From assembly GCF_006345805.1 (NCBI RefSeq), contig NC_043002.1, positions 98,642,001-98,706,000 of the forward strand: a DNA stretch of 64,000 bases. The letters run 5' to 3'. Made by a program: the position numbers and the translations under genes. The notes under the pieces are model-generated. The model was not told the DNA's origin. It did no database searches and saw only the letters and a list, made by a program, of their open reading frames with translations. How positions within the stretch are numbered: the first letter of the stretch is position 1; every line of letters starts with the position of its first letter. Shown here one piece after another: positions 1 through 64,000 of the stretch. Origin of the DNA: Octopus sinensis. Lineage: Eukaryota.

Positions 1-418
1 TTATATTGCATGTTCCGATGACCTCTACTCAACTCCCTGACATCTAGACTTCTCCTTCTATATCTACGTATTGGGCTAACCTACTTCATCGTCTGGGGGC
101 GTCGACACAACAAATAATGGCACTAATCATGACTATAATATTAAAAAAAAAAATTGCATTGAAGAGCTTACAATGATCTGTTTCTAGACTAAGTTGTACA
201 AAGAGATAACACTCTATGAAAATCAATCTCAAGCTTATGTTGATGATGATGAACTATGAGACAGGAGATAGTGTTCCTCATCCTGCAAGAAACCTTTATC
301 CTCCACCACTCTTCACATATAGTCAATATCTTTTGTAATAAGAATGCATACATATTGTACTATTTCATTTTTGAATTTGGTTTGCAAGATTCTTTATGTG
401 AATTCGTTTGTTGGGGCA

Positions 419-567
419 TATTTTATTGTGTTCTGAAGAGTGTCATTTTGTTTTAATGCCTTATTAATTAACACACTCACTGGTTTGATTTCTACTCATT
501 TACTTATTGTTATTGTTTATTAGTAAGGCATTAAAACAGAACGACTCTCCCCGGACACAATAAAATA
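419..567. mobile_element. Small foldback/MITE remnant
   Basis: About 55-bp imperfect inverted arms (tattttattgtg...aatgccttattaa / ttagtaaggcatt...cacaataaaata). Confidence 0.55.
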
Positions 568-661
568 CTGTACTATATATGTTTAGAAATTGTTACCTAT
601 TTAAATAAAAGTGGTTGTTTTTTGAAAAGTCCATTGGAATGCATTCTCATTTTACAATAAT

Positions 662-1058
662 GTGGCTGTGTGGTAAGTAGCTTGCTAACCAACCACATGG
701 TTCCGGGTTCAATCCCACTGCGTGGCATCTTGGGCAAGTGTCTTCTGCTATAGCCCCGGGCCGACCAATGCCTTGAGTGGATTTGGTAGACGGAAACTGA
801 AAGAAGCCTGTCGTATATATGTATATATATGTGAGTGTGTGTGTATATGTTTGTGTGTCTGTGTTTGTCCCCCTAGCATTGCTTGACAACCGATGCTGGT
901 GTGTTTACGTCCCCGTCACTTAGCGGTTCGGCAAAAGAGACCGATAGAATAAGTACTGGGCTTACAAAAAATAAGTCCCGGGGTCGATTTGCTCGACTAA
1001 AGGTGGTGCTCCAGCATGGCCGCAGTCAAATGACTAAAACAAGTAAAGAGTAAAGAGT
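662..1058 (+). mobile_element. SINE family A (tRNA-like head, CORE-like cttgggcaagt, internal microsatellite, (AAAGAGT)n tail)
   Basis: About 400-bp element with 13 or more similar copies in the window. Confidence 0.85.
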
Positions 1059-1655
1059 CATGTAAGTACCATTTAACGAGGATAATTTATAGCTAGCTTC
1101 TTACAGTGATACTACCTGCCTTGAATGAATGAGTCAGCCTTTGAGTTTCAGACACATCTGAGCACTACTTTGTGACCATCTAGACTATGCTTGCTTTAGT
1201 GTTCTTGAGCACACTCTATGTGTGTGTGTGTGTATATGTCTGTGGGTGTGGATCTTGTTTCTGTGTACAGACACACATACATGCAAGTTTAAAGCTGTTT
1301 TATGATCATTGTGCTGCCAGGAGGCAGAGTATATTGATCTACTCATTTCAGTCAATCATGTTGAAAATAGATGTCATTCTTATTTCATGGTTGAATGAAT
1401 AACTTATTAAGTAAGACTTCTTGCTGTGGAAAAAAGAAATGAAGAAATTGGAAAAACAAACATTCAGTTCTGATATAATGAATTCGGGAAAAATTTTTTT
1501 AATTTGTGAAATGGATAAAAACCAATAAAATGAAGTGACAAAAGGAATTCTGAGAAAGATATATGACAAATTTTTACAGTATTCTAATGAATTCTTTAAT
1601 GATCTTCAGATGTGAATAGTGATGGGGAAGGGGGAGAAAAAGAGAGAGAGAGATA

Positions 1656-2052
1656 TCTTTATATATAAAAGTGAAGTTGTGTGTCTGTCTCCTACGATTT
1701 AGATTCTTAACTACTCCCACATTTTGCGATGCAGTTTAACCAAAACCGGGTATCTTATAGTCGTGATTCATATCGAGCCCTTCTGGGTATTAGCGTGTGT
1801 CTACGATGAGTCTACGATTTAAAAAAAAATTTACCATCATTTTTTTTCCATTTTAATGCATTTTTTCGCTATTATATAAGGGAAGTAACTCTCTAAAAAT
1901 GTCTACGATGAGTCAGCGATTTAAAAAAAAATTTACTATAATTTTTTTCCATTTTTAATGCATTTTTTGCAATTTTTTGGCTATAACTCTCTAAAAATGC
2001 TTATATAGTTATTTCCCTTACAAACCCGAGCAACGCCGGGCGATACTGCTAG
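1656..2052 (+). mobile_element. Non-autonomous Helitron
   Basis: A|TC 5' end, subterminal hairpin cccgagcaacgccggg, CTAG|T 3' end, internal duplication, no TSD. Confidence 0.8.
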
Positions 2053-2127
2053 TGTCTTTATAACTTATCTAATACTTTTCAGTTGCAACTTTGCTAAGGT
2101 TCTTTGTTTTGGTTTCCAATTCTACAG

Positions 2128-2264
2128 TATGTGTCTTCAGGCCCGGGATCCCTATTGTGCATGGAATAAAATAAACAAGACTTGTGCAACACCACCGGTC
2201 AACCAGTTAGAGACTCTCTTTTGGCTTCAGGATATCACATCATGTCCTGTTCTGGAGACACCAG
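2128..2264 (+). CDS. SEMA5: Semaphorin-5-like internal exon, PSI domain
   Basis: tctacAG acceptor, GTaaac donor, 137 nt, phase 2 to 1. Reads MCLQARDPYCAWNKINKTCATPPVNQLETLFWLQDITSCPVLETP: the semaphorin PSI motif C..A.DPYC.W, plus the W.Q.I..CP segment that precedes TSP1-1 in Sema5. Confidence 0.93.
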
Positions 2265-2575
2265 GTAAACTGCATTTTGACTTTATTCCGAAATGAAATA
2301 AATATCTACATGTATATATATATACTTTGATCTAACCTAATGTTTCTACTGACATTTATTTACACTATTTTTAAGTGCAAGCATAATATAGTTGCAGGTA
2401 TGGTTGTATGGTTAAGAAGTTCACTTCTCAACTGTGTGGCTTCAGTTTCAGTTTTACAGCATGGTATTTTGGGCAAGTGTCTTCTAATATATAGCCCTTA
2501 GCTGACCAATGTCTTGTGAAAGAGTATGGTAGGCAGAAATGAAAATGGCCTATTGCACACACACACACACATATA

Positions 2576-2654
<79 letters not shown>

Positions 2655-3069
2655 CACACACATACATATATATTTTCTTTTTGAAAATCTGATGAAGCAC
2701 TAGCATAATACACAAACACTCAACTGTAAGTGCATTGCATCTTATATAGCAGAAACTACTGTGAGCTAATGGAGTTCACTATGTAATTTTTTGTTCCTTT
2801 GTTATTTATTTAATTCTTTATTATATTCTGTACTTGATTAACACTGTTTATGTATATATATGAGTGAGTTGACATACAAAAGAAAGTGGTATTCAACATG
2901 TTTGGCAGGAGTTACATTAATAACTTAAACAGTTTGATTTTGCTCCATGCAGCTTGAAGTTTCGTAAGCTTGCAGATCAAATGTACTAATCTTTATTTTG
3001 CATGGAGCTAAGTACAACTGTTATTAAATAATATATATATACACACACACATATGGGTGTGTGTGTATA

Positions 3070-3202
3070 CTAGGTTGAGGAAAAAGTTTGTGTGTTGTGA
3101 GTCACCATTGAACATGAAATGAACTGGATGAATACACACACCACAAAAATATATAATAAAGCATTATTTTAACACAGTGCACAAACTTTTTCCTCGACCT
3201 AA
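3070..3202. mobile_element. Tc1/mariner-type MITE
   Basis: TIRs taggttgaggaaaaagtttgtg / cacaaactttttcctcgaccta flanked by TA. Confidence 0.7.
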
Positions 3203-3206
3203 TATA

Positions 3207-3244
<38 letters not shown>

Positions 3245-3628
3245 CTGTATATTAACATATATCTTGTAGCAGTTGTTGACAAGTTAACTATCGATAGACT
3301 GGAGAAGATTTATTATTAGTTGTCAAATGAGATATATATATTAAAAAGTTAATAAAAACAAAAGGTGCATTAAAAAGTTACACCTTCATATATGCAAAAA
3401 AAAAAAAAGACAAACTAATACAGATGTTCATAATTTAATTCCATAACAGCTTTTGTTAATCATGCTTGATATTTCAAATGGTATTCTTTTATGAGAAGAA
3501 TGTGCTAAAATTGAAGGCTTTTATGAATTCTAAACATTCTTTGTGTTTCAATAACATTATTATTGCATGTAAATAATTAGAGAATCTGGAAGTTGTTGCT
3601 AGATTTGAATAACTTATATATTATGTGG

Positions 3629-3858
3629 GTGTCGAGCTGGCAGAAACGGTAGCACGCCGGGCAAAATGCGAAGCCGTATTTCATCTGCCGTTACGTTCTG
3701 AGTTCAAATTCCGCCGAGGTTGACTTTGCCTTTCATCCTTTCAGGGTCGATAAATTAAGTACCAGTTATGCACTGGGGGCGATGGAATCAACTTAATCGC
3801 TTTGTCTGTCCTTGTTTGTCCCCTCTATGTTTGGCCCCTTGTGGGTAGTAAAGAAATA
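3629..3858 (+). mobile_element. SINE family B (tRNA-like head, Nin/Deu-like gcctttcatcctttc..ggtcgataaa..aagtaccag)
   Basis: About 230-bp multicopy element; TSD tatatattatgtgggtgt. Confidence 0.85.
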
Positions 3859-4420
3859 TATATATTATGTGGGTGTAGGCATGGCTGTGTGATTAAGAAA
3901 TTTCCTTCACAATATGGTTTCCGGTTCTGTACTTACATGTGATATCTTGGTCAAGTCCCTTCTCCTATTGCTGTGACTCTCCCAGTATCTTGTGATGAAT
4001 TTACTGGACAGAAACTATATTAAGATCATTGTGTGAGTGCACACGTTTGTGTGTGTGCATACACACGTGTGTATGACAGCACTTATATATTGACATCTAA
4101 CTTGTCACTATGTGAAATGAAGTGGTGCTGATGTTAATATTCCTAGTTTGTGTTATGGCTGGTTGTTCTGTGCTTTTGAAGACCTTTGGATTATAAGAAT
4201 GCCTTACCTCAAAAACAGGTGAAGGTTGGTGATAGGAAGAACATCCAATTGTAAAAATCCGACCTAAAATAACTTCATATAACTTATGAAAGTATGGTAA
4301 AGAAGATGTTGAGAAAAAAAATGTAGTTTTTGTATTTAGTTTGCTAGATTTTTGATGTAGGAAAATCTGATATTATTTTTGCACCAAACATACACTTGAT
4401 AACACAGCCATGCCTGCACC

Positions 4421-4900
4421 TCATCATCATCATCTAACGTCCGCTTTCCATGCTAGCATGGGTTGGACGATTTGACTGAGTACTGGCGAACCAGATGGCT
4501 GCACCAGGCTCCAGTCTGATCTGGCAGTGTTTCTACAACTGGATGCTCTTCCTAACGCCAACCACTCTGAGAGTGTAGTGGGTGCTTTTATATGTCACTG
4601 GCACGAGGGCCAGTCAGGTGGTACTGGCAATGGTCATGCTCAAATGGTGTTTTTTACATACCACCTGCACAGGAGCCAGTCCAGGGGCACTGGCAACAAC
4701 CTCGCTCGAATGTTTTTTCATGTGCCACTGGCACAAGTGCCAGTAAGGCGACGCTGGTAATGATCACGCTGAAATGATACTTTTTATGTGTCACTGGAAT
4801 GGAAGCCAGTTGGCTGCTCTGGCAATGATCCTGCTTGGATGGTGCTCTTAACGCTCCACTAGCACGGATGCCAGTCATCAAATTTGATTTCGATTTACCT
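4421..4900 (-). mobile_element. Retroelement family D ((GAT)n-tailed, modular 5' part)
   Basis: On the minus strand shares the gtggttggcgttaggaag.gcatccag...aacccatgctagcatggaaagcggacg body with 6 other copies. Confidence 0.75.
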
Positions 4901-5293
4901 CTGTGTGTGTGTGTGTATAAATCAAAGTATACAGTATTATGGATCAATTACAGCTGGTCTTACCAACCAGTTTCATGCTGGATATTAGGTAAATGGATGA
5001 TTACCTAATAAAATACACTCATCATAGATGGCAGGTCTGGAATAAAAAGTGATGGCTGTTCTCTATTACTACAGTTGAGGAAGTGTTACATCCAGTTTAC
5101 AGAGAGCAGTCACCATTCTTTTCACTTCTGTCATCTTTGATGATAGTACTATATTATATAATCATCCAAATAACTAATATCCAGTATGAAACTCAGCTGT
5201 GATTGAGATACTGTGAACTTTGGTTTGTATACCCACCCTACTGACTAATATATGAATTCCTATTTTCTTTGATTTATGGATTCTTAGTCAGCT

Positions 5294-5324
<31 letters not shown>

Positions 5325-5327
5325 CTG

Positions 5328-5557
5328 TTTCTTTATTACCCGCAAGGGGCTAAACATAGAGGGGACAAACAAGGACAGACAAACGGATTAAGTCGATTAC
5401 ATCGACCCCAGTGCGTAACTGGTACTTAATTTATCGACCCCGAAAGGATGAAAGGCAAAGTCGACCTCGGCGGAATTTGAACTCAGAACGTAACGGCAGC
5501 CGAAATATGGCTACACATTTCGCCCGGCATGCTAACGGTTCAGCCAGCTTGCCACCT
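5328..5557 (-). mobile_element. SINE family B
   Basis: Reverse complement of the family B consensus. Confidence 0.85.
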
Positions 5558-5575
5558 TTATATATATATATATAT

Positions 5576-5845
5576 ATCATCATCATCATCATCGTTTAGC
5601 ATCCGCTTTCCATGCTGGCATGGGTTGGACGGTTCAACTGGGGTCTGGGAAGCCAGAAGGCTGCACCAGGCCCAGTCTGATCTGGCAATGTTTCTATGGC
5701 TGGATGCCCTTCCTAACGCCAACCACTCCATGAGTGTAGTGGGTGCTTTTTACATGCCAGACGGGGCTGGCAAACAGCCAGGATAGGATGGTGCTTTTTA
5801 TGTGCCACCAGCACGGAGGCCAGGCGAGGCTGGCAATGGCACCTC
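5576..5845 (-). mobile_element. Retroelement family D
   Basis: (CAT)n tail plus family D body. Confidence 0.75.
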
Positions 5846-6030
5846 AAGCTGAATCTTATTATTCTGAGTTGCACAATTAGCATTCTGTTGCCAAGCATTA
5901 AACTTGAAAGTGGTTGCAGTAGTGTCTTGGCTTCCATTAAATATATAAATAAGCTGTACATCATGTATTTTGTACTTTTTATCATGCCTCTTTCTTTTAA
6001 ACATATCTTCTTTCTCTTTCTCTTTTGTAG

Positions 6031-6198
6031 TTGATGGACAGTGGTCACCTTGGTCACAGTGGTTGCAATGTCGAATTGTAGGACCTGATCGTCTCGGTGA
6101 TGACTGCTGGTGTCGCACTCGTACTTGTGACAACCCAGCTCCCCGACTGGGTGGCAGAGATTGTGTTGGTGACACAGTTGAAGTGTCCAACTGTACCA
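6031..6198 (+). CDS. SEMA5: Semaphorin-5-like exon, TSP1 repeat 1
   Basis: Polypyrimidine tract + gtAG, donor GTAAGT, 168 nt, phase 1-1. Reads (V)DGQWSPWSQWLQCRIVGPDRLGDDCWCRTRTCDNPAPRLGGRDCVGDTVEVSNCT, matching the atypical first TSR of Sema5 (C.CRTR.CD.PAP..GG..C). Confidence 0.95.
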
Positions 6199-6200
6199 GT

Positions 6201-6235
<35 letters not shown>

Positions 6236-6674
6236 CACCGGTTCATGAGTAAATGCACACTGACATACGCATACAGACATCCAAATATATATATTCATAC
6301 ATTTTGCACACACACACATGTGTGTGTGTGTGGTAAGTGGAGACATATGAACCCCACAAGAAACATTTTAATTCATCTAATTAACCCATTTATTCGCCGA
6401 AAGTGATCTACAACTAATTATAAATTAATTGAATGTGTGTGTGTGCGTGCGTGTGTGTGTATTTGTGAAATGATAAAACCAAATACTATTATTTCCTCTG
6501 CTTACTTTCACACTTTGGTAAAGGCATTTTCATGCTGAACTATCAGAATGTTTTTTTTTTTTTTTGTTTTTGAAGTGAAGGGTATGCTCTTTGTCTTTTA
6601 TTATTTTTCATTTAACATTTCAACAAATTTTTTTTACAATGTCTCTGCATTTATATATATATATATATATATAT

Positions 6675-6912
6675 ATTTCTTTATTGCCCACAAAGGGGCT
6701 AAACATAGAGGGGGACAAACAAGGACAGACAAAGGGATTAAGTCGATTACATCAACCCCAGTGCAAAACTGGTACTTTATTTATTTATCGACCCCGAAAG
6801 GATGAAAGGTAAAGTCGACCTTGGCTGAATTTGAACTCAGAACGTAGCGACAGACGAAATACCGCTAAGCATTTCACCCGATGCGCTAACGTGTCTGCCA
6901 GCTCGCCGCCTT
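6675..6912 (-). mobile_element. SINE family B
   Basis: Full-length reverse copy. Confidence 0.85.
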
Positions 6913-6913
6913 C

Positions 6914-7078
6914 ATTTATATATATATATATATATATGTATGTCTATGTATGTATGAATGTAGGTATGTATGTATTTGTGTATGTATGTGTATAAATGAA
7001 TGTATGTATATATGTCTATATATATATATACATGCATATATGTATATGTATGTATATACATATATATACACATACACA

Positions 7079-7140
<62 letters not shown>

Positions 7141-7474
7141 GTTGTATATGATGATTTATGTGTGTATCAAATTGGCAGAGTCATTAGCACATATGACAGA
7201 GTGCCTTTCTGTATTTATGCTTGTTTGTTGTACTCTAAGGCAACTCTGCTTTTCATCCTTTTGAGTGTGGGCTCAAGGGGTCAATTCATCTTCTCTTCCT
7301 CTGTCTTCCTCTTTGGAAGATCTCTGTTTTAGTCAGACAGAGAGAAGGATTGTCTCATCCAAGATTTAAAAGTGCTCAAAGACATATGTCTCAACACAGC
7401 CCCTCCAACTCATTCTGGAGTTATGGGCTCCAAAGAAAGTATATATATATATACACACACACACATATATATAT

Positions 7475-7507
<33 letters not shown>

Positions 7508-7529
7508 CATATATGCATACAAGCATACA

Positions 7530-7560
<31 letters not shown>

Positions 7561-8113
7561 CATACATACATACATAAGTACTAAAGAGAAAAGGTTTGTG
7601 TGTGTGTTTGTATATGCAGACACACAGAAGCATGTACACACTGTGTGGGTGTGTAAATATATATATATATATGCAATTATATATGTATATACCAACAAAC
7701 ACACACATATATTCATGCATATGCAGTGTCACATGTGCACTTACATGTATGGATAAATACATACCACATAACCATATGCATAACTACGCTTAGTTATACG
7801 TTCACAAATACACACGGTCCACCATACATACACCCATAGACACATGTGGGTGTGTAAACACACTCTTACAATGAGATATGGCTTTCTATACACAAAGAGA
7901 TATTTTACAATCATGAATGGTTTTACATTTGAAATTCCAGCCGTCTGCAGACAGCTGGAGGAATGTTTGACAAATTTGAAACAATAAACAGTTCCCATAT
8001 ACAGAGTGACTCTTGCTCAAACATGGATACTACAATTACCCATTCACTTACTGTCACATTTATGTATGCATACTTGTAAGTATAAGGCACATAAGTGTAT
8101 GTGTATATATGTA

Positions 8114-8173
<60 letters not shown>

Positions 8174-8644
8174 CATGCATGTTTGTACATATATATATGT
8201 ATGTATGTATGTTGTATGTACATATACATATCTATGTTTATATAATATGTATGTACATATACGTATCTATGTATATATATATACATATATAATTATATTT
8301 GTATATATATATATATATATACGTATGTTATTATATTGTATGTATGTATATATATATTATGTATATATACATTATATATTATATATATATATGTATATAT
8401 TATGTATATATGTATATATATGAATGTATATGTGTGTATGTATATGTGTGTATGTATATATATGTATGTATGTAAATATGCATGTATGTATATGTGTGTG
8501 TATATATATATATATGTATTTATATATATGTATGTATATATATGTATATAAGTATGTATGTGTATATATATATATGCATGTGTATGTAAATATATGTATG
8601 TATATATATAAGTATGTATGTATGTGTATATATATGCATGTGTA

Positions 8645-8693
<49 letters not shown>

Positions 8694-8911
8694 GTAATTT
8701 ACAAAAAAGCAAACAAAACAAAAGAGGGAGACAGGTCCGTAAATAACAATCAGATGTATTGGTTTAATGCTTTAGAAGCGAGACAGTCTTTTACGTTTCA
8801 AGCCTATGCTCTTCAAGAGAAAGGAACACAGGAATAAATAGGGTTAGTGGCTAGTGATCAATCGAGTTATATATATATATGTATATAAGTAATATATAAT
8901 ATATATATATA

Positions 8912-8954
<43 letters not shown>

Positions 8955-9141
8955 TATGTATATGTGTGTGTGTGTATCTATGTATATATATGTGTGTGTA
9001 ATATATATATGTGATATAATGTAATATAATATATATATATGTGTGTGTGTGTGTATATATATGTATATATATATATGTGTGTGTATATATATTCTGTATA
9101 TACACACATATATATGTGGTGGTATATATTATATATATTAT

Positions 9142-9173
<32 letters not shown>

Positions 9174-9260
9174 TCAAGTGTGTGTGTTTATGTATATGTA
9201 TATGTGTGGTGGTATCTATGTATATATATGTGTGTGTATATATATATATATATATATACA

Positions 9261-9296
<36 letters not shown>

Positions 9297-9405
9297 TGTG
9301 TGTATATATATATGTGTGTATATATATGTGTGTGTGTGTATATTATATATATGTTATATAGATGTGTGTGTATATATATATGTAATATATACACCAATAT
9401 ATATA

Positions 9406-9445
<40 letters not shown>

Positions 9446-9460
9446 AAGAGAGAGAGAGAG
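6914..9460. repeat. Compound (TA)/(TG)/(CA)/(TATG) microsatellite fields
   Basis: Several blocks of hundreds of bp of low-complexity sequence; source of the YIYI/CVCV ORFs. Confidence 0.9.
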
Positions 9461-9985
9461 TCAAGTAAAATTCAAAAATCAAATCACAATCAAATGTAAA
9501 TTGTAGCTGTGGCTGATTCCAGTGCTGCATGACTGGCTCTCATACTCATGGCATGCAATAAGAACCATTCATGCTTGGGTCATTGCCAGTTCCACCTGAG
9601 TAGCTCCCCGTGCTGGGCATCCAGCTATAGAAACATTGCCAAAGATGATGTACACTCATAAACACCCACTCATACATGACAATACATAGATATTCACAAG
9701 GGCACATACACACACACACACTCACTCGTGTTAAAACATACATTCACATGCACAATGATACACACTGCTACACGTTTGCATACACTTGCAGAGGCAGAGG
9801 GACATGTATTCATAAGCACACATAGTACACAGACATACAAACATAACCACAGAAATAGACTCACACATACATAAGAAGACATACATAACACACATAATGT
9901 AAGGAATACCACAATCAGTGCTGGAGAAACTTCTACATATGTATACATACACACTCTTACAACCCCACTCATACTCTTATATATC

Positions 9986-10021
<36 letters not shown>

Positions 10022-10042
10022 ACACACATGCATACATATACC

Positions 10043-10274
10043 TATTTCTTTACTACCCACAAGGGGCTAAACACAGAGAGGACAAACAAGGACAGACAAA
10101 CGGATTAAGTCGATTACATCGACCCCAGTTCGTAACTGGTACTTAATTTATCGACCCCGAAAGGATGAAAGGCAAAGTCGACCTCGGCAGAATTTGAACT
10201 CAGAACGTAATGGCAGACAAAATACGGCTACGCATTTCGCCCGGTGTGCTAACGTTTCTGTCAGCTCACTGCCT
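10043..10274 (-). mobile_element. SINE family B
   Basis: Full-length reverse copy; TSD-like atgcatac(a/g)tatacc. Confidence 0.85.
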
Positions 10275-12473
10275 TGTATGCATACGTATACCACTTGCAC
10301 ATTGCATCTCACAAATTCACACATCATCAATAACATTGTTATTACCATTACCAGCAGTACACGAACAATAATAACATTGCTACTTTCATTTACCTTATCA
10401 TTCTCACTCGTGAATACATACAACTGCAGGTGTCCCAGCCACCTCCTCATTCCCCCCATTGCCTGTCCTGGTGGTGCTGCAAACATGTATGACTGTTTGA
10501 CGAAGTCAACAGGGCCTCAGATTATAGAAACACAGCAATGTATGTTTAGTCTGAAAGATTTACTTGTGATTTGTTGACGCCAGCATTTCAAGCATCACAT
10601 AACTACGCGGCCTGTCTAAGGTACCTTTTTGACAAATCTTGCCTCTAGCAACCACATCTCATCCATTGTCAAGCATAGTTTGCAAAGAATTAGCTGATAA
10701 ATTTCTTTGAATGTTTGGGAAATTTGAAATTTAGATTTTAAATGATTGCCAGGCTGACTGTAGAAAGGCAGTAGTATTGTTTCCTTACTTTGATGGTGCC
10801 TTGTGATAAATTATCATCATTATCATCATTATCATCATCATGGTTTTGTACTTGTGCTGTGGTGCACCTGCACACTCAACTCTGTTGTCCACACACTGTC
10901 AAAATGAAGCATGTTTTCTTAAATGTTTTTTTAAAGTGGAAAAGTAGTGTTGCTAATCTCAAAAGCCATGTTTACAGAGCATTTGAGACTAGTGGGAATG
11001 AAGACAGGAAGAGTTTTTCCTCAAACTGAAGACCTAGCCCAAATGCTTCCAGCAGAGTGAACTTTGTTAAAAGTACCCAAAATACCAGGTGGTGTGGATG
11101 GGGGATTAACCCTAATATCCAAATAGTCCATTGAAGAATTTGAACTCGGTACACAAATACTAATAGAGCATCAGGCCAAATCACTACAAGTTCTGAGCTC
11201 AAATCTCACCAGAGTCAACTCTGCCTTTTATCTTTTTGAGATCAATAAAACAAAACACCAGTCAAGTACTGGGGTTGATTTAATCAACAGATGCTGGTGC
11301 CTCCCTAAGTTTGCCAAAAAGAGACCAATTCGAAATGCATCTTCTTTAAGAATCTTAAATGAATTTCTCAACATTTCAAAAACAGTTGAGGTTATAAATC
11401 CAAATGATTACAATATTCCTATGAGGAGCAGTGACGGAACTAATTTTTGAGAAGCTTTGTATCTATTTCCAAGTCAACAGAAAAGAAAAGAACCTTTCAT
11501 GTTCTGAGTTCAAATATTGCTAAGGTCACCTTTGTCTTTCATCCTTTTAGGAGTGATAAACTAAAGTATTAGTCAAGTACTGGGGCTGATTTAATATTCC
11601 TATAAGGTATCACAGATGTGAATGGAATTAAAATAGAAGACTAAAACTTGTATCCTTATTTATGAGTGAGATAATAATATTTGTTATAAAAATGCTTTAT
11701 TGAGATACAGCTGGAAAAATTAGATTAAAACAAAGAATTGGTCATTTATGAAGAATAAGCCACGTTCGTGACACTTTTATGTTTTCTAAGATTGAAAGAT
11801 AAGTATGATTGGGTAAGATGTGTGAAGCTGATATTTCATGTTGAAATGTTCCAGATTAGTAGTGAAAGTCATAAGATGAACAGAATGGGAGTCATACGAG
11901 TATAGAATTATTGGGAGAACTGCAAGAGAAAAGTTAATAAAAGATGGGAGCTAAAAGATGAGATAAAATGAAAAGTAATACTTTGAGAAGAGGTAAAAAA
12001 TATTCCCCCGTATTGCTACCTACCAACGTTTTCTCTATTTACCAATGAACCAACCACTTTATTTATTTATTTAGCTACTTAACTAAATGATAAAGAAAAA
12101 TACTAACATCTGGAGAAAACTAGTGATGGTTTGTGTCAGAAAAATAAATGAAACAAAATTAATGGAATTTGTAAAATAAAATATGTGTATGGTGCAGTGA
12201 GGTGAGTCTTGACATTTTGGGCAGAGAAGCAATGAAGAGCATCTTTCCTAGCTGTAAATAAATTCATTTCACCTCTCAGCACATAATCTTTTATCTTCTT
12301 TCACTGAGTTTACTTACCTAAATAGTTATGTATCTGTTTATCTGTGTATGGAAAAATCTACTTATCTGTCTGTTCTTCTATTTGTTTCAGTCATTGAGCT
12401 ATGGCCATGCTGGGGCACTGCCTTCAAGTGTTTGTTAAAATTTATTCTGTTGTTGATGCCAGTGCTGTGTCTG

Positions 12474-12838
12474 TTATTACCTCTGCCTTCGCGAAGGCAG
12501 AGGTATTGTTTCCAGTCGTGTTTGTTTGTCTGTGGACAAGATATCTCAAGAACCGCTTGATGGATTCGGATGAAACTTTCAGGGATGTTTGGCATCATGA
12601 CTGGCATGAACTGATTAGATTTTGGGATCGATCTAGTATCAGACAGGTGTTCTGGATTATTTATCCTGTTATTTTACTTAATTTTTGAGAGCGGTCGGGT
12701 TCATTTTTAGTATTCTCGTTTGTGAGAGAGAGCAGTTAAGTTTATTTCAGGCATTCACATTTTAAAAATCATCTCGGCTAATCGTTGAGAGGACATTGGT
12801 GTTGTCTTGGCAGAGGTTTGCACTCTCCGAGTGCTCTT
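12474..12838 (+). mobile_element. Helentron-associated non-autonomous element (HINE/DINE-1-like)
   Basis: TT-attacctctgcc subTIR with adjacent inverted copy ggcagaggta, GTTT/GTCT microsatellite, 3' ggcagaggt followed by hairpin gcactc-tcc-gagtgc. Confidence 0.75.
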
Positions 12839-13932
12839 GCTATTTTGTCATTTGTTTTTCTTTAATCAGTGTCTGTTAATTGGCTGAGTTCACTTATTGA
12901 AGTAGGTCTCTTTAAGTAGTTTCCTTCTCTTCGGAAGTAAATATGCTGAATAATTTACACATATTCACAGCAAGATACACAGATACAGTTTCTCTTCACC
13001 AAATTTTATTGACAGGGCATTGGTCACTCTCAGGCTACGGTAAAAGACAATGTCTTGTAGGATTGAACATGAGTCCAATGTGATTGCTTAAACATACAGG
13101 GATATCTACAGCATCATCATTGTTGTTTTAACATCCACTTTTCCATTGAAATCAGACAGAATTTGCTAATGAGGTTTTCTGTTGCTTTCCTGTTGCCAAA
13201 AACTCATTTGTTTCCAAGTAAAGTAACACATTCCTGTACAAAGGATTCTGCTTTATGACAGTGATGCTTGTTTACAATTATTGCATGATGTCCATACAAG
13301 GTGATACACATACACAGATACACATTACACATGTTTGTGTGTTTAAGCAGTGGTGTGGTTGAAAAGCATTTTCCCTAACCATGTGCTTTTGGGTATAGTC
13401 CCACAGTGCCGCACCTTAGGTGTCTTCTGCTGTAACCTTGGGCCAATCAAAGCCTTGTGAGTGGATTTGATAGATGTGTGTGTATCTGTGTTTATATATA
13501 TCTTTGTATATACATCATGTAATGATTGTAAATGAGTGTCATCATAAAACAAGTGAGATTGCTTGTTTCCAGTCTTCTGTGAAAGCATGTTTAACTATAA
13601 GAAAGTATTATATTACTTGGAGATAGGTGGGTGTTGGTAACATGAAGGACATCTGACTATAAAATATCTGTCTCAAAGAAATGATATCTGATCCATGCTA
13701 GTGTGGCAAAGTGGATATTAGATGATAACGATAATTATGTGCATATATATGACTGGCTTCTTTCAGTTTCCATCTACCATATCTACTTATGAGGCCATAG
13801 CAGAGAACACTTTTCCGAGTGGAGCAGAACACAAAACCATGTTATTACATAGTAAACTCTATCCAGAAATCTAAGCCTGTATCAATATCATTACAAATTA
13901 GTATTTTTTTTTTGTCTTCATATTAGGAGTGG

Positions 13933-14332
13933 TAGGAGTGGCTGTGTGGTAAGTAGCTTGCTAAACAACCACATGGTTCTGGGTTCAGTCCCACTGCGTG
14001 GCATCTTGGGCAAGTGTCTTCTGCTATAGCCCCGGGCTGACCAATGCCTTGTGAGTGGATTTGGTAGACGCAAACTGAAAGAAGCCTGTCGTATATATGT
14101 ATATATATGTATGTGTGTGTGTTTGTGTGTCTGTGTTTGTCCCCCTAGCATTGCTTGACAACCGATGCTGGTGTGTTTACGTCCCCGTCACTTAGCGGTT
14201 CGGCAAAAAGAGACTGATAGAATAAGTACTGGGCTTACAAAGAATAAGTCCCGGGGTCGATTTGCTTGACGAAAGGCGGTGCTCCAGCATGGCCACAGTC
14301 AAATGACTGAAACAAGTAAAAGAGTAAAGAGT
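13933..14332 (+). mobile_element. SINE family A
   Basis: Full-length copy. Confidence 0.85.
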
Positions 14333-14647
14333 ATATCAAAGGCTGAAGAGATAAGTTTCTGACTATTTATCTGTCTGTACATGCATATTCATCTTATATT
14401 GATATTGTGAGCTTCTGGTCATCTTGATTGAGCAGATCTATAGATATTTGAGCCATGATCACCCCATCCATCTGTTTATCAAGAACTATATTCTCTCATG
14501 TGTTCTTCCATTTTTAAGATGACTGGTTGACTTGCATTCATTTTATGTTTATTTTACACTGCTTCAGACCCTTATAGGGATCTCCATTCCAAAAGGCACA
14601 CACATACACTCAAGCACATTAGAAAACTTTCAGCTTTGTAACTTGCA

Positions 14648-14679
<32 letters not shown>

Positions 14680-15456
14680 GACATACACATATATGCATTT
14701 AGATACATACACATCAAAACACACAAAGAGATAAACACACAAACACACTCATTTATATGTATATGCACACATGCATATACATACATTTGCACTCATTCAC
14801 ACACAAATATACATGCGTTCTTCATTTAAGATCCCTGTCTAGCTAGTCCTTGAGAAATATGTACAAAGAATGACTGCTAGAATTACAGTTAGCCAATACT
14901 CTAGTTAAGACTCTGATTTAGGTCTAGAATTTTAGCTTGATATGCAAGGTTTTAATTACACACTCATCATGTCTAGCACACATCCAAACACATATGCATT
15001 TCTACATGCTCTCTTTCTTCCTCTCTTTCTCTCACACATGCATACATACACAGGCACAAACACAAATGTCCTCATACAAAATTCACATCTTCCACATATC
15101 TGTTTAGAAATTCATATAGAATATGTGTGTGTGTATGTGCATACATATGAATTTAAACATATACATGTGTGTATATGTATGCATAGCTCTCATATACTCT
15201 CGTCTTCTCTCTATCTCACATGCACGCTCACACACACGCAGAAACATAAAGATATGAGGTCTGTTATCTTATATAATAAAACAGACTCCAATCTGATCTG
15301 GCAGTGTTTCTACAGCTGCATGCCCTTCCTAACGCCAACCACTCTGTGAGTGTATTGGGTGCTTTTTATGTGCCACCGGCATAGGTGTGAGAGGAGTTTG
15401 GCAACAGTCATGATTGGTTGGTGCTTTTTATGTGCCACGGGCATGGAATCCTATAT

Positions 15457-15792
15457 ACTCTTTTACTCTTTTACTTGTTTCAGTCATTTGACTGCGGCCA
15501 TGCTGGAGCACCGCCTTTAGTTGAGCAACTCAACCCCGGGACTTATTCTTTGTAAGCCCAGTACTTATTCTGTCGGTCTCTTTTGCCGAACCGCTAAGTG
15601 ACGGGGACATAAACACACCTAGCAATGCTAGGGGGGACAAACACAGACACACAAACATATACACACACATACAAATTCACTTTGGTCAGCCCGAGGCTAT
15701 AGCAGAAGACACTTGCCCAAGATGCCACGCAGTGGGACTGAACCTGGAACCATGTGGTTGGTAAGCAAGCTACTTACCACACAGCCACTCCT
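15457..15792 (-). mobile_element. SINE family A (internally deleted)
   Basis: Reverse copy lacking internal segments. Confidence 0.8.
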
Positions 15793-15801
15793 GCACCTAT
15801 A

Positions 15802-15966
15802 AAGGTGAAAGAGTGCAGCAGGGATCATCACCACCCCCTGCCGGAGCCTCGTGGAGCTTTTAGGTGTTTTCGCTCAATAAACACTCACAACGCCTGGTCT
15901 GGGAATCGAAACTGCGATCCTACGACCGCGAGTCCGCTGCCCTAAACACTTGGCCATTGTGCCTCC
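15802..15966 (-). mobile_element. SINE family C head (tRNA-derived)
   Basis: Reverse of the ggaggcgcaatggcccagtggttagggcagcggactcgcgg-type head. Confidence 0.8.
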
Positions 15967-15970
15967 AACA

Positions 15971-16023
<53 letters not shown>

Positions 16024-16026
<3 letters not shown>

Positions 16027-16530
16027 TCATCATCATCATCATCATCGTTTAGCGTCTGTTTTCCATGCTAGCATGGGTTGGACATTTCTACTGGGGTTTG
16101 TGAAGCCAGAAGGCTTCATCAGGCCCAGTCAAATCTGGCAGTGTTTCTACGGCTGGATGCCCTTCCTAACGCCAACCACTCCGAGAGTGTAGTGGGTGCT
16201 TTTTACGTGCCACCTGCACAGGTGCCAGACAGAGCTGGCAAACGGCCACGAACGGATGGTGCTTTTTATGTGCCAGGCGAGGCTGGCAGCGGACACGAAA
16301 TGGGGCGGTGCTGGCAACGGTTGCGAAACGGAAGGTTCTCTTACATGCCACCGGCACTGGTAACACATCTGCAATTTCCATTGATCGATTTCGATTCTGA
16401 TCCTCACTTGCCTCAACAGGTCTTCACAAGTAGAGTTTTGTGTCCCAAGAAGGGAAGGTATGCATACGTAGGCCGGCTCCATCCCATGTAGAAGGCCACG
16501 GGTTATGGACTCACTTGTCCTGCCGGGTCA
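16024..16530 (-). mobile_element. Retroelement family D
   Basis: (CAT)n tail, body and upstream modules. Confidence 0.75.
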
Positions 16531-17006
16531 TATATACATATATTCACATAAACATCTAAATGATCAAATGTACGTACAGCCTATGTGTACACACATCTAA
16601 TAATGATGATGGTAGTTTCTCATAGTCTGAGAAAGACAGCTCTGCAGTTTATTGCTGAGCAACCTGCACAGATGATTTGTCTATAGTGATGAAATGCATA
16701 TGCTGTAGATTAGCTCACTCCTTCCATCAAATTGACATTTTTTGAACAGGTGCACAGTGTACAATGCATCAGGTGTTGAAGTGATTACAGAGAAACACGA
16801 AATGAAGTGTTTTACTCAAAATCACAATGCTCCACCCAGTCAGGAATTGAAACTATGATCTTGTGATCATGATTGCAACACTGGCTCATACACCCTTAAC
16901 AACCATAACTAAAATATACTTATTACTCACCACCATCACACATATACAACTGTTATATCTTGCATATACATAATTCATCCCACACATTTACACAGACACA
17001 TATATA

Positions 17007-17169
17007 GGTGTAAGAGTGGCTGTGTGGTAAGTAGCTTGCTTATGAACCACATGGTTCCAGGTTCAGTCCCACTGCGTGGTACCTTGGGCAAGTATCTTCT
17101 ACTATAGCCTCGGGCTGACCAAAGCCTTGTGAGTGGATTTGGTTGACGGAGACTGAAAGAAGCCCGTCG

Positions 17170-17203
<34 letters not shown>

Positions 17204-17388
17204 TGTGTATGTTTGTGTGTCTATGTTTGTCCCCCCCAGCATCATTTGACAACCGATTCTGGTGTGTTTACATCCCCGTAACTTAGCAGTTCAGCAAAAG
17301 AGACTGATAGAAGTACTAGGCTTACAAAGAATAAGTCCTGGGGTCGATTTGCTGGCCGCAGTCAAATGAATGAAACAAGTAAAAGAGT
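17007..17388 (+). mobile_element. SINE family A
   Basis: Near full-length copy. Confidence 0.85.
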
Positions 17389-18104
17389 ATAGTCTTATAG
17401 ATATAGGATAAGTTCAGCTATTTGCACAATATACAAACAGTCTTTACACACAAGAAACAGTCACAAGTACATTCACATATAATTACACAAGTACACAATC
17501 TGTAATACTCACAGTACAGAAAAATCTCTTCTAAATTCTCCGCTCTCCCTTTCTCTACTTTATTCTTTTTACAATCACTGTCCTTTTTTTGTTAATGTTC
17601 CTCTCTTTTTTCTTTTTTTTTCTTTTCTTCTACTTTTTTTCCCCTCTCTCATCCCCTTTTTTTCTGTTTCTGTTTCTCAATCCAGTACCTACATCTCTTT
17701 AATCACTCTTTATTTCAACCTGCTTTCCCTGCAGGCTGCTCAATAACATCACCAACCAATCATTGAGCTGCTGTCCCAGATAAAATAGTTGGTTTAGTAT
17801 CATTTCCAAGATAAAGGTTAATAGAGAAAAAAACAAACACACACACACACACTGTACTACACAAACACACACACACACTGTACTACACAATACACACACA
17901 CACTACACTGTACTACACTATACACACACACTACACTGTACTACACAATACACACACACTCATATGGAGTAAGGCTTAGGAGCAGGTTCTATCATTCCAA
18001 AATGAAATTGCTAGATTGATACCCAGGCTATTACAAGAACTGGCTGTGAATTTATAATTGCTTAGCTTATTATCTATCAGTATACAATTTCTATTTCGAA
18101 TATC

Positions 18105-18271
18105 AGGAGTGGCTGTGTGGTAAGTAGCTTGCTTACCAACCACATGGTTCCGGGTTCAGTTCCACTGTGTGGCACCTTGGGCAAGTGTCTTCTACTATAG
18201 CCTCGGGCCGACCAAAGCCTTGTGAATGGATTTGGTAGACGGAAACTGAAAGAAGCCCGTTGTATATATGC

Positions 18272-18321
<50 letters not shown>

Positions 18322-18536
18322 TTGTGTATCTGTGTTGTCCCCCCCCAACATCGCTTGACAACCGATGCTTGTGTGTTTACATCCCCGTAACTTAGCAGTT
18401 CGGCAAAAGAGAAGACCGATAGAATAAGTAGTAGGCTTACAAAGAATAAGTCCTGGGGTCGATTTGGTCGACTGAAGGTGGTGCTCCAGCATGGCCGCAG
18501 TCATATGACTGAAACAAGTAAAAGAGAGTAAAGAGT
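18105..18536 (+). mobile_element. SINE family A
   Basis: Full-length copy. Confidence 0.85.
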
Positions 18537-18823
18537 ATACATCTATATTTTTATAGTTAACTTAAACTTAGATAAAGTTGGTTAAATATTTCTACCAGCT
18601 TGGGCTAACATGCAGAAGCTCTCTTATTGGTTCACACAAACTCTACTCTATCTATCCATGTGTGTGTGTGTGTGTATGCATGAACAAGCAAAAGAAGAAA
18701 GAAAACACTGCATTTGAAGATGAGTTGGGTGTGTACTAATTAAAATATAAATATTTAAATACTAAAGCTTTTGATGCATTAAGCTTACTGTTACCACTAT
18801 CCTATTTATGATGTTTAGTTAAT

Positions 18824-18855
<32 letters not shown>

Positions 18856-18876
18856 TACATACATACATATATATAA

Positions 18877-18909
<33 letters not shown>

Positions 18910-19309
18910 ACTTACAAACATTATATTTTGATTAATCATTCTCATTATGAGATTTAGTTAATTATGCATCAATGTTTTGATTAACCATTCTCATTATGAG
19001 GTTTTAGTTAATTAAACATATTTGCATTAAGTATCTTCATTTATTATACATGCTTGACACTTTGATTAAATGTTGCTATTATGATTAGTTAATTATGCAT
19101 ATATTAATGGACCTGTGTCATCAAAAGTAATAACAGCTTTATTGTTACTCTAATCATTTTTTTACTCCAACTCCAATTTTGATTTGCCCACTCATTTTCC
19201 CCTCTAATTGTGTTAACTCAACCTTTTACTAACATTAATTTTACTTCTCTTACTGCCACTCCCTCACATGCTCTTTTTTTGTCATTTGATAATATCCTAC
19301 TTCGACACA

Positions 19310-19692
19310 GTGGAGGCGCAATGGCCCAGTGGTTAGGGCAGCGGACTCGCGGTCATAGGATCGCGGTTTCGATTCCCAGACCGGGCATTGTGAGTGTTTA
19401 TTGAGCGAAAACACCTAAAGCTCTACGAGGCTCCGGCAGGGGATGGTGGTGATTCCTGCTGTACTCTTTCACCACAACTTTCTCTCACTCTTACTACCTG
19501 TTTCTGTTGTACCTGTATTTCAAAGGGCCGGTCTTGTCACTCTCTGTGTCACGCTGAATATCCCTGAGAACTACGTTAAGGGTACACGTCTCTGTGGAGT
19601 GCTCAGCCACTTAGACGTTAATTTCACGAGCAGGCTGTTCCGTTGATTCGGATCAACCGGAACCCTCATCGTCGTAACTGACGGAGTGCTTC
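19310..19692 (+). mobile_element. SINE family C, tail type 1
   Basis: tRNA-like head (A/B-box-like motifs); tail shared with the 28740 copy. Confidence 0.85.
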
Positions 19693-19864
19693 CATCCACT
19701 TCAACACAATCCCATTAGTATGACAGCGCTGCAACTCAGAGGCTAATTATTCTACATAGACAATATATTTTGATTAACCATTGTTATTAGGATGTTTAGT
19801 TAATTTACACATATATGATATATTTGATTTTGATTTGTTTTCTTTACTATTCTCTTTCTTGTAG

Positions 19865-20038
19865 CACATGGTGGATGGACTCCATGGTCTGCTTGGACAT
19901 CCTGTTCTCAGACGTGTAATAGTGGTGTTAGATCTCGCACACGTACCTGTGGGAATCCGGCCCCACTGCATGGAGGACGTGATTGTGAGGGGTCCCCCAA
20001 GCAGGAGGAATACTGTCCTGGAAATCCACGTTGTCCTT
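19865..20038 (+). CDS. SEMA5: Semaphorin-5-like exon, TSP1 repeat 2
   Basis: ttcttgtAG acceptor, GTAAGT donor, 174 nt, phase 1-1. Reads (T)HGGWTPWSAWTSCSQTCNSGVRSRTRTCGNPAPLHGGRDCEGSPKQEEYCPGNPRCP. Confidence 0.95.
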
Positions 20039-20094
20039 GTAAGTAAAGCACTAATCTTTTGATACTTATCTTCTTACATTTAGAACTTTTTTTT

Positions 20095-20326
20095 TACTTT
20101 TACTTGTTTCAGTCATTTGACTGTGGCCATGCTGGAGCACCGCCTTTAGTCGAGCAAATCAACCCCAGGATTAATTCTTTGGAAGCCTAGTACTTGTTCT
20201 ATCGGTCTCTTTTGTCAAATCACTAAGTTACAGGGATGGAAACACACCACCATCGGTTGTCAAGTGATGCTGGGAGACAAACACAGATGCACAAACATAC
20301 ACACACACACACACACACACATATAC

Positions 20327-20364
<38 letters not shown>

Positions 20365-20521
20365 GACTGGCTTCTTTCAGTTTCCATCTACCAAATCCTC
20401 ACAAGGCTTTGGTTGGCCTGAGGCTATAGTAGAAGACACTTGCCCAAGGTGCCACGCAGTGGGAAAATGAACCTGGAATCATGAGGTTGGTAAGCAAGCT
20501 ACTTACCATGCAGCCACTCCT
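20095..20521 (-). mobile_element. SINE family A
   Basis: Reverse copy starting about 56 nt after the TSP1-2 donor. Confidence 0.85.
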
Positions 20522-20715
20522 ATATATATTCCTACATGTATATGCAGGTGTTTGTGTGGGTGCAATCATAACTGTGTGGTTATGAAATCCCCATCATAGC
20601 CACATTTTTTGGCTTCAGTCATACTGCACAGCACCTTAAGCATTTGTCTTTTACTGTGGCAGACCAATGCCTTGTGAGTAGATTTGGTGAAAAGAAACTT
20701 TTCAAAAGTGCTTTA

Positions 20716-20753
<38 letters not shown>

Positions 20754-20946
20754 CGTGCACATACCTGTGTATGTCAGTCACAACTTGACAATAAGTGTTG
20801 GTTTGTAAGCAAAATAAACTAATAGAACAAACATCAAACTTATAATAAAGACTGGAATTGATTTCTTCAACTAATCCCTTCAAAGTAGAATTCCAACTTG
20901 GCTGCTGTCCAATGACTGAAACAAGTAAAGAATTCATATATGTATA

Positions 20947-21111
20947 TAGGCACAGGCAAGGCTGTATGGTAAGTAGCTTGCTTACCAACCACATGGTTCT
21001 GGGTTCAGTCCCACTGTGTGGCACCTTGGACAAGTGTCTTCTACTATACCTTTGGTCCAACCAAAGCTTTGTGAGTGGATTTGGTAGACGGAAACTGAAA
21101 GAAGCCCATCG

Positions 21112-21143
<32 letters not shown>

Positions 21144-21335
21144 TCTTTGTCTGTGATTTTCCCCCCACCATCACTTGACAATTGATGTTAGTGTGTTTAC
21201 TTTCACCTAACTTAGCGGTTTGGCAAAAGAGACTGATAGAATAAATACTAGGCTTATAAGTCTTGGGGTCGATTTGCTCGACTAAAGGCGGTGCTCCAGC
21301 ATGGCCGCAGTCAAATGACTGAAACAAGTAAAAGA
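20947..21335 (+). mobile_element. SINE family A
   Basis: Forward copy, tail-to-tail with the next copy. Confidence 0.85.
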
Positions 21336-21361
21336 ATATATATGGAGTGATGTATGTATAT

Positions 21362-21766
21362 TCTCTTTTACTCTTTTACTTGTTTCAGTCATTTGACTGC
21401 GGCCATGCTGGAGCACCGCCATTAGTCGAGCAAATCAACCTCGGGACTTATTCTTTTGTAAGCCCAGTACTTATTCTATCGGTCTCTTTTGCCGAACCGC
21501 TAAGTGACGGGGACGTAAACACACCAGCATCGGTTGTCAAGCAACGCTAGAGGGACAAACACAGACACACAAACACATACACACACATACATATATATAC
21601 ACATATATACGACAGGCTTCTTTCAGTTTCCGTCTACCAAATCCACTCACAAGGCATTGGTCGGCCCGGGGCTATAGCAGAAGGCACTTGCCCAAGATGC
21701 CACGCAGTGGGACTGAACCCGGAACCATGTGGTTGGTTAGCAAGCTACATACCACACAGCCACTCC
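21362..21766 (-). mobile_element. SINE family A
   Basis: Reverse full-length copy. Confidence 0.85.
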
Positions 21767-22196
21767 AATATATGCTGAGTATAAAAAGCACTATAACTGG
21801 AGCACAACCACAGATTTACAATATAGAATATGATGAATTATGATCTCAGACTCTGGCACAAGAATGCATGGTTTTCTTTACTAATTTAAACAATATTGTT
21901 AGCCTAGTGTAGAGAGAGAGCTTATAAAATATTTTGCTCGGATTGATAATCCCTCACTAATAACTATTTATGTGCATATGTATAAATATTATCCTTTTCT
22001 TTTCCCTCTCTTTTTTTCCTCTCCCTCTCTCCGTCTCAATTTTTTATTTTTTCTCTAATTTGGCAACATGAGTGTTTTTCAATGTGTTGTTGAATCTCTT
22101 GCTACATTATTATTAACCATGGCAGGATGTCATTAGGCAAAGTTTTCAGAAACGGTGCTGTTTGACATATATATAAGTATATATAAAACACCACCA

Positions 22197-22236
<40 letters not shown>

Positions 22237-22626
22237 GCCTGTTTAAATGTTTGCAACAAGGTTACAATAGTCATTGTGATTAGTGTTTTTTTGGCTTCTT
22301 CTTCCATTTCTACTAATGATGTCCTTCCATTCTTTGAGACTTGTTTGTTTCTTTACATTCAGGCGTATTCATACCATCTCCATCATTCATTCATCATCAT
22401 CATCGCCCACCTCTCCTTCTCCTAAACATTTTCTCTTCCACCCACTCACATTTCTTCCATCCACCTTCTTTTCCATATCTCCTCTCACTCACCCTCCTAT
22501 TTAATCTCTTGTTCACCCTCTTTCTCTCTCTCGATTTCTCTTACTTATCCTCACTCTTTCTGTTTCACTCTCTTCTCTTTCTACCTCTCTCTTCCTTTTC
22601 TCATCTTTTGTCCTTTACTCCTCATC

Positions 22627-22658
<32 letters not shown>

Positions 22659-22948
22659 AATATGCAAGAGCATATTAGTTTCATCATTATCTTGCCACCA
22701 CACACTGTTTCATCTTTTCTTGGGTCGAACGCTTAGCAGCATTTCGTCCATCTTTACATTCTGAGTTCAAATTTGTCTTTTATCCTTTCGGAGCCAATTA
22801 AATAAGTTTCAGTTGAGCACTGGGGTTGTTGTAATTGGTTTAGCACATACCTCAAAATTGCTGGCCTTGTGCCAAAATTTAAAATCATTATACACCTTAC
22901 AACATACACAACCCTAACACACTCTTTACTTTCTCTTTACTTACACAG

Positions 22949-23128
22949 ATAGCCCTATCAATGGCCAGTGGTCAATGTGGTCCTCATGGGCTGGATGCTC
23001 AGAGCGATGTTATGGAGGAGTTCAAACAAGACGCCGTAACTGTGACAACCCACCGCCAAAACACAAGGGCTTACCTTGTATTGGAAATGAACAGGAATGG
23101 CGTATGTGCAATAAACATAACTGTGATG
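22949..23128 (+). CDS. SEMA5: Semaphorin-5-like exon, TSP1 repeat 3
   Basis: ttacacAG acceptor, GTAAGT donor, 180 nt, phase 1-1. Reads (Y)SPINGQWSMWSSWAGCSERCYGGVQTRRRNCDNPPPKHKGLPCIGNEQEWRMCNKHNCD. Confidence 0.95.
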
Positions 23129-23895
23129 GTAAGTATAGTCCTCATCATGGCTATTATTATCTTCATTATCATCATCATCTTTATCTATATCAACAACAAA
23201 TGCAAGAAACAACTACATATTAGACTGACTTGCTAGAAGTAGCTGTTAAAATTTCCCTCAGATCAAACCCTGTTAATTATAAAGAAGTAAGAATTCAACT
23301 AACGTTGAGGTCACTGGTATTCAAAAATTATTGAATGGTGAAAGCTGAAATGCCTTGGATTTTAGGTCTACTCAGTCGAGAGGGTAACATGAGACTTAAT
23401 GATGAGAACAACAACAAAGGCAGGTCACATTGCACAATGTATCCTAGATATACTATGAAAGAAAAAAGATTGTGTGGTTAATTCCCTTATATTTTATATA
23501 ATATTCCCTTTAATTTTGCAACATATTTGATCATGATTCTACTCAATCTTCATGGGTTGATCAAATAAAGTACCAGTCAAGTATTGGGGGTGATTTAATT
23601 GAGTAACAACCCCCTCATCCCAAAGTTCTCGCCTCATGCTTTTATAAGAAATATATTTTATTCTCTTATATTCCTTTATTGCTTTATAGCTATATCATAT
23701 TCCCTCATTGAATTCCTTTATTCCTTTATAAATGTAATATTCTCTTACTTTAATCTGTTTCCACTATTCTAGTGTGTTTCTTATTCAATTTTCTTTTTTC
23801 TCTTTTATCCTATTCTCTTCTATTTCTTATTCTATATTCTCTGCTTCTATTGCATCTCTTCTCACACCAAGTCTCATCGTTTTCTGTACTTACAG

Positions 23896-24078
23896 CCAAA
23901 GTAAAAGTGGTACCATGGAGCGACTGGGTGAAGACGAATACAACAAGAGGTGGATACTTTGAGCAGCGCTTCCGTTTTTCGTGCAGCGCACCAGTCCCGG
24001 ATCGTCACATGATCCGAGCAAAGCACATGAAAAGCCAAGTGCGTTTCTGCTTAAACAATGGAGTGTGTCACAACTCAG
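23896..24078 (+). CDS. SEMA5: Semaphorin-5-like exon, divergent TSP1 repeat 4
   Basis: ttacAG acceptor, GTGAG donor, 183 nt, phase 1-1. Reads (A)KVKVVPWSDWVKTNTTRGGYFEQRFRFSCSAPVPDRHMIRAKHMKSQVRFCLNNGVCHNS, matching the Sema5-specific PW..W...GG..EQRFR..C repeat. Confidence 0.93.
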
Positions 24079-24221
24079 GTGAGCTTCGCAATCCTGTCGA
24101 CATATACATGCCCGTAGATCGAGTCCTTCGCAAGTACTGTAAGTTCAAAAGGAAACTATTCCGTAAATACTGCAACTGCCGGACACTTGGAGTCTTTCTA
24201 GTGTGTCAGAAATGTTCATAG
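24079..24221 (+). CDS. Possible alternative terminal coding extension (read-through of the donor)
   Basis: The frame stays open for 47 codons (GELRNPVDIYMPVDRVLRKYCKFKRKLFRKYCNCRTLGVFLVCQKCS*). It is CpG-rich like the exon and unlike the flanking intron. Confidence 0.45.
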
Positions 24222-25058
24222 TAGAAGTAGTAGTGGTACACCTAGCGGTATAAGTGGAGGAAATATAAATACAGACACATAACATGCAAACAACAACAAA
24301 CAAACAAACAAAAAGAAAATAAGTAACAAACAAATATATATTAATGTGATTGTGAATAACTAAGAAATTTTACATGTATACACCCACCCACATACATGCA
24401 TACACACCATGCACACACATGCAAGTCCTCCTATACACTCACCAAGGCGTATACATTGCATTACATGTGTAAAGTGTATGGCTTGGTTTGTTATATAAAT
24501 ATAATTATATATACCCATGTATATATTTCTAAGATATAATATGTCTATAAGTAACATATATATATAACATATTTATATATGTATATGTACATACACTTGT
24601 ATTATCCATATATTCATATGTGTGTGTGGATATTTTGTATTATCCATATATTCATATGTGTGTGTGGATATTTTGAATTGAAGGAAAGAGAGATATTGTA
24701 CTGCATGTAATTTTTTGTGTTTGCATTTTCTTCCCCACCATATACAATTTTCCCCCTTGACCCACTGGCTCTCCAGTTTTATTACATACTTGTTTGTTCA
24801 CCTTTCACCACCAACACCAACACCACCACCACCACCATCGATTTTTACTATGGTTTTTAATATTTACTTCTCCTGTCAATCCTTGAAACCACCTTGACCA
24901 TTTCCATCATCACTATCACCACCACCACCATGACCACCACTGTATTTGTCTCATTGCTACAACCACAACCACCAACACTGTCACCTCTTATAAATATCAA
25001 AATCAAAGTTAGCTACTTTGTGGGTCTTCCATCACTGCTTTAACAAGCATGGGAGACA

Positions 25059-25102
25059 ACTCTGGACATGTTTCTCTTTTGTTATAGGCTCATCAGCAAA
25101 GT
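25059..25102 (-). ncRNA. Minimal type-I hammerhead ribozyme motif with decayed helix II
   Basis: Reverse complement actttg-CTGATGA-gcctataacaaaaga-GAAAC-AT-GTC-cagagt; 6-bp helix I; palindromic ACATGT helix III. Confidence 0.5.
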
Positions 25103-25805
25103 GTAGCCAATACTGTATTTACGAAAACAATGAAAACAATATTGTTTTATTTTCTCACTGTATAACTATTTCTGGTTAACATATTTAGTGTTCTGTACAT
25201 TAGATATATTAACACACTATTTTAACTGCTGTTATTTTTCATATGGAGGCATACCTGAATTATTTATTCTCTAGACAATTATAGATGCCTTTGACATGTA
25301 TCTCTACTCTTGCAACCCCAATACCTAATGTAGACATGATAATTAAATGAAAAAAAGAATAATGTAAAGGACAAAAATAAATCTAAGGATGATCAAATTT
25401 GTTTGAAAATGAAGAAAGTTGAAAAGGGGCAAACAGTTGCATGATGGGAAGAAGTAGTGAGTAAATAAAGTATAGATGTAAACAGTAAATTCTGGTTGAA
25501 TGTTTGGTAGATAGAATGATAGTCACGCTGATAGTTTTTTTTTTTTTTTTGTAAACTGCATGAAGTGCATATATAATAATTTATTGTTGCAATTATACTT
25601 TCTATTTTCATTATTATTCTTGTCATTATTGCCATCCATTATTTTCATTAACACCACTATCATCAATATCATTATCATTATCTGGATTGGCAGAAATAGT
25701 TGAGCACCAGACAAATTACTTTGCATTGGGGTTCATTTTCTTATCTTGACAAGCTCAATTTTTACCCTTCATCCATCTACAACCAATGAATTTAGTGCTG
25801 TTTAA

Positions 25806-26025
25806 CCCTTTAACATTCAGATTATTCTATCAAATGTAAAGCTTATGTATTCACACCATGTAAAATTAATCTTGCATCATTTCATGGCTTTGAGATTTCA
25901 AAGATGTGATTGTTTATTTTGAAAATGACACAATAAGGTAGTTATGAATGACCACATCTGACTAGTTTGAACATAAAATAGGTAGAATATTTTGGCCGGA
26001 TATGGCCGGTTTAAACACTAAAGGG
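25806..26025. mobile_element. piggyBac-type MITE
   Basis: TTAA|CCCTTTA...TAAAGGG|TTAA; related copy at about 45707-45892. Confidence 0.8.
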
Positions 26026-27479
26026 TTAAATACTGGAGTTAATTTTATTGGTTGTATCTTCTTCTAAAATTATAATCTTGTGTCCACATTGAAAATTATT
26101 ATTATTGAGAGAAGAAGCAACATTATTGTTCATCCTTTTAAAGCTGATAAAATAAAATACGAGCCACACATTGGGATCAATCTAATTACTATAATCTTCA
26201 TCTGAATTTGTGGCTGAATTTGTGCCCATTATAGAAATTAAAGTACCTGATATTTGATTTTAAGTGTTTTAATCATTATAGTAAATTACTGGGCAACCCT
26301 CTTTGCCTTGTTAAGTCTTGTTAAAAAGGCATCCTCATTACTTGTATCATTATAAGTATTTGTCAACATTATAATGTGCTATTACTGTTGTCATCATCAT
26401 TATTATCATTATTAATGATAATTTCATGCCATCTATTTCATACTTTGATATTATGTATGTATTGTATTTTGGTATGTTTATCACCACCACAACCAGTACC
26501 ACCATCATCAGCATCATTATGATGGTCCTCGTTTTCCTTGTTAGTCTACTTTTAGCATGTTCTTATATTGTGTATCTTTCTACAACATAGATTATTTATG
26601 TATATACTTACTGTTTGCTGACACAGACCAGTGTTCGTTTTCTACTGTTTCACTTTACATTTAAAGTACCTGCTTGGTTTAATTTTATTTAACTTTCAGG
26701 ATCTAATAAAAAATCTGCATTTAGCATATGGATTAGTTTTTCCTTTAACTACAACGACAACGACACTATTAATAGCTGTTTCCGATTTAGGTGCAAGGCC
26801 AGCAATTTTGAGGCAGGAGGTAGTTAGTCGATTATATAAGCCCCAGTTCTTGGCTGGCACTTCATTTTATCATTCTCAAAAGGATGAAAGACAAAGTTAA
26901 CTCTGACAGGATTTCAACTCAGAATGTAAAGAACCAGAACAGATATCACTAACTTAATAATAATAATAATAATAATAATAAAAATAAAAATAATAATAAT
27001 AATGATGATGATAATTCATTATTACTACAAGGGCAACAAATGAGGATACATAATAGGATAGAGTACATAAAGTGAAAGGGATAGGATTTACATTGAAATG
27101 AAATGAAATGAAAAATTGACTGTATGAAGGGTATAAAATCTGATAATGTCCCTGTGGAGAACCATCACTTAGGGCCATTCAAGGAAACCCAGAGATCCAG
27201 GATTACCTTGACTATTAAGGGTAAGTGTGCTCTCCAATCTGTACTCCCTGGCATACAGATGCATGCTGAGTGTAGGTTGAGTACAGCTACAACCATAATA
27301 ATAATATTAATAATATTAATAATAATGGTAATGATATTAATAATTATTCCTAATATAGGTACAAAGCCAACAATCTGGGGGAAAGGGTCAGTTGGTTAAC
27401 TGACCTTGTGTTACTTCACTGACACCTTACTTTTAAGTATTGGAGTTGAGTTAATTGACTTACCCAGAAATTTTCTTTC

Positions 27480-27517
<38 letters not shown>

Positions 27518-28739
27518 GAAGATGATGTAAAATTATTGTTGTGGTAATTGCTGTGGTGTGCCGATTGTATGACTTAGTTCCGATTTTCATTTAGAACTAT
27601 TTTGTGTTGTTGGTGCTTTTTAGGGAAGCATGAAAGTCAAAACTTATCATTTTAACCTTTCCCATGAATATATAAGGCTTGTGAAATTTATATGTAAAAA
27701 AAACAAAAAAGAACAAAACAAAACAAACAAATGAAACAAAACGATTTACTTTTACTAATATTATTAATAATAATAATAATAATAATAATCCTTATAATAA
27801 TGATATAATGATGCTGATCTTGTGGAATCAGAAAGTATCTGATAAAATCCTTTGGTATATTTAGGTGCACCTCTTTATGCTCTGATTTGAAATCCTACCA
27901 AAATCAACTATTCCTCTCATCCTTCTTGAGGTTGATAAAATAAAATACAAGTAGTGTACTGAGTTTGGAATCCTGCCATCCAGTTTAATGCCACCACCTG
28001 ATGTTTGGATACCTTAAGCAGAATCCACTGTTACAAGCTTTGGACCCTGTCCCTGGTGTTAAGGAAATCCTATAAGCTGTGATTTGTTTTTCTTCTTTTC
28101 TCTCCCAGTAGTCTTGGAGGCTGTGAAAAATGTCATGAGTGCTCTCCTGGTGGCATATTGCTTAAGAGTTTGTCTGATGATTAGGATTAGAGGGTTGTGT
28201 GTTCAGTTTATGGACTGGGTATCATGTTGTGTCCTTGAGCAAAACATTTCATTTCATGTAGCTTCAGTGTAATCATCTGAGAATGAGTTACAGCTGAATG
28301 AATGTTGGCACAACCCTCTCACCTTTCATCTGTCATGTCCTGGGTATTCCCCTGGACCAAGAATTGAGGTACTGAGAAGGTGTCCTTGTCTGCTTGTGAG
28401 TACAAAAGCAACTGTGGTGCATGCTGTCTAGTCATGCATGCTCAAAAAAGACAGCTGGCTGTACTTGTAATTCTTGTCTTTTACAAGGATGACTTCATGC
28501 ACATAGTCAAACCAGTCTACTTACAGCAGATTTGTAGTTCAACCACACACACACACACACACACACAACTTGTGAAAATTGTTAAAATCTCATCCTTAAT
28601 CATTATTTGCTGCTGCTAATGCAATTCTGTTAGGATGAGTCATTAAATTTAAGAGAGACTCTCTTGAATATGTTTTCCTTTTTAATTGCTGCTATTATAA
28701 TTTTGATCATCATCATCATCATCATTATTATAATCATCA

Positions 28740-29119
28740 GTGGAGGCGCAATGGCCCAGGGGTTAGGGCAGCGGACTCGCGGTCATAGGATCGCGGTTTC
28801 GATTCCCAGACCGGGCGTTGTGAGTGTTTATTGAGCGAAAACACCTAAAGCTCCACGAGGCTCCGGCAGGGGATGGTGGTGATCCCTGCTGTACTCTTTC
28901 ACCACAACTTTCTCTCACTCTTCCTGTTTCTGTTGTACCTGTATTTCAAGGGGCCGGCCTTGTCACTCTCTGTGTCACGCTGAATATCCCCAAGAACTAC
29001 GTTAAGGGTACACGTGTCTGTGGAGTGCTCAGCCACTTACACGTTAATTTCACAAGCAGGCTGTTCTGTTGATTCGGATCAACCGGAACCCTCGTCGTCG
29101 TAACCGACGGAGTGCTTCC
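28740..29119 (+). mobile_element. SINE family C, tail type 1
   Basis: Near-identical to the 19310 copy; TSD tattataatcatca. Confidence 0.85.
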
Positions 29120-29847
29120 CATATTATAATCATCATCTTGTTATAGATGTCATTGCCATCAACATCTCTATCATCACCTTTACCATTGTGGTCATCATGT
29201 TTATCAAATAGTTGTCATGGATGTGCTTGTAGTGGTAGCACTAATAATTCAAGGATTTGAAATGGATTATCTTCATTATGAGTTTTGTATTAATTGTTAT
29301 TGAGATTAAAACCATTCTTACTATGTCAGGAAATTAACTCGACTATGCCAGTCCATATAAAAATATAAATCCATTATATCTATGTTACAGTTAGTCATTA
29401 TTGAAAGGAGTAATAAAATAATAAGTTTATTGTTGACCCTTTTGGAATTGATTAATTAAAATACCAGCCAAATACTGACATCACATACATGTCCCTCCAA
29501 AATTTCAATCTTTGTTGTTGTTGTTGTTGTTATTATTATTTCTCTGTCTTTACGTTCTGAGTTCAAATTCTGCTGAAGTCGACTTTGCTTTCATCGTTTT
29601 AGAGTTGATGTAAAAGTACCAGTTGAGCACTGGAGTTGATATAATCAAATAGTGCCCACCCCCATCCCCAATTCAGGCCTTGTGCCTATAGCATAAAAGA
29701 TTATTATTATTATTATTATTATTATTTGATGAAAACTCTCAGTTTATTTTGTTGGGTACGGTAGAAAGTGTAAGCTGTCTACAGCCAACAGACTAAGGTA
29801 ACACTTGTTTACTGGTCATGCTTCAAGAATCTTGAGAATTATTGCTA

Positions 29848-29908
<61 letters not shown>

Positions 29909-30847
29909 GCTGGTGAGCTGGCTACATAGTTAGCATGTTGGAAAAAATGCTCTACTTATACTTCTTCCAGCTCTTTACATTCTGAGTTCAAATCCTGGGA
30001 AGGTTAACTTTACCTTTCATCCCTCAAAGGTTGATAGCATAAGTACCAGTCAAGTGCTGGGGTCACTGTAATCAACTCTCCCCCCCCACCTCTCAAAATT
30101 GCTGGCCTTGTTTAAAAAACTAGAAAAAATTATTATCTGTCATCATGATCACTATGTGAATCACCATTATTATTACTACTTCCTCACTCTAAAATAGAGG
30201 CTAGTAGTATAGATATTTCTAATAAGCACATCTTAATAACTGTTATTGCTGCCTTCTGATAAAATTGGATTTATACCATGAGAATAATGAAGCAATTTAG
30301 TCAGTTCTCAAAGTGATAAATACCTGGCCTCCTTTAAAATATCAATGAAATTTGTCTTTAGTCTCACTTAAAACTTTTTATTAAGCAGAAGACAAAAGTG
30401 CTTTACATCCATGTAATTCTTCTTTGTTTGCTACAATGAGGACAAATTTAACCTCAGAAATGGTTTTAAGCTTGAAAAGTTTTAAGTCATCTTAGTTTTA
30501 TTAAACAGGCATAAGTGTGGTTGTGTGGTAAAAAGTTTGCTTCCCAACCACATGGTTTTGAGTTCAGTCTCACTGTGTGGCACCTGGGGCAAGTATCTTC
30601 TACTATAGCCCTGGATCAACCAAATCCTTGTGAGTAGATTTGGTTGACAGAAATAGAAAGAAGCCTGTTGCATTTATAACCCATGCCAGCATGGAAGGCA
30701 GACATTAAACAATGATGATGATATGTATACATCTAAATGTGTGTGTTTGTGTTTCTCCTGCACCACCACTAGACAACTGGTGTTTGTTTGTTGACATCCT
30801 TCTAAATTAATGTTTCAGAAAAAAAGAAATCGATAGAATAAGTACCA

Positions 30848-31078
30848 GGCGGCGAGCTGGCAGAAACGTTAGCGCACCGTGCGAAATGCTTAGCGGTATT
30901 TCGTCTGTCGTTACATTGTGAGTTCAAATTCCGCCGAGGTCGACTTTGCTTTTCATCCTCTCGGGGTCGATAAATAAAGTACCAGTTTCGCACTGGGGTC
31001 GATGTAATCGACTTAATCCCTTTGTCTATCCTTGTTTGTCCCCTCTATACTTAGCCCCTTGTGGGTAGTAAAGAAATA
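30848..31078 (+). mobile_element. SINE family B nested in an older family-A-like copy
   Basis: TSD gatagaataagtaccagg on both sides; host remnant about 30507-31197. Confidence 0.85.
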
Positions 31079-31635
31079 GATAGAATAAGTACCAGGCTCA
31101 GAAAAAAGAAAAAACAAAGCCTAGGGGCAATTTTTTCAACTAAACCCTTCGAGGTAGTGCCCTAGCATGGCCACAGTCCAGTGACTGAAACTAGTAAAGT
31201 ATAATAGAGAAAAAAATGGCAATTTGTGTATGCCATTTGCAAAATGCTACAGCCACCCTCACCCTCACCCTCATCTCCTATGAGAAACAATGTACATAGT
31301 TATTACTGACTAACCCTACCCATACATAGATCATTATGAATAGCATGGCTTGATTACTCTGTATACGTAATGGGTTAAATTGTATTGGTTACTGTGTATT
31401 ATTGTGTAACTATCTTGTGAATCCGGATGTAGCTCTATTGCAACAAGTCTTAGTTATTTAATGTGGAAGCTATGATAGGAAAAAAGACTGGAATAGTTAC
31501 TGTTAGTTACATTTGACAACTAGTTAATTACTCAGTGAACTTTACTTTTAAAGCAGTATATTCTTTCATAAGACATTGCCATTGGACTTCAACAATATAA
31601 CATAACTATAGATAGGTCTCTTAATTATATGACAT

Positions 31636-31853
31636 ACTCTTTTTACTCTTTTACTTGTTTCAGTCATTTTGACTGCGGCCATGCTGGAGCACCGCCTTTA
31701 GTCGAGCAAATCGACCCCCGGGACTTATTCTTTGTAAGCCCAGTGCTTATTCTATCGGTCTTCTCTTTTGCCGAACCGCTAAGTGACGGGGACGTAAACA
31801 CACCAGCATCGGTTGTCAAGCAATGCTAGGGGGACAAACACACACACACATAT

Positions 31854-31886
<33 letters not shown>

Positions 31887-32056
31887 CATATATACGACAG
31901 GCTTCTTTCAGTTTCTGTCTACCAAATCCACTCACAAGGTATTGGTCGGCCCGGGGCTATAGCAGAAGACACTTGCCCAAGATGCCACGCAGTGGGACTG
32001 AACCCGGAACCATGTGGTTGGTTAGCAAGCTACTTACCACACAGCCACTCCTGCGC
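31636..32056 (-). mobile_element. SINE family A
   Basis: Full-length reverse copy. Confidence 0.85.
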
Positions 32057-32321
32057 CTATCATTTTTATAAAATATTGTATTGATTGAATAGAGAATCAC
32101 TGTCTGTTATAAGTCTGTTTATTGTAGCACTAGGATGGTTTAAGAAACTTATTTAACATATCTGTTTAGTTTAGTATATTCTTGTTAATAATGATGGTGA
32201 TTATAGTAATAGTAGTGATCGTAATTGTAACAAAAATGGTAATGGTATGAGCGATATAGTGGTTAGGAAGGTGATGGTGGTGGTGGTGGTGGTATTCTGT
32301 TTGTGGTGGTTATGAGAACAC

Positions 32322-32352
<31 letters not shown>

Positions 32353-32974
32353 TAATAATAATAATAATAATAATAGAAGTGGTGGTTTTGGAGGTGTCAG
32401 TAGTTATTCATTGCTTTTGTTGTTGGTGTTATTGTTGGTGTGGCATATATTTGTAAGTATCAACATGGTGGGTGTTGGGGGTTGAATATGAATCATAAAA
32501 AACAATATGGAAATCATGAATTATCTGTAACTGGTTAGCATCATGTACTGCAAGGCTTATAATTGTGTAGTATGGAAGGAAGCAATGGATATGTGTGTAT
32601 GTTCATTAGTTTGTTTAAGTCATCATGGCTAAGGTCATGTTGGACTAGCTCTCTCAGTGTATGTGTGTGTATGTATATTTGTCTACAGACACTATTATGT
32701 ATGAGAGATACATTTTTAAGGTTCAAGAATTAATCTCAGACTCTGACCTTCATTCACTCTCACCTATTCACAAGCAAAGATCTTGAAAGATCTTCTTCAA
32801 ACGACAAGAGAAATAACACATTTCACGAGGAATCTCAACCGAATATGAGGGCCACTGGTTTCATTAACAGGTTCAGTTAAGTAAAAGATTCATAATGCTG
32901 GAAATTGGTGTTGGTGGTGTTGGTGTTGGTGTCGATGTTGGTTGTGAAGGGGAAGATGCCAGTTATTATTTCTA

Positions 32975-33067
32975 GTTAAGGGTTCGTGCTTGCTGAGAAC
33001 TGACCAATGGAGTGGCTCTATTTTATATACTTCTGTTCAGTTTGCAGGCAACATTATCACTCTGAAC
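32975..33067 (+). ncRNA. Candidate pre-miRNA hairpin H1
   Basis: Hand fold: tgcttgc/gcaggca, gaactga/tcagttt, ggagtg/tacttc, 13-nt loop, basal stem gtt-agggt/actct-aac; CATC (CNNC) at 33067. Confidence 0.5.
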
Positions 33068-33599
33068 ATCATATGTTTGTTTGTTTGTTTGTTTATATCT
33101 ATGTCTGCATGTGTGTGTGTATGTGTGTATATATGCATATATGTATAATATAATGTAATTAGTGTATTGGTCCACCTAAATGTAATAATAGCTATTAATG
33201 TACAAAAATGTGAAAAAAAATTTAACATATCTATATAAATATTTATATATACATGTATAGATATATTCTCCACACACACACACACAAATACATATGAACA
33301 TATACATGCTTTCTTGCTGCATATATTATAAAAGTCATGAACAAATTATATATATATATGTATACATACACATGCATATATAAACACAAATATTCATCCT
33401 ATTGGATTCATTCATACGATGCATATTCATATATTGACACGGACAAAAATCTCGATGCGTCAATGTTAGAAATATACCTGAATTATAGAATATTGATAAT
33501 GCATAGATATTTGAACTGTTAAAAACACATATGTACATTTACTCATACACACATATATTTATATTTATGTGCTTTTACACAAACACACACATATACTTA

Positions 33600-34470
33600 G
33601 AGATATTCTGATATACATATGTACACCTTATATATATACATATATATATCTATATATGAATATATACATATATATATCCATAAGTATATTTGTATGTATG
33701 TATATATATCCATATGTATATTTGTATGTATGTATATATATCCATATGTATATTTGTATGTATGTATATATATCCATAAGTATATTTGTATGTATGTATA
33801 TAAATCCATAAGTATATTTGTATGTATATATATATATAGATATATATGTATATATATTTATATATCTATATATATACATATATATGTATATATATATATA
33901 CATATATATGTATATATATATGCATACAAATATGCTTATGGATATATATACATACATATAAATATACTTATGGATATATATACATACATACAAATATACT
34001 TATGGATATATATATATGTATATATTCATATATAGATATATATATGTATATATACATTAATATATATATATGTATATATGTATGTGTATACATATGTATG
34101 TATATGTATATATACATTAATATATATGTATATATGTATGTGTATACATATGTATGTATATGTATATATTCATATATAGATATATATATGTATATATACA
34201 TTCATATATATATGTATATATGTATGTGTATATATATGTATGTATATGTATCTATTCATATATAGATATATATATGTATATATACATTCATATATTTATA
34301 TGTATATATGTATGTGTATATATGTATGTATATGTATGTATATGTATATATTTTTATTTATATATACATATATATACACACATATATATTTATATGTATG
34401 CACACTCACATGTGTGTATATATACATGTATATATAAATATATATATATGTGTATATAAATATATATATA

Positions 34471-34514
<44 letters not shown>

Positions 34515-34530
34515 CACACATACATATACA
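33600..34530. repeat. TA/TATG field containing a 32-bp minisatellite in both orientations
   Basis: tccata(a/t)gtatatttgtatgtatgtatatata x5 (33677-33830), then 3 reverse-complement copies (33921-34010). Confidence 0.8.
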
Positions 34531-35036
34531 CAAATATTTATATAATAAGGATGTACCACTTACAAATGACTCTATAAATTAACTATGATATTATATAGAT
34601 CATCCCTATCGACTTTCTAGTTTTGTTCTATGCTCCTTGCTGTAAACTAAAAACAGCAACAAAATCATGTCATGTACAATTAAAATATATAACAACAGCA
34701 ACAACAACAAAAACAACTGTAAGAATGAGAATGACAAAAATGAACAAATAAATGAATGCAAGAAAGAACAATGAAAAAAATTATCCAAGACAGACTTGGT
34801 TTGGATTGAACCTCCTTGACTTGCAAAAGTATTTTGGAAAATATCCACTCACTTTTGCATCATACCACAAAATTCTACAAGAATTTACATGGAATTTACA
34901 TGGCTTATAGACTTTCCTATTGGATTTACTAAAAAAAAAAAAGAAAAAAAGAAATATTCTACAGACAATAATTGCAAACAGAAATGGAAATTATCGATCA
35001 ATACTCTTCTGTATTTATTATTATTATCATCATCAA

Positions 35037-35084
<48 letters not shown>

Positions 35085-35120
35085 GGTGATCATGAATTTG
35101 TGTTATTCTTGAGTAATAAA

Positions 35121-35193
35121 AATTATGTACAGTCAGTCCTAAGGATGGAAGAATTTCTTTATCCAATTTTAGTTCTTGGAGATGGTCATAATT
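35121..35193 (+). ncRNA. Weak candidate pre-miRNA hairpin H2
   Basis: aattatg/cataatt, tcc-aagga/ttcttgga, tggaa/tttta; 73 nt. Confidence 0.25.
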
Positions 35194-35277
35194 CTGTTTT
35201 TTGTTTTGCTCTCAATTACGCAATGACAACAGAACAGTTTTCAAATATTTCTTTTTGTAATTTTTTTTCCATTCTGG

Positions 35278-35346
35278 ATGCTGCCTGAGCTTATTTAGCA
35301 ATCAGGCTCAGCACATTACTGGTTGGTTCTATACTTAGGTATTGTT
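35278..35346 (+). ncRNA. Weak candidate pre-miRNA hairpin H3
   Basis: gatg-tgcctgag/cttaggta-tgtt, caatcag/ctggttg, 13-nt loop; an alternative shorter fold competes. Confidence 0.3.
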
Positions 35347-36330
35347 ACTCTTGATAACTGTCTTTACTTTTAATAACCAATGGGTCATTGTGATTTCTAG
35401 TGAATACCTTTGCTGATAAAACAACAATAAGCTTGTATGTAATTTCAACTTCTTATCAGAATCTCCTGTTGTTAAAAAAATGGAAAACATAAACAAAAAA
35501 AAAACAAGAAAAAAAAACCGAAATACTAAAACATGTATGGGACAAAAAATGATGCTAAAGTGGAGAGGAAAAATGAATCACAAAAACAAAACGAGAAAAA
35601 AACATGAGTAATAATAATGATAATTAATAATGATAATTATAAGAGAAATAATGAGAAGACATTCAAGAAATTTTGGGATTTCAAATGAACAAATGTTTGT
35701 GAATTTTTTTTGGTATTTTTTTTACCTTGTCTTTTTTTTGTCTCCTATTTTTATTGAAAATTTACAGAGAGTATTCGACATACACGCATAAATGAACACA
35801 ACACATATCCCAATAATATAATAATACAGCCAAAATACTCTCTAAGCTTTTAAAAGACAATTATAATATATCTTGAGAGGTAATATATCATGAAAGACTG
35901 GATAAAAAAAAATGCATTATACAGTTTTACTTAATGTATAAATTATAATTATGATTATTAATTTTATTATTATTATTAATATGATTTTTATTCTAAAAAC
36001 TGCTGCCTTGTTTTGAATCCAAGACTGCTGTTTTGTATATTGTTTTCCTTAATTTGTTTTGTTTTGTTGCATTTTCATTTTTTTTTTTAATGGTAATTCT
36101 TCTCTAGATAAATTGCAATAAACATAAAATTCATTACTTGGTGTTGTGATGGATAAACAACTAAAATCTTAGAAAAAAGAAAAAAAATTGAAATGAAGGA
36201 AAAGTGTGTGTATGTGACAATATGACCACAGGACTGAAAATCTGAAAATGTGAAATCTGTAAAACAATCTTAGTAGTAGTATGAATTAAGTTTAGGAACC
36301 CTGGTGGAAGGATACACTTGCTTCTAATAT

Positions 36331-36365
<35 letters not shown>

Positions 36366-36418
36366 ACATAATATATATGTATATACAGGTACATATATAT
36401 ATATATATATACACACAC

Positions 36419-36546
36419 ATATTTTTATTAATATTTAGCAGAAACAACAGAGTGACTCAGAGGCCAAGGGTTTCGTGTGTTGGCACGCAAGAAAATCTTA
36501 GACCTTCAGTCACTATGTTGCTTCGGTTAAATATAAATAAAAATAT
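36419..36546 (+). ncRNA. Long imperfect hairpin H4 (candidate pre-miRNA or dsRNA element)
   Basis: About 53 bp paired over 128 nt by hand fold; core agtgact/agtcact, gagg/cctt, aagg-tttc/gaaa-tctt; UGUG at the apex. Confidence 0.55.
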
Positions 36547-36783
36547 ACACTTACTCATATTTTGAGTTATATTTTTCCTGTTTGTACCAACATACCTACA
36601 TATATATTTATATATATGTACTTGTGTGTGTATGCACATACATATTTATGTATATATATATATATATAATATATATATATATATACACGTGTGTGTGTGT
36701 GTGTGTTTGTATATATGTACACTCAAACTATGTATCTAACAGCAAAAGAAGTAGGCCCCAATAACATGTAGAAAGTGAGTATT

Positions 36784-36842
<59 letters not shown>

Positions 36843-36892
36843 TCTGGTTGAACATGGGACCGTATCATTTCATAGATGTTTCTGGATTGACA

Positions 36893-36967
36893 CTGATATG
36901 AATTGTAATGAAAAGTACTCAATACTCTTAAACTAAGTAGAAGAATTTCTGTTCAAGTTCATATCAG
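36893..36967 (+). ncRNA. Candidate hairpin H5
   Basis: 12 contiguous pairs ctgatatgaatt/agttcatatcag plus about 8 more; directly abuts H6. Confidence 0.35.
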
Positions 36968-37046
36968 CATGAGTGGCTACTCAGAGTCTCTTGTTTGCAT
37001 TTCTTTGACAATGAATGGGAGCAAGAACTTTGGGTAGTGACTTATG
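36968..37046 (+). ncRNA. Strong candidate pre-miRNA hairpin H6
   Basis: About 32-bp stem with two G-G mismatches and one C bulge, 10-nt loop, and 7-8 G·U wobbles that pair only on the + strand. Confidence 0.65.
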
Positions 37047-38376
37047 TAGATTCAATTTTGAAAGGGCATCCTTCCCATAAATATGTGAGTACATAGATAT
37101 ACACACAAACATATGCACAGTCTTTGATTAACATCATTTATAATACTGTTCAAAGAAAGCGTTATTAAGGATGATATGGAAAAGCTGATATACTTACATC
37201 CTAAAATAAATATGCATATATACAAAATATGTATACATACTATATGTGTATGTGTATGTATACTAGAATAAAATGATATGGAATGAAAGCACTGTACATC
37301 ACACTGCTGTGTATATTTAAGCAAAGCAGATTAATATTCTACCACTGGATTTATTACTTATTTTTCCATGATGCATGAAGAAAGGTATTATTAACTACAG
37401 ATCACCAAAAAAGCAATCACTGTATTTCTGAAAACAAGTGTATCATTGGTTTTAGAATTTCTGTTCAATGTTTAAATTGTTTACCAAAATGACATCAGTG
37501 AAAGCTACCCCCCCCCCAACCACCACGCAGACATACATTTTCTCTGTGTGTCTCACACACACTCTCACATTGAGCTTCTAGATAGTTTTATCTATTTCAT
37601 TGTACTTGCTAAGTATTTTTTAATTTGAGGGTTTTGTAAAGACACTGGCTCAAATTCTCTGTGGTGGGATTGAACCCAGAGCTAAGTGGTTGTGGAGTAA
37701 ACTTCTTAACCAAGTCATGCATGCATCTGCAACTTAATTTGTTCATCATGCAGTTATAGTCTATAGAAATAGTTTGGACAAATATTTTTTTTTAAAAATA
37801 GAATTAATCAAGGACTTGTAAATGAGTATGTGCTAGTATATACGTAATTCTATGTGTGTGCCCTAAGGATTGTTTAAAAAGATGGTTAAAGAATTGGTCT
37901 ACCAGATCTAGGATGAAGAATTTGTGTTAACTGTTAATGTTTCATTGTGTTACAGAGCAAACACACTTTTAAATCTTTTAGCATTTTTTGATAAGTTAAT
38001 GAAAGGAGGGTGAAGAGCCATGGTCATTATCTATGCAGACCCTTCCAGTTTTATTAGATTGATATGGCTGATGTCCAGTCTCAGTGTCTGCAGCTCAGTC
38101 CCCCTCCCCAAAAACAGAAACAAACAAAAGTGTTGGGAGGAAAGCAGTGATAGGAAAGGGCATGTTTCAAGTACTTGTAAGAGCATGAAGTCCTCTAAAG
38201 ACACTGCTCAACTTGCTTAACTCTAGTGAAGAAATAACAGATTTTTTGGTTGGTGGGGGAATATTAACTAATACACTGATGTCCTATCTTTCATGTTTGC
38301 CTGACATATTCCTTTTTGCTTTGAAAATATTTAATTGGATGAGAAAATTCATTATTGTAAAATATCAATGTATCTG

Positions 38377-38830
38377 CTTCACAGTTGAGTTGCTAGACAG
38401 TGAAATAAGATACTAGTAATGCACACATAGGTTCACAGATGTGTGGCTAGGCAAAGAGGTTCATAACAATGTGCACATGGCTTCACAGTTGAGTGGCTAG
38501 ACATAGGGACAGGAGTCTAGTGGTGTGTACAGGTTCACAGCAGAGTAACTAGGCATAGCAACAGGACTCTAGCAGTGTATATATAACTTCACAGTTGAGC
38601 TGGTTAGACATAGTAATGGGATTCTAGTAGTGTGTACATAGTTTCACAGCTGACTGATTAGGCATAGGGAGATATAGACAGTGTATCCACCCGTTCACAA
38701 TTGAATAACTGGCGAAGAGGGTACTAGTAGTGTATAATAATTTCACAGTTGAGTAGCTATACATAACAACAAGATCTAACTGTATATGCATATATAAGTG
38801 TGGCTTCACAGTTGAATGGCTAGACATAGA
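38377..38830. repeat. Degenerate ~52-bp tandem repeat, 9 units
   Basis: ttcaca(g) recurs at 38378, 38432, 38482, 38534, 38588, 38643, 38694, 38742 and 38805. Confidence 0.85.
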
Positions 38831-41167
38831 AAGAGAAAACATTTTCAAAACTACTTATTCTCACATGTCATATCAAAATATACAATTTTTTAACAATTAA
38901 CTTCCATGCTTCAATAGATGAATTGAAGCAAAACATATAAGGCAACATCTGGAATCAGAAGAAACTTGTGTTAGTCAGTGATGGCTATAATTACTCTGTA
39001 GGGAAATTCATTGAAGAGTTTGTTAATTTGAATTACTTTGGGAAATAAAAGTTCTACATAGCATCATTTGTAGTTTTTTAAGGAAGTGAATTAAAATGTG
39101 ATGTAGATTCCTCTTTTCTCACAGTAAGTGAACTTACTGAAATCTTCATTCACTCTTCTGTATTAATATAAGCATGGTCATAACTGAACAGTTGAAACCA
39201 GTAAAAAATAATGAATGAACAGAAACAACATAGAGTATTAAGTCCTCTTTAGTTTTGTAGATTACAAGGTAACCCTTCTAGTGCTGGTGCCTTTATAAAA
39301 TTATAAATTTGTTTTTGGCCATTAAAATCTAATTGGCTTTCTTCTATTTGCTGCCACCCTGTTTCTGTTTGGTTAATTATTTTAAGGATTAGTTCATGGC
39401 ACATAAAATATTATTGGAGAAAGAGCATTAGTTGCTTAGAGGTGTGACATGTGAATAAGCCATCTCACTGGTTATCTTGGTTGTTTTTTTATTTTAATTC
39501 CTTGGTGAAATAATGGTGAAAACTATGCTCTCAAAAGCAAAGCATATTTAGAACTACCTTGATTTCATGTTTTCAGAATCAGAAATCTTGAATTATTTGA
39601 TTTTCTTTGAGATTGTGATTAAATTGTGGTTAGATGGAAATAACAGAGAAAATCAGAAAATGATGGAATGAGAACATTTGAAGATGAAATATATAAAAAA
39701 AAAAAAGACTCCAAAGAATTTCAAGTACAGTGAGAGAAAGAAAGGGAAGAAAATATGAAGGACTGAGAATGCAAAAAAAGGCAAAAGCCAAACAAAGCAA
39801 GAAATATTGCATTGTAAAAAAAAAAAAAATTATATATTGAAAACTAAGTTAATAGAAAATAAAATATGTACAAAACATGGACATGGAGTCATATGGTTTC
39901 TTAGTTGTGTTGGGTCTAAACTATAGCCGGTTTTAATTCATTTTTGTTTTGTTAATATCCAGAAAATGGTCTTAAATGACTTTATGGTTGTCTATTTGAT
40001 TTTTTATCATTATTATATTTTTTTAGTCAAAAGGAAAGGGCAGTGCCCATGACTGTTTACAGAGCTTTCAAGATTGATGGGAGGGTGGGAGGAAGTTATC
40101 TTCAAGCTGGAGATCTGACCAAATGCTTCCAAAATACATCCGAAATACCATGATAATGTGACTAGCACCTCTCAAATGTAAAAGAAATATTGAAATTATT
40201 TTCCTATTGATTCTTTAAGTGTTTAAAAATGTCCATGGAGTACTCTTATTTTGAATACACAAATATATGTTCCGAATATCCAAATACACATGTATGTGTG
40301 TGTGTGTGTGTTAATAAACATATAATTAGAAACAACCTCCTGTATTCAGTGAGTTTTGTAACATTTAATTATATTGTGTAACCAAATATTATTTAGATAG
40401 CTAATCCAAGTCCTTCTGGACTTGACTTAGCTTAACTATACCAGTGTTCACATAGTATGTATGAATGCAATGAAAAACATAGTTATTATATTTATTGTGA
40501 AGGCCATGGGAACTGTGCCTTCTCCAAGACAAAATTATCCAACCATCGTTTTCAATGGGAATTTTCTCAGAAAACACTTAGTACTTTGGCAGTATTATAT
40601 TATAGCATGTCTTGATATAAAATACAGCTGGTTTTCAATTTCTGAGATAACCTGGTGGTTGAAGTGTTTAGCTCATGATCATAAGGTTATGGGCTCAATT
40701 TCTAGTGTGCTTCTTTTTCACATCTGAGTATTTCAGAGGATATTGACTAATATTTCACTCATCCAACCCCCAACTCCCATTTAACCATACATATATATAA
40801 ACTTTGAATTTTTATCATTTTATTTGCATTCTGATTTCAAAATTTAAAACAAAAAACAGGATTAATCTTGTAAGTGCCACCATTATCTGAATTAACAAAT
40901 ATCTGTCTGTCTGTCTATTGTGTGTGTATGCATACATACATAAAGGAAGAGAAACAACAAAGGAATAAATGATTATCTTTTGAACTTCATTAGTGTGCAA
41001 CTGTTTCTGCTGAGATGCAGTGGACTCGGTTGAGTGTCTGAATGGCACCTTATAAAGTGCTTCATCAGAGCCTCGAATATGAAGTACAATTTATTTGGGA
41101 AAGAATTACATTTGTGTCTATACTGGGATTGGCACCAACACACACACACATATATATATATATATAT

Positions 41168-41480
41168 GTGGAGGCGCAATGGCCCAGTGGTTAGGGCAGC
41201 GGACTCGCGGTTGTAAGATCACGGTTTCGATTCCCAGACAGGGCCTTGTGAGTGTTTATTGAGCGAAAACACCTAAAGCTCCACGATGCTCCGGCAGGGG
41301 GTGGTGGTGATCCCTGCTGTACTCTCTTGCCACAACCTTCTCTCACTCTTTCTTCTGTTGGCCTGCCCACTTAGCCAGCGGGGTGGCGTCATTTGAAGGC
41401 TAAAACAATGTGAAGCGCATTGTGACCTGCGATGTGTAGCAACATCTGATAGCCTGGTCGGTCACGGTAATCACAGTGAT
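41168..41480 (+). mobile_element. SINE family C, tail type 2
   Basis: Family C head; tail shared with the 50511 and 61800 copies. Confidence 0.85.
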
Positions 41481-42476
41481 ATATATATATATATGTAAAT
41501 TGGATTTTGTAAAAAAATGCAAAAAATAAAGAAAACGAATGATAGCTATTATACATCTATACATGTTGTTATCAACAATCATGTACAAAAAACACATCTG
41601 TCTACTAATATTTACATATTATTTAAAGTAGTACATCTGTTCATCATATTGCAGCACAGTTGTGTTTGGGGCCTCTACTTTCTATGTTTTAAACTGAACT
41701 TCATAATGGCTATAGTAAATATTGCTTCTTAACTCTTGTATTAATGCTAATTAGTTTTAATGCAAGGGGTCAATTTTTAACATAATTTCTGTTCAGTTTG
41801 TTTTTTCACTTGATTTAGACAAAAATTTGGCATGCTGATTAAAACTAGTTTTCTTCTACCACTTCAAGTTTTTTCCTGCAGTTTGCTATCTGAATAAGGG
41901 CTGCTCAGCTGCTTTTATTATTTTATTGATAATAGGTATAAAACCATAACCATCACTAACAAGCAAGAATGAATTAATAGAAATTGATAGGAATCTATCA
42001 TGTTTTTAGGTGCCTATATTGTTGAGAACAGACATAAACATCTCTTCAGCCCTTCTTCCTGTTGATTCAGGAGAATGTGCATTAAAGATTTTGATTGCTG
42101 GAGGAAGAGAGAACTGTCCCAGCACTTGACTGGTACCCATTTTCAGCTGTGTAGGAATAAAGTGTCTTACTCAAGGAAGCGATGGAGCCATCCAATCTTG
42201 GAATCAAACCTATGACCTCATGATCATAATCCTAACCTTAACTACTGGGCCATATGCCATCCACATATACTAATTATACTAGTTATATATTAAACCTTCT
42301 AACTTTTAAAAAAACTGTTGTCTCCTTAACCCATCCATCTTCATTTCTCAACCTAACAATTACATAATATAATATGTACTAACCAACTGACCACCATAAT
42401 CAAGATACTTATGAAAGAATTTCTTTCACAGTGCCACTCTTTTCTGGTTACTAGTATTCTATTATTACTTACTTAA

Positions 42477-42696
42477 CCCTTTTGTTACTGTATTTATTTT
42501 GAGAGGCTCTGTGTTTCTTTCAATTACTTTAAATATCACAAAGAATTTAGTAAAATAACTTAGTTATCATTAAGCTAGTGTTAGGAACATAAATTGTGAC
42601 TAAGGTTTGGTGGAAGATTTTAATTCAAAACTTATGAAAACAAGACATTTGTATTCAGAGCCAGAGCCGGTTTCAGCCGGGTTGGTAACGAAAGGG
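42477..42696. mobile_element. piggyBac-type MITE (second family)
   Basis: TTAA|CCCTTTTGTTAC...GTAACGAAAGGG|TTAA. Confidence 0.85.
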
Positions 42697-43028
42697 TTAA
42701 GCCCTTCTTTCTTGATGGAGTAAAGGCCGTTAATGACTTTTCTCTACAGTTACTATCAGCTGTCTTTTCTGCTTCTTTCTGTCTAGATTCCTGCTTTTTA
42801 TTTTGCCGCACAGTATCATATGCTTTTCCCGAGAGAAGGCCTTCCTCTCTCCCAGATCTTGTTGTTTCTGCATTGTCATCAATGCTTCTGTAACTTTACT
42901 TCTCTTTTAGGTAGTGGTTGGTGGCTTTGTGCAAACCCCATTTTTACTTCTGGAAGAGGTAGTCCATTTTAGTTTGGCCACTATCTTTTGACTTGCCAAG
43001 AGCTTGCAATCCATTGGTATAGTTCTCA

Positions 43029-43259
43029 GGCGGCGAGCTGGCAGAAACGTTAGCACATCGGGCGAAACGCTTAGCAGTATTTCATCTGCTGTTACGTTCT
43101 GAGTTCAAATTCCGCCGAGGTCGACTTTGCCTTTTATCCTTTCAGGGTCAATTAAATAAGTACCAGTTACACACTGGGGTCGATATAATCGACTTAATCC
43201 GTTTGTCTGTCCTTGTTTGTCCTCTCTGTGTTTAGCCCCTTGTGGGCAGTAAAGAAATA
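43029..43259 (+). mobile_element. SINE family B
   Basis: TSD ggtatagttctca(gg). Confidence 0.85.
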
Positions 43260-43679
43260 GGTATAGTTCTCAGGATTATTGAGGCACACAAGCCACCAAG
43301 GACTGGACCTTATCATGGGATATTATTATGATTGCTGTATATTCTGTTGAACAACATGGAAAAAAACTGAAAAAAATCATCTAAGGATTTGCTAATTATA
43401 GAATTTAGATCTTCATGATAATCTGTTCTGTCAAATTAAAGATTCAAAGTTTTCGTTTTTTAATTCTTCAATAGCTTTTAGTCATTGGACTGTGGCTATT
43501 CTGAGGAACTGTCTTTAAGGGTTTTAGTCTAGCATATCAGTCCTAGTAACTTACATAGTACATATTTCACTTTGAAAGATGTAAAGTGTAGCATGTCATA
43601 AAGGGAGATAATTTGCTGAATTTAAGTGCTGCTACATATTTCTATTCAAATATACTGGTTATTTACTTGACAAAGATCT

Positions 43680-43735
<56 letters not shown>

Positions 43736-43766
43736 GCACTCATACTATTCATCTGCGAGTCTCTTT

Positions 43767-44467
43767 GGATCTTTTCCTTTTGAACGGCAGACAATTTCTA
43801 GTTAACTAAACACTTTAAAACTTCGTATACTGGTAGAATGTGTCAAAATAAAACATTTTTTTCTCTTGGCTTTCTTGAGAAAATTGTAATTTGTTTGTTT
43901 AACGTAGTTTAATTTTTCGAATTTTAACCAATCCTATGCGCTCTTTTGAGCTAAAATCATTTGCTGCGTCTAAAACTGAGACAACATCCTGTAACTAACC
44001 CTAACTCTAAATTTGTTTTTCTTAATTGTTAAATTAATTTAACTGTTACGCGTGTAAAAAAAACTAAAGCAATGGAAAATAATTTAAACAATTAACAAAC
44101 AAAATAATTCTATAATTTTATACATACGCTTTCCGTTTATTTTACACGTGTAACAGTTAAATTAATTTAACAATTAAGAAAAAAAAAATTTATGGTTAGG
44201 GTTAGGGGGAGGTTTAGGGTTGGTTACAGGATGTTGTCTCAGTTTTAGACGCAGCAAATGATTTTAGTTCAATGGAGGTAATTGATTGGTTAAAATTGCC
44301 GAAATGCTCGAATTTTCAGACGAAATGTCTTACAAACTATAGAATTTTCTCAATAAAACCAAGAGAAAATGATGTTTTATAAACACATTCTACCAGTATA
44401 CGAAGTTTAAAACTTTTTAGTTACCTAGAAATTATGTTACAAACTGCCGTTCAAAAGGAAAAGATCC
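43767..44467. mobile_element. Foldback DNA transposon/MITE with long TIRs and 8-bp TSD (Merlin- or hAT-like)
   Basis: Perfect 24-bp termini ggatcttttccttttgaacggcag / ctgccgttcaaaaggaaaagatcc, TSD gtctcttt, inverted arms about 300 bp. Confidence 0.9.
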
Positions 44468-45361
44468 GTCTCTTTTATTGAGATCCTTTTGTGCACTACT
44501 TTTATAACTGTACATGTTGGACAACACATTACAAGCTTTCTTACATTATATGTATTTCATATGCTACTATTGAGATGTTTTCTTTACTGGCAAAAATCAC
44601 TTTGAGCATGAGTTACTGTAAGTCACTTACCTTATGCACAAGAGAATCTATGTCGCTCAACATGCAAGAAATGCCAGCACGATCTCTACAGAACACTTGT
44701 ATTTTGTACAGCCAAATTTTTTTCTGTGATTGTTATAATATAAGAATATAGCTCTTTATGGAAGCTCTACATGAGCCAATGAGAATGTCATTATGTGCTC
44801 ATTCAACCGGCTAGAAATAGCAGCTAAATTACCCTAATTTCACATGTTACCATATTTGGAAAAGAAAAATAACATTGATTTGTGTAGTCCTTGATGCATT
44901 GTCTGAAGAAAAAAAGACATGTGGTTACTGATGAAAGGCTCTGATCATAAGTCTGTTTATCTGAAGATCTACTTTCACAATATCGCAGAAACAATCTTCA
45001 CAGAACATCCTGCATTACCAAATTCTGTTAATAATAACTGTCATATTAACCTCTACACTAACTTTTTAGACACCCTTATAACTTTAATCCTTTTTGAGTA
45101 GTTGTCAGTTAGTCATAGGCTAAAGCAAACAGAATTCCCATTTTCAAAGGCATTCCAAGTAGTTCAGGTCTAACTATGTGGTGAAGAAATTTGCTTTGCA
45201 ACCACATGGTCCAGTCCCATTGTGCAACACTTTGAACTAGCGTCTTCTACTATAGCCCCAGGCTGATCAAAGTATTGTGACTAGATTATTTGACAAAATG
45301 TGAAAGAAAACCATACATACATATATATATATACACATGCATGCATGTATATATATATATA

Positions 45362-45550
45362 TCATCATCATCTTCGTTTAGCGTCCGCTTTCCATGCTAG
45401 CATGGGTTGGACGGTTCAACTGGGGTCTGTGAAGCCAGAAGGCTGCATCAGGCCCAGTCTGATCTGGCAGTGTTTCTACGGCTGGATGCCCTTCCTAACG
45501 CCAACCACTCTGTGAGTGTAGTGGGTGCTTTTTACGTGCCACCCGCACAG
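45362..45550 (-). mobile_element. Retroelement family D 3' part
   Basis: (CAT)n tail plus body. Confidence 0.75.
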
Positions 45551-45706
45551 ACGTGCCACACACACATATTCATATATCTATGTATAAATGTGTGTGTGTT
45601 TATGTGTGTTTTAACTCTTTCTCTTAACATTGCCTGCTAATCATTAATGAAGGGTCCCTGTCTTTAAGTGTCATTTGGTCTTCTATAACATGTCTGGCCA
45701 TCAATG

Positions 45707-45892
45707 CCCTTTAGCATTTAGCTTATTCAGTCAAATGTTAATGCTTATCTGCTCACATTCTTTTGGATCAATCTACCATTATTTCATTGCTTCAAGATGT
45801 CAATGATGTGATTGTTTATTTTGAGAATGATAATGTAGCATAGAGAGGGAAAATATTTAGGTTGGATATGACCAGTTTAAATTGCTAAAGGG
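45707..45892. mobile_element. piggyBac-type MITE (degenerate relative of the 25806 element)
   Basis: ccctttagca...tgctaaaggg|ttaa and a similar interior. Confidence 0.65.
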
Positions 45893-47707
45893 TTAACATT
45901 TTCCTCAGTGAATTTTATCTGATCCATACAAGCATGGAAAAGTAAACATTAAAAACAAAGATGATAATGATTCTAGATGTGACCTTCCCATCTTATTCTA
46001 AAACGTTATGTGTCTTGGACTACTTAATCTAATGTTGATATCACTTTCTTTTCTCAAGACAACATTGTGTGATTTAAGAATGATTTTGACTGATATTTTT
46101 AACAGGTGTAATGACTTGCAGTAGTTCCTATATTTACTCCTTGATTTTAGTAATACTAATTCTACTAACCACTACAGGACTGCTGCCTTAAGAATCCCAT
46201 AACACTACAACTACTAAACACAACTAATTCAACCATTTCCTTATATCCTTCATTTCGTCCAAAACTTCTCACCTTTTTGCTTCCATTTAATTTACTCTTT
46301 TTACAATATCTCTCTCTCCTCTTTCCCTGTACATCTTTTATTTCAAAACATATTCTCATTCTATACTTTCCATTTACTAAATGTTATTCACTTCTCTATT
46401 TATTTATTTATTTATGTTATTATTTATTTTTCCACTCATTTTTATCTAATTTTTTTTATTTATCTTTTATTTTTATTTTTTCCTCTCATTTGAAATTCTT
46501 TCTTCAATGCAATTACAGTTTAGAAGGTTTCTTTAAATTTAGAATATTTCTTTGAGTTGGGTAAAGAAATGCATTTTACAATGGCTAAGTGTGTTTTTTT
46601 TCATTTTATTTATTTTTACCTTTAATAATTCAATTGTAAAATCAATGCAGGAAGATGTTGACTACAAAGTTTGATTTTGGCAATGGGATATATTTTCCTC
46701 AAGGTCATATTGTTTGTAACAAATTTTTGAACTCATGAATTTTCACATTTGTACAAACCATTACAAAAATTAATTGCACCTCTATATTTGCTATTATATT
46801 TACCTATTTTTACCTATACAATATATATCTTAACATTACAACATATTTTGTATGGGTAAAATGCAATTAAATTTCATAACAGTTTGTACAACAGTAAAAT
46901 GCACATGATTTCTGGGCAAGTGCATTCTACTACAGTGTTGGCTTGACCAATAAATTATTAGTAGAATATCGAAAACAGAAACTGTGTGGAATCTTATTAT
47001 AACGAAGCTCACAACCAGGTGATTGTGAAGTGACCTTCTTAACCACACAACCATGCCATCTATTATTATTATTAGTATCAATCGAGTATCGAAGTCAATG
47101 TAATTGACTAGTCTCCTCCCCCAAAGTTTCAGGCCTTGTGCATATAGTAGAAAGGATCATTATTATTATTATTGAGTGAGAGAGCAGTCCATGCCATCAA
47201 AATGACACTGGGGTAAAATATACAAAGCCCAGTATACCCATCATGACTACCAGTCTGACGAGTGTGTACCAGGCACATGCATCACAGCCATATGTACGCG
47301 ACATGGTGATCTCATATCAAGAAAAACAGCGCATGATCTTGTAGGTGGGGCCCAGTTAGAATTTTCTTCTGGTTGAGTAACCCATCCCACTCAAAAGGTC
47401 CCTGAATAAGGGTTGTTTAAGGGTGTTGAACGAAACACCCATGTTTCCAGAGGCGAATTTCCCCAACTACTCCTGCTCATGATCAGAGATGCACATATCG
47501 TCAGCCACTAAGGGACATGCTCAACTGGTTAAGGTCAAACAACTGACAAGCAAATCTGTGGTATTGAGCAGAATATTTGCTTTAGCCCATCTTTTATACC
47601 AAGACAAAACAAGGTACATGATAACACTTCCAATCAGTTAAGATCAGAAGCCATGAGAGCCACTGCTTGGCACTGCCTTAGCGCATTTATTATTATTATA
47701 ATTATTA

Positions 47708-47738
<31 letters not shown>

Positions 47739-47919
47739 CGTTATTGTTGTTGTTGTAATGTCACAGTTAAGTGATAAATGCTTTAATGTTTAGGTAAATG
47801 TTTAAGGATTGTTGTTATAATACTTTACAATATCTGTCAAAGAAAGAAGCATGCTAATCCCTTGAATAGGCAATCAGGAAGTTGTTATACTCAACTCACA
47901 TAGTAAAATGACATTTACG

Positions 47920-48240
47920 AGCGAAGGAAATGCACTAGAGAGCAGCAAGTACAGAGGTATCATGTTGGTAGACAAGGTTATGAAAGTTATAGAAGAAAAA
48001 TTATTACAAGATCAATCAAGAACAAGATAAACCTAAAGAGATGCAGTTTGGCTTTGTGTCAAGAATCATCAGTAATACTGGATTTCCAGTGAGACAGCTG
48101 CAGGATTGATTATTTAAGTTGGATTAAGCCTCTGTACTTTAAATAACCTGGAGAAGGGCTTTGACAGAATTCTATGTTCTTTCATCTAGTGGTTACACAA
48201 GAAATTAGGGGAAGATGAATAGCTTGTGATAGTCGCATGT
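47920..48240 (+). pseudogene. Degenerate RTE-clade LINE reverse transcriptase fragment
   Basis: Broken frames give YRGIMLVDKVMKVIE, EMQFGFV, VRQLQ, KPLY and LEKGFDRI, matching N-terminal RT motifs. Confidence 0.8.
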
Positions 48241-48869
48241 TATTCATTAAGGTGAGGATACTTAAAATGCTTTCGTCTCCAAGTGCTGAGTACCCCTCTT
48301 ACAGCACTGCACTTATTTTACAAAAATCATCAAAGCATTATTAAATATATCTTTTATTTTCTTTCAGTGACACCATTAACTTTAATATATATTTTATTTT
48401 ATTTCTTTCAGTTTATTTATTTGTTTATGAATTTTTCTATTGATTGATAAATCATATTCTTTTAATTCATGCTTAATTAATATGCTTAATGAACGATACA
48501 ATTTGTATGAATTTTGTGACAATAATTGTCTCATAAAAGTGGTATTCTTTTTTTACATAAAAGCATATATTTCTTTGCCTTCACATACACAATAGATGCA
48601 CGCATACACACACACATATCCATTGGTTAAGTACTCAATGCAAAAGTAGAAAAGTGTAATGTCATAATTAATCTGTGCTGATTCAGTCACCTGTTATCCT
48701 GGAGTTACTGCAACATATTGCTGAGCAATTGGTAAAGACAGGAAAAAACTGGTTAATCCAAATTTCTCTTGTCTCAGGAACCTAGTAAACTTGATATCTA
48801 TGTATCTGTTTGTCTGTCTGTTTGTATTTGTGTATGTGTGTCTGTCTGTAGGTCTATCTACATACTATT

Positions 48870-49020
48870 ATCATCATCATCATCATCATCATCATTCAAC
48901 GTCTGCTTTCCATGCTAGCATGGGTTGGACGAATGACTGAGGGCTGGCGAACCAGATGGTGGTACCAGGCTTCAATCTTGATCTGGCAAAGTTTCTATAG
49001 CTGGATGCCCTTCCTAATGC
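48870..49020 (-). mobile_element. Retroelement family D 3' fragment
   Basis: (CAT)n tail plus partial body. Confidence 0.65.
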
Positions 49021-49021
49021 C

Positions 49022-49089
<68 letters not shown>

Positions 49090-49123
49090 TGTGTGGGTGT
49101 GTGTATGTGTGTGTGTGTGTGTA

Positions 49124-49154
<31 letters not shown>

Positions 49155-49866
49155 ATGTATGTATCATTATCATCATCATTTCATCCCATCTTTCATGTTG
49201 GCATGAATTGTTTAACCACACAATTCATGTTGGTAGACAAGGTTATCAGAAGATTCAATTTTGTGCACCAAGGACTGCATCAAGCTCCATTATCTGTTTC
49301 ATCATAATTTCTCTGGCTGGATGCCCTTCCTAACACCAACTACTTTATAGAGTGTTCTGGGTGTTTTTTTACATGATTCCCACACTATTGACGTTACCAA
49401 ATAACAAGCAAGTCTAAGGAAAGAAAAAAACCCTCTCAAATGAATGGGATTAAAATAAAAAAGTTGGTGACTTTGTACTGAGTGTTGAGAGACTAATTCA
49501 TGAGAGGGACAGGTGTGGGTGTCTTGCTTCAGTGGAGATATGTGTCTACATTGCATTATATAAGGGTGGAAAAAATTATATAGCAGGAAAAAAATACAAT
49601 GGTAGTGATGACTATATGTCAAAGCATACTTTCAAGATACAGGAAGATGAGTATAAGAGAGAATACTGACAAAGAATCAGTAAGGATTTATCAGTAGATA
49701 AATCCAGTAGAGTGTGAGAGGAGAGTGACAGATGGTTAGTGATAGGTGTAGAGATGAATGTAGTGAATGGAATTTGGGTGGAGATGTGATTGTTGGTAAA
49801 TATCAATTTTAGAAAGAGGTGAAAGAATAAGAGTGACTGATGAAGGTGGAGGTGATAAGGAGGGCT

Positions 49867-50200
49867 AGGAGTGGCTGTGTGGTAAGTAGCTTGCTTACCA
49901 ACCACATGGTTCTGGGTTCAGTCCCACTGCGTAGCACCTTGAGCAAATGTCTTCTACTATAGCCTCGGGCCGACCAAAATCTTGTGAGTGGATTTGGTAG
50001 ACGGAAACTGAAAGAAGCCTGTCATATGTATGTATGTGTGTGTGTATATGTTTGTGTGTCTGTGATTGTCCTCCCCAACATTGCTTGAGAACCGATGCTT
50101 ACAAAGAATAAGTCCTGGGGGTGATTTGCTCAACTAAAGGTGGTGCTCCAGCATGGCCACAGTCACATGACTGAAACAAGTAAAAGAGTAAAAAGAGAGT
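49867..50200 (+). mobile_element. SINE family A (internally deleted)
   Basis: Head and tail match family A. Confidence 0.8.
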
Positions 50201-50510
50201 AAGTGGGGAGAGAAACTGTATAATAGACCTGGTGGTAGATGAGAATATATGAGGATGATTTGCAAGGTAAGTGAGAGAGAGAATAAGAAGGAAATAGATG
50301 CACAATGACAGAGATGGCTGCATAGGGGCAGTACATAGGGGTGGCTATAGTGACTGGAAGCCAAAGGAGTAGGGGACATGAATGGATGATGAGTAGGAGT
50401 GGCTGTGTGGTAAGTAGCTTGCTTACCAACCACATGGTTCCAGGTTCAGTCCCACTGCTTGGCACCTTGGAGACTTCACAGCTTGATATGTATGCGTGTA
50501 CGTATGTACA

Positions 50511-50795
50511 TCACGTGACCGACCAGTCCATCAGATGTAGTTACACATCGCTGGTCACAATGCGTTCGCATTGTTTTAGCCTTCGAATGACGCCACCCCG
50601 CTGGCTAAGCGAGCAGGCCAACAGAAGAAAGAGTGGTGAAAGAGTACAGCAGGGATCACCACCCCCTGCCGGAGCCTTGTGGAGCTTTTAGGTGTTTTCG
50701 CTCAATAAACACTCACAACGCCCAGTCTGGGAATCGAAACCATGATCCTACGACCGCGAGTCCGCTGCCCTAACCACTAGGCCATTGCGCCTCCA
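50511..50795 (-). mobile_element. SINE family C, tail type 2
   Basis: TSD acgtatgtacat. Confidence 0.85.
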
Positions 50796-51348
50796 CACGT
50801 ATGTACATACATTGCAAATATAGGTTTGTATGTGTTTATATGTTAATACACAAGTACACATGAACATTCTGTGCGTAAACACACATCTGGGTTTGTCTGA
50901 AGTTGAATCAGGTCCCCTTGCATTCTAAGTGCACACACACACACACAAACACACACACACATCATCATCATTAATCATTCAACCCATGCTACCATGGAAA
51001 AAAGGGCCATTAAATAATGATGATGATGATTGTTGATGATATATAAAATATTTGTATATTTGTTTATATGTTGTGTGTGTGTTTGTATATATATATACAT
51101 ACGTGTGTATGTATGTATCTGTAATTGTGGTTTTAGTTCCTTTAACTTTGGCACCACAAGAGTGATAATTGTTTGATGTTCAGGGTTTGTTGTGGCTTAC
51201 CATCTTTGTGTTATTTAACTTGTGTCTCTTAATAAATGTTACTAACTGCTTACACTTTGCACTAGTCTCATTTTTTTTTCCACATGTACTGGCTGTCATT
51301 CTTCCCACACCATGCACACATACACACGCACACACGCACACTCACACA

Positions 51349-51381
<33 letters not shown>

Positions 51382-51695
51382 GATCTGCAATTATGATGCT
51401 CTTTAATATCTCCTTACTACTGAGTATATGTTTTACATATAATGAGATTGGTGGTGGTGGTAGGAGAGGCTCTGTGTGGTCATACTCCACCTGCTAGAAA
51501 TAACAGTCAAGTCTTTTAAAATTTATATGCAACTATCTTTAAAAAAAATGGACAAATTGGATGATGTGGTTTAAGGTGTTTTTTATGCCTGGAAAAGTAT
51601 GGGATGTTCATGTCTGGAATGCTTTTGAGTGTACATCTGCTAGATCAGGACTGACCTATGGCTGAATAACAACAGCATCAGCAGCAGCTATAGCA

Positions 51696-52056
51696 GTGGA
51701 GGTGCAATGGCCCAGTGGTTAGGGCAGTGGACTCACGGTCAGAAGATCGTGGTTTCGATTCTCAGACCGGGCATTGTGTGTGTTTATTGAGCAAAAACAC
51801 CTAAAGCTCTACGAGGCTCCAGCAGGAGGTGGTGGCAACCCCTGTTGTACTCTTTTGCCCCAACTTTCTCTCACTCTTTCTTCCTATTTCTTGTCCCCAA
51901 CTTCCTATGCAGTCGCTGAGCCTGAATGCGCATTCATCCATCCGTCGGTGTTGGGGGTTGCCCTGCTTTCTCTTCTGCAGGTCTTACAAATAGCAAAGGA
52001 CCACATTTCGGACTTCTCCCATCTCGCGAGCTCTGGGATGAAGACCGTTCACTCAA
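51696..52056 (+). mobile_element. SINE family C, tail type 3
   Basis: Family C head joined to a different 3' region. Confidence 0.75.
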
Positions 52057-53319
52057 CAGCCACAGCAGCAACAGCAGCAACAATAATTCAAAGATCTATT
52101 ATAGTGAGAGATTAAGAAGATTTTGTGATGTTCATGTCAACACTAGATATGTCAGGAAACTGAGTCAAAGAGAAATACAAGAAAGAAAATAGCAAATACT
52201 TGGCTGCAGTGCATAAGTGAGTGTTCCACATAAGTTATTTTGAAATTTGTTTATTAGGAAACCATTATACAATGACTCAACCTGCTAGAAATAACAGCCA
52301 AGTCTATCTCAAATCACATTCAACCACATAAAAAAAAATCGGAAGAATATGATATACACTATATTAAAATATAAATGGAATGATCATGTTGAAATAAAGT
52401 AAAGATGGGATGGTTGTTGCTAATGGATTTTTGAACATACACCTGCTTCATCAGACTTGGGGCTAAACAACAAGAACTAATTTTGAATTTACAAAGTAAT
52501 AAATCATTTTTACTGGTTAGGTAATTTTTTTTTTCTTTTCTGTTGTAAGACAAAATTCGATATTTCATTGTGATTTGTTTTGTATATGAAAATTAAGTCT
52601 GAAACAAGCTTACCAAAATTTTGTCTTGTGGTTTATATAATGAATCAATATTAGATTTTTCTTTGGAATAGATAATTTAACAATCATCTATTCAATCTTT
52701 ATTAGCATTTTATGTCTGCTTTTCCATGCCAATATGGATTGAGTGTTTTTTTCTGAGATAGTGTTTTATGTTCAGAAGCCCTTGCTTTTGGCCATTTCTT
52801 TCAATATGCTGAAATGCAGTGTACCTGTCCTAAAACCAGGACACACAGTAAGCAATCATCTATTCCAATACTGATCAAATTTAAAATCTGTATTTAAAAT
52901 TAGTATTTGAAGATTATTGAGTTTGCAAATTCAGAAAAGAAAATGAAAATTTAAAACTGCAGATACTGAAAATGGCTACATAAAAGTTGTCCTGTTATAT
53001 ACATCAAGCCACAGACCTCTAAGATTTAAAAAATGATCTTAAAGGATCTGCAAACTTCATAATATATGTTAAATAGCAATGTTACAGAATCTCATAAGGA
53101 AAATGTCAAATGCTGACTTCCAGTTCACTGTGTACATGACCCAGGCATTGCATTCACAGAAACTGACAACACATAACTCATTGTACTGTATAAATTTGTT
53201 GTATAGTCTAAATTTGTATGGTGGACTGGAATATATCCCTTAAGATCATTGTATCATGCATATGACTAAACAAATCTTTTAAGACTGCTGTTTGACATAC
53301 ACTGATTTACTAAATCATC

Positions 53320-53960
53320 ATCAAGATCAAGATCCCTTAACTGATGCAGCCAATCATTGGGGTGCAACTCCAGAGACCTTTGCAATTAGCTGTTGCCACT
53401 GGTCTCTGTTCTCTGACATGCATTGCAGGATCACAGTGCTGTGACCTGTTCAGTCCTGACATGCATTGCAGGGTCACAGTGCTGTGACCTGTTCAGTCCT
53501 TCTGACATGCATTGCAGGATCACAGTGCTGTGACCTGTTCAGCCCTTCTGACATGCATTGCAGGATCACAGTGCTGTGACCTGTTCAGTCCTTCTGACAT
53601 GCATTGCAGGATCACAGTGCTGTGACCTGTTCAGTCCTTAGTGTTGTTAGATCAGGATTTTCTCTGTCTGCTTCCCTTTTGCTCTCCCTCAATTGTGCCC
53701 CAAAGAATGGCTTTGCTCAGGGAGTTGTTGCAGGATATGTGACTGTACTGGGCAAGCTTTTGTCTTTTTACCTGTGAAAAGAGTGGTTCTTGTCTACCTG
53801 CATATTTGTTGACTTAGTGTCTCACAAAGCTATTCATTTCTTGTTGTGTGTGGCTGTGAGAGCCAGACTCTTGCAGCTGGCATTGTGCAAAGAATCCAGG
53901 TATTTGAGCACAAGTGCCCTTCAAGGCTGCTACATAACCCGCACACAGAGCACAAACCGA
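53320..53960 (-). pseudogene. Degenerate RTE LINE 3' end with internal tandem amplification
   Basis: Minus strand reads VKRQKLAQYSHISCNNSLSKAILWGTIEG..KGSRQRKS...KD*TG...ENRDQWQQLI, the RTE C-terminal signature. Confidence 0.75.
53413..53639. repeat. 46-bp tandem repeat x5, palindromic unit
   Basis: Unit ctgacatgcattgcaggatcacagtgctgtgacctgttcagtcctt (first unit 43 bp). Confidence 0.95.
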
Positions 53961-54415
53961 ACAGCTAATTTACTACACAAATCCTTTAAAATTATAGTTT
54001 CATATAATTAATTACTACACGAAGGGCATTGCACTACTTCTTGTAATATGCTATTTAAATTTTTCTTTAATGACTTAATCAGGGGAGGAAGATGGATGCC
54101 CTTGACTCTTTGCAGGGGCCCCAAAGCTGATGGGTGGAGTGATGAGAGAAAGTCATCTCCAGATTTGAGACCGTGACCAAATACATGTAAGAGTAAACTC
54201 TGCTAAGAGTACCTAATAACAAACCCTGGCAATGATTTAAGTCTACCAGTAAAAAGCAAATATAGACCAATTGAATTTCAAGCAGCTTCTATCTCATAAA
54301 TTCCACTCACAACTTACGGCTTTGGTAGAAGACCCTTGACCAAGTTGCTACAGAGTGGGATAGAACCTGAAACCATGACGTCTCAAAACAGACTTCACAA
54401 ACACCTGACCATACC

Positions 54416-54456
54416 TATTTCTTTATTACCCACAAGGGGCTAAACACAGAGGGGAA
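54416..54456 (-). mobile_element. Severely 5'-truncated family B SINE
   Basis: About 40 nt of family B 3' end between 20-bp direct repeats acaaacacctgaccatacct. Confidence 0.75.
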
Positions 54457-54624
54457 CAAACACCTGACCATACCTTTGCACGTGCACACACATACATGCA
54501 TGCATGCACACATACATGCGTCCCCCCACACACACACACATACAGAGAAGATCCTCTTGTCTTAGATGACAGATGAGAGATCCCTAATTTCTTGATGACC
54601 AACCTGCTCAGGTGATTTTTTTTT

Positions 54625-55032
54625 TCTTTTTACTTGTTTCAGTCATTTGACTGTGGCCATGCTGGAGCACCGCCTTTTGTCGAGCAAATTGACCCCGGGA
54701 CTTATTCTTTGTAAGCCCAGTACTTATTCTATCGGTCTCTTTTGCCAAACCGCTAAGTGACGGGGACCTAAACACACCAGCATCGGTTGTCAAGCAATGC
54801 TAGAGGGACAAACACAGACACACAAACACATACACACACATATATATATACATATATACGACAGGCTTCTTTCAGTTTCCGTCTACCAAATCCACTCACA
54901 AGGCTTTGGTCGGCCCAGGGTTATAGCAGAAGACACTTGCCCAAGAAGACACTTGCCCAAGATGCCATGCAGTGGGACTGAACCCAAAACCATGTGGTTG
55001 GTTAGCAAGCTACTTACCACACAGCCACTCCT
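54625..55032 (-). mobile_element. SINE family A
   Basis: Full-length reverse copy with an internal agaagacacttgcccaa duplication. Confidence 0.85.
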
Positions 55033-55183
55033 GTGATTTGTTAATAGTGATCAAATGTTTGTGCTGTTCATTAGCTCAATCGCTCTCTCATATTGACATT
55101 GTCTGTACAGTTAAACAGTGTGCTTCATGTCAGATGTTGAAGTGATTACAGAGCAGCATGATATGAGCCATTTTGCTCAAGGG

Positions 55184-55487
55184 CACCACCTAATAGCCTT
55201 AAACAGGGAATCTAATGAGCATCAAAGACAGTTGGTGCCCCACTGGCATTCAGCTATCATAGGGTAGACAAACCCTTCTCAATTCAGTTCAGGTGAGGCG
55301 AATTTGGAAGTGTGAAATCTAAACAAAGAATAAAGATGATGGTGTATAGAATATATACATTTAATACTTCTTATTCCAACACATTATAAAGATCTTATAA
55401 TTTCTAGTCCAGCCCTAGACTGCTCTCATGCAAGAAATAGCAGCCAGATTTTCCCCAAAGCATACATTATCATCTTAAAGAAGAACA
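55184..55487. repeat. Inverted duplicate of 58856-59159
   Basis: About 300 bp near-identical reverse complement. Confidence 0.9.
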
Positions 55488-56649
55488 GACACCACCTGGT
55501 CTGAGAATTGAAACCACAATCTTGTGATGATCATGAGTGTGACATCCTAATCCACTGAGACCATGGACCTTCACTATATGTGTGTGTGTGTATTCAATAG
55601 GATAAGGTTCAGCTACATTGGTGTTTAGATTATTGGCTGTGAAATAACAGATGATATAGCATGGACTAAATATTTAGCAATACATTCCAAATCAAAATCT
55701 TGTATACTGGATGGGCAACTTTGCCTTTTATCCATATTTTAACACTAAAATCAATACCAGTTACATACTGCTGTTAATTCAGATAGCTATAGCCCCAGAA
55801 AATGTGCTTACAGAAGACAGGATCATGGAAAATTGAAGTAAGAGTGAATGTGAAATCTGGTTTTGTTGAATATATTTCTACAGAGAAGTGGCTTTTGAGT
55901 TATAGAAATAAAACTGGTGTATACTAAAATCAATGCAGACAGCCTCTTAAAAGAAACAAGCATAAATATCTACCAAATCCCTTAAGACTGCATGAATTTA
56001 AAGTCTTTGATTTACTATGTGTGATGTGGTGTGACTTTATAACAGTTTGAATCCACTATGTGTTTATAAGTATAAATATACTTATATATGAATATACCAA
56101 CACACCAACACACACACACACACACACACTCACACACACACACACACACACATACATACACACACACACACACACACATGCACATACATGCATGCATACA
56201 GATACTGACTTATACATATGTAGATTCATAATATAGCAATAAATATGTTTTGTGAATTACAGAGAAGAAATTCAATATCTGTTGTTGGAATAAGTGTTTT
56301 GTCAGGACTGCCATAACAGTGACACAAATAGTATATAAATGCCACAAAATACATGAATAATTTATTTCTCATTAATTTCCATCCACCCCAGCCTACTTTT
56401 AACCGGACATATCACAGAAAAAAAAAAAACCCCAAGAAAACAATGAGCATTATTTAAATGATTTGTGTTATCCAATATCTTTTCTAAACAAAGCATTGTT
56501 GCGTAGAGAAGTTAAAGGAGGAAAACACGTGCATCCAAATCTTATGGGTTTTTTTTAAAGATGGGTTAGACTTCTTTAAATAAATAGGAAGCACATTTAC
56601 CAATAGATAATAATGTTTTTTTCACATAAACCCAAGGATCTGAAATTTA

Positions 56650-57285
56650 TTGCCAGTGGCATGTAAAAAGCACCATCCGATCATGGCCATTTGCCAGCCT
56701 CGCCTGGCCTCCGTGCCGGTGGCATGTAAAAAGCACCATCCGACCACGGCCGTTTGCCAGCCTCGCCTGGCCTCCGTGCCGGTGGCACGTAAAAAGCACC
56801 ATCCGACCACGGCCGTTTGCCAGCCTCGCCTGGCCTCCGTGCCGGTGGCACGTAAAAAGCACCATCCGATCGTGGCCGTTTGCCAGCCTCGCCTGGCCTC
56901 CGTGCCGGTGGCACATAAAAAGCACCATCCGACCGCGGCCGTTTGCCAGCCTCGCCTGGCCTCCGTGCCGGTGGCATGTAAAAAGCACCATCCGACCTTG
57001 GCCGTTTGCCAGCCTTGCCTGGCCTCTGTGCCGGTGGCACGTAAAAAGCACCATCCGACTATAGCCGTTTGCCAGACTTGTCTGGCACCTGTGCAGGTGG
57101 CACGTAAAAAACACCCACTACACTCATGGAGTGGTTGGCGTTAGGAAGGGCATCCAGGTGTAGAAACATTGCCAGATCAGACTGGGCTTGGCGCAGCCTT
57201 CTGGCTTCCCAGACCCCAGTTGTACCGTCCAACCCATGCCAGCATGGAAAGCGGATGCTAAACGATGATGATGATGATGATGATG
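56650..57285 (+). mobile_element. Retroelement family D with 63-bp module amplified about 7x
   Basis: Tandem gtgccggtggcacgtaaaaagcaccatccgaccacggccgtttgccagcctcgcctggcctcc, then the D body and (GAT)n tail. Confidence 0.85.
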
Positions 57286-57570
57286 TACGATGAGATTATG
57301 GGATATTTATGCCTCAACCAAGAACATTGTAGGTATGTTTTATTGACATAACTAAAAAATGGCAGTGAGCTGAAAGAATTGTTGCCATGTTGGACAAGAC
57401 GCTTAACAGCAGTTCTTCCAGCTTTACACTCTGAGTTGAAATTCTACCAAAGTTGATTTGCTTTTCATCTTTTCTGGGTTGATAAAATAAGTACCAGTTA
57501 AACATTGGGGTTGATGTAATAAACTATTCCCCTCCTCCAAAATTCCAGCTTTTGTGCCTCTCTCTCTCTC

Positions 57571-57802
57571 TTTTACCCTTTTACTCTTTTACTTGTTTTA
57601 GTCATTTGACTGCAGCCATGCTGGAGCACTGCCTTTAGTCGAGCAAATCGCCCCCGGGACTTATTCTTTGTAAGCCCAGTACTTATTCTATCGGTCTCTT
57701 TTGCCGAACTGTTAAGTGATGGGGGACGTAAACACACCAGCATCGGTTGTCAAGCAATGCTAGGGGGACAAACACAGACACACAAACACACACACACACA
57801 CA

Positions 57803-57881
<79 letters not shown>

Positions 57882-58052
57882 CATATATACGACAGGCTTC
57901 TTTCAGTTTCCGTCTACCAAATCCACTCACAAGGCATTGGTCGGCCCGGGGCTATAGCAGAAGACACTTGCCCAAGATGCCACGCAGTGGGACTGAACCC
58001 GGAACCACGTGGTTGGTTAGCAAGCTACTTACCACACAGCCACTCCTGCACC
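57571..58052 (-). mobile_element. SINE family A
   Basis: Full-length reverse copy. Confidence 0.85.
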
Positions 58053-58324
58053 TGTAGTAACTAATTTATAATCAAAGTCAGTTCTTAGATTAAGCAACCA
58101 AGAAATAATCGCTGCTCTATAGGACTTGAAGAATTAACCTCGCTTAATGTTTGTAGCTTGAATTTGTTAGAAAATTTGAATGGTCTGGTCTATATTTTAG
58201 GGATAGAAATCCAATGTTGTGGAGATCATGTTTTGTATGTATGTTCTTTGAATCTTGAAATGAAAGATAGCTATAGTTAATTAGGTGTAACTTGGAGCAA
58301 AATAACAGCCTTTTACCTCATACA

Positions 58325-58528
58325 CTTTTACTTGTTTCACTCATTTGACAGTGGCCATGCTGGAGCACCGCCTTTAGTGGAGCAAATCAACCTCAGGACT
58401 TATTTTTTGTATTTATTCTATTGTTCTCTTTTGCCAAACCGCTAAGTTACGGGGATGTAAATACGCCAGCATTGGTTGTCAAGCGATGTTGGGGGGACAA
58501 ACACAGACACACAAACATATACACTCAC

Positions 58529-58571
<43 letters not shown>

Positions 58572-58730
58572 ACGGCTTCTTTCAGTTTCCGTCTACCAAA
58601 TCCACTCACAAGGCTTTGGTCGGCCCAAGGCTATAGTAGAAGACACTTGCCCAAGGTGCCACACAGTTGGGCTGAACCCGGAACCATGTGGCTGGTAAGC
58701 AAGCTACTTACCACACAGCTACTCCTATGC
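58325..58730 (-). mobile_element. SINE family A
   Basis: Reverse copy. Confidence 0.85.
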
Positions 58731-58855
58731 CTGTTAATTTTATTTAGTATCAGATCATCTCTGATCAAAATGAGATATGGGGTAAGAACTTTCTAGCTAT
58801 GACCATCTCACGTTCCCTTCTAACATAGCATATCTAGGACTATACTATCTACATA

Positions 58856-59159
58856 TGTTCTTCTTTAAGATGATATGGTATGCTTTGGGGAAAATCTGGC
58901 TGCTATTTCTTGCATGAGAGCAGTCTAGGGCTGGACTAGAAATTATAAGATCTTTATAATGTGTTGGAATAAGAAGTATAAAATGTGTATATTCTATACA
59001 CCATCATCTTTACTCTTTGTTTAAATTTCACACATCCAAATTCGCCTCATCTGAACTGAATTGAGAAGGGTTTGTCTACCCTATGATAGCTGACTGCCAG
59101 TGGGGCACCAACTGTCTTTGATGCTCATTAGATTCCCTGTTTAAGGCAATTAGGTAGTG
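58856..59159. repeat. Probable source copy of the inverted duplication at 55184-55487
   Basis: Reverse-complement match. Confidence 0.9.
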
Positions 59160-60477
59160 TTGAAGTGTATTAGCTGATACTAGAGCATTGAAAGAGAAAT
59201 GGCTTTATTGGTTATCTAACAATTTTGGAGACACCTGACAATGGAAGGTATTCATAGTAGATCAAGACCAAAGGAATACATGGCAAGAAATGGTCATGTC
59301 ATTTCATTAGAATGATGATCTTCATAGAAGTGATGATACAGAATTGAGAACAATGGTAATCTGTTGTTATATTGAGCATGTAGCTTCTAATATTGCCTTG
59401 GGTTGATCAATGCTTTGTGAGGGAAACTGGTGTGTGTGTGTGTGTGTAGTCATTTCCTCTACTTATATGAGATTACCTGAGCAAATAAATAAATAAATGA
59501 AATGATGTCAATTTGTTTTCATTCCTGGCGAACATTATGATCTCTAGCTCTGTCCTCTCAAAAATAGTGGTATAAAATACAAATACCTTACTTGTAAAAC
59601 AAACACGAGTTGGCTGTTGGAACCATGTCTGGTTATAGAAATAATGATTAAAATTAATATCCATCTAACCTATGCCAGCATAGGAAAACAGATGTAAAGC
59701 AAATGAACGTATGAAAGAATATTGTAAGTGCAGAGTTTACAATTACTCGGGGAACATTAAATAGATACTAGACTTGTGAGATGTTCTGAAACATGTGATT
59801 GATGACATCCTTGCAGGATCTCCATGTGTTCTACAACAATAACAACTAAATCTACTACGAAAGGACTGAACCAGCACTAAGCTACTATTCACTACTACTA
59901 CTACTACAACACTAATGGGATAGTGCACAGTTTTACCATCAATCTATTATTACCTTAATGAGAAACTTCAGTTTATTTGAGGTGTGATAAATTACATTAA
60001 CTAGAAATCCATTAAATTCTATCATTAAACTAAGCTCTAATTGCTGATACGACTTCAGATGAGAGTAAGTTTGTGTGTAGACGTTATTAACCTCTTTCCA
60101 CATTAACCTACAAAATATTAAACACACCAGCAGCTATTTAATGTCATCAATTAGTACATTAGATGACAGTATGAAGTATCATGAAAGTGACCAACTGGCC
60201 AATAAAAACATTAAATATCCGTCTCACCATTTGAGAACTCTCTTGATTTATTGGTTTAGATAAAGAACACAGACTTTAGGAATTGATTTTTTTTTTTACT
60301 TTTCTCTCATTAAATTATGACATTTACTTATTGTATATTTGTTTGATATCTGTTTATCTGTTATAATAAATCTGTGAATGAGAGTATTGCTTGTATACAC
60401 TTTTTCAAGATCAGTGACGAAAAGTCACTGGAAAAAGGATATAAATATTTGCATTGGGACTCCTTTCATCGAAAACC

Positions 60478-60538
60478 AGTGATTGTCATGCGCTGATGAC
60501 GGGTCAATACCCAGAAACTGCAGTCTGTGTGTATCACT
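60478..60538 (+). ncRNA. Minimal type-I hammerhead ribozyme motif (slightly decayed)
   Basis: catgcg-CTGATGA-c gggt caat accc a-GAAA-CTGCAG-TC-tgtgtg; helix I extended by agtgat/atcact; palindromic helix III. Confidence 0.65.
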
Positions 60539-60986
60539 TAGGTTGGCGAGGGAAGGATGACCTCCCTTTGCAAATACCTTAAGGGCACAGAAAGTGTGCC
60601 TCTAGCCAGCTTGAGAAGATGTTCTCCTGGGGCTACAAGCTACAGTAACATCCACCCTTAGTGGTTAGCCATATTGAGATGGCAAATATACTTCACATTG
60701 TTTGTCTGTTATTTTGATTATATGAAGTCTTAACTATAGAAAGCGTATTATGGGGCAGGAGTAGCTTAGCTTAGTGTAGCCATCACTTGCAAGCAAGATT
60801 GATTTGGTAACACATACCATGCTTTCACTAACTATTATAGGTGCTTATATAGTTACAAGGAGACTCAGACACCCACTCAGCAGTCCCAACCTTTACCCAG
60901 CATTAAAACCAGGATGTGAATGCCAAAGGAAGAAAGGACTGAACTAGCACTAAGCTACTATTCAGCTTCAGCTAAGTAATCTAGGG

Positions 60987-61174
60987 CAGTGCTCTGCAAG
61001 CTTTTTTCACTTGCAGTATGCTTGTATTCTTTTCAAAATGTAGTGGCACACCTGAGCTAAAAAATTATAACTAAAAGTATAGGAAAAATAATTATATTCA
61101 GGTTACACTGCGGCACACCTGGCATCATCTCGTAACACACCAATGTGCTGTGGTATGCTGGTTGCAGAGCACTA
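60987..61174. mobile_element. hAT/Charlie-like MITE remnant
   Basis: TIRs cagtgctctgcaa / ttgcagagcacta; NTCTAG-like flanks. Confidence 0.6.
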
Positions 61175-61773
61175 GTCTAACACAAAGCGAAGTAAAGTTC
61201 TTTGCTCAAAGATACAACACATCATCTGATTGTGAAAGTGAACCCATGACTATATGATTGTGGTCCCAGCACCCTAACCACTAAACCTGTTAGCTTTTAG
61301 TACACAGAGTATCTAACATAATAAGAGATACTGCTATGCATTTATTCATATTTCTATACTAGCATGAGTTAAATGAATACATATTATTAAGACATTGTTT
61401 TACAGCCAGATGCCCTTCCTGTGACTAACTCTTACCTGTTTATCAAGTGAATGAGAGTTCATTCCACTTGAATTTGGAAGTTCTTGAGCTCCTGGATGAT
61501 TTGTTGACAGGGAAAGGTCAACAAAAGTCATCAGCCATGGCTAGGTGATTTTTAATTCAAAACACAAAATCTAAAGATTCACACATGCACACATGTATAT
61601 AAATATATGCCCTCTGCCATTAAAGCCTGACAAATCATCTATAGAGCTAAGTGCATTATGGATGTGAAACCATTGGTCACTCTGTGACTGGACATATATT
61701 TAACTGTATGTAAATACATTACTGCTCTACACTTTAGAGTGTGTTTCTTTTTCGGATATATGATCCACTGATG

Positions 61774-61799
<26 letters not shown>

Positions 61800-61805
<6 letters not shown>

Positions 61806-62112
61806 ATCACGTGACTGACCAGGCTATGAGATGTTGCTACACATCACTGGTCACATTGCACTTCGCATTGTTTTAGCCTTCAAATGACGCCACCCCGCTG
61901 GCTAAGCGAGCAGACCAACAGAAGAAAGAGTGAGAGAAAGTTGTGGCGAAAGAGTATAGCAGGGATCGCTAATACCCCACCCCACTGGTGGAGCCTCGTG
62001 GAGCTTTTAGGTGTTTTTGCTCAATAAGCACTCACAACGCCTGGTCTGGGAATCGAAGCCGCGATCCTATGACCGCGAGTCCGCTGCCCTAACCACTGGG
62101 CCATTGCGCCTC

Positions 62113-62115
<3 letters not shown>
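61800..62115 (-). mobile_element. SINE family C, tail type 2
   Basis: Reverse copy. Confidence 0.85.
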
Positions 62116-62145
<30 letters not shown>

Positions 62146-62521
62146 CAGTCTGTCTGTTCAACATGTTTCGTTCAATTTCCATCTATAAAATTCACTCACA
62201 AAGCATTGGTTGATCTGGGGCTATAGTAGATAACACTTACCTAAGGTGCTGTGCAGTGAGATTGGGTTTGAAAATAATCGGCAGTGAAATAAACTTTTTA
62301 ATTACAGCCATGACCACACCTTGCTAGGTTGCTTCATTTCCATGTTTATAACATTTCAGAAAATTCTTGACATCATGCCCTCAACTTCACTTGCCTAAAA
62401 ATGATTTACTTTTGTATCTCATTCTACTAAAGACCTAGTTGGTTTACTAAAGGCTTACTTCTGCTCTATGATACATTTTCTGCTGTTGAGATTTTATATA
62501 ATGAAAATAATAACTAAGATG

Positions 62522-62830
62522 GTGGAGGTGCAATGGCCCAGTGGTTAGGGCAGCGGACTCGCGGTCGGAGGATCGTGGTTTCGATTCCTTGACCGGGTGT
62601 TGTGTGTGTTTATTGAGCGAAAACACCTAAAAGCTCCACGAGGCTCTGGCAGGGGGTGGTGGCGACCCCTGTTGTACTCTTTTGCCCCAACTTGCTCTCA
62701 CTCTTTCTTCCTGTTTCTTGAGTAATGTTGCAATGGACTGGCATCCCGTCCAGCTGGGGAACACATATGCCACAGAAACTGGGAAACTGGGCCCATGAGC
62801 TTGGCTAGGCTTGAAAAGGGCACATAAAAT
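62522..62830 (+). mobile_element. SINE family C, tail type 4
   Basis: Family C head plus gcaatggactggcatcccgtccag tail; TSD t(a/t)actaagatg. Confidence 0.8.
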
Positions 62831-63099
62831 AGAAATGTTACTAAGATGTCATAATAGAATAAGCATTAAGGAAAAACTACAACAATGGTTATTGGGTTGG
62901 AAGGAAACAATACCAATCAACTGTGGTAACTTAGGTTTGTCATGAGACCTAGGACTCATAAGACCTGAGCTAAACTTAGTTTGCATGGTGTATAAGTAAC
63001 TGGGATGGGCTACCAGTCCTTTAGAGAATTAAATCTAAAGGATTGGTTAGAGTCCTTTAGATATTTAAAACTGAGAGGACTGAACCAATGTGAAATGAA

Positions 63100-63315
63100 A
63101 TCATTGTCATCATTCAACATCTGGTGTCCTCTTATGCCTAACTTCACTCTCAGAACATTAGCACTGTGTCAAACATGTACACTTACATTACACATATAGC
63201 AGAACATACTAGCCCCTTTGCATGTCCTCTGCAGTCAGGGCCCACATCTCACTATCATGTAGAATTGCTGTCCATATACATGCATCATACACTCTTCCTT
63301 TCACTCGGAGAGAGC
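63100..63315 (-). pseudogene. Degenerate RTE LINE RT C-terminal fragment
   Basis: Minus strand reads SLRVKGRVYDACIWTAILHDSEMWALTAEDMQR..ASMFCYMCNVSVH..VLRVKLGIRG. Confidence 0.8.
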
Positions 63316-64000
63316 ACCACCCAGTCTAATAATCTGAAACATGATTGTAAGATCCTGAGTACAACACCCTTATCTCTAGGCCATGCACCTTAACTCTTTG
63401 ACAGCACCCCAGAAAAACAGAAAAAATCTTTTTCAGCAGTATTAAGATAAGCTATTTTTAAGTCTCAGTCAGAGAGAGGGCTACACTGTTGACTCCTACT
63501 GCAAGGTGTCTGAGGTTAATGGGAGGAAAATGGCAGATAAACCACAATTAATGGCTTATTCTCAAACTAGAGATCTGCTCTGAATGCTTATAGCAGAGTA
63601 TTCTCTGCTAAAGTCACACATGGTCAGATGGTGGTGTTCAGCTAGGTGTTTGCTGATGATTTCAAAACAGAATGAAATGATATACATAACTACCTATTAC
63701 TAATAAAAAACAGAAAACTATTCAGAAAAAATAAAGTAGATATGTATATTCTGTGCATCTTCCTTGTTCCATTTAGATTTATGATTTGAACTCCTCACTC
63801 TCTCATGATTTATCTTTCATCAACAAGTGATTATCTCCCTTAAAGTAACTGCCACCCAGGTACCACATGTTCAAAAGACTCAAGTGTTTTCAGAATAATG
63901 AAATGCATTTCAGAAACATTTTTGAATTTATTAAAAAAATCAAATAGACAATGATAATAATTCAAGATATATAATATGTAAATATACTTTTAGCTTATAT

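Follow-up and report, generated by a model that had tools for sequence, protein, structure and literature searches.

The window analysed here, a stretch of 64,000 nucleotides (64 kb) from Octopus sinensis, holds the middle of the octopus semaphorin-5 (Sema5) gene, and its exons match a semaphorin-5A protein of the same species (P0011) at 96.6-100%. We mapped the following features:

2105..2263, + strand: Sema5 exon, PSI domain (approximate tblastn bounds; P0001 residues 497-549)
6030..6203, + strand: Sema5 exon, TSR1 (approximate bounds; P0011 residues 550-607, 96.6%)
19867..20037, + strand: Sema5 exon, TSR2 (approximate bounds; 100% match)
22949..23128, + strand: Sema5 exon, TSR3 (protein match and RNA joint to 23896)
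23896..24078, + strand: TSR4 exon, common to both isoforms (PF23260, E 5e-23; 8ckg, E 6.5e-12)
24076..24084, + strand: probable dual-use phase-1 splice donor CAG/GTGAGC (gene models; same CAG/GTGAG in contig L022)
24079..24221, + strand: read-through coding tail of 47 residues, TAG at 24219-24221 (frame, RNA contigs, conservation, structure prediction)
24222..24632, + strand: short-isoform 3' UTR (shares a contig with spliced exons)
25376..25381, + strand: candidate poly(A) signal AATAAA (sequence)
24079..64000, + strand: 5' part of the transmembrane-isoform intron, 50,642 nt in full (exon mapping)

The TSR4 exon starts at 23896, after the AG at 23894-95, and is separated from the TSR3 exon by a GT..AG intron of 767 nt (23129-23895). 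No further Sema5 exon lies downstream of it within the window, in line with the preliminary description of this DNA, which had noted about 40 kb without the next exon. The next exon of the long form (L003:721-885, window-equivalent start 74721) is of phase 1, and the transmembrane exon is on a separate downstream piece (L004). The read-through stretch is single-copy in the genome assembly (G000), with no second copy of the tail.

Past the donor at 24079 the frame stays open for 47 codons, the first of them GGT spanning 24078-24080, and the TAG at 24219-24221 is followed by TAG, AAG, TAG, TAG and one more TAG. This is the read-through frame with further in-frame stops that had been described. 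Splicing at 24078 would yield Ser-Asp, while read-through yields Ser-Gly-Glu, with the donor itself read as Gly-Glu. The tail peptide carries all the features claimed for it (RKYC twice, a KRK cluster and five Cys), with 12 K/R against 3 D/E. The claim of seven CpG in about 105 nt of a CpG-poor intron also stands, with seven at 24087-24180 against four in 24222-25400. By themselves, frame length and CpG are weak clues, within chance: 9.2% of 20,000 random downstream positions open at least 47 codons, and 3.5% of 105-nt windows carry at least 7 CpG. The tail rises above chance because it is conserved and present in spliced RNA. At 24109, runs of one organism (organism B) carry C for T, so that a Met of the tail becomes Thr, the residue of the family consensus. 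More in-frame GT sites are found within the tail (GTAAGT at 24139-24144, GTAAAT at 24163), with no sign of use.

The stretch is contained in 20 of 24 listed sequencing runs, none of which is recorded as RNA, their RNA status resting on the spliced joint. We examined four runs (from four studies and two organisms), picked because the stretch is present. In all four, one contig joins 23128 to 23896 and runs unbroken through 24079 to 24282; three runs extend it further, to 24553 (X1), 24632 (X10) and 24545 (X6), and in X10 it forms a single 3001-nt contig with 2080 nt upstream. The contigs break off at a 38-nt tandem repeat in the UTR. Since such a contig skips the 767-nt intron yet passes 24079, it represents spliced RNA ignoring the donor. 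The proposed coding read-through is therefore carried by spliced RNA, which in four of four runs passes a 5' splice site and reaches an in-frame stop, as in a composite terminal exon. Among the contig branches listed for the four runs, none is at 24078. The contigs reveal neither transcript ends nor levels, and the depths of the X10 contigs (14.1 on the tail versus 3.3 on the downstream exon) are unusable for ranking isoforms.

The downstream long-arm exon is on a contig in two of the four runs (X10 and X18), both spliced onward; the X10 contig enters this exon from intron sequence and the X18 contig begins inside it. X1 and X22 have no contig on the exon, which proves nothing on its use. The octopus junction from 24078 to 74721 was not seen in the RNA contigs of the four runs. 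The long arm is transcribed and spliced, and the evidence for its join to TSR4 comes from gene models (P0011, P0020 and P0021) and from agreement across species. The X10 contig (L003:702-885), with intron sequence before the first long-arm exon and splicing after it, could be partly processed RNA or a separate start within the long intron.

Regarding the 3' end, several poly(A)-type signals are found (AATAAA at 25376, 25464, 26151 and later; ATTAAA at 25342). The AATAAA at 25376 singled out previously is present, but a poly(A) site there is unsupported: a contig of X1 running from 25096 to 25525 passes over two of the signals (25376 and 25464) and ends 144 nt beyond the 25376..25381 signal, and an X2 contig covers 26001-26900, past the proposed signal. 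The short isoform's 3' UTR also contains a stable hairpin at 24426-24500 on the + strand (z -4.8, picked after a scan); spliced contigs from three runs span it, and none of the differences listed for them falls within it. Contigs that cannot prove a 3' end, partly unspliced RNA at the locus, and a length and CpG content within chance would also fit unproductive intron retention or pre-mRNA, with a frame due to chance or to an RNA-level element. The lack of a listed branch at 24078 already speaks against this, and the comparison with other molluscs more so.

A protein search with TSR4 plus tail gave 18 matches, 16 of them covering 93-99% of the query, and a profile search gave 37 proteins. With the tail alone, phmmer against 1.84 billion representatives returned 7 matches, all Sema5-type tails. 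A metagenome scan gave one locus among at least 595 pattern matches. From 147 proteins collected, 136 have the TSR4 motif, and the tail was found in 90 of these 136 (many being near-identical Logan copies). Three unrelated cluster members (P0053, P0036 and P0039) were set aside. Proteins of at least 740 aa terminate within 8 residues of the tail motif in 50 of 93 cases. Models ending in the tail come from 19 named mollusc species: 2 cephalopods (Octopus bimaculoides and O. vulgaris), 15 gastropods (Batillaria, Pomacea, Babylonia, Littorina, Nucella, two Patella, Lottia, Candidula, Bradybaena, Bulinus, Lymnaea, Aplysia as a fragment, and two Elysia), and 2 bivalves (Sinanodonta and Potamilus). 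Logan proteins add an oyster cluster and a squid/cuttlefish-type cluster (831 aa; representative on 112 contigs). The tail is absent from 31 chelicerate-type rows, and the retrieved set contained no annelid, brachiopod or deuterostome protein, which does not by itself exclude a range outside molluscs.

We compared 27 hand-picked representatives using the octopus as reference. Mean identity to octopus is 0.66 for the tail, 0.75 for the tail core and 0.49 for TSR4. Cys21, Cys34, Leu37, Gly38, Phe40 and Cys43 are invariant in 27 of 27, and the most invariant part of the tail is its last 16-20 residues. All have a C-terminal polybasic segment, with 8-15 K/R versus 2-4 D/E. In genomic DNA of a distant mollusc-type sequence (L022), TSR4 and tail are contiguous and CAG/GTGAG is at the same place; the octopus and L022 tails are identical at 23 of 33 residues, 12 of these via different codons, which argues for selection on the peptide. 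The tail is under strong constraint, and the stretch is a conserved coding end of Sema5 across cephalopods, gastropods and bivalves. Transcripts thus do not all splice at 24078, and the frame is kept in three mollusc classes. Residue-level conservation with synonymous change in these classes, together with the many long proteins ending at the tail motif, argues against unproductive retention, a reading already largely refuted and in our view extremely improbable.

The same comparison bears on the GTAAGT at 24139. It is a perfect donor motif, in frame and phase with 24079, and 5 of the 7 CpG fall in the 60 nt before it, which could be an exon extension adding 20 residues to the transmembrane form. 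However, conservation peaks downstream of 24139, L022 has no GT there, the three octopod long models all splice at 24078, and no such joint or branch is listed. We rejected this second donor on these grounds and see hardly any chance for the extension.

Sema5 is duplicated in Babylonia (P0004/P0009), Nucella (P0006/P0007) and Candidula (P0014/P0065), with the tail kept in both copies. Some records (P0047 and P0054, also P0060, P0064 and P0097-type) extend beyond the usual ...CGYG end and show Trp where the stop would be, probably a TGA called as Trp. Two gastropod-type records from different clades have a similar peptide of ~22 residues beyond the stop, a hint of conserved UGA read-through; this peptide is absent in L022, and the octopus has several TAG stops there.

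Models of 831 aa ending in the tail were found in O. bimaculoides (XP_014767871.1, RefSeq semaphorin-5A isoform X2) and O. vulgaris (CAI9723923.1), with tails one residue apart (Met/Thr) from that of the window. Long and short models part at one residue, S-D versus S-G in octopus, and the same parting point is seen in Littorina and Batillaria (A-D versus A-G) and in Haliotis and Crassostrea (P-D versus P-G). The octopus long model, at 1020 aa, is shorter than those of snails and oyster (1087-1155 aa). The O. sinensis entry is a long form, as are the named oyster and abalone entries among those listed (40 of 181 oyster-cluster members). In four models (P0010 from Gigantopelta, P0115 from Haliotis rubra, P0016 from Acanthosepion, and P0021) the tail is joined to the long arm or the protein ends in sequence derived from repeats; these are probably annotation artefacts caused by the coding-like read-through.

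In hydropathy profiles, 3 of 3 long forms show a hydrophobic peak near the C-terminus, and 0 of the 9 tail proteins checked do: the sole hydrophobic segment of the short forms is N-terminal, whereas in the long forms this peak is a second one. The N-terminal peak of the octopus protein (1.61) is the weakest of those checked, the signal peptide being judged from hydropathy only. Pfam domains on the tail-bearing P0022 are PF01403 (Sema), PF01437 (PSI), and PF00090 and PF23260 (TSRs, including the atypical TSR4). The short product is a Sema-PSI-4xTSR protein of ~831 aa without a transmembrane helix. The soluble isoform put forward in the preliminary description is thus confirmed in its read-through RNA, its conserved frame and its lack of a transmembrane helix, while its secretion is a prediction.

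A quick tree on 37 hand-picked rows groups the octopus protein with mollusc and chelicerate Sema5. Heterobranchs form a clade of 8 rows in it (SH-aLRT 100), of which 5 have K as junction residue, 2 have N and 1 has S, and in two limpets the residue is K (Patella) and R (Lottia); the proteins noted for their junction residue are P0012, P0013, P0014, P0015, P0041, P0042, P0061, P0065, P0070, P0071 and P0144. Because the donor needs a codon N-G-T, K or N at the junction means that there is no phase-1 GT donor. No long or transmembrane form from heterobranchs or limpets was found among the retrieved proteins, the searches having favoured tails. These results suggest that heterobranchs and limpets may have lost the donor and hold secreted-only genes, other donors or paralogues being possible.

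TSR4 matches the structure of human Sema5A TSR3-4 (8ckg, E 6.5e-12), which passages of PMC10978931 describe as a disulfide-linked, domain-swapped dimer with a GAG site. Its three TSR4 cysteines are retained in octopus, and the residues K734/R747/R749 of the human GAG site correspond to S/H/K by ungapped counting. The tail itself has no Pfam family, no PDB sequence match and no match outside molluscs among the proteins retrieved, and comparison with known small Cys-rich folds (defensin, PLAC, ShKT, hairpin peptides) gave no Pfam profile for it. Its predicted structure, of moderate confidence (mean pLDDT 74, pTM 0.35), has a helix at residues 11-29, shorter in a first model, and a beta-hairpin at 31-45 with pLDDT about 90. 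Four Cys are in the hairpin and one in the helix, so the hairpin would probably be closed by two disulfides with one Cys free. A two-copy prediction of the tail gave no verdict (score 0.00, the alignment not being used). Fold searches gave at best E 7.5 (Foldseek) and Z 2.9 with rmsd 5.6 over 41 aligned residues (VIA), which says nothing on the novelty of the fold, and ESM Atlas returned only TSP1 clusters (0.87-0.90) for TSR4 plus tail of P0022.

The confident hairpin in the most invariant part of the tail allows another reading, in which the tail is a pro-peptide: a convertase would cut at the basic cluster, freeing a two-disulfide hairpin peptide of ~22-24 residues and releasing the semaphorin part. 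This peptide would be C-terminally amidated in non-cephalopods and have its own signalling or antimicrobial role. The pattern [RK]-X-[RK]-R is found in 23 of 27 tails (strict R-X-[RK]-R in 13 of 27), and 25 of 27, all except the two cephalopods, have a C-terminal Gly, which is an amidation signal. The hairpin presumably resembles hairpin peptides such as tachyplesin. However, in the octopus the site reads K-F-K-R and the C-terminus is Cys-Ser, lacking the Gly, and the site is mostly followed by K/R, a residue that furin disfavours. Binding of glycosaminoglycans explains the basic clusters equally well, and there is no fold match. Furin sites are also described for the Sema3A tail in passages of PMC8465649, which favours processing. 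On balance we regard the pro-peptide as unlikely.

The reading we prefer, and hold to be highly probable, is that the stretch is the composite terminal exon end of Sema5, giving a likely secreted, matrix-binding isoform when the 24079 donor is skipped and the RNA is cut in the 50-kb intron. Which isoform is made would depend on whether U1 engages the donor before polyadenylation takes place in the intron. Where the donor is skipped and the RNA cut inside the intron, the short protein would be secreted. It could dimerise through TSR4 and signal through plexin, with the basic tail helix holding it on heparan/chondroitin sulfate, and the outcome would be a short-range gradient cue replacing a contact cue.

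Another possibility is that the short form is a decoy, binding plexin or glycosaminoglycans and blocking the transmembrane form. The sFlt1-type decoys arise by the same generating mechanism, a soluble receptor isoform made by intronic polyadenylation reportedly acting as a decoy in the case of sFlt1, and the shared TSR4 might allow a heterodimer with the long form. Nevertheless, a decoy would not need a tail more conserved than TSR4, and heterobranchs and limpets yielded tail forms only. In addition, passages of PMC2696441 report that the shed Sema5B ectodomain is active, not inhibitory. We consider a decoy quite unlikely.

It had also been proposed that the short isoform, by terminating upstream of a hairpin cluster, couples isoform choice to miRNA output. 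The geometry would permit it, but this coupling is unsupported. Rfam gave no matches at gathering score; at E<=1, 81 matches were found in 24222-44000, all below gathering, consisting of AT/GT simple repeats to mir-297/466/3149-type models and two SCARNA7. A hairpin scan found 25 hairpins versus 9 and 6 in two shuffles, many of them in repeats, and one of the five intronic candidates folded stands out (z -7.3, chosen after the scan), so no cluster is shown. This one, at 36970-37043 on the + strand, is a single-copy pre-miRNA-like hairpin (-35.3 kcal/mol) with no Rfam family. The inverted-repeat search was swamped by an AT-rich array at 33629-34544. Two tandem arrays (53422-53640 and 56620-57140) are built of palindromic or GC-rich units; one of them forms long hairpins when folded, and the other gives long repetitive open frames.

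As far as sequences can tell, molluscs probably produce a secreted version of a nerve-guidance protein that is usually counted among the membrane-bound ones. The variant is real, conserved and apparently undescribed, in a known family and made by a known RNA mechanism. That mechanism is ordinary, and databases already list the 831-aa protein in automatic models, the same in XP_014767871.1 and CAI9723923.1, with annotations silent on secretion and on the tail. The short form is readily assembled from octopus, squid-type and oyster transcriptomes, and its tail is a small conserved domain without a family. Invertebrate secreted semaphorins are catalogued as class 2. In the literature searched, with subscription journals mostly outside its scope, we found neither the tail nor a secreted, gene-encoded Sema5 of molluscs described. 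Passages of PMC9699675 and PMC8050914 do not address a secreted Sema5, and the tail motif is absent from the text covered of four supplement files of PMC6374515, where the mollusc protein files are apparently empty. A soluble Sema5 would change the reading of sema5 expression in mollusc brains, from a contact cue to a diffusible or matrix-bound one; passages of 10.1101/2022.06.11.495763 place sema5 expression in octopaminergic neurons of the octopus optic lobe.

Taking these elements together, molluscs may have invented their own secreted semaphorin class from Sema5 through an ancestral switch at a dual-coding donor, with an unnamed helix-hairpin domain from which a basic-site protease would free an amidated disulfide-hairpin peptide. 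Heterobranchs and limpets would have lost the donor, leaving the gene secreted-only, and some gastropods would add a conserved extension by UGA read-through. As a whole, this joint reading is speculative and we are doubtful of it.

Class 5 semaphorins are treated as transmembrane in the parts of two surveys that deal with them (PMC6374515; PMC6040699). The octopus gene shares the Sema-PSI-TSR architecture of Sema5A/5B and Drosophila Sema5c, and its long isoform is transmembrane; the mollusc short isoform, in contrast, stops after TSR4 and ends in a tail of 47-52 residues. It departs from the class definition in having neither the transmembrane helix nor the cytoplasmic tail, although the gene itself belongs to class 5. 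The shed Sema5B ectodomain, as passages of PMC2696441 present it, is likewise soluble, bears the Sema domain and can act at a distance, as proposed here, but it results from proteolysis, whereas the mollusc form is encoded in the gene, arises through RNA processing and acquires a tail of its own.

A secreted semaphorin with a basic end would be a convergence on the Sema3 design. Class 3 proteins have an Ig domain where the mollusc form has TSRs, and no Ig family was found on P0022 at E<=1. A C-terminal Arg end for neuropilin is a Sema3 feature that the mollusc tail lacks. Neuropilins are described as vertebrate-only in passages of PMC6374515. Likeness to the Sema3A tail, in what passages of PMC8465649 report of it, consists of a basic end of ~47 residues, BBXB-type clusters, possible convertase sites and a spare Cys; that tail binds GAGs and is intrinsically disordered, while the mollusc tail, with five Cys, is predicted to be ordered. 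The tail could not be aligned to Sema3 in sequence, Pfam or PDB comparison. The basic end had been called Sema3-like, and this does not hold in sequence or in predicted order: because there is no sequence match and predicted order stands against disorder, the likeness to the Sema3 tail is one of analogy at best, not of homology.

The closest parallel in mechanism is with secreted IgM and sFlt1, where a donor competes with intronic polyadenylation and a composite exon results. There, as here, a 5' splice site is skipped, an in-frame read-through tail is added and the transmembrane exon is lost. The mollusc case differs in concerning a guidance ligand, with both tail and donor kept in three mollusc classes.
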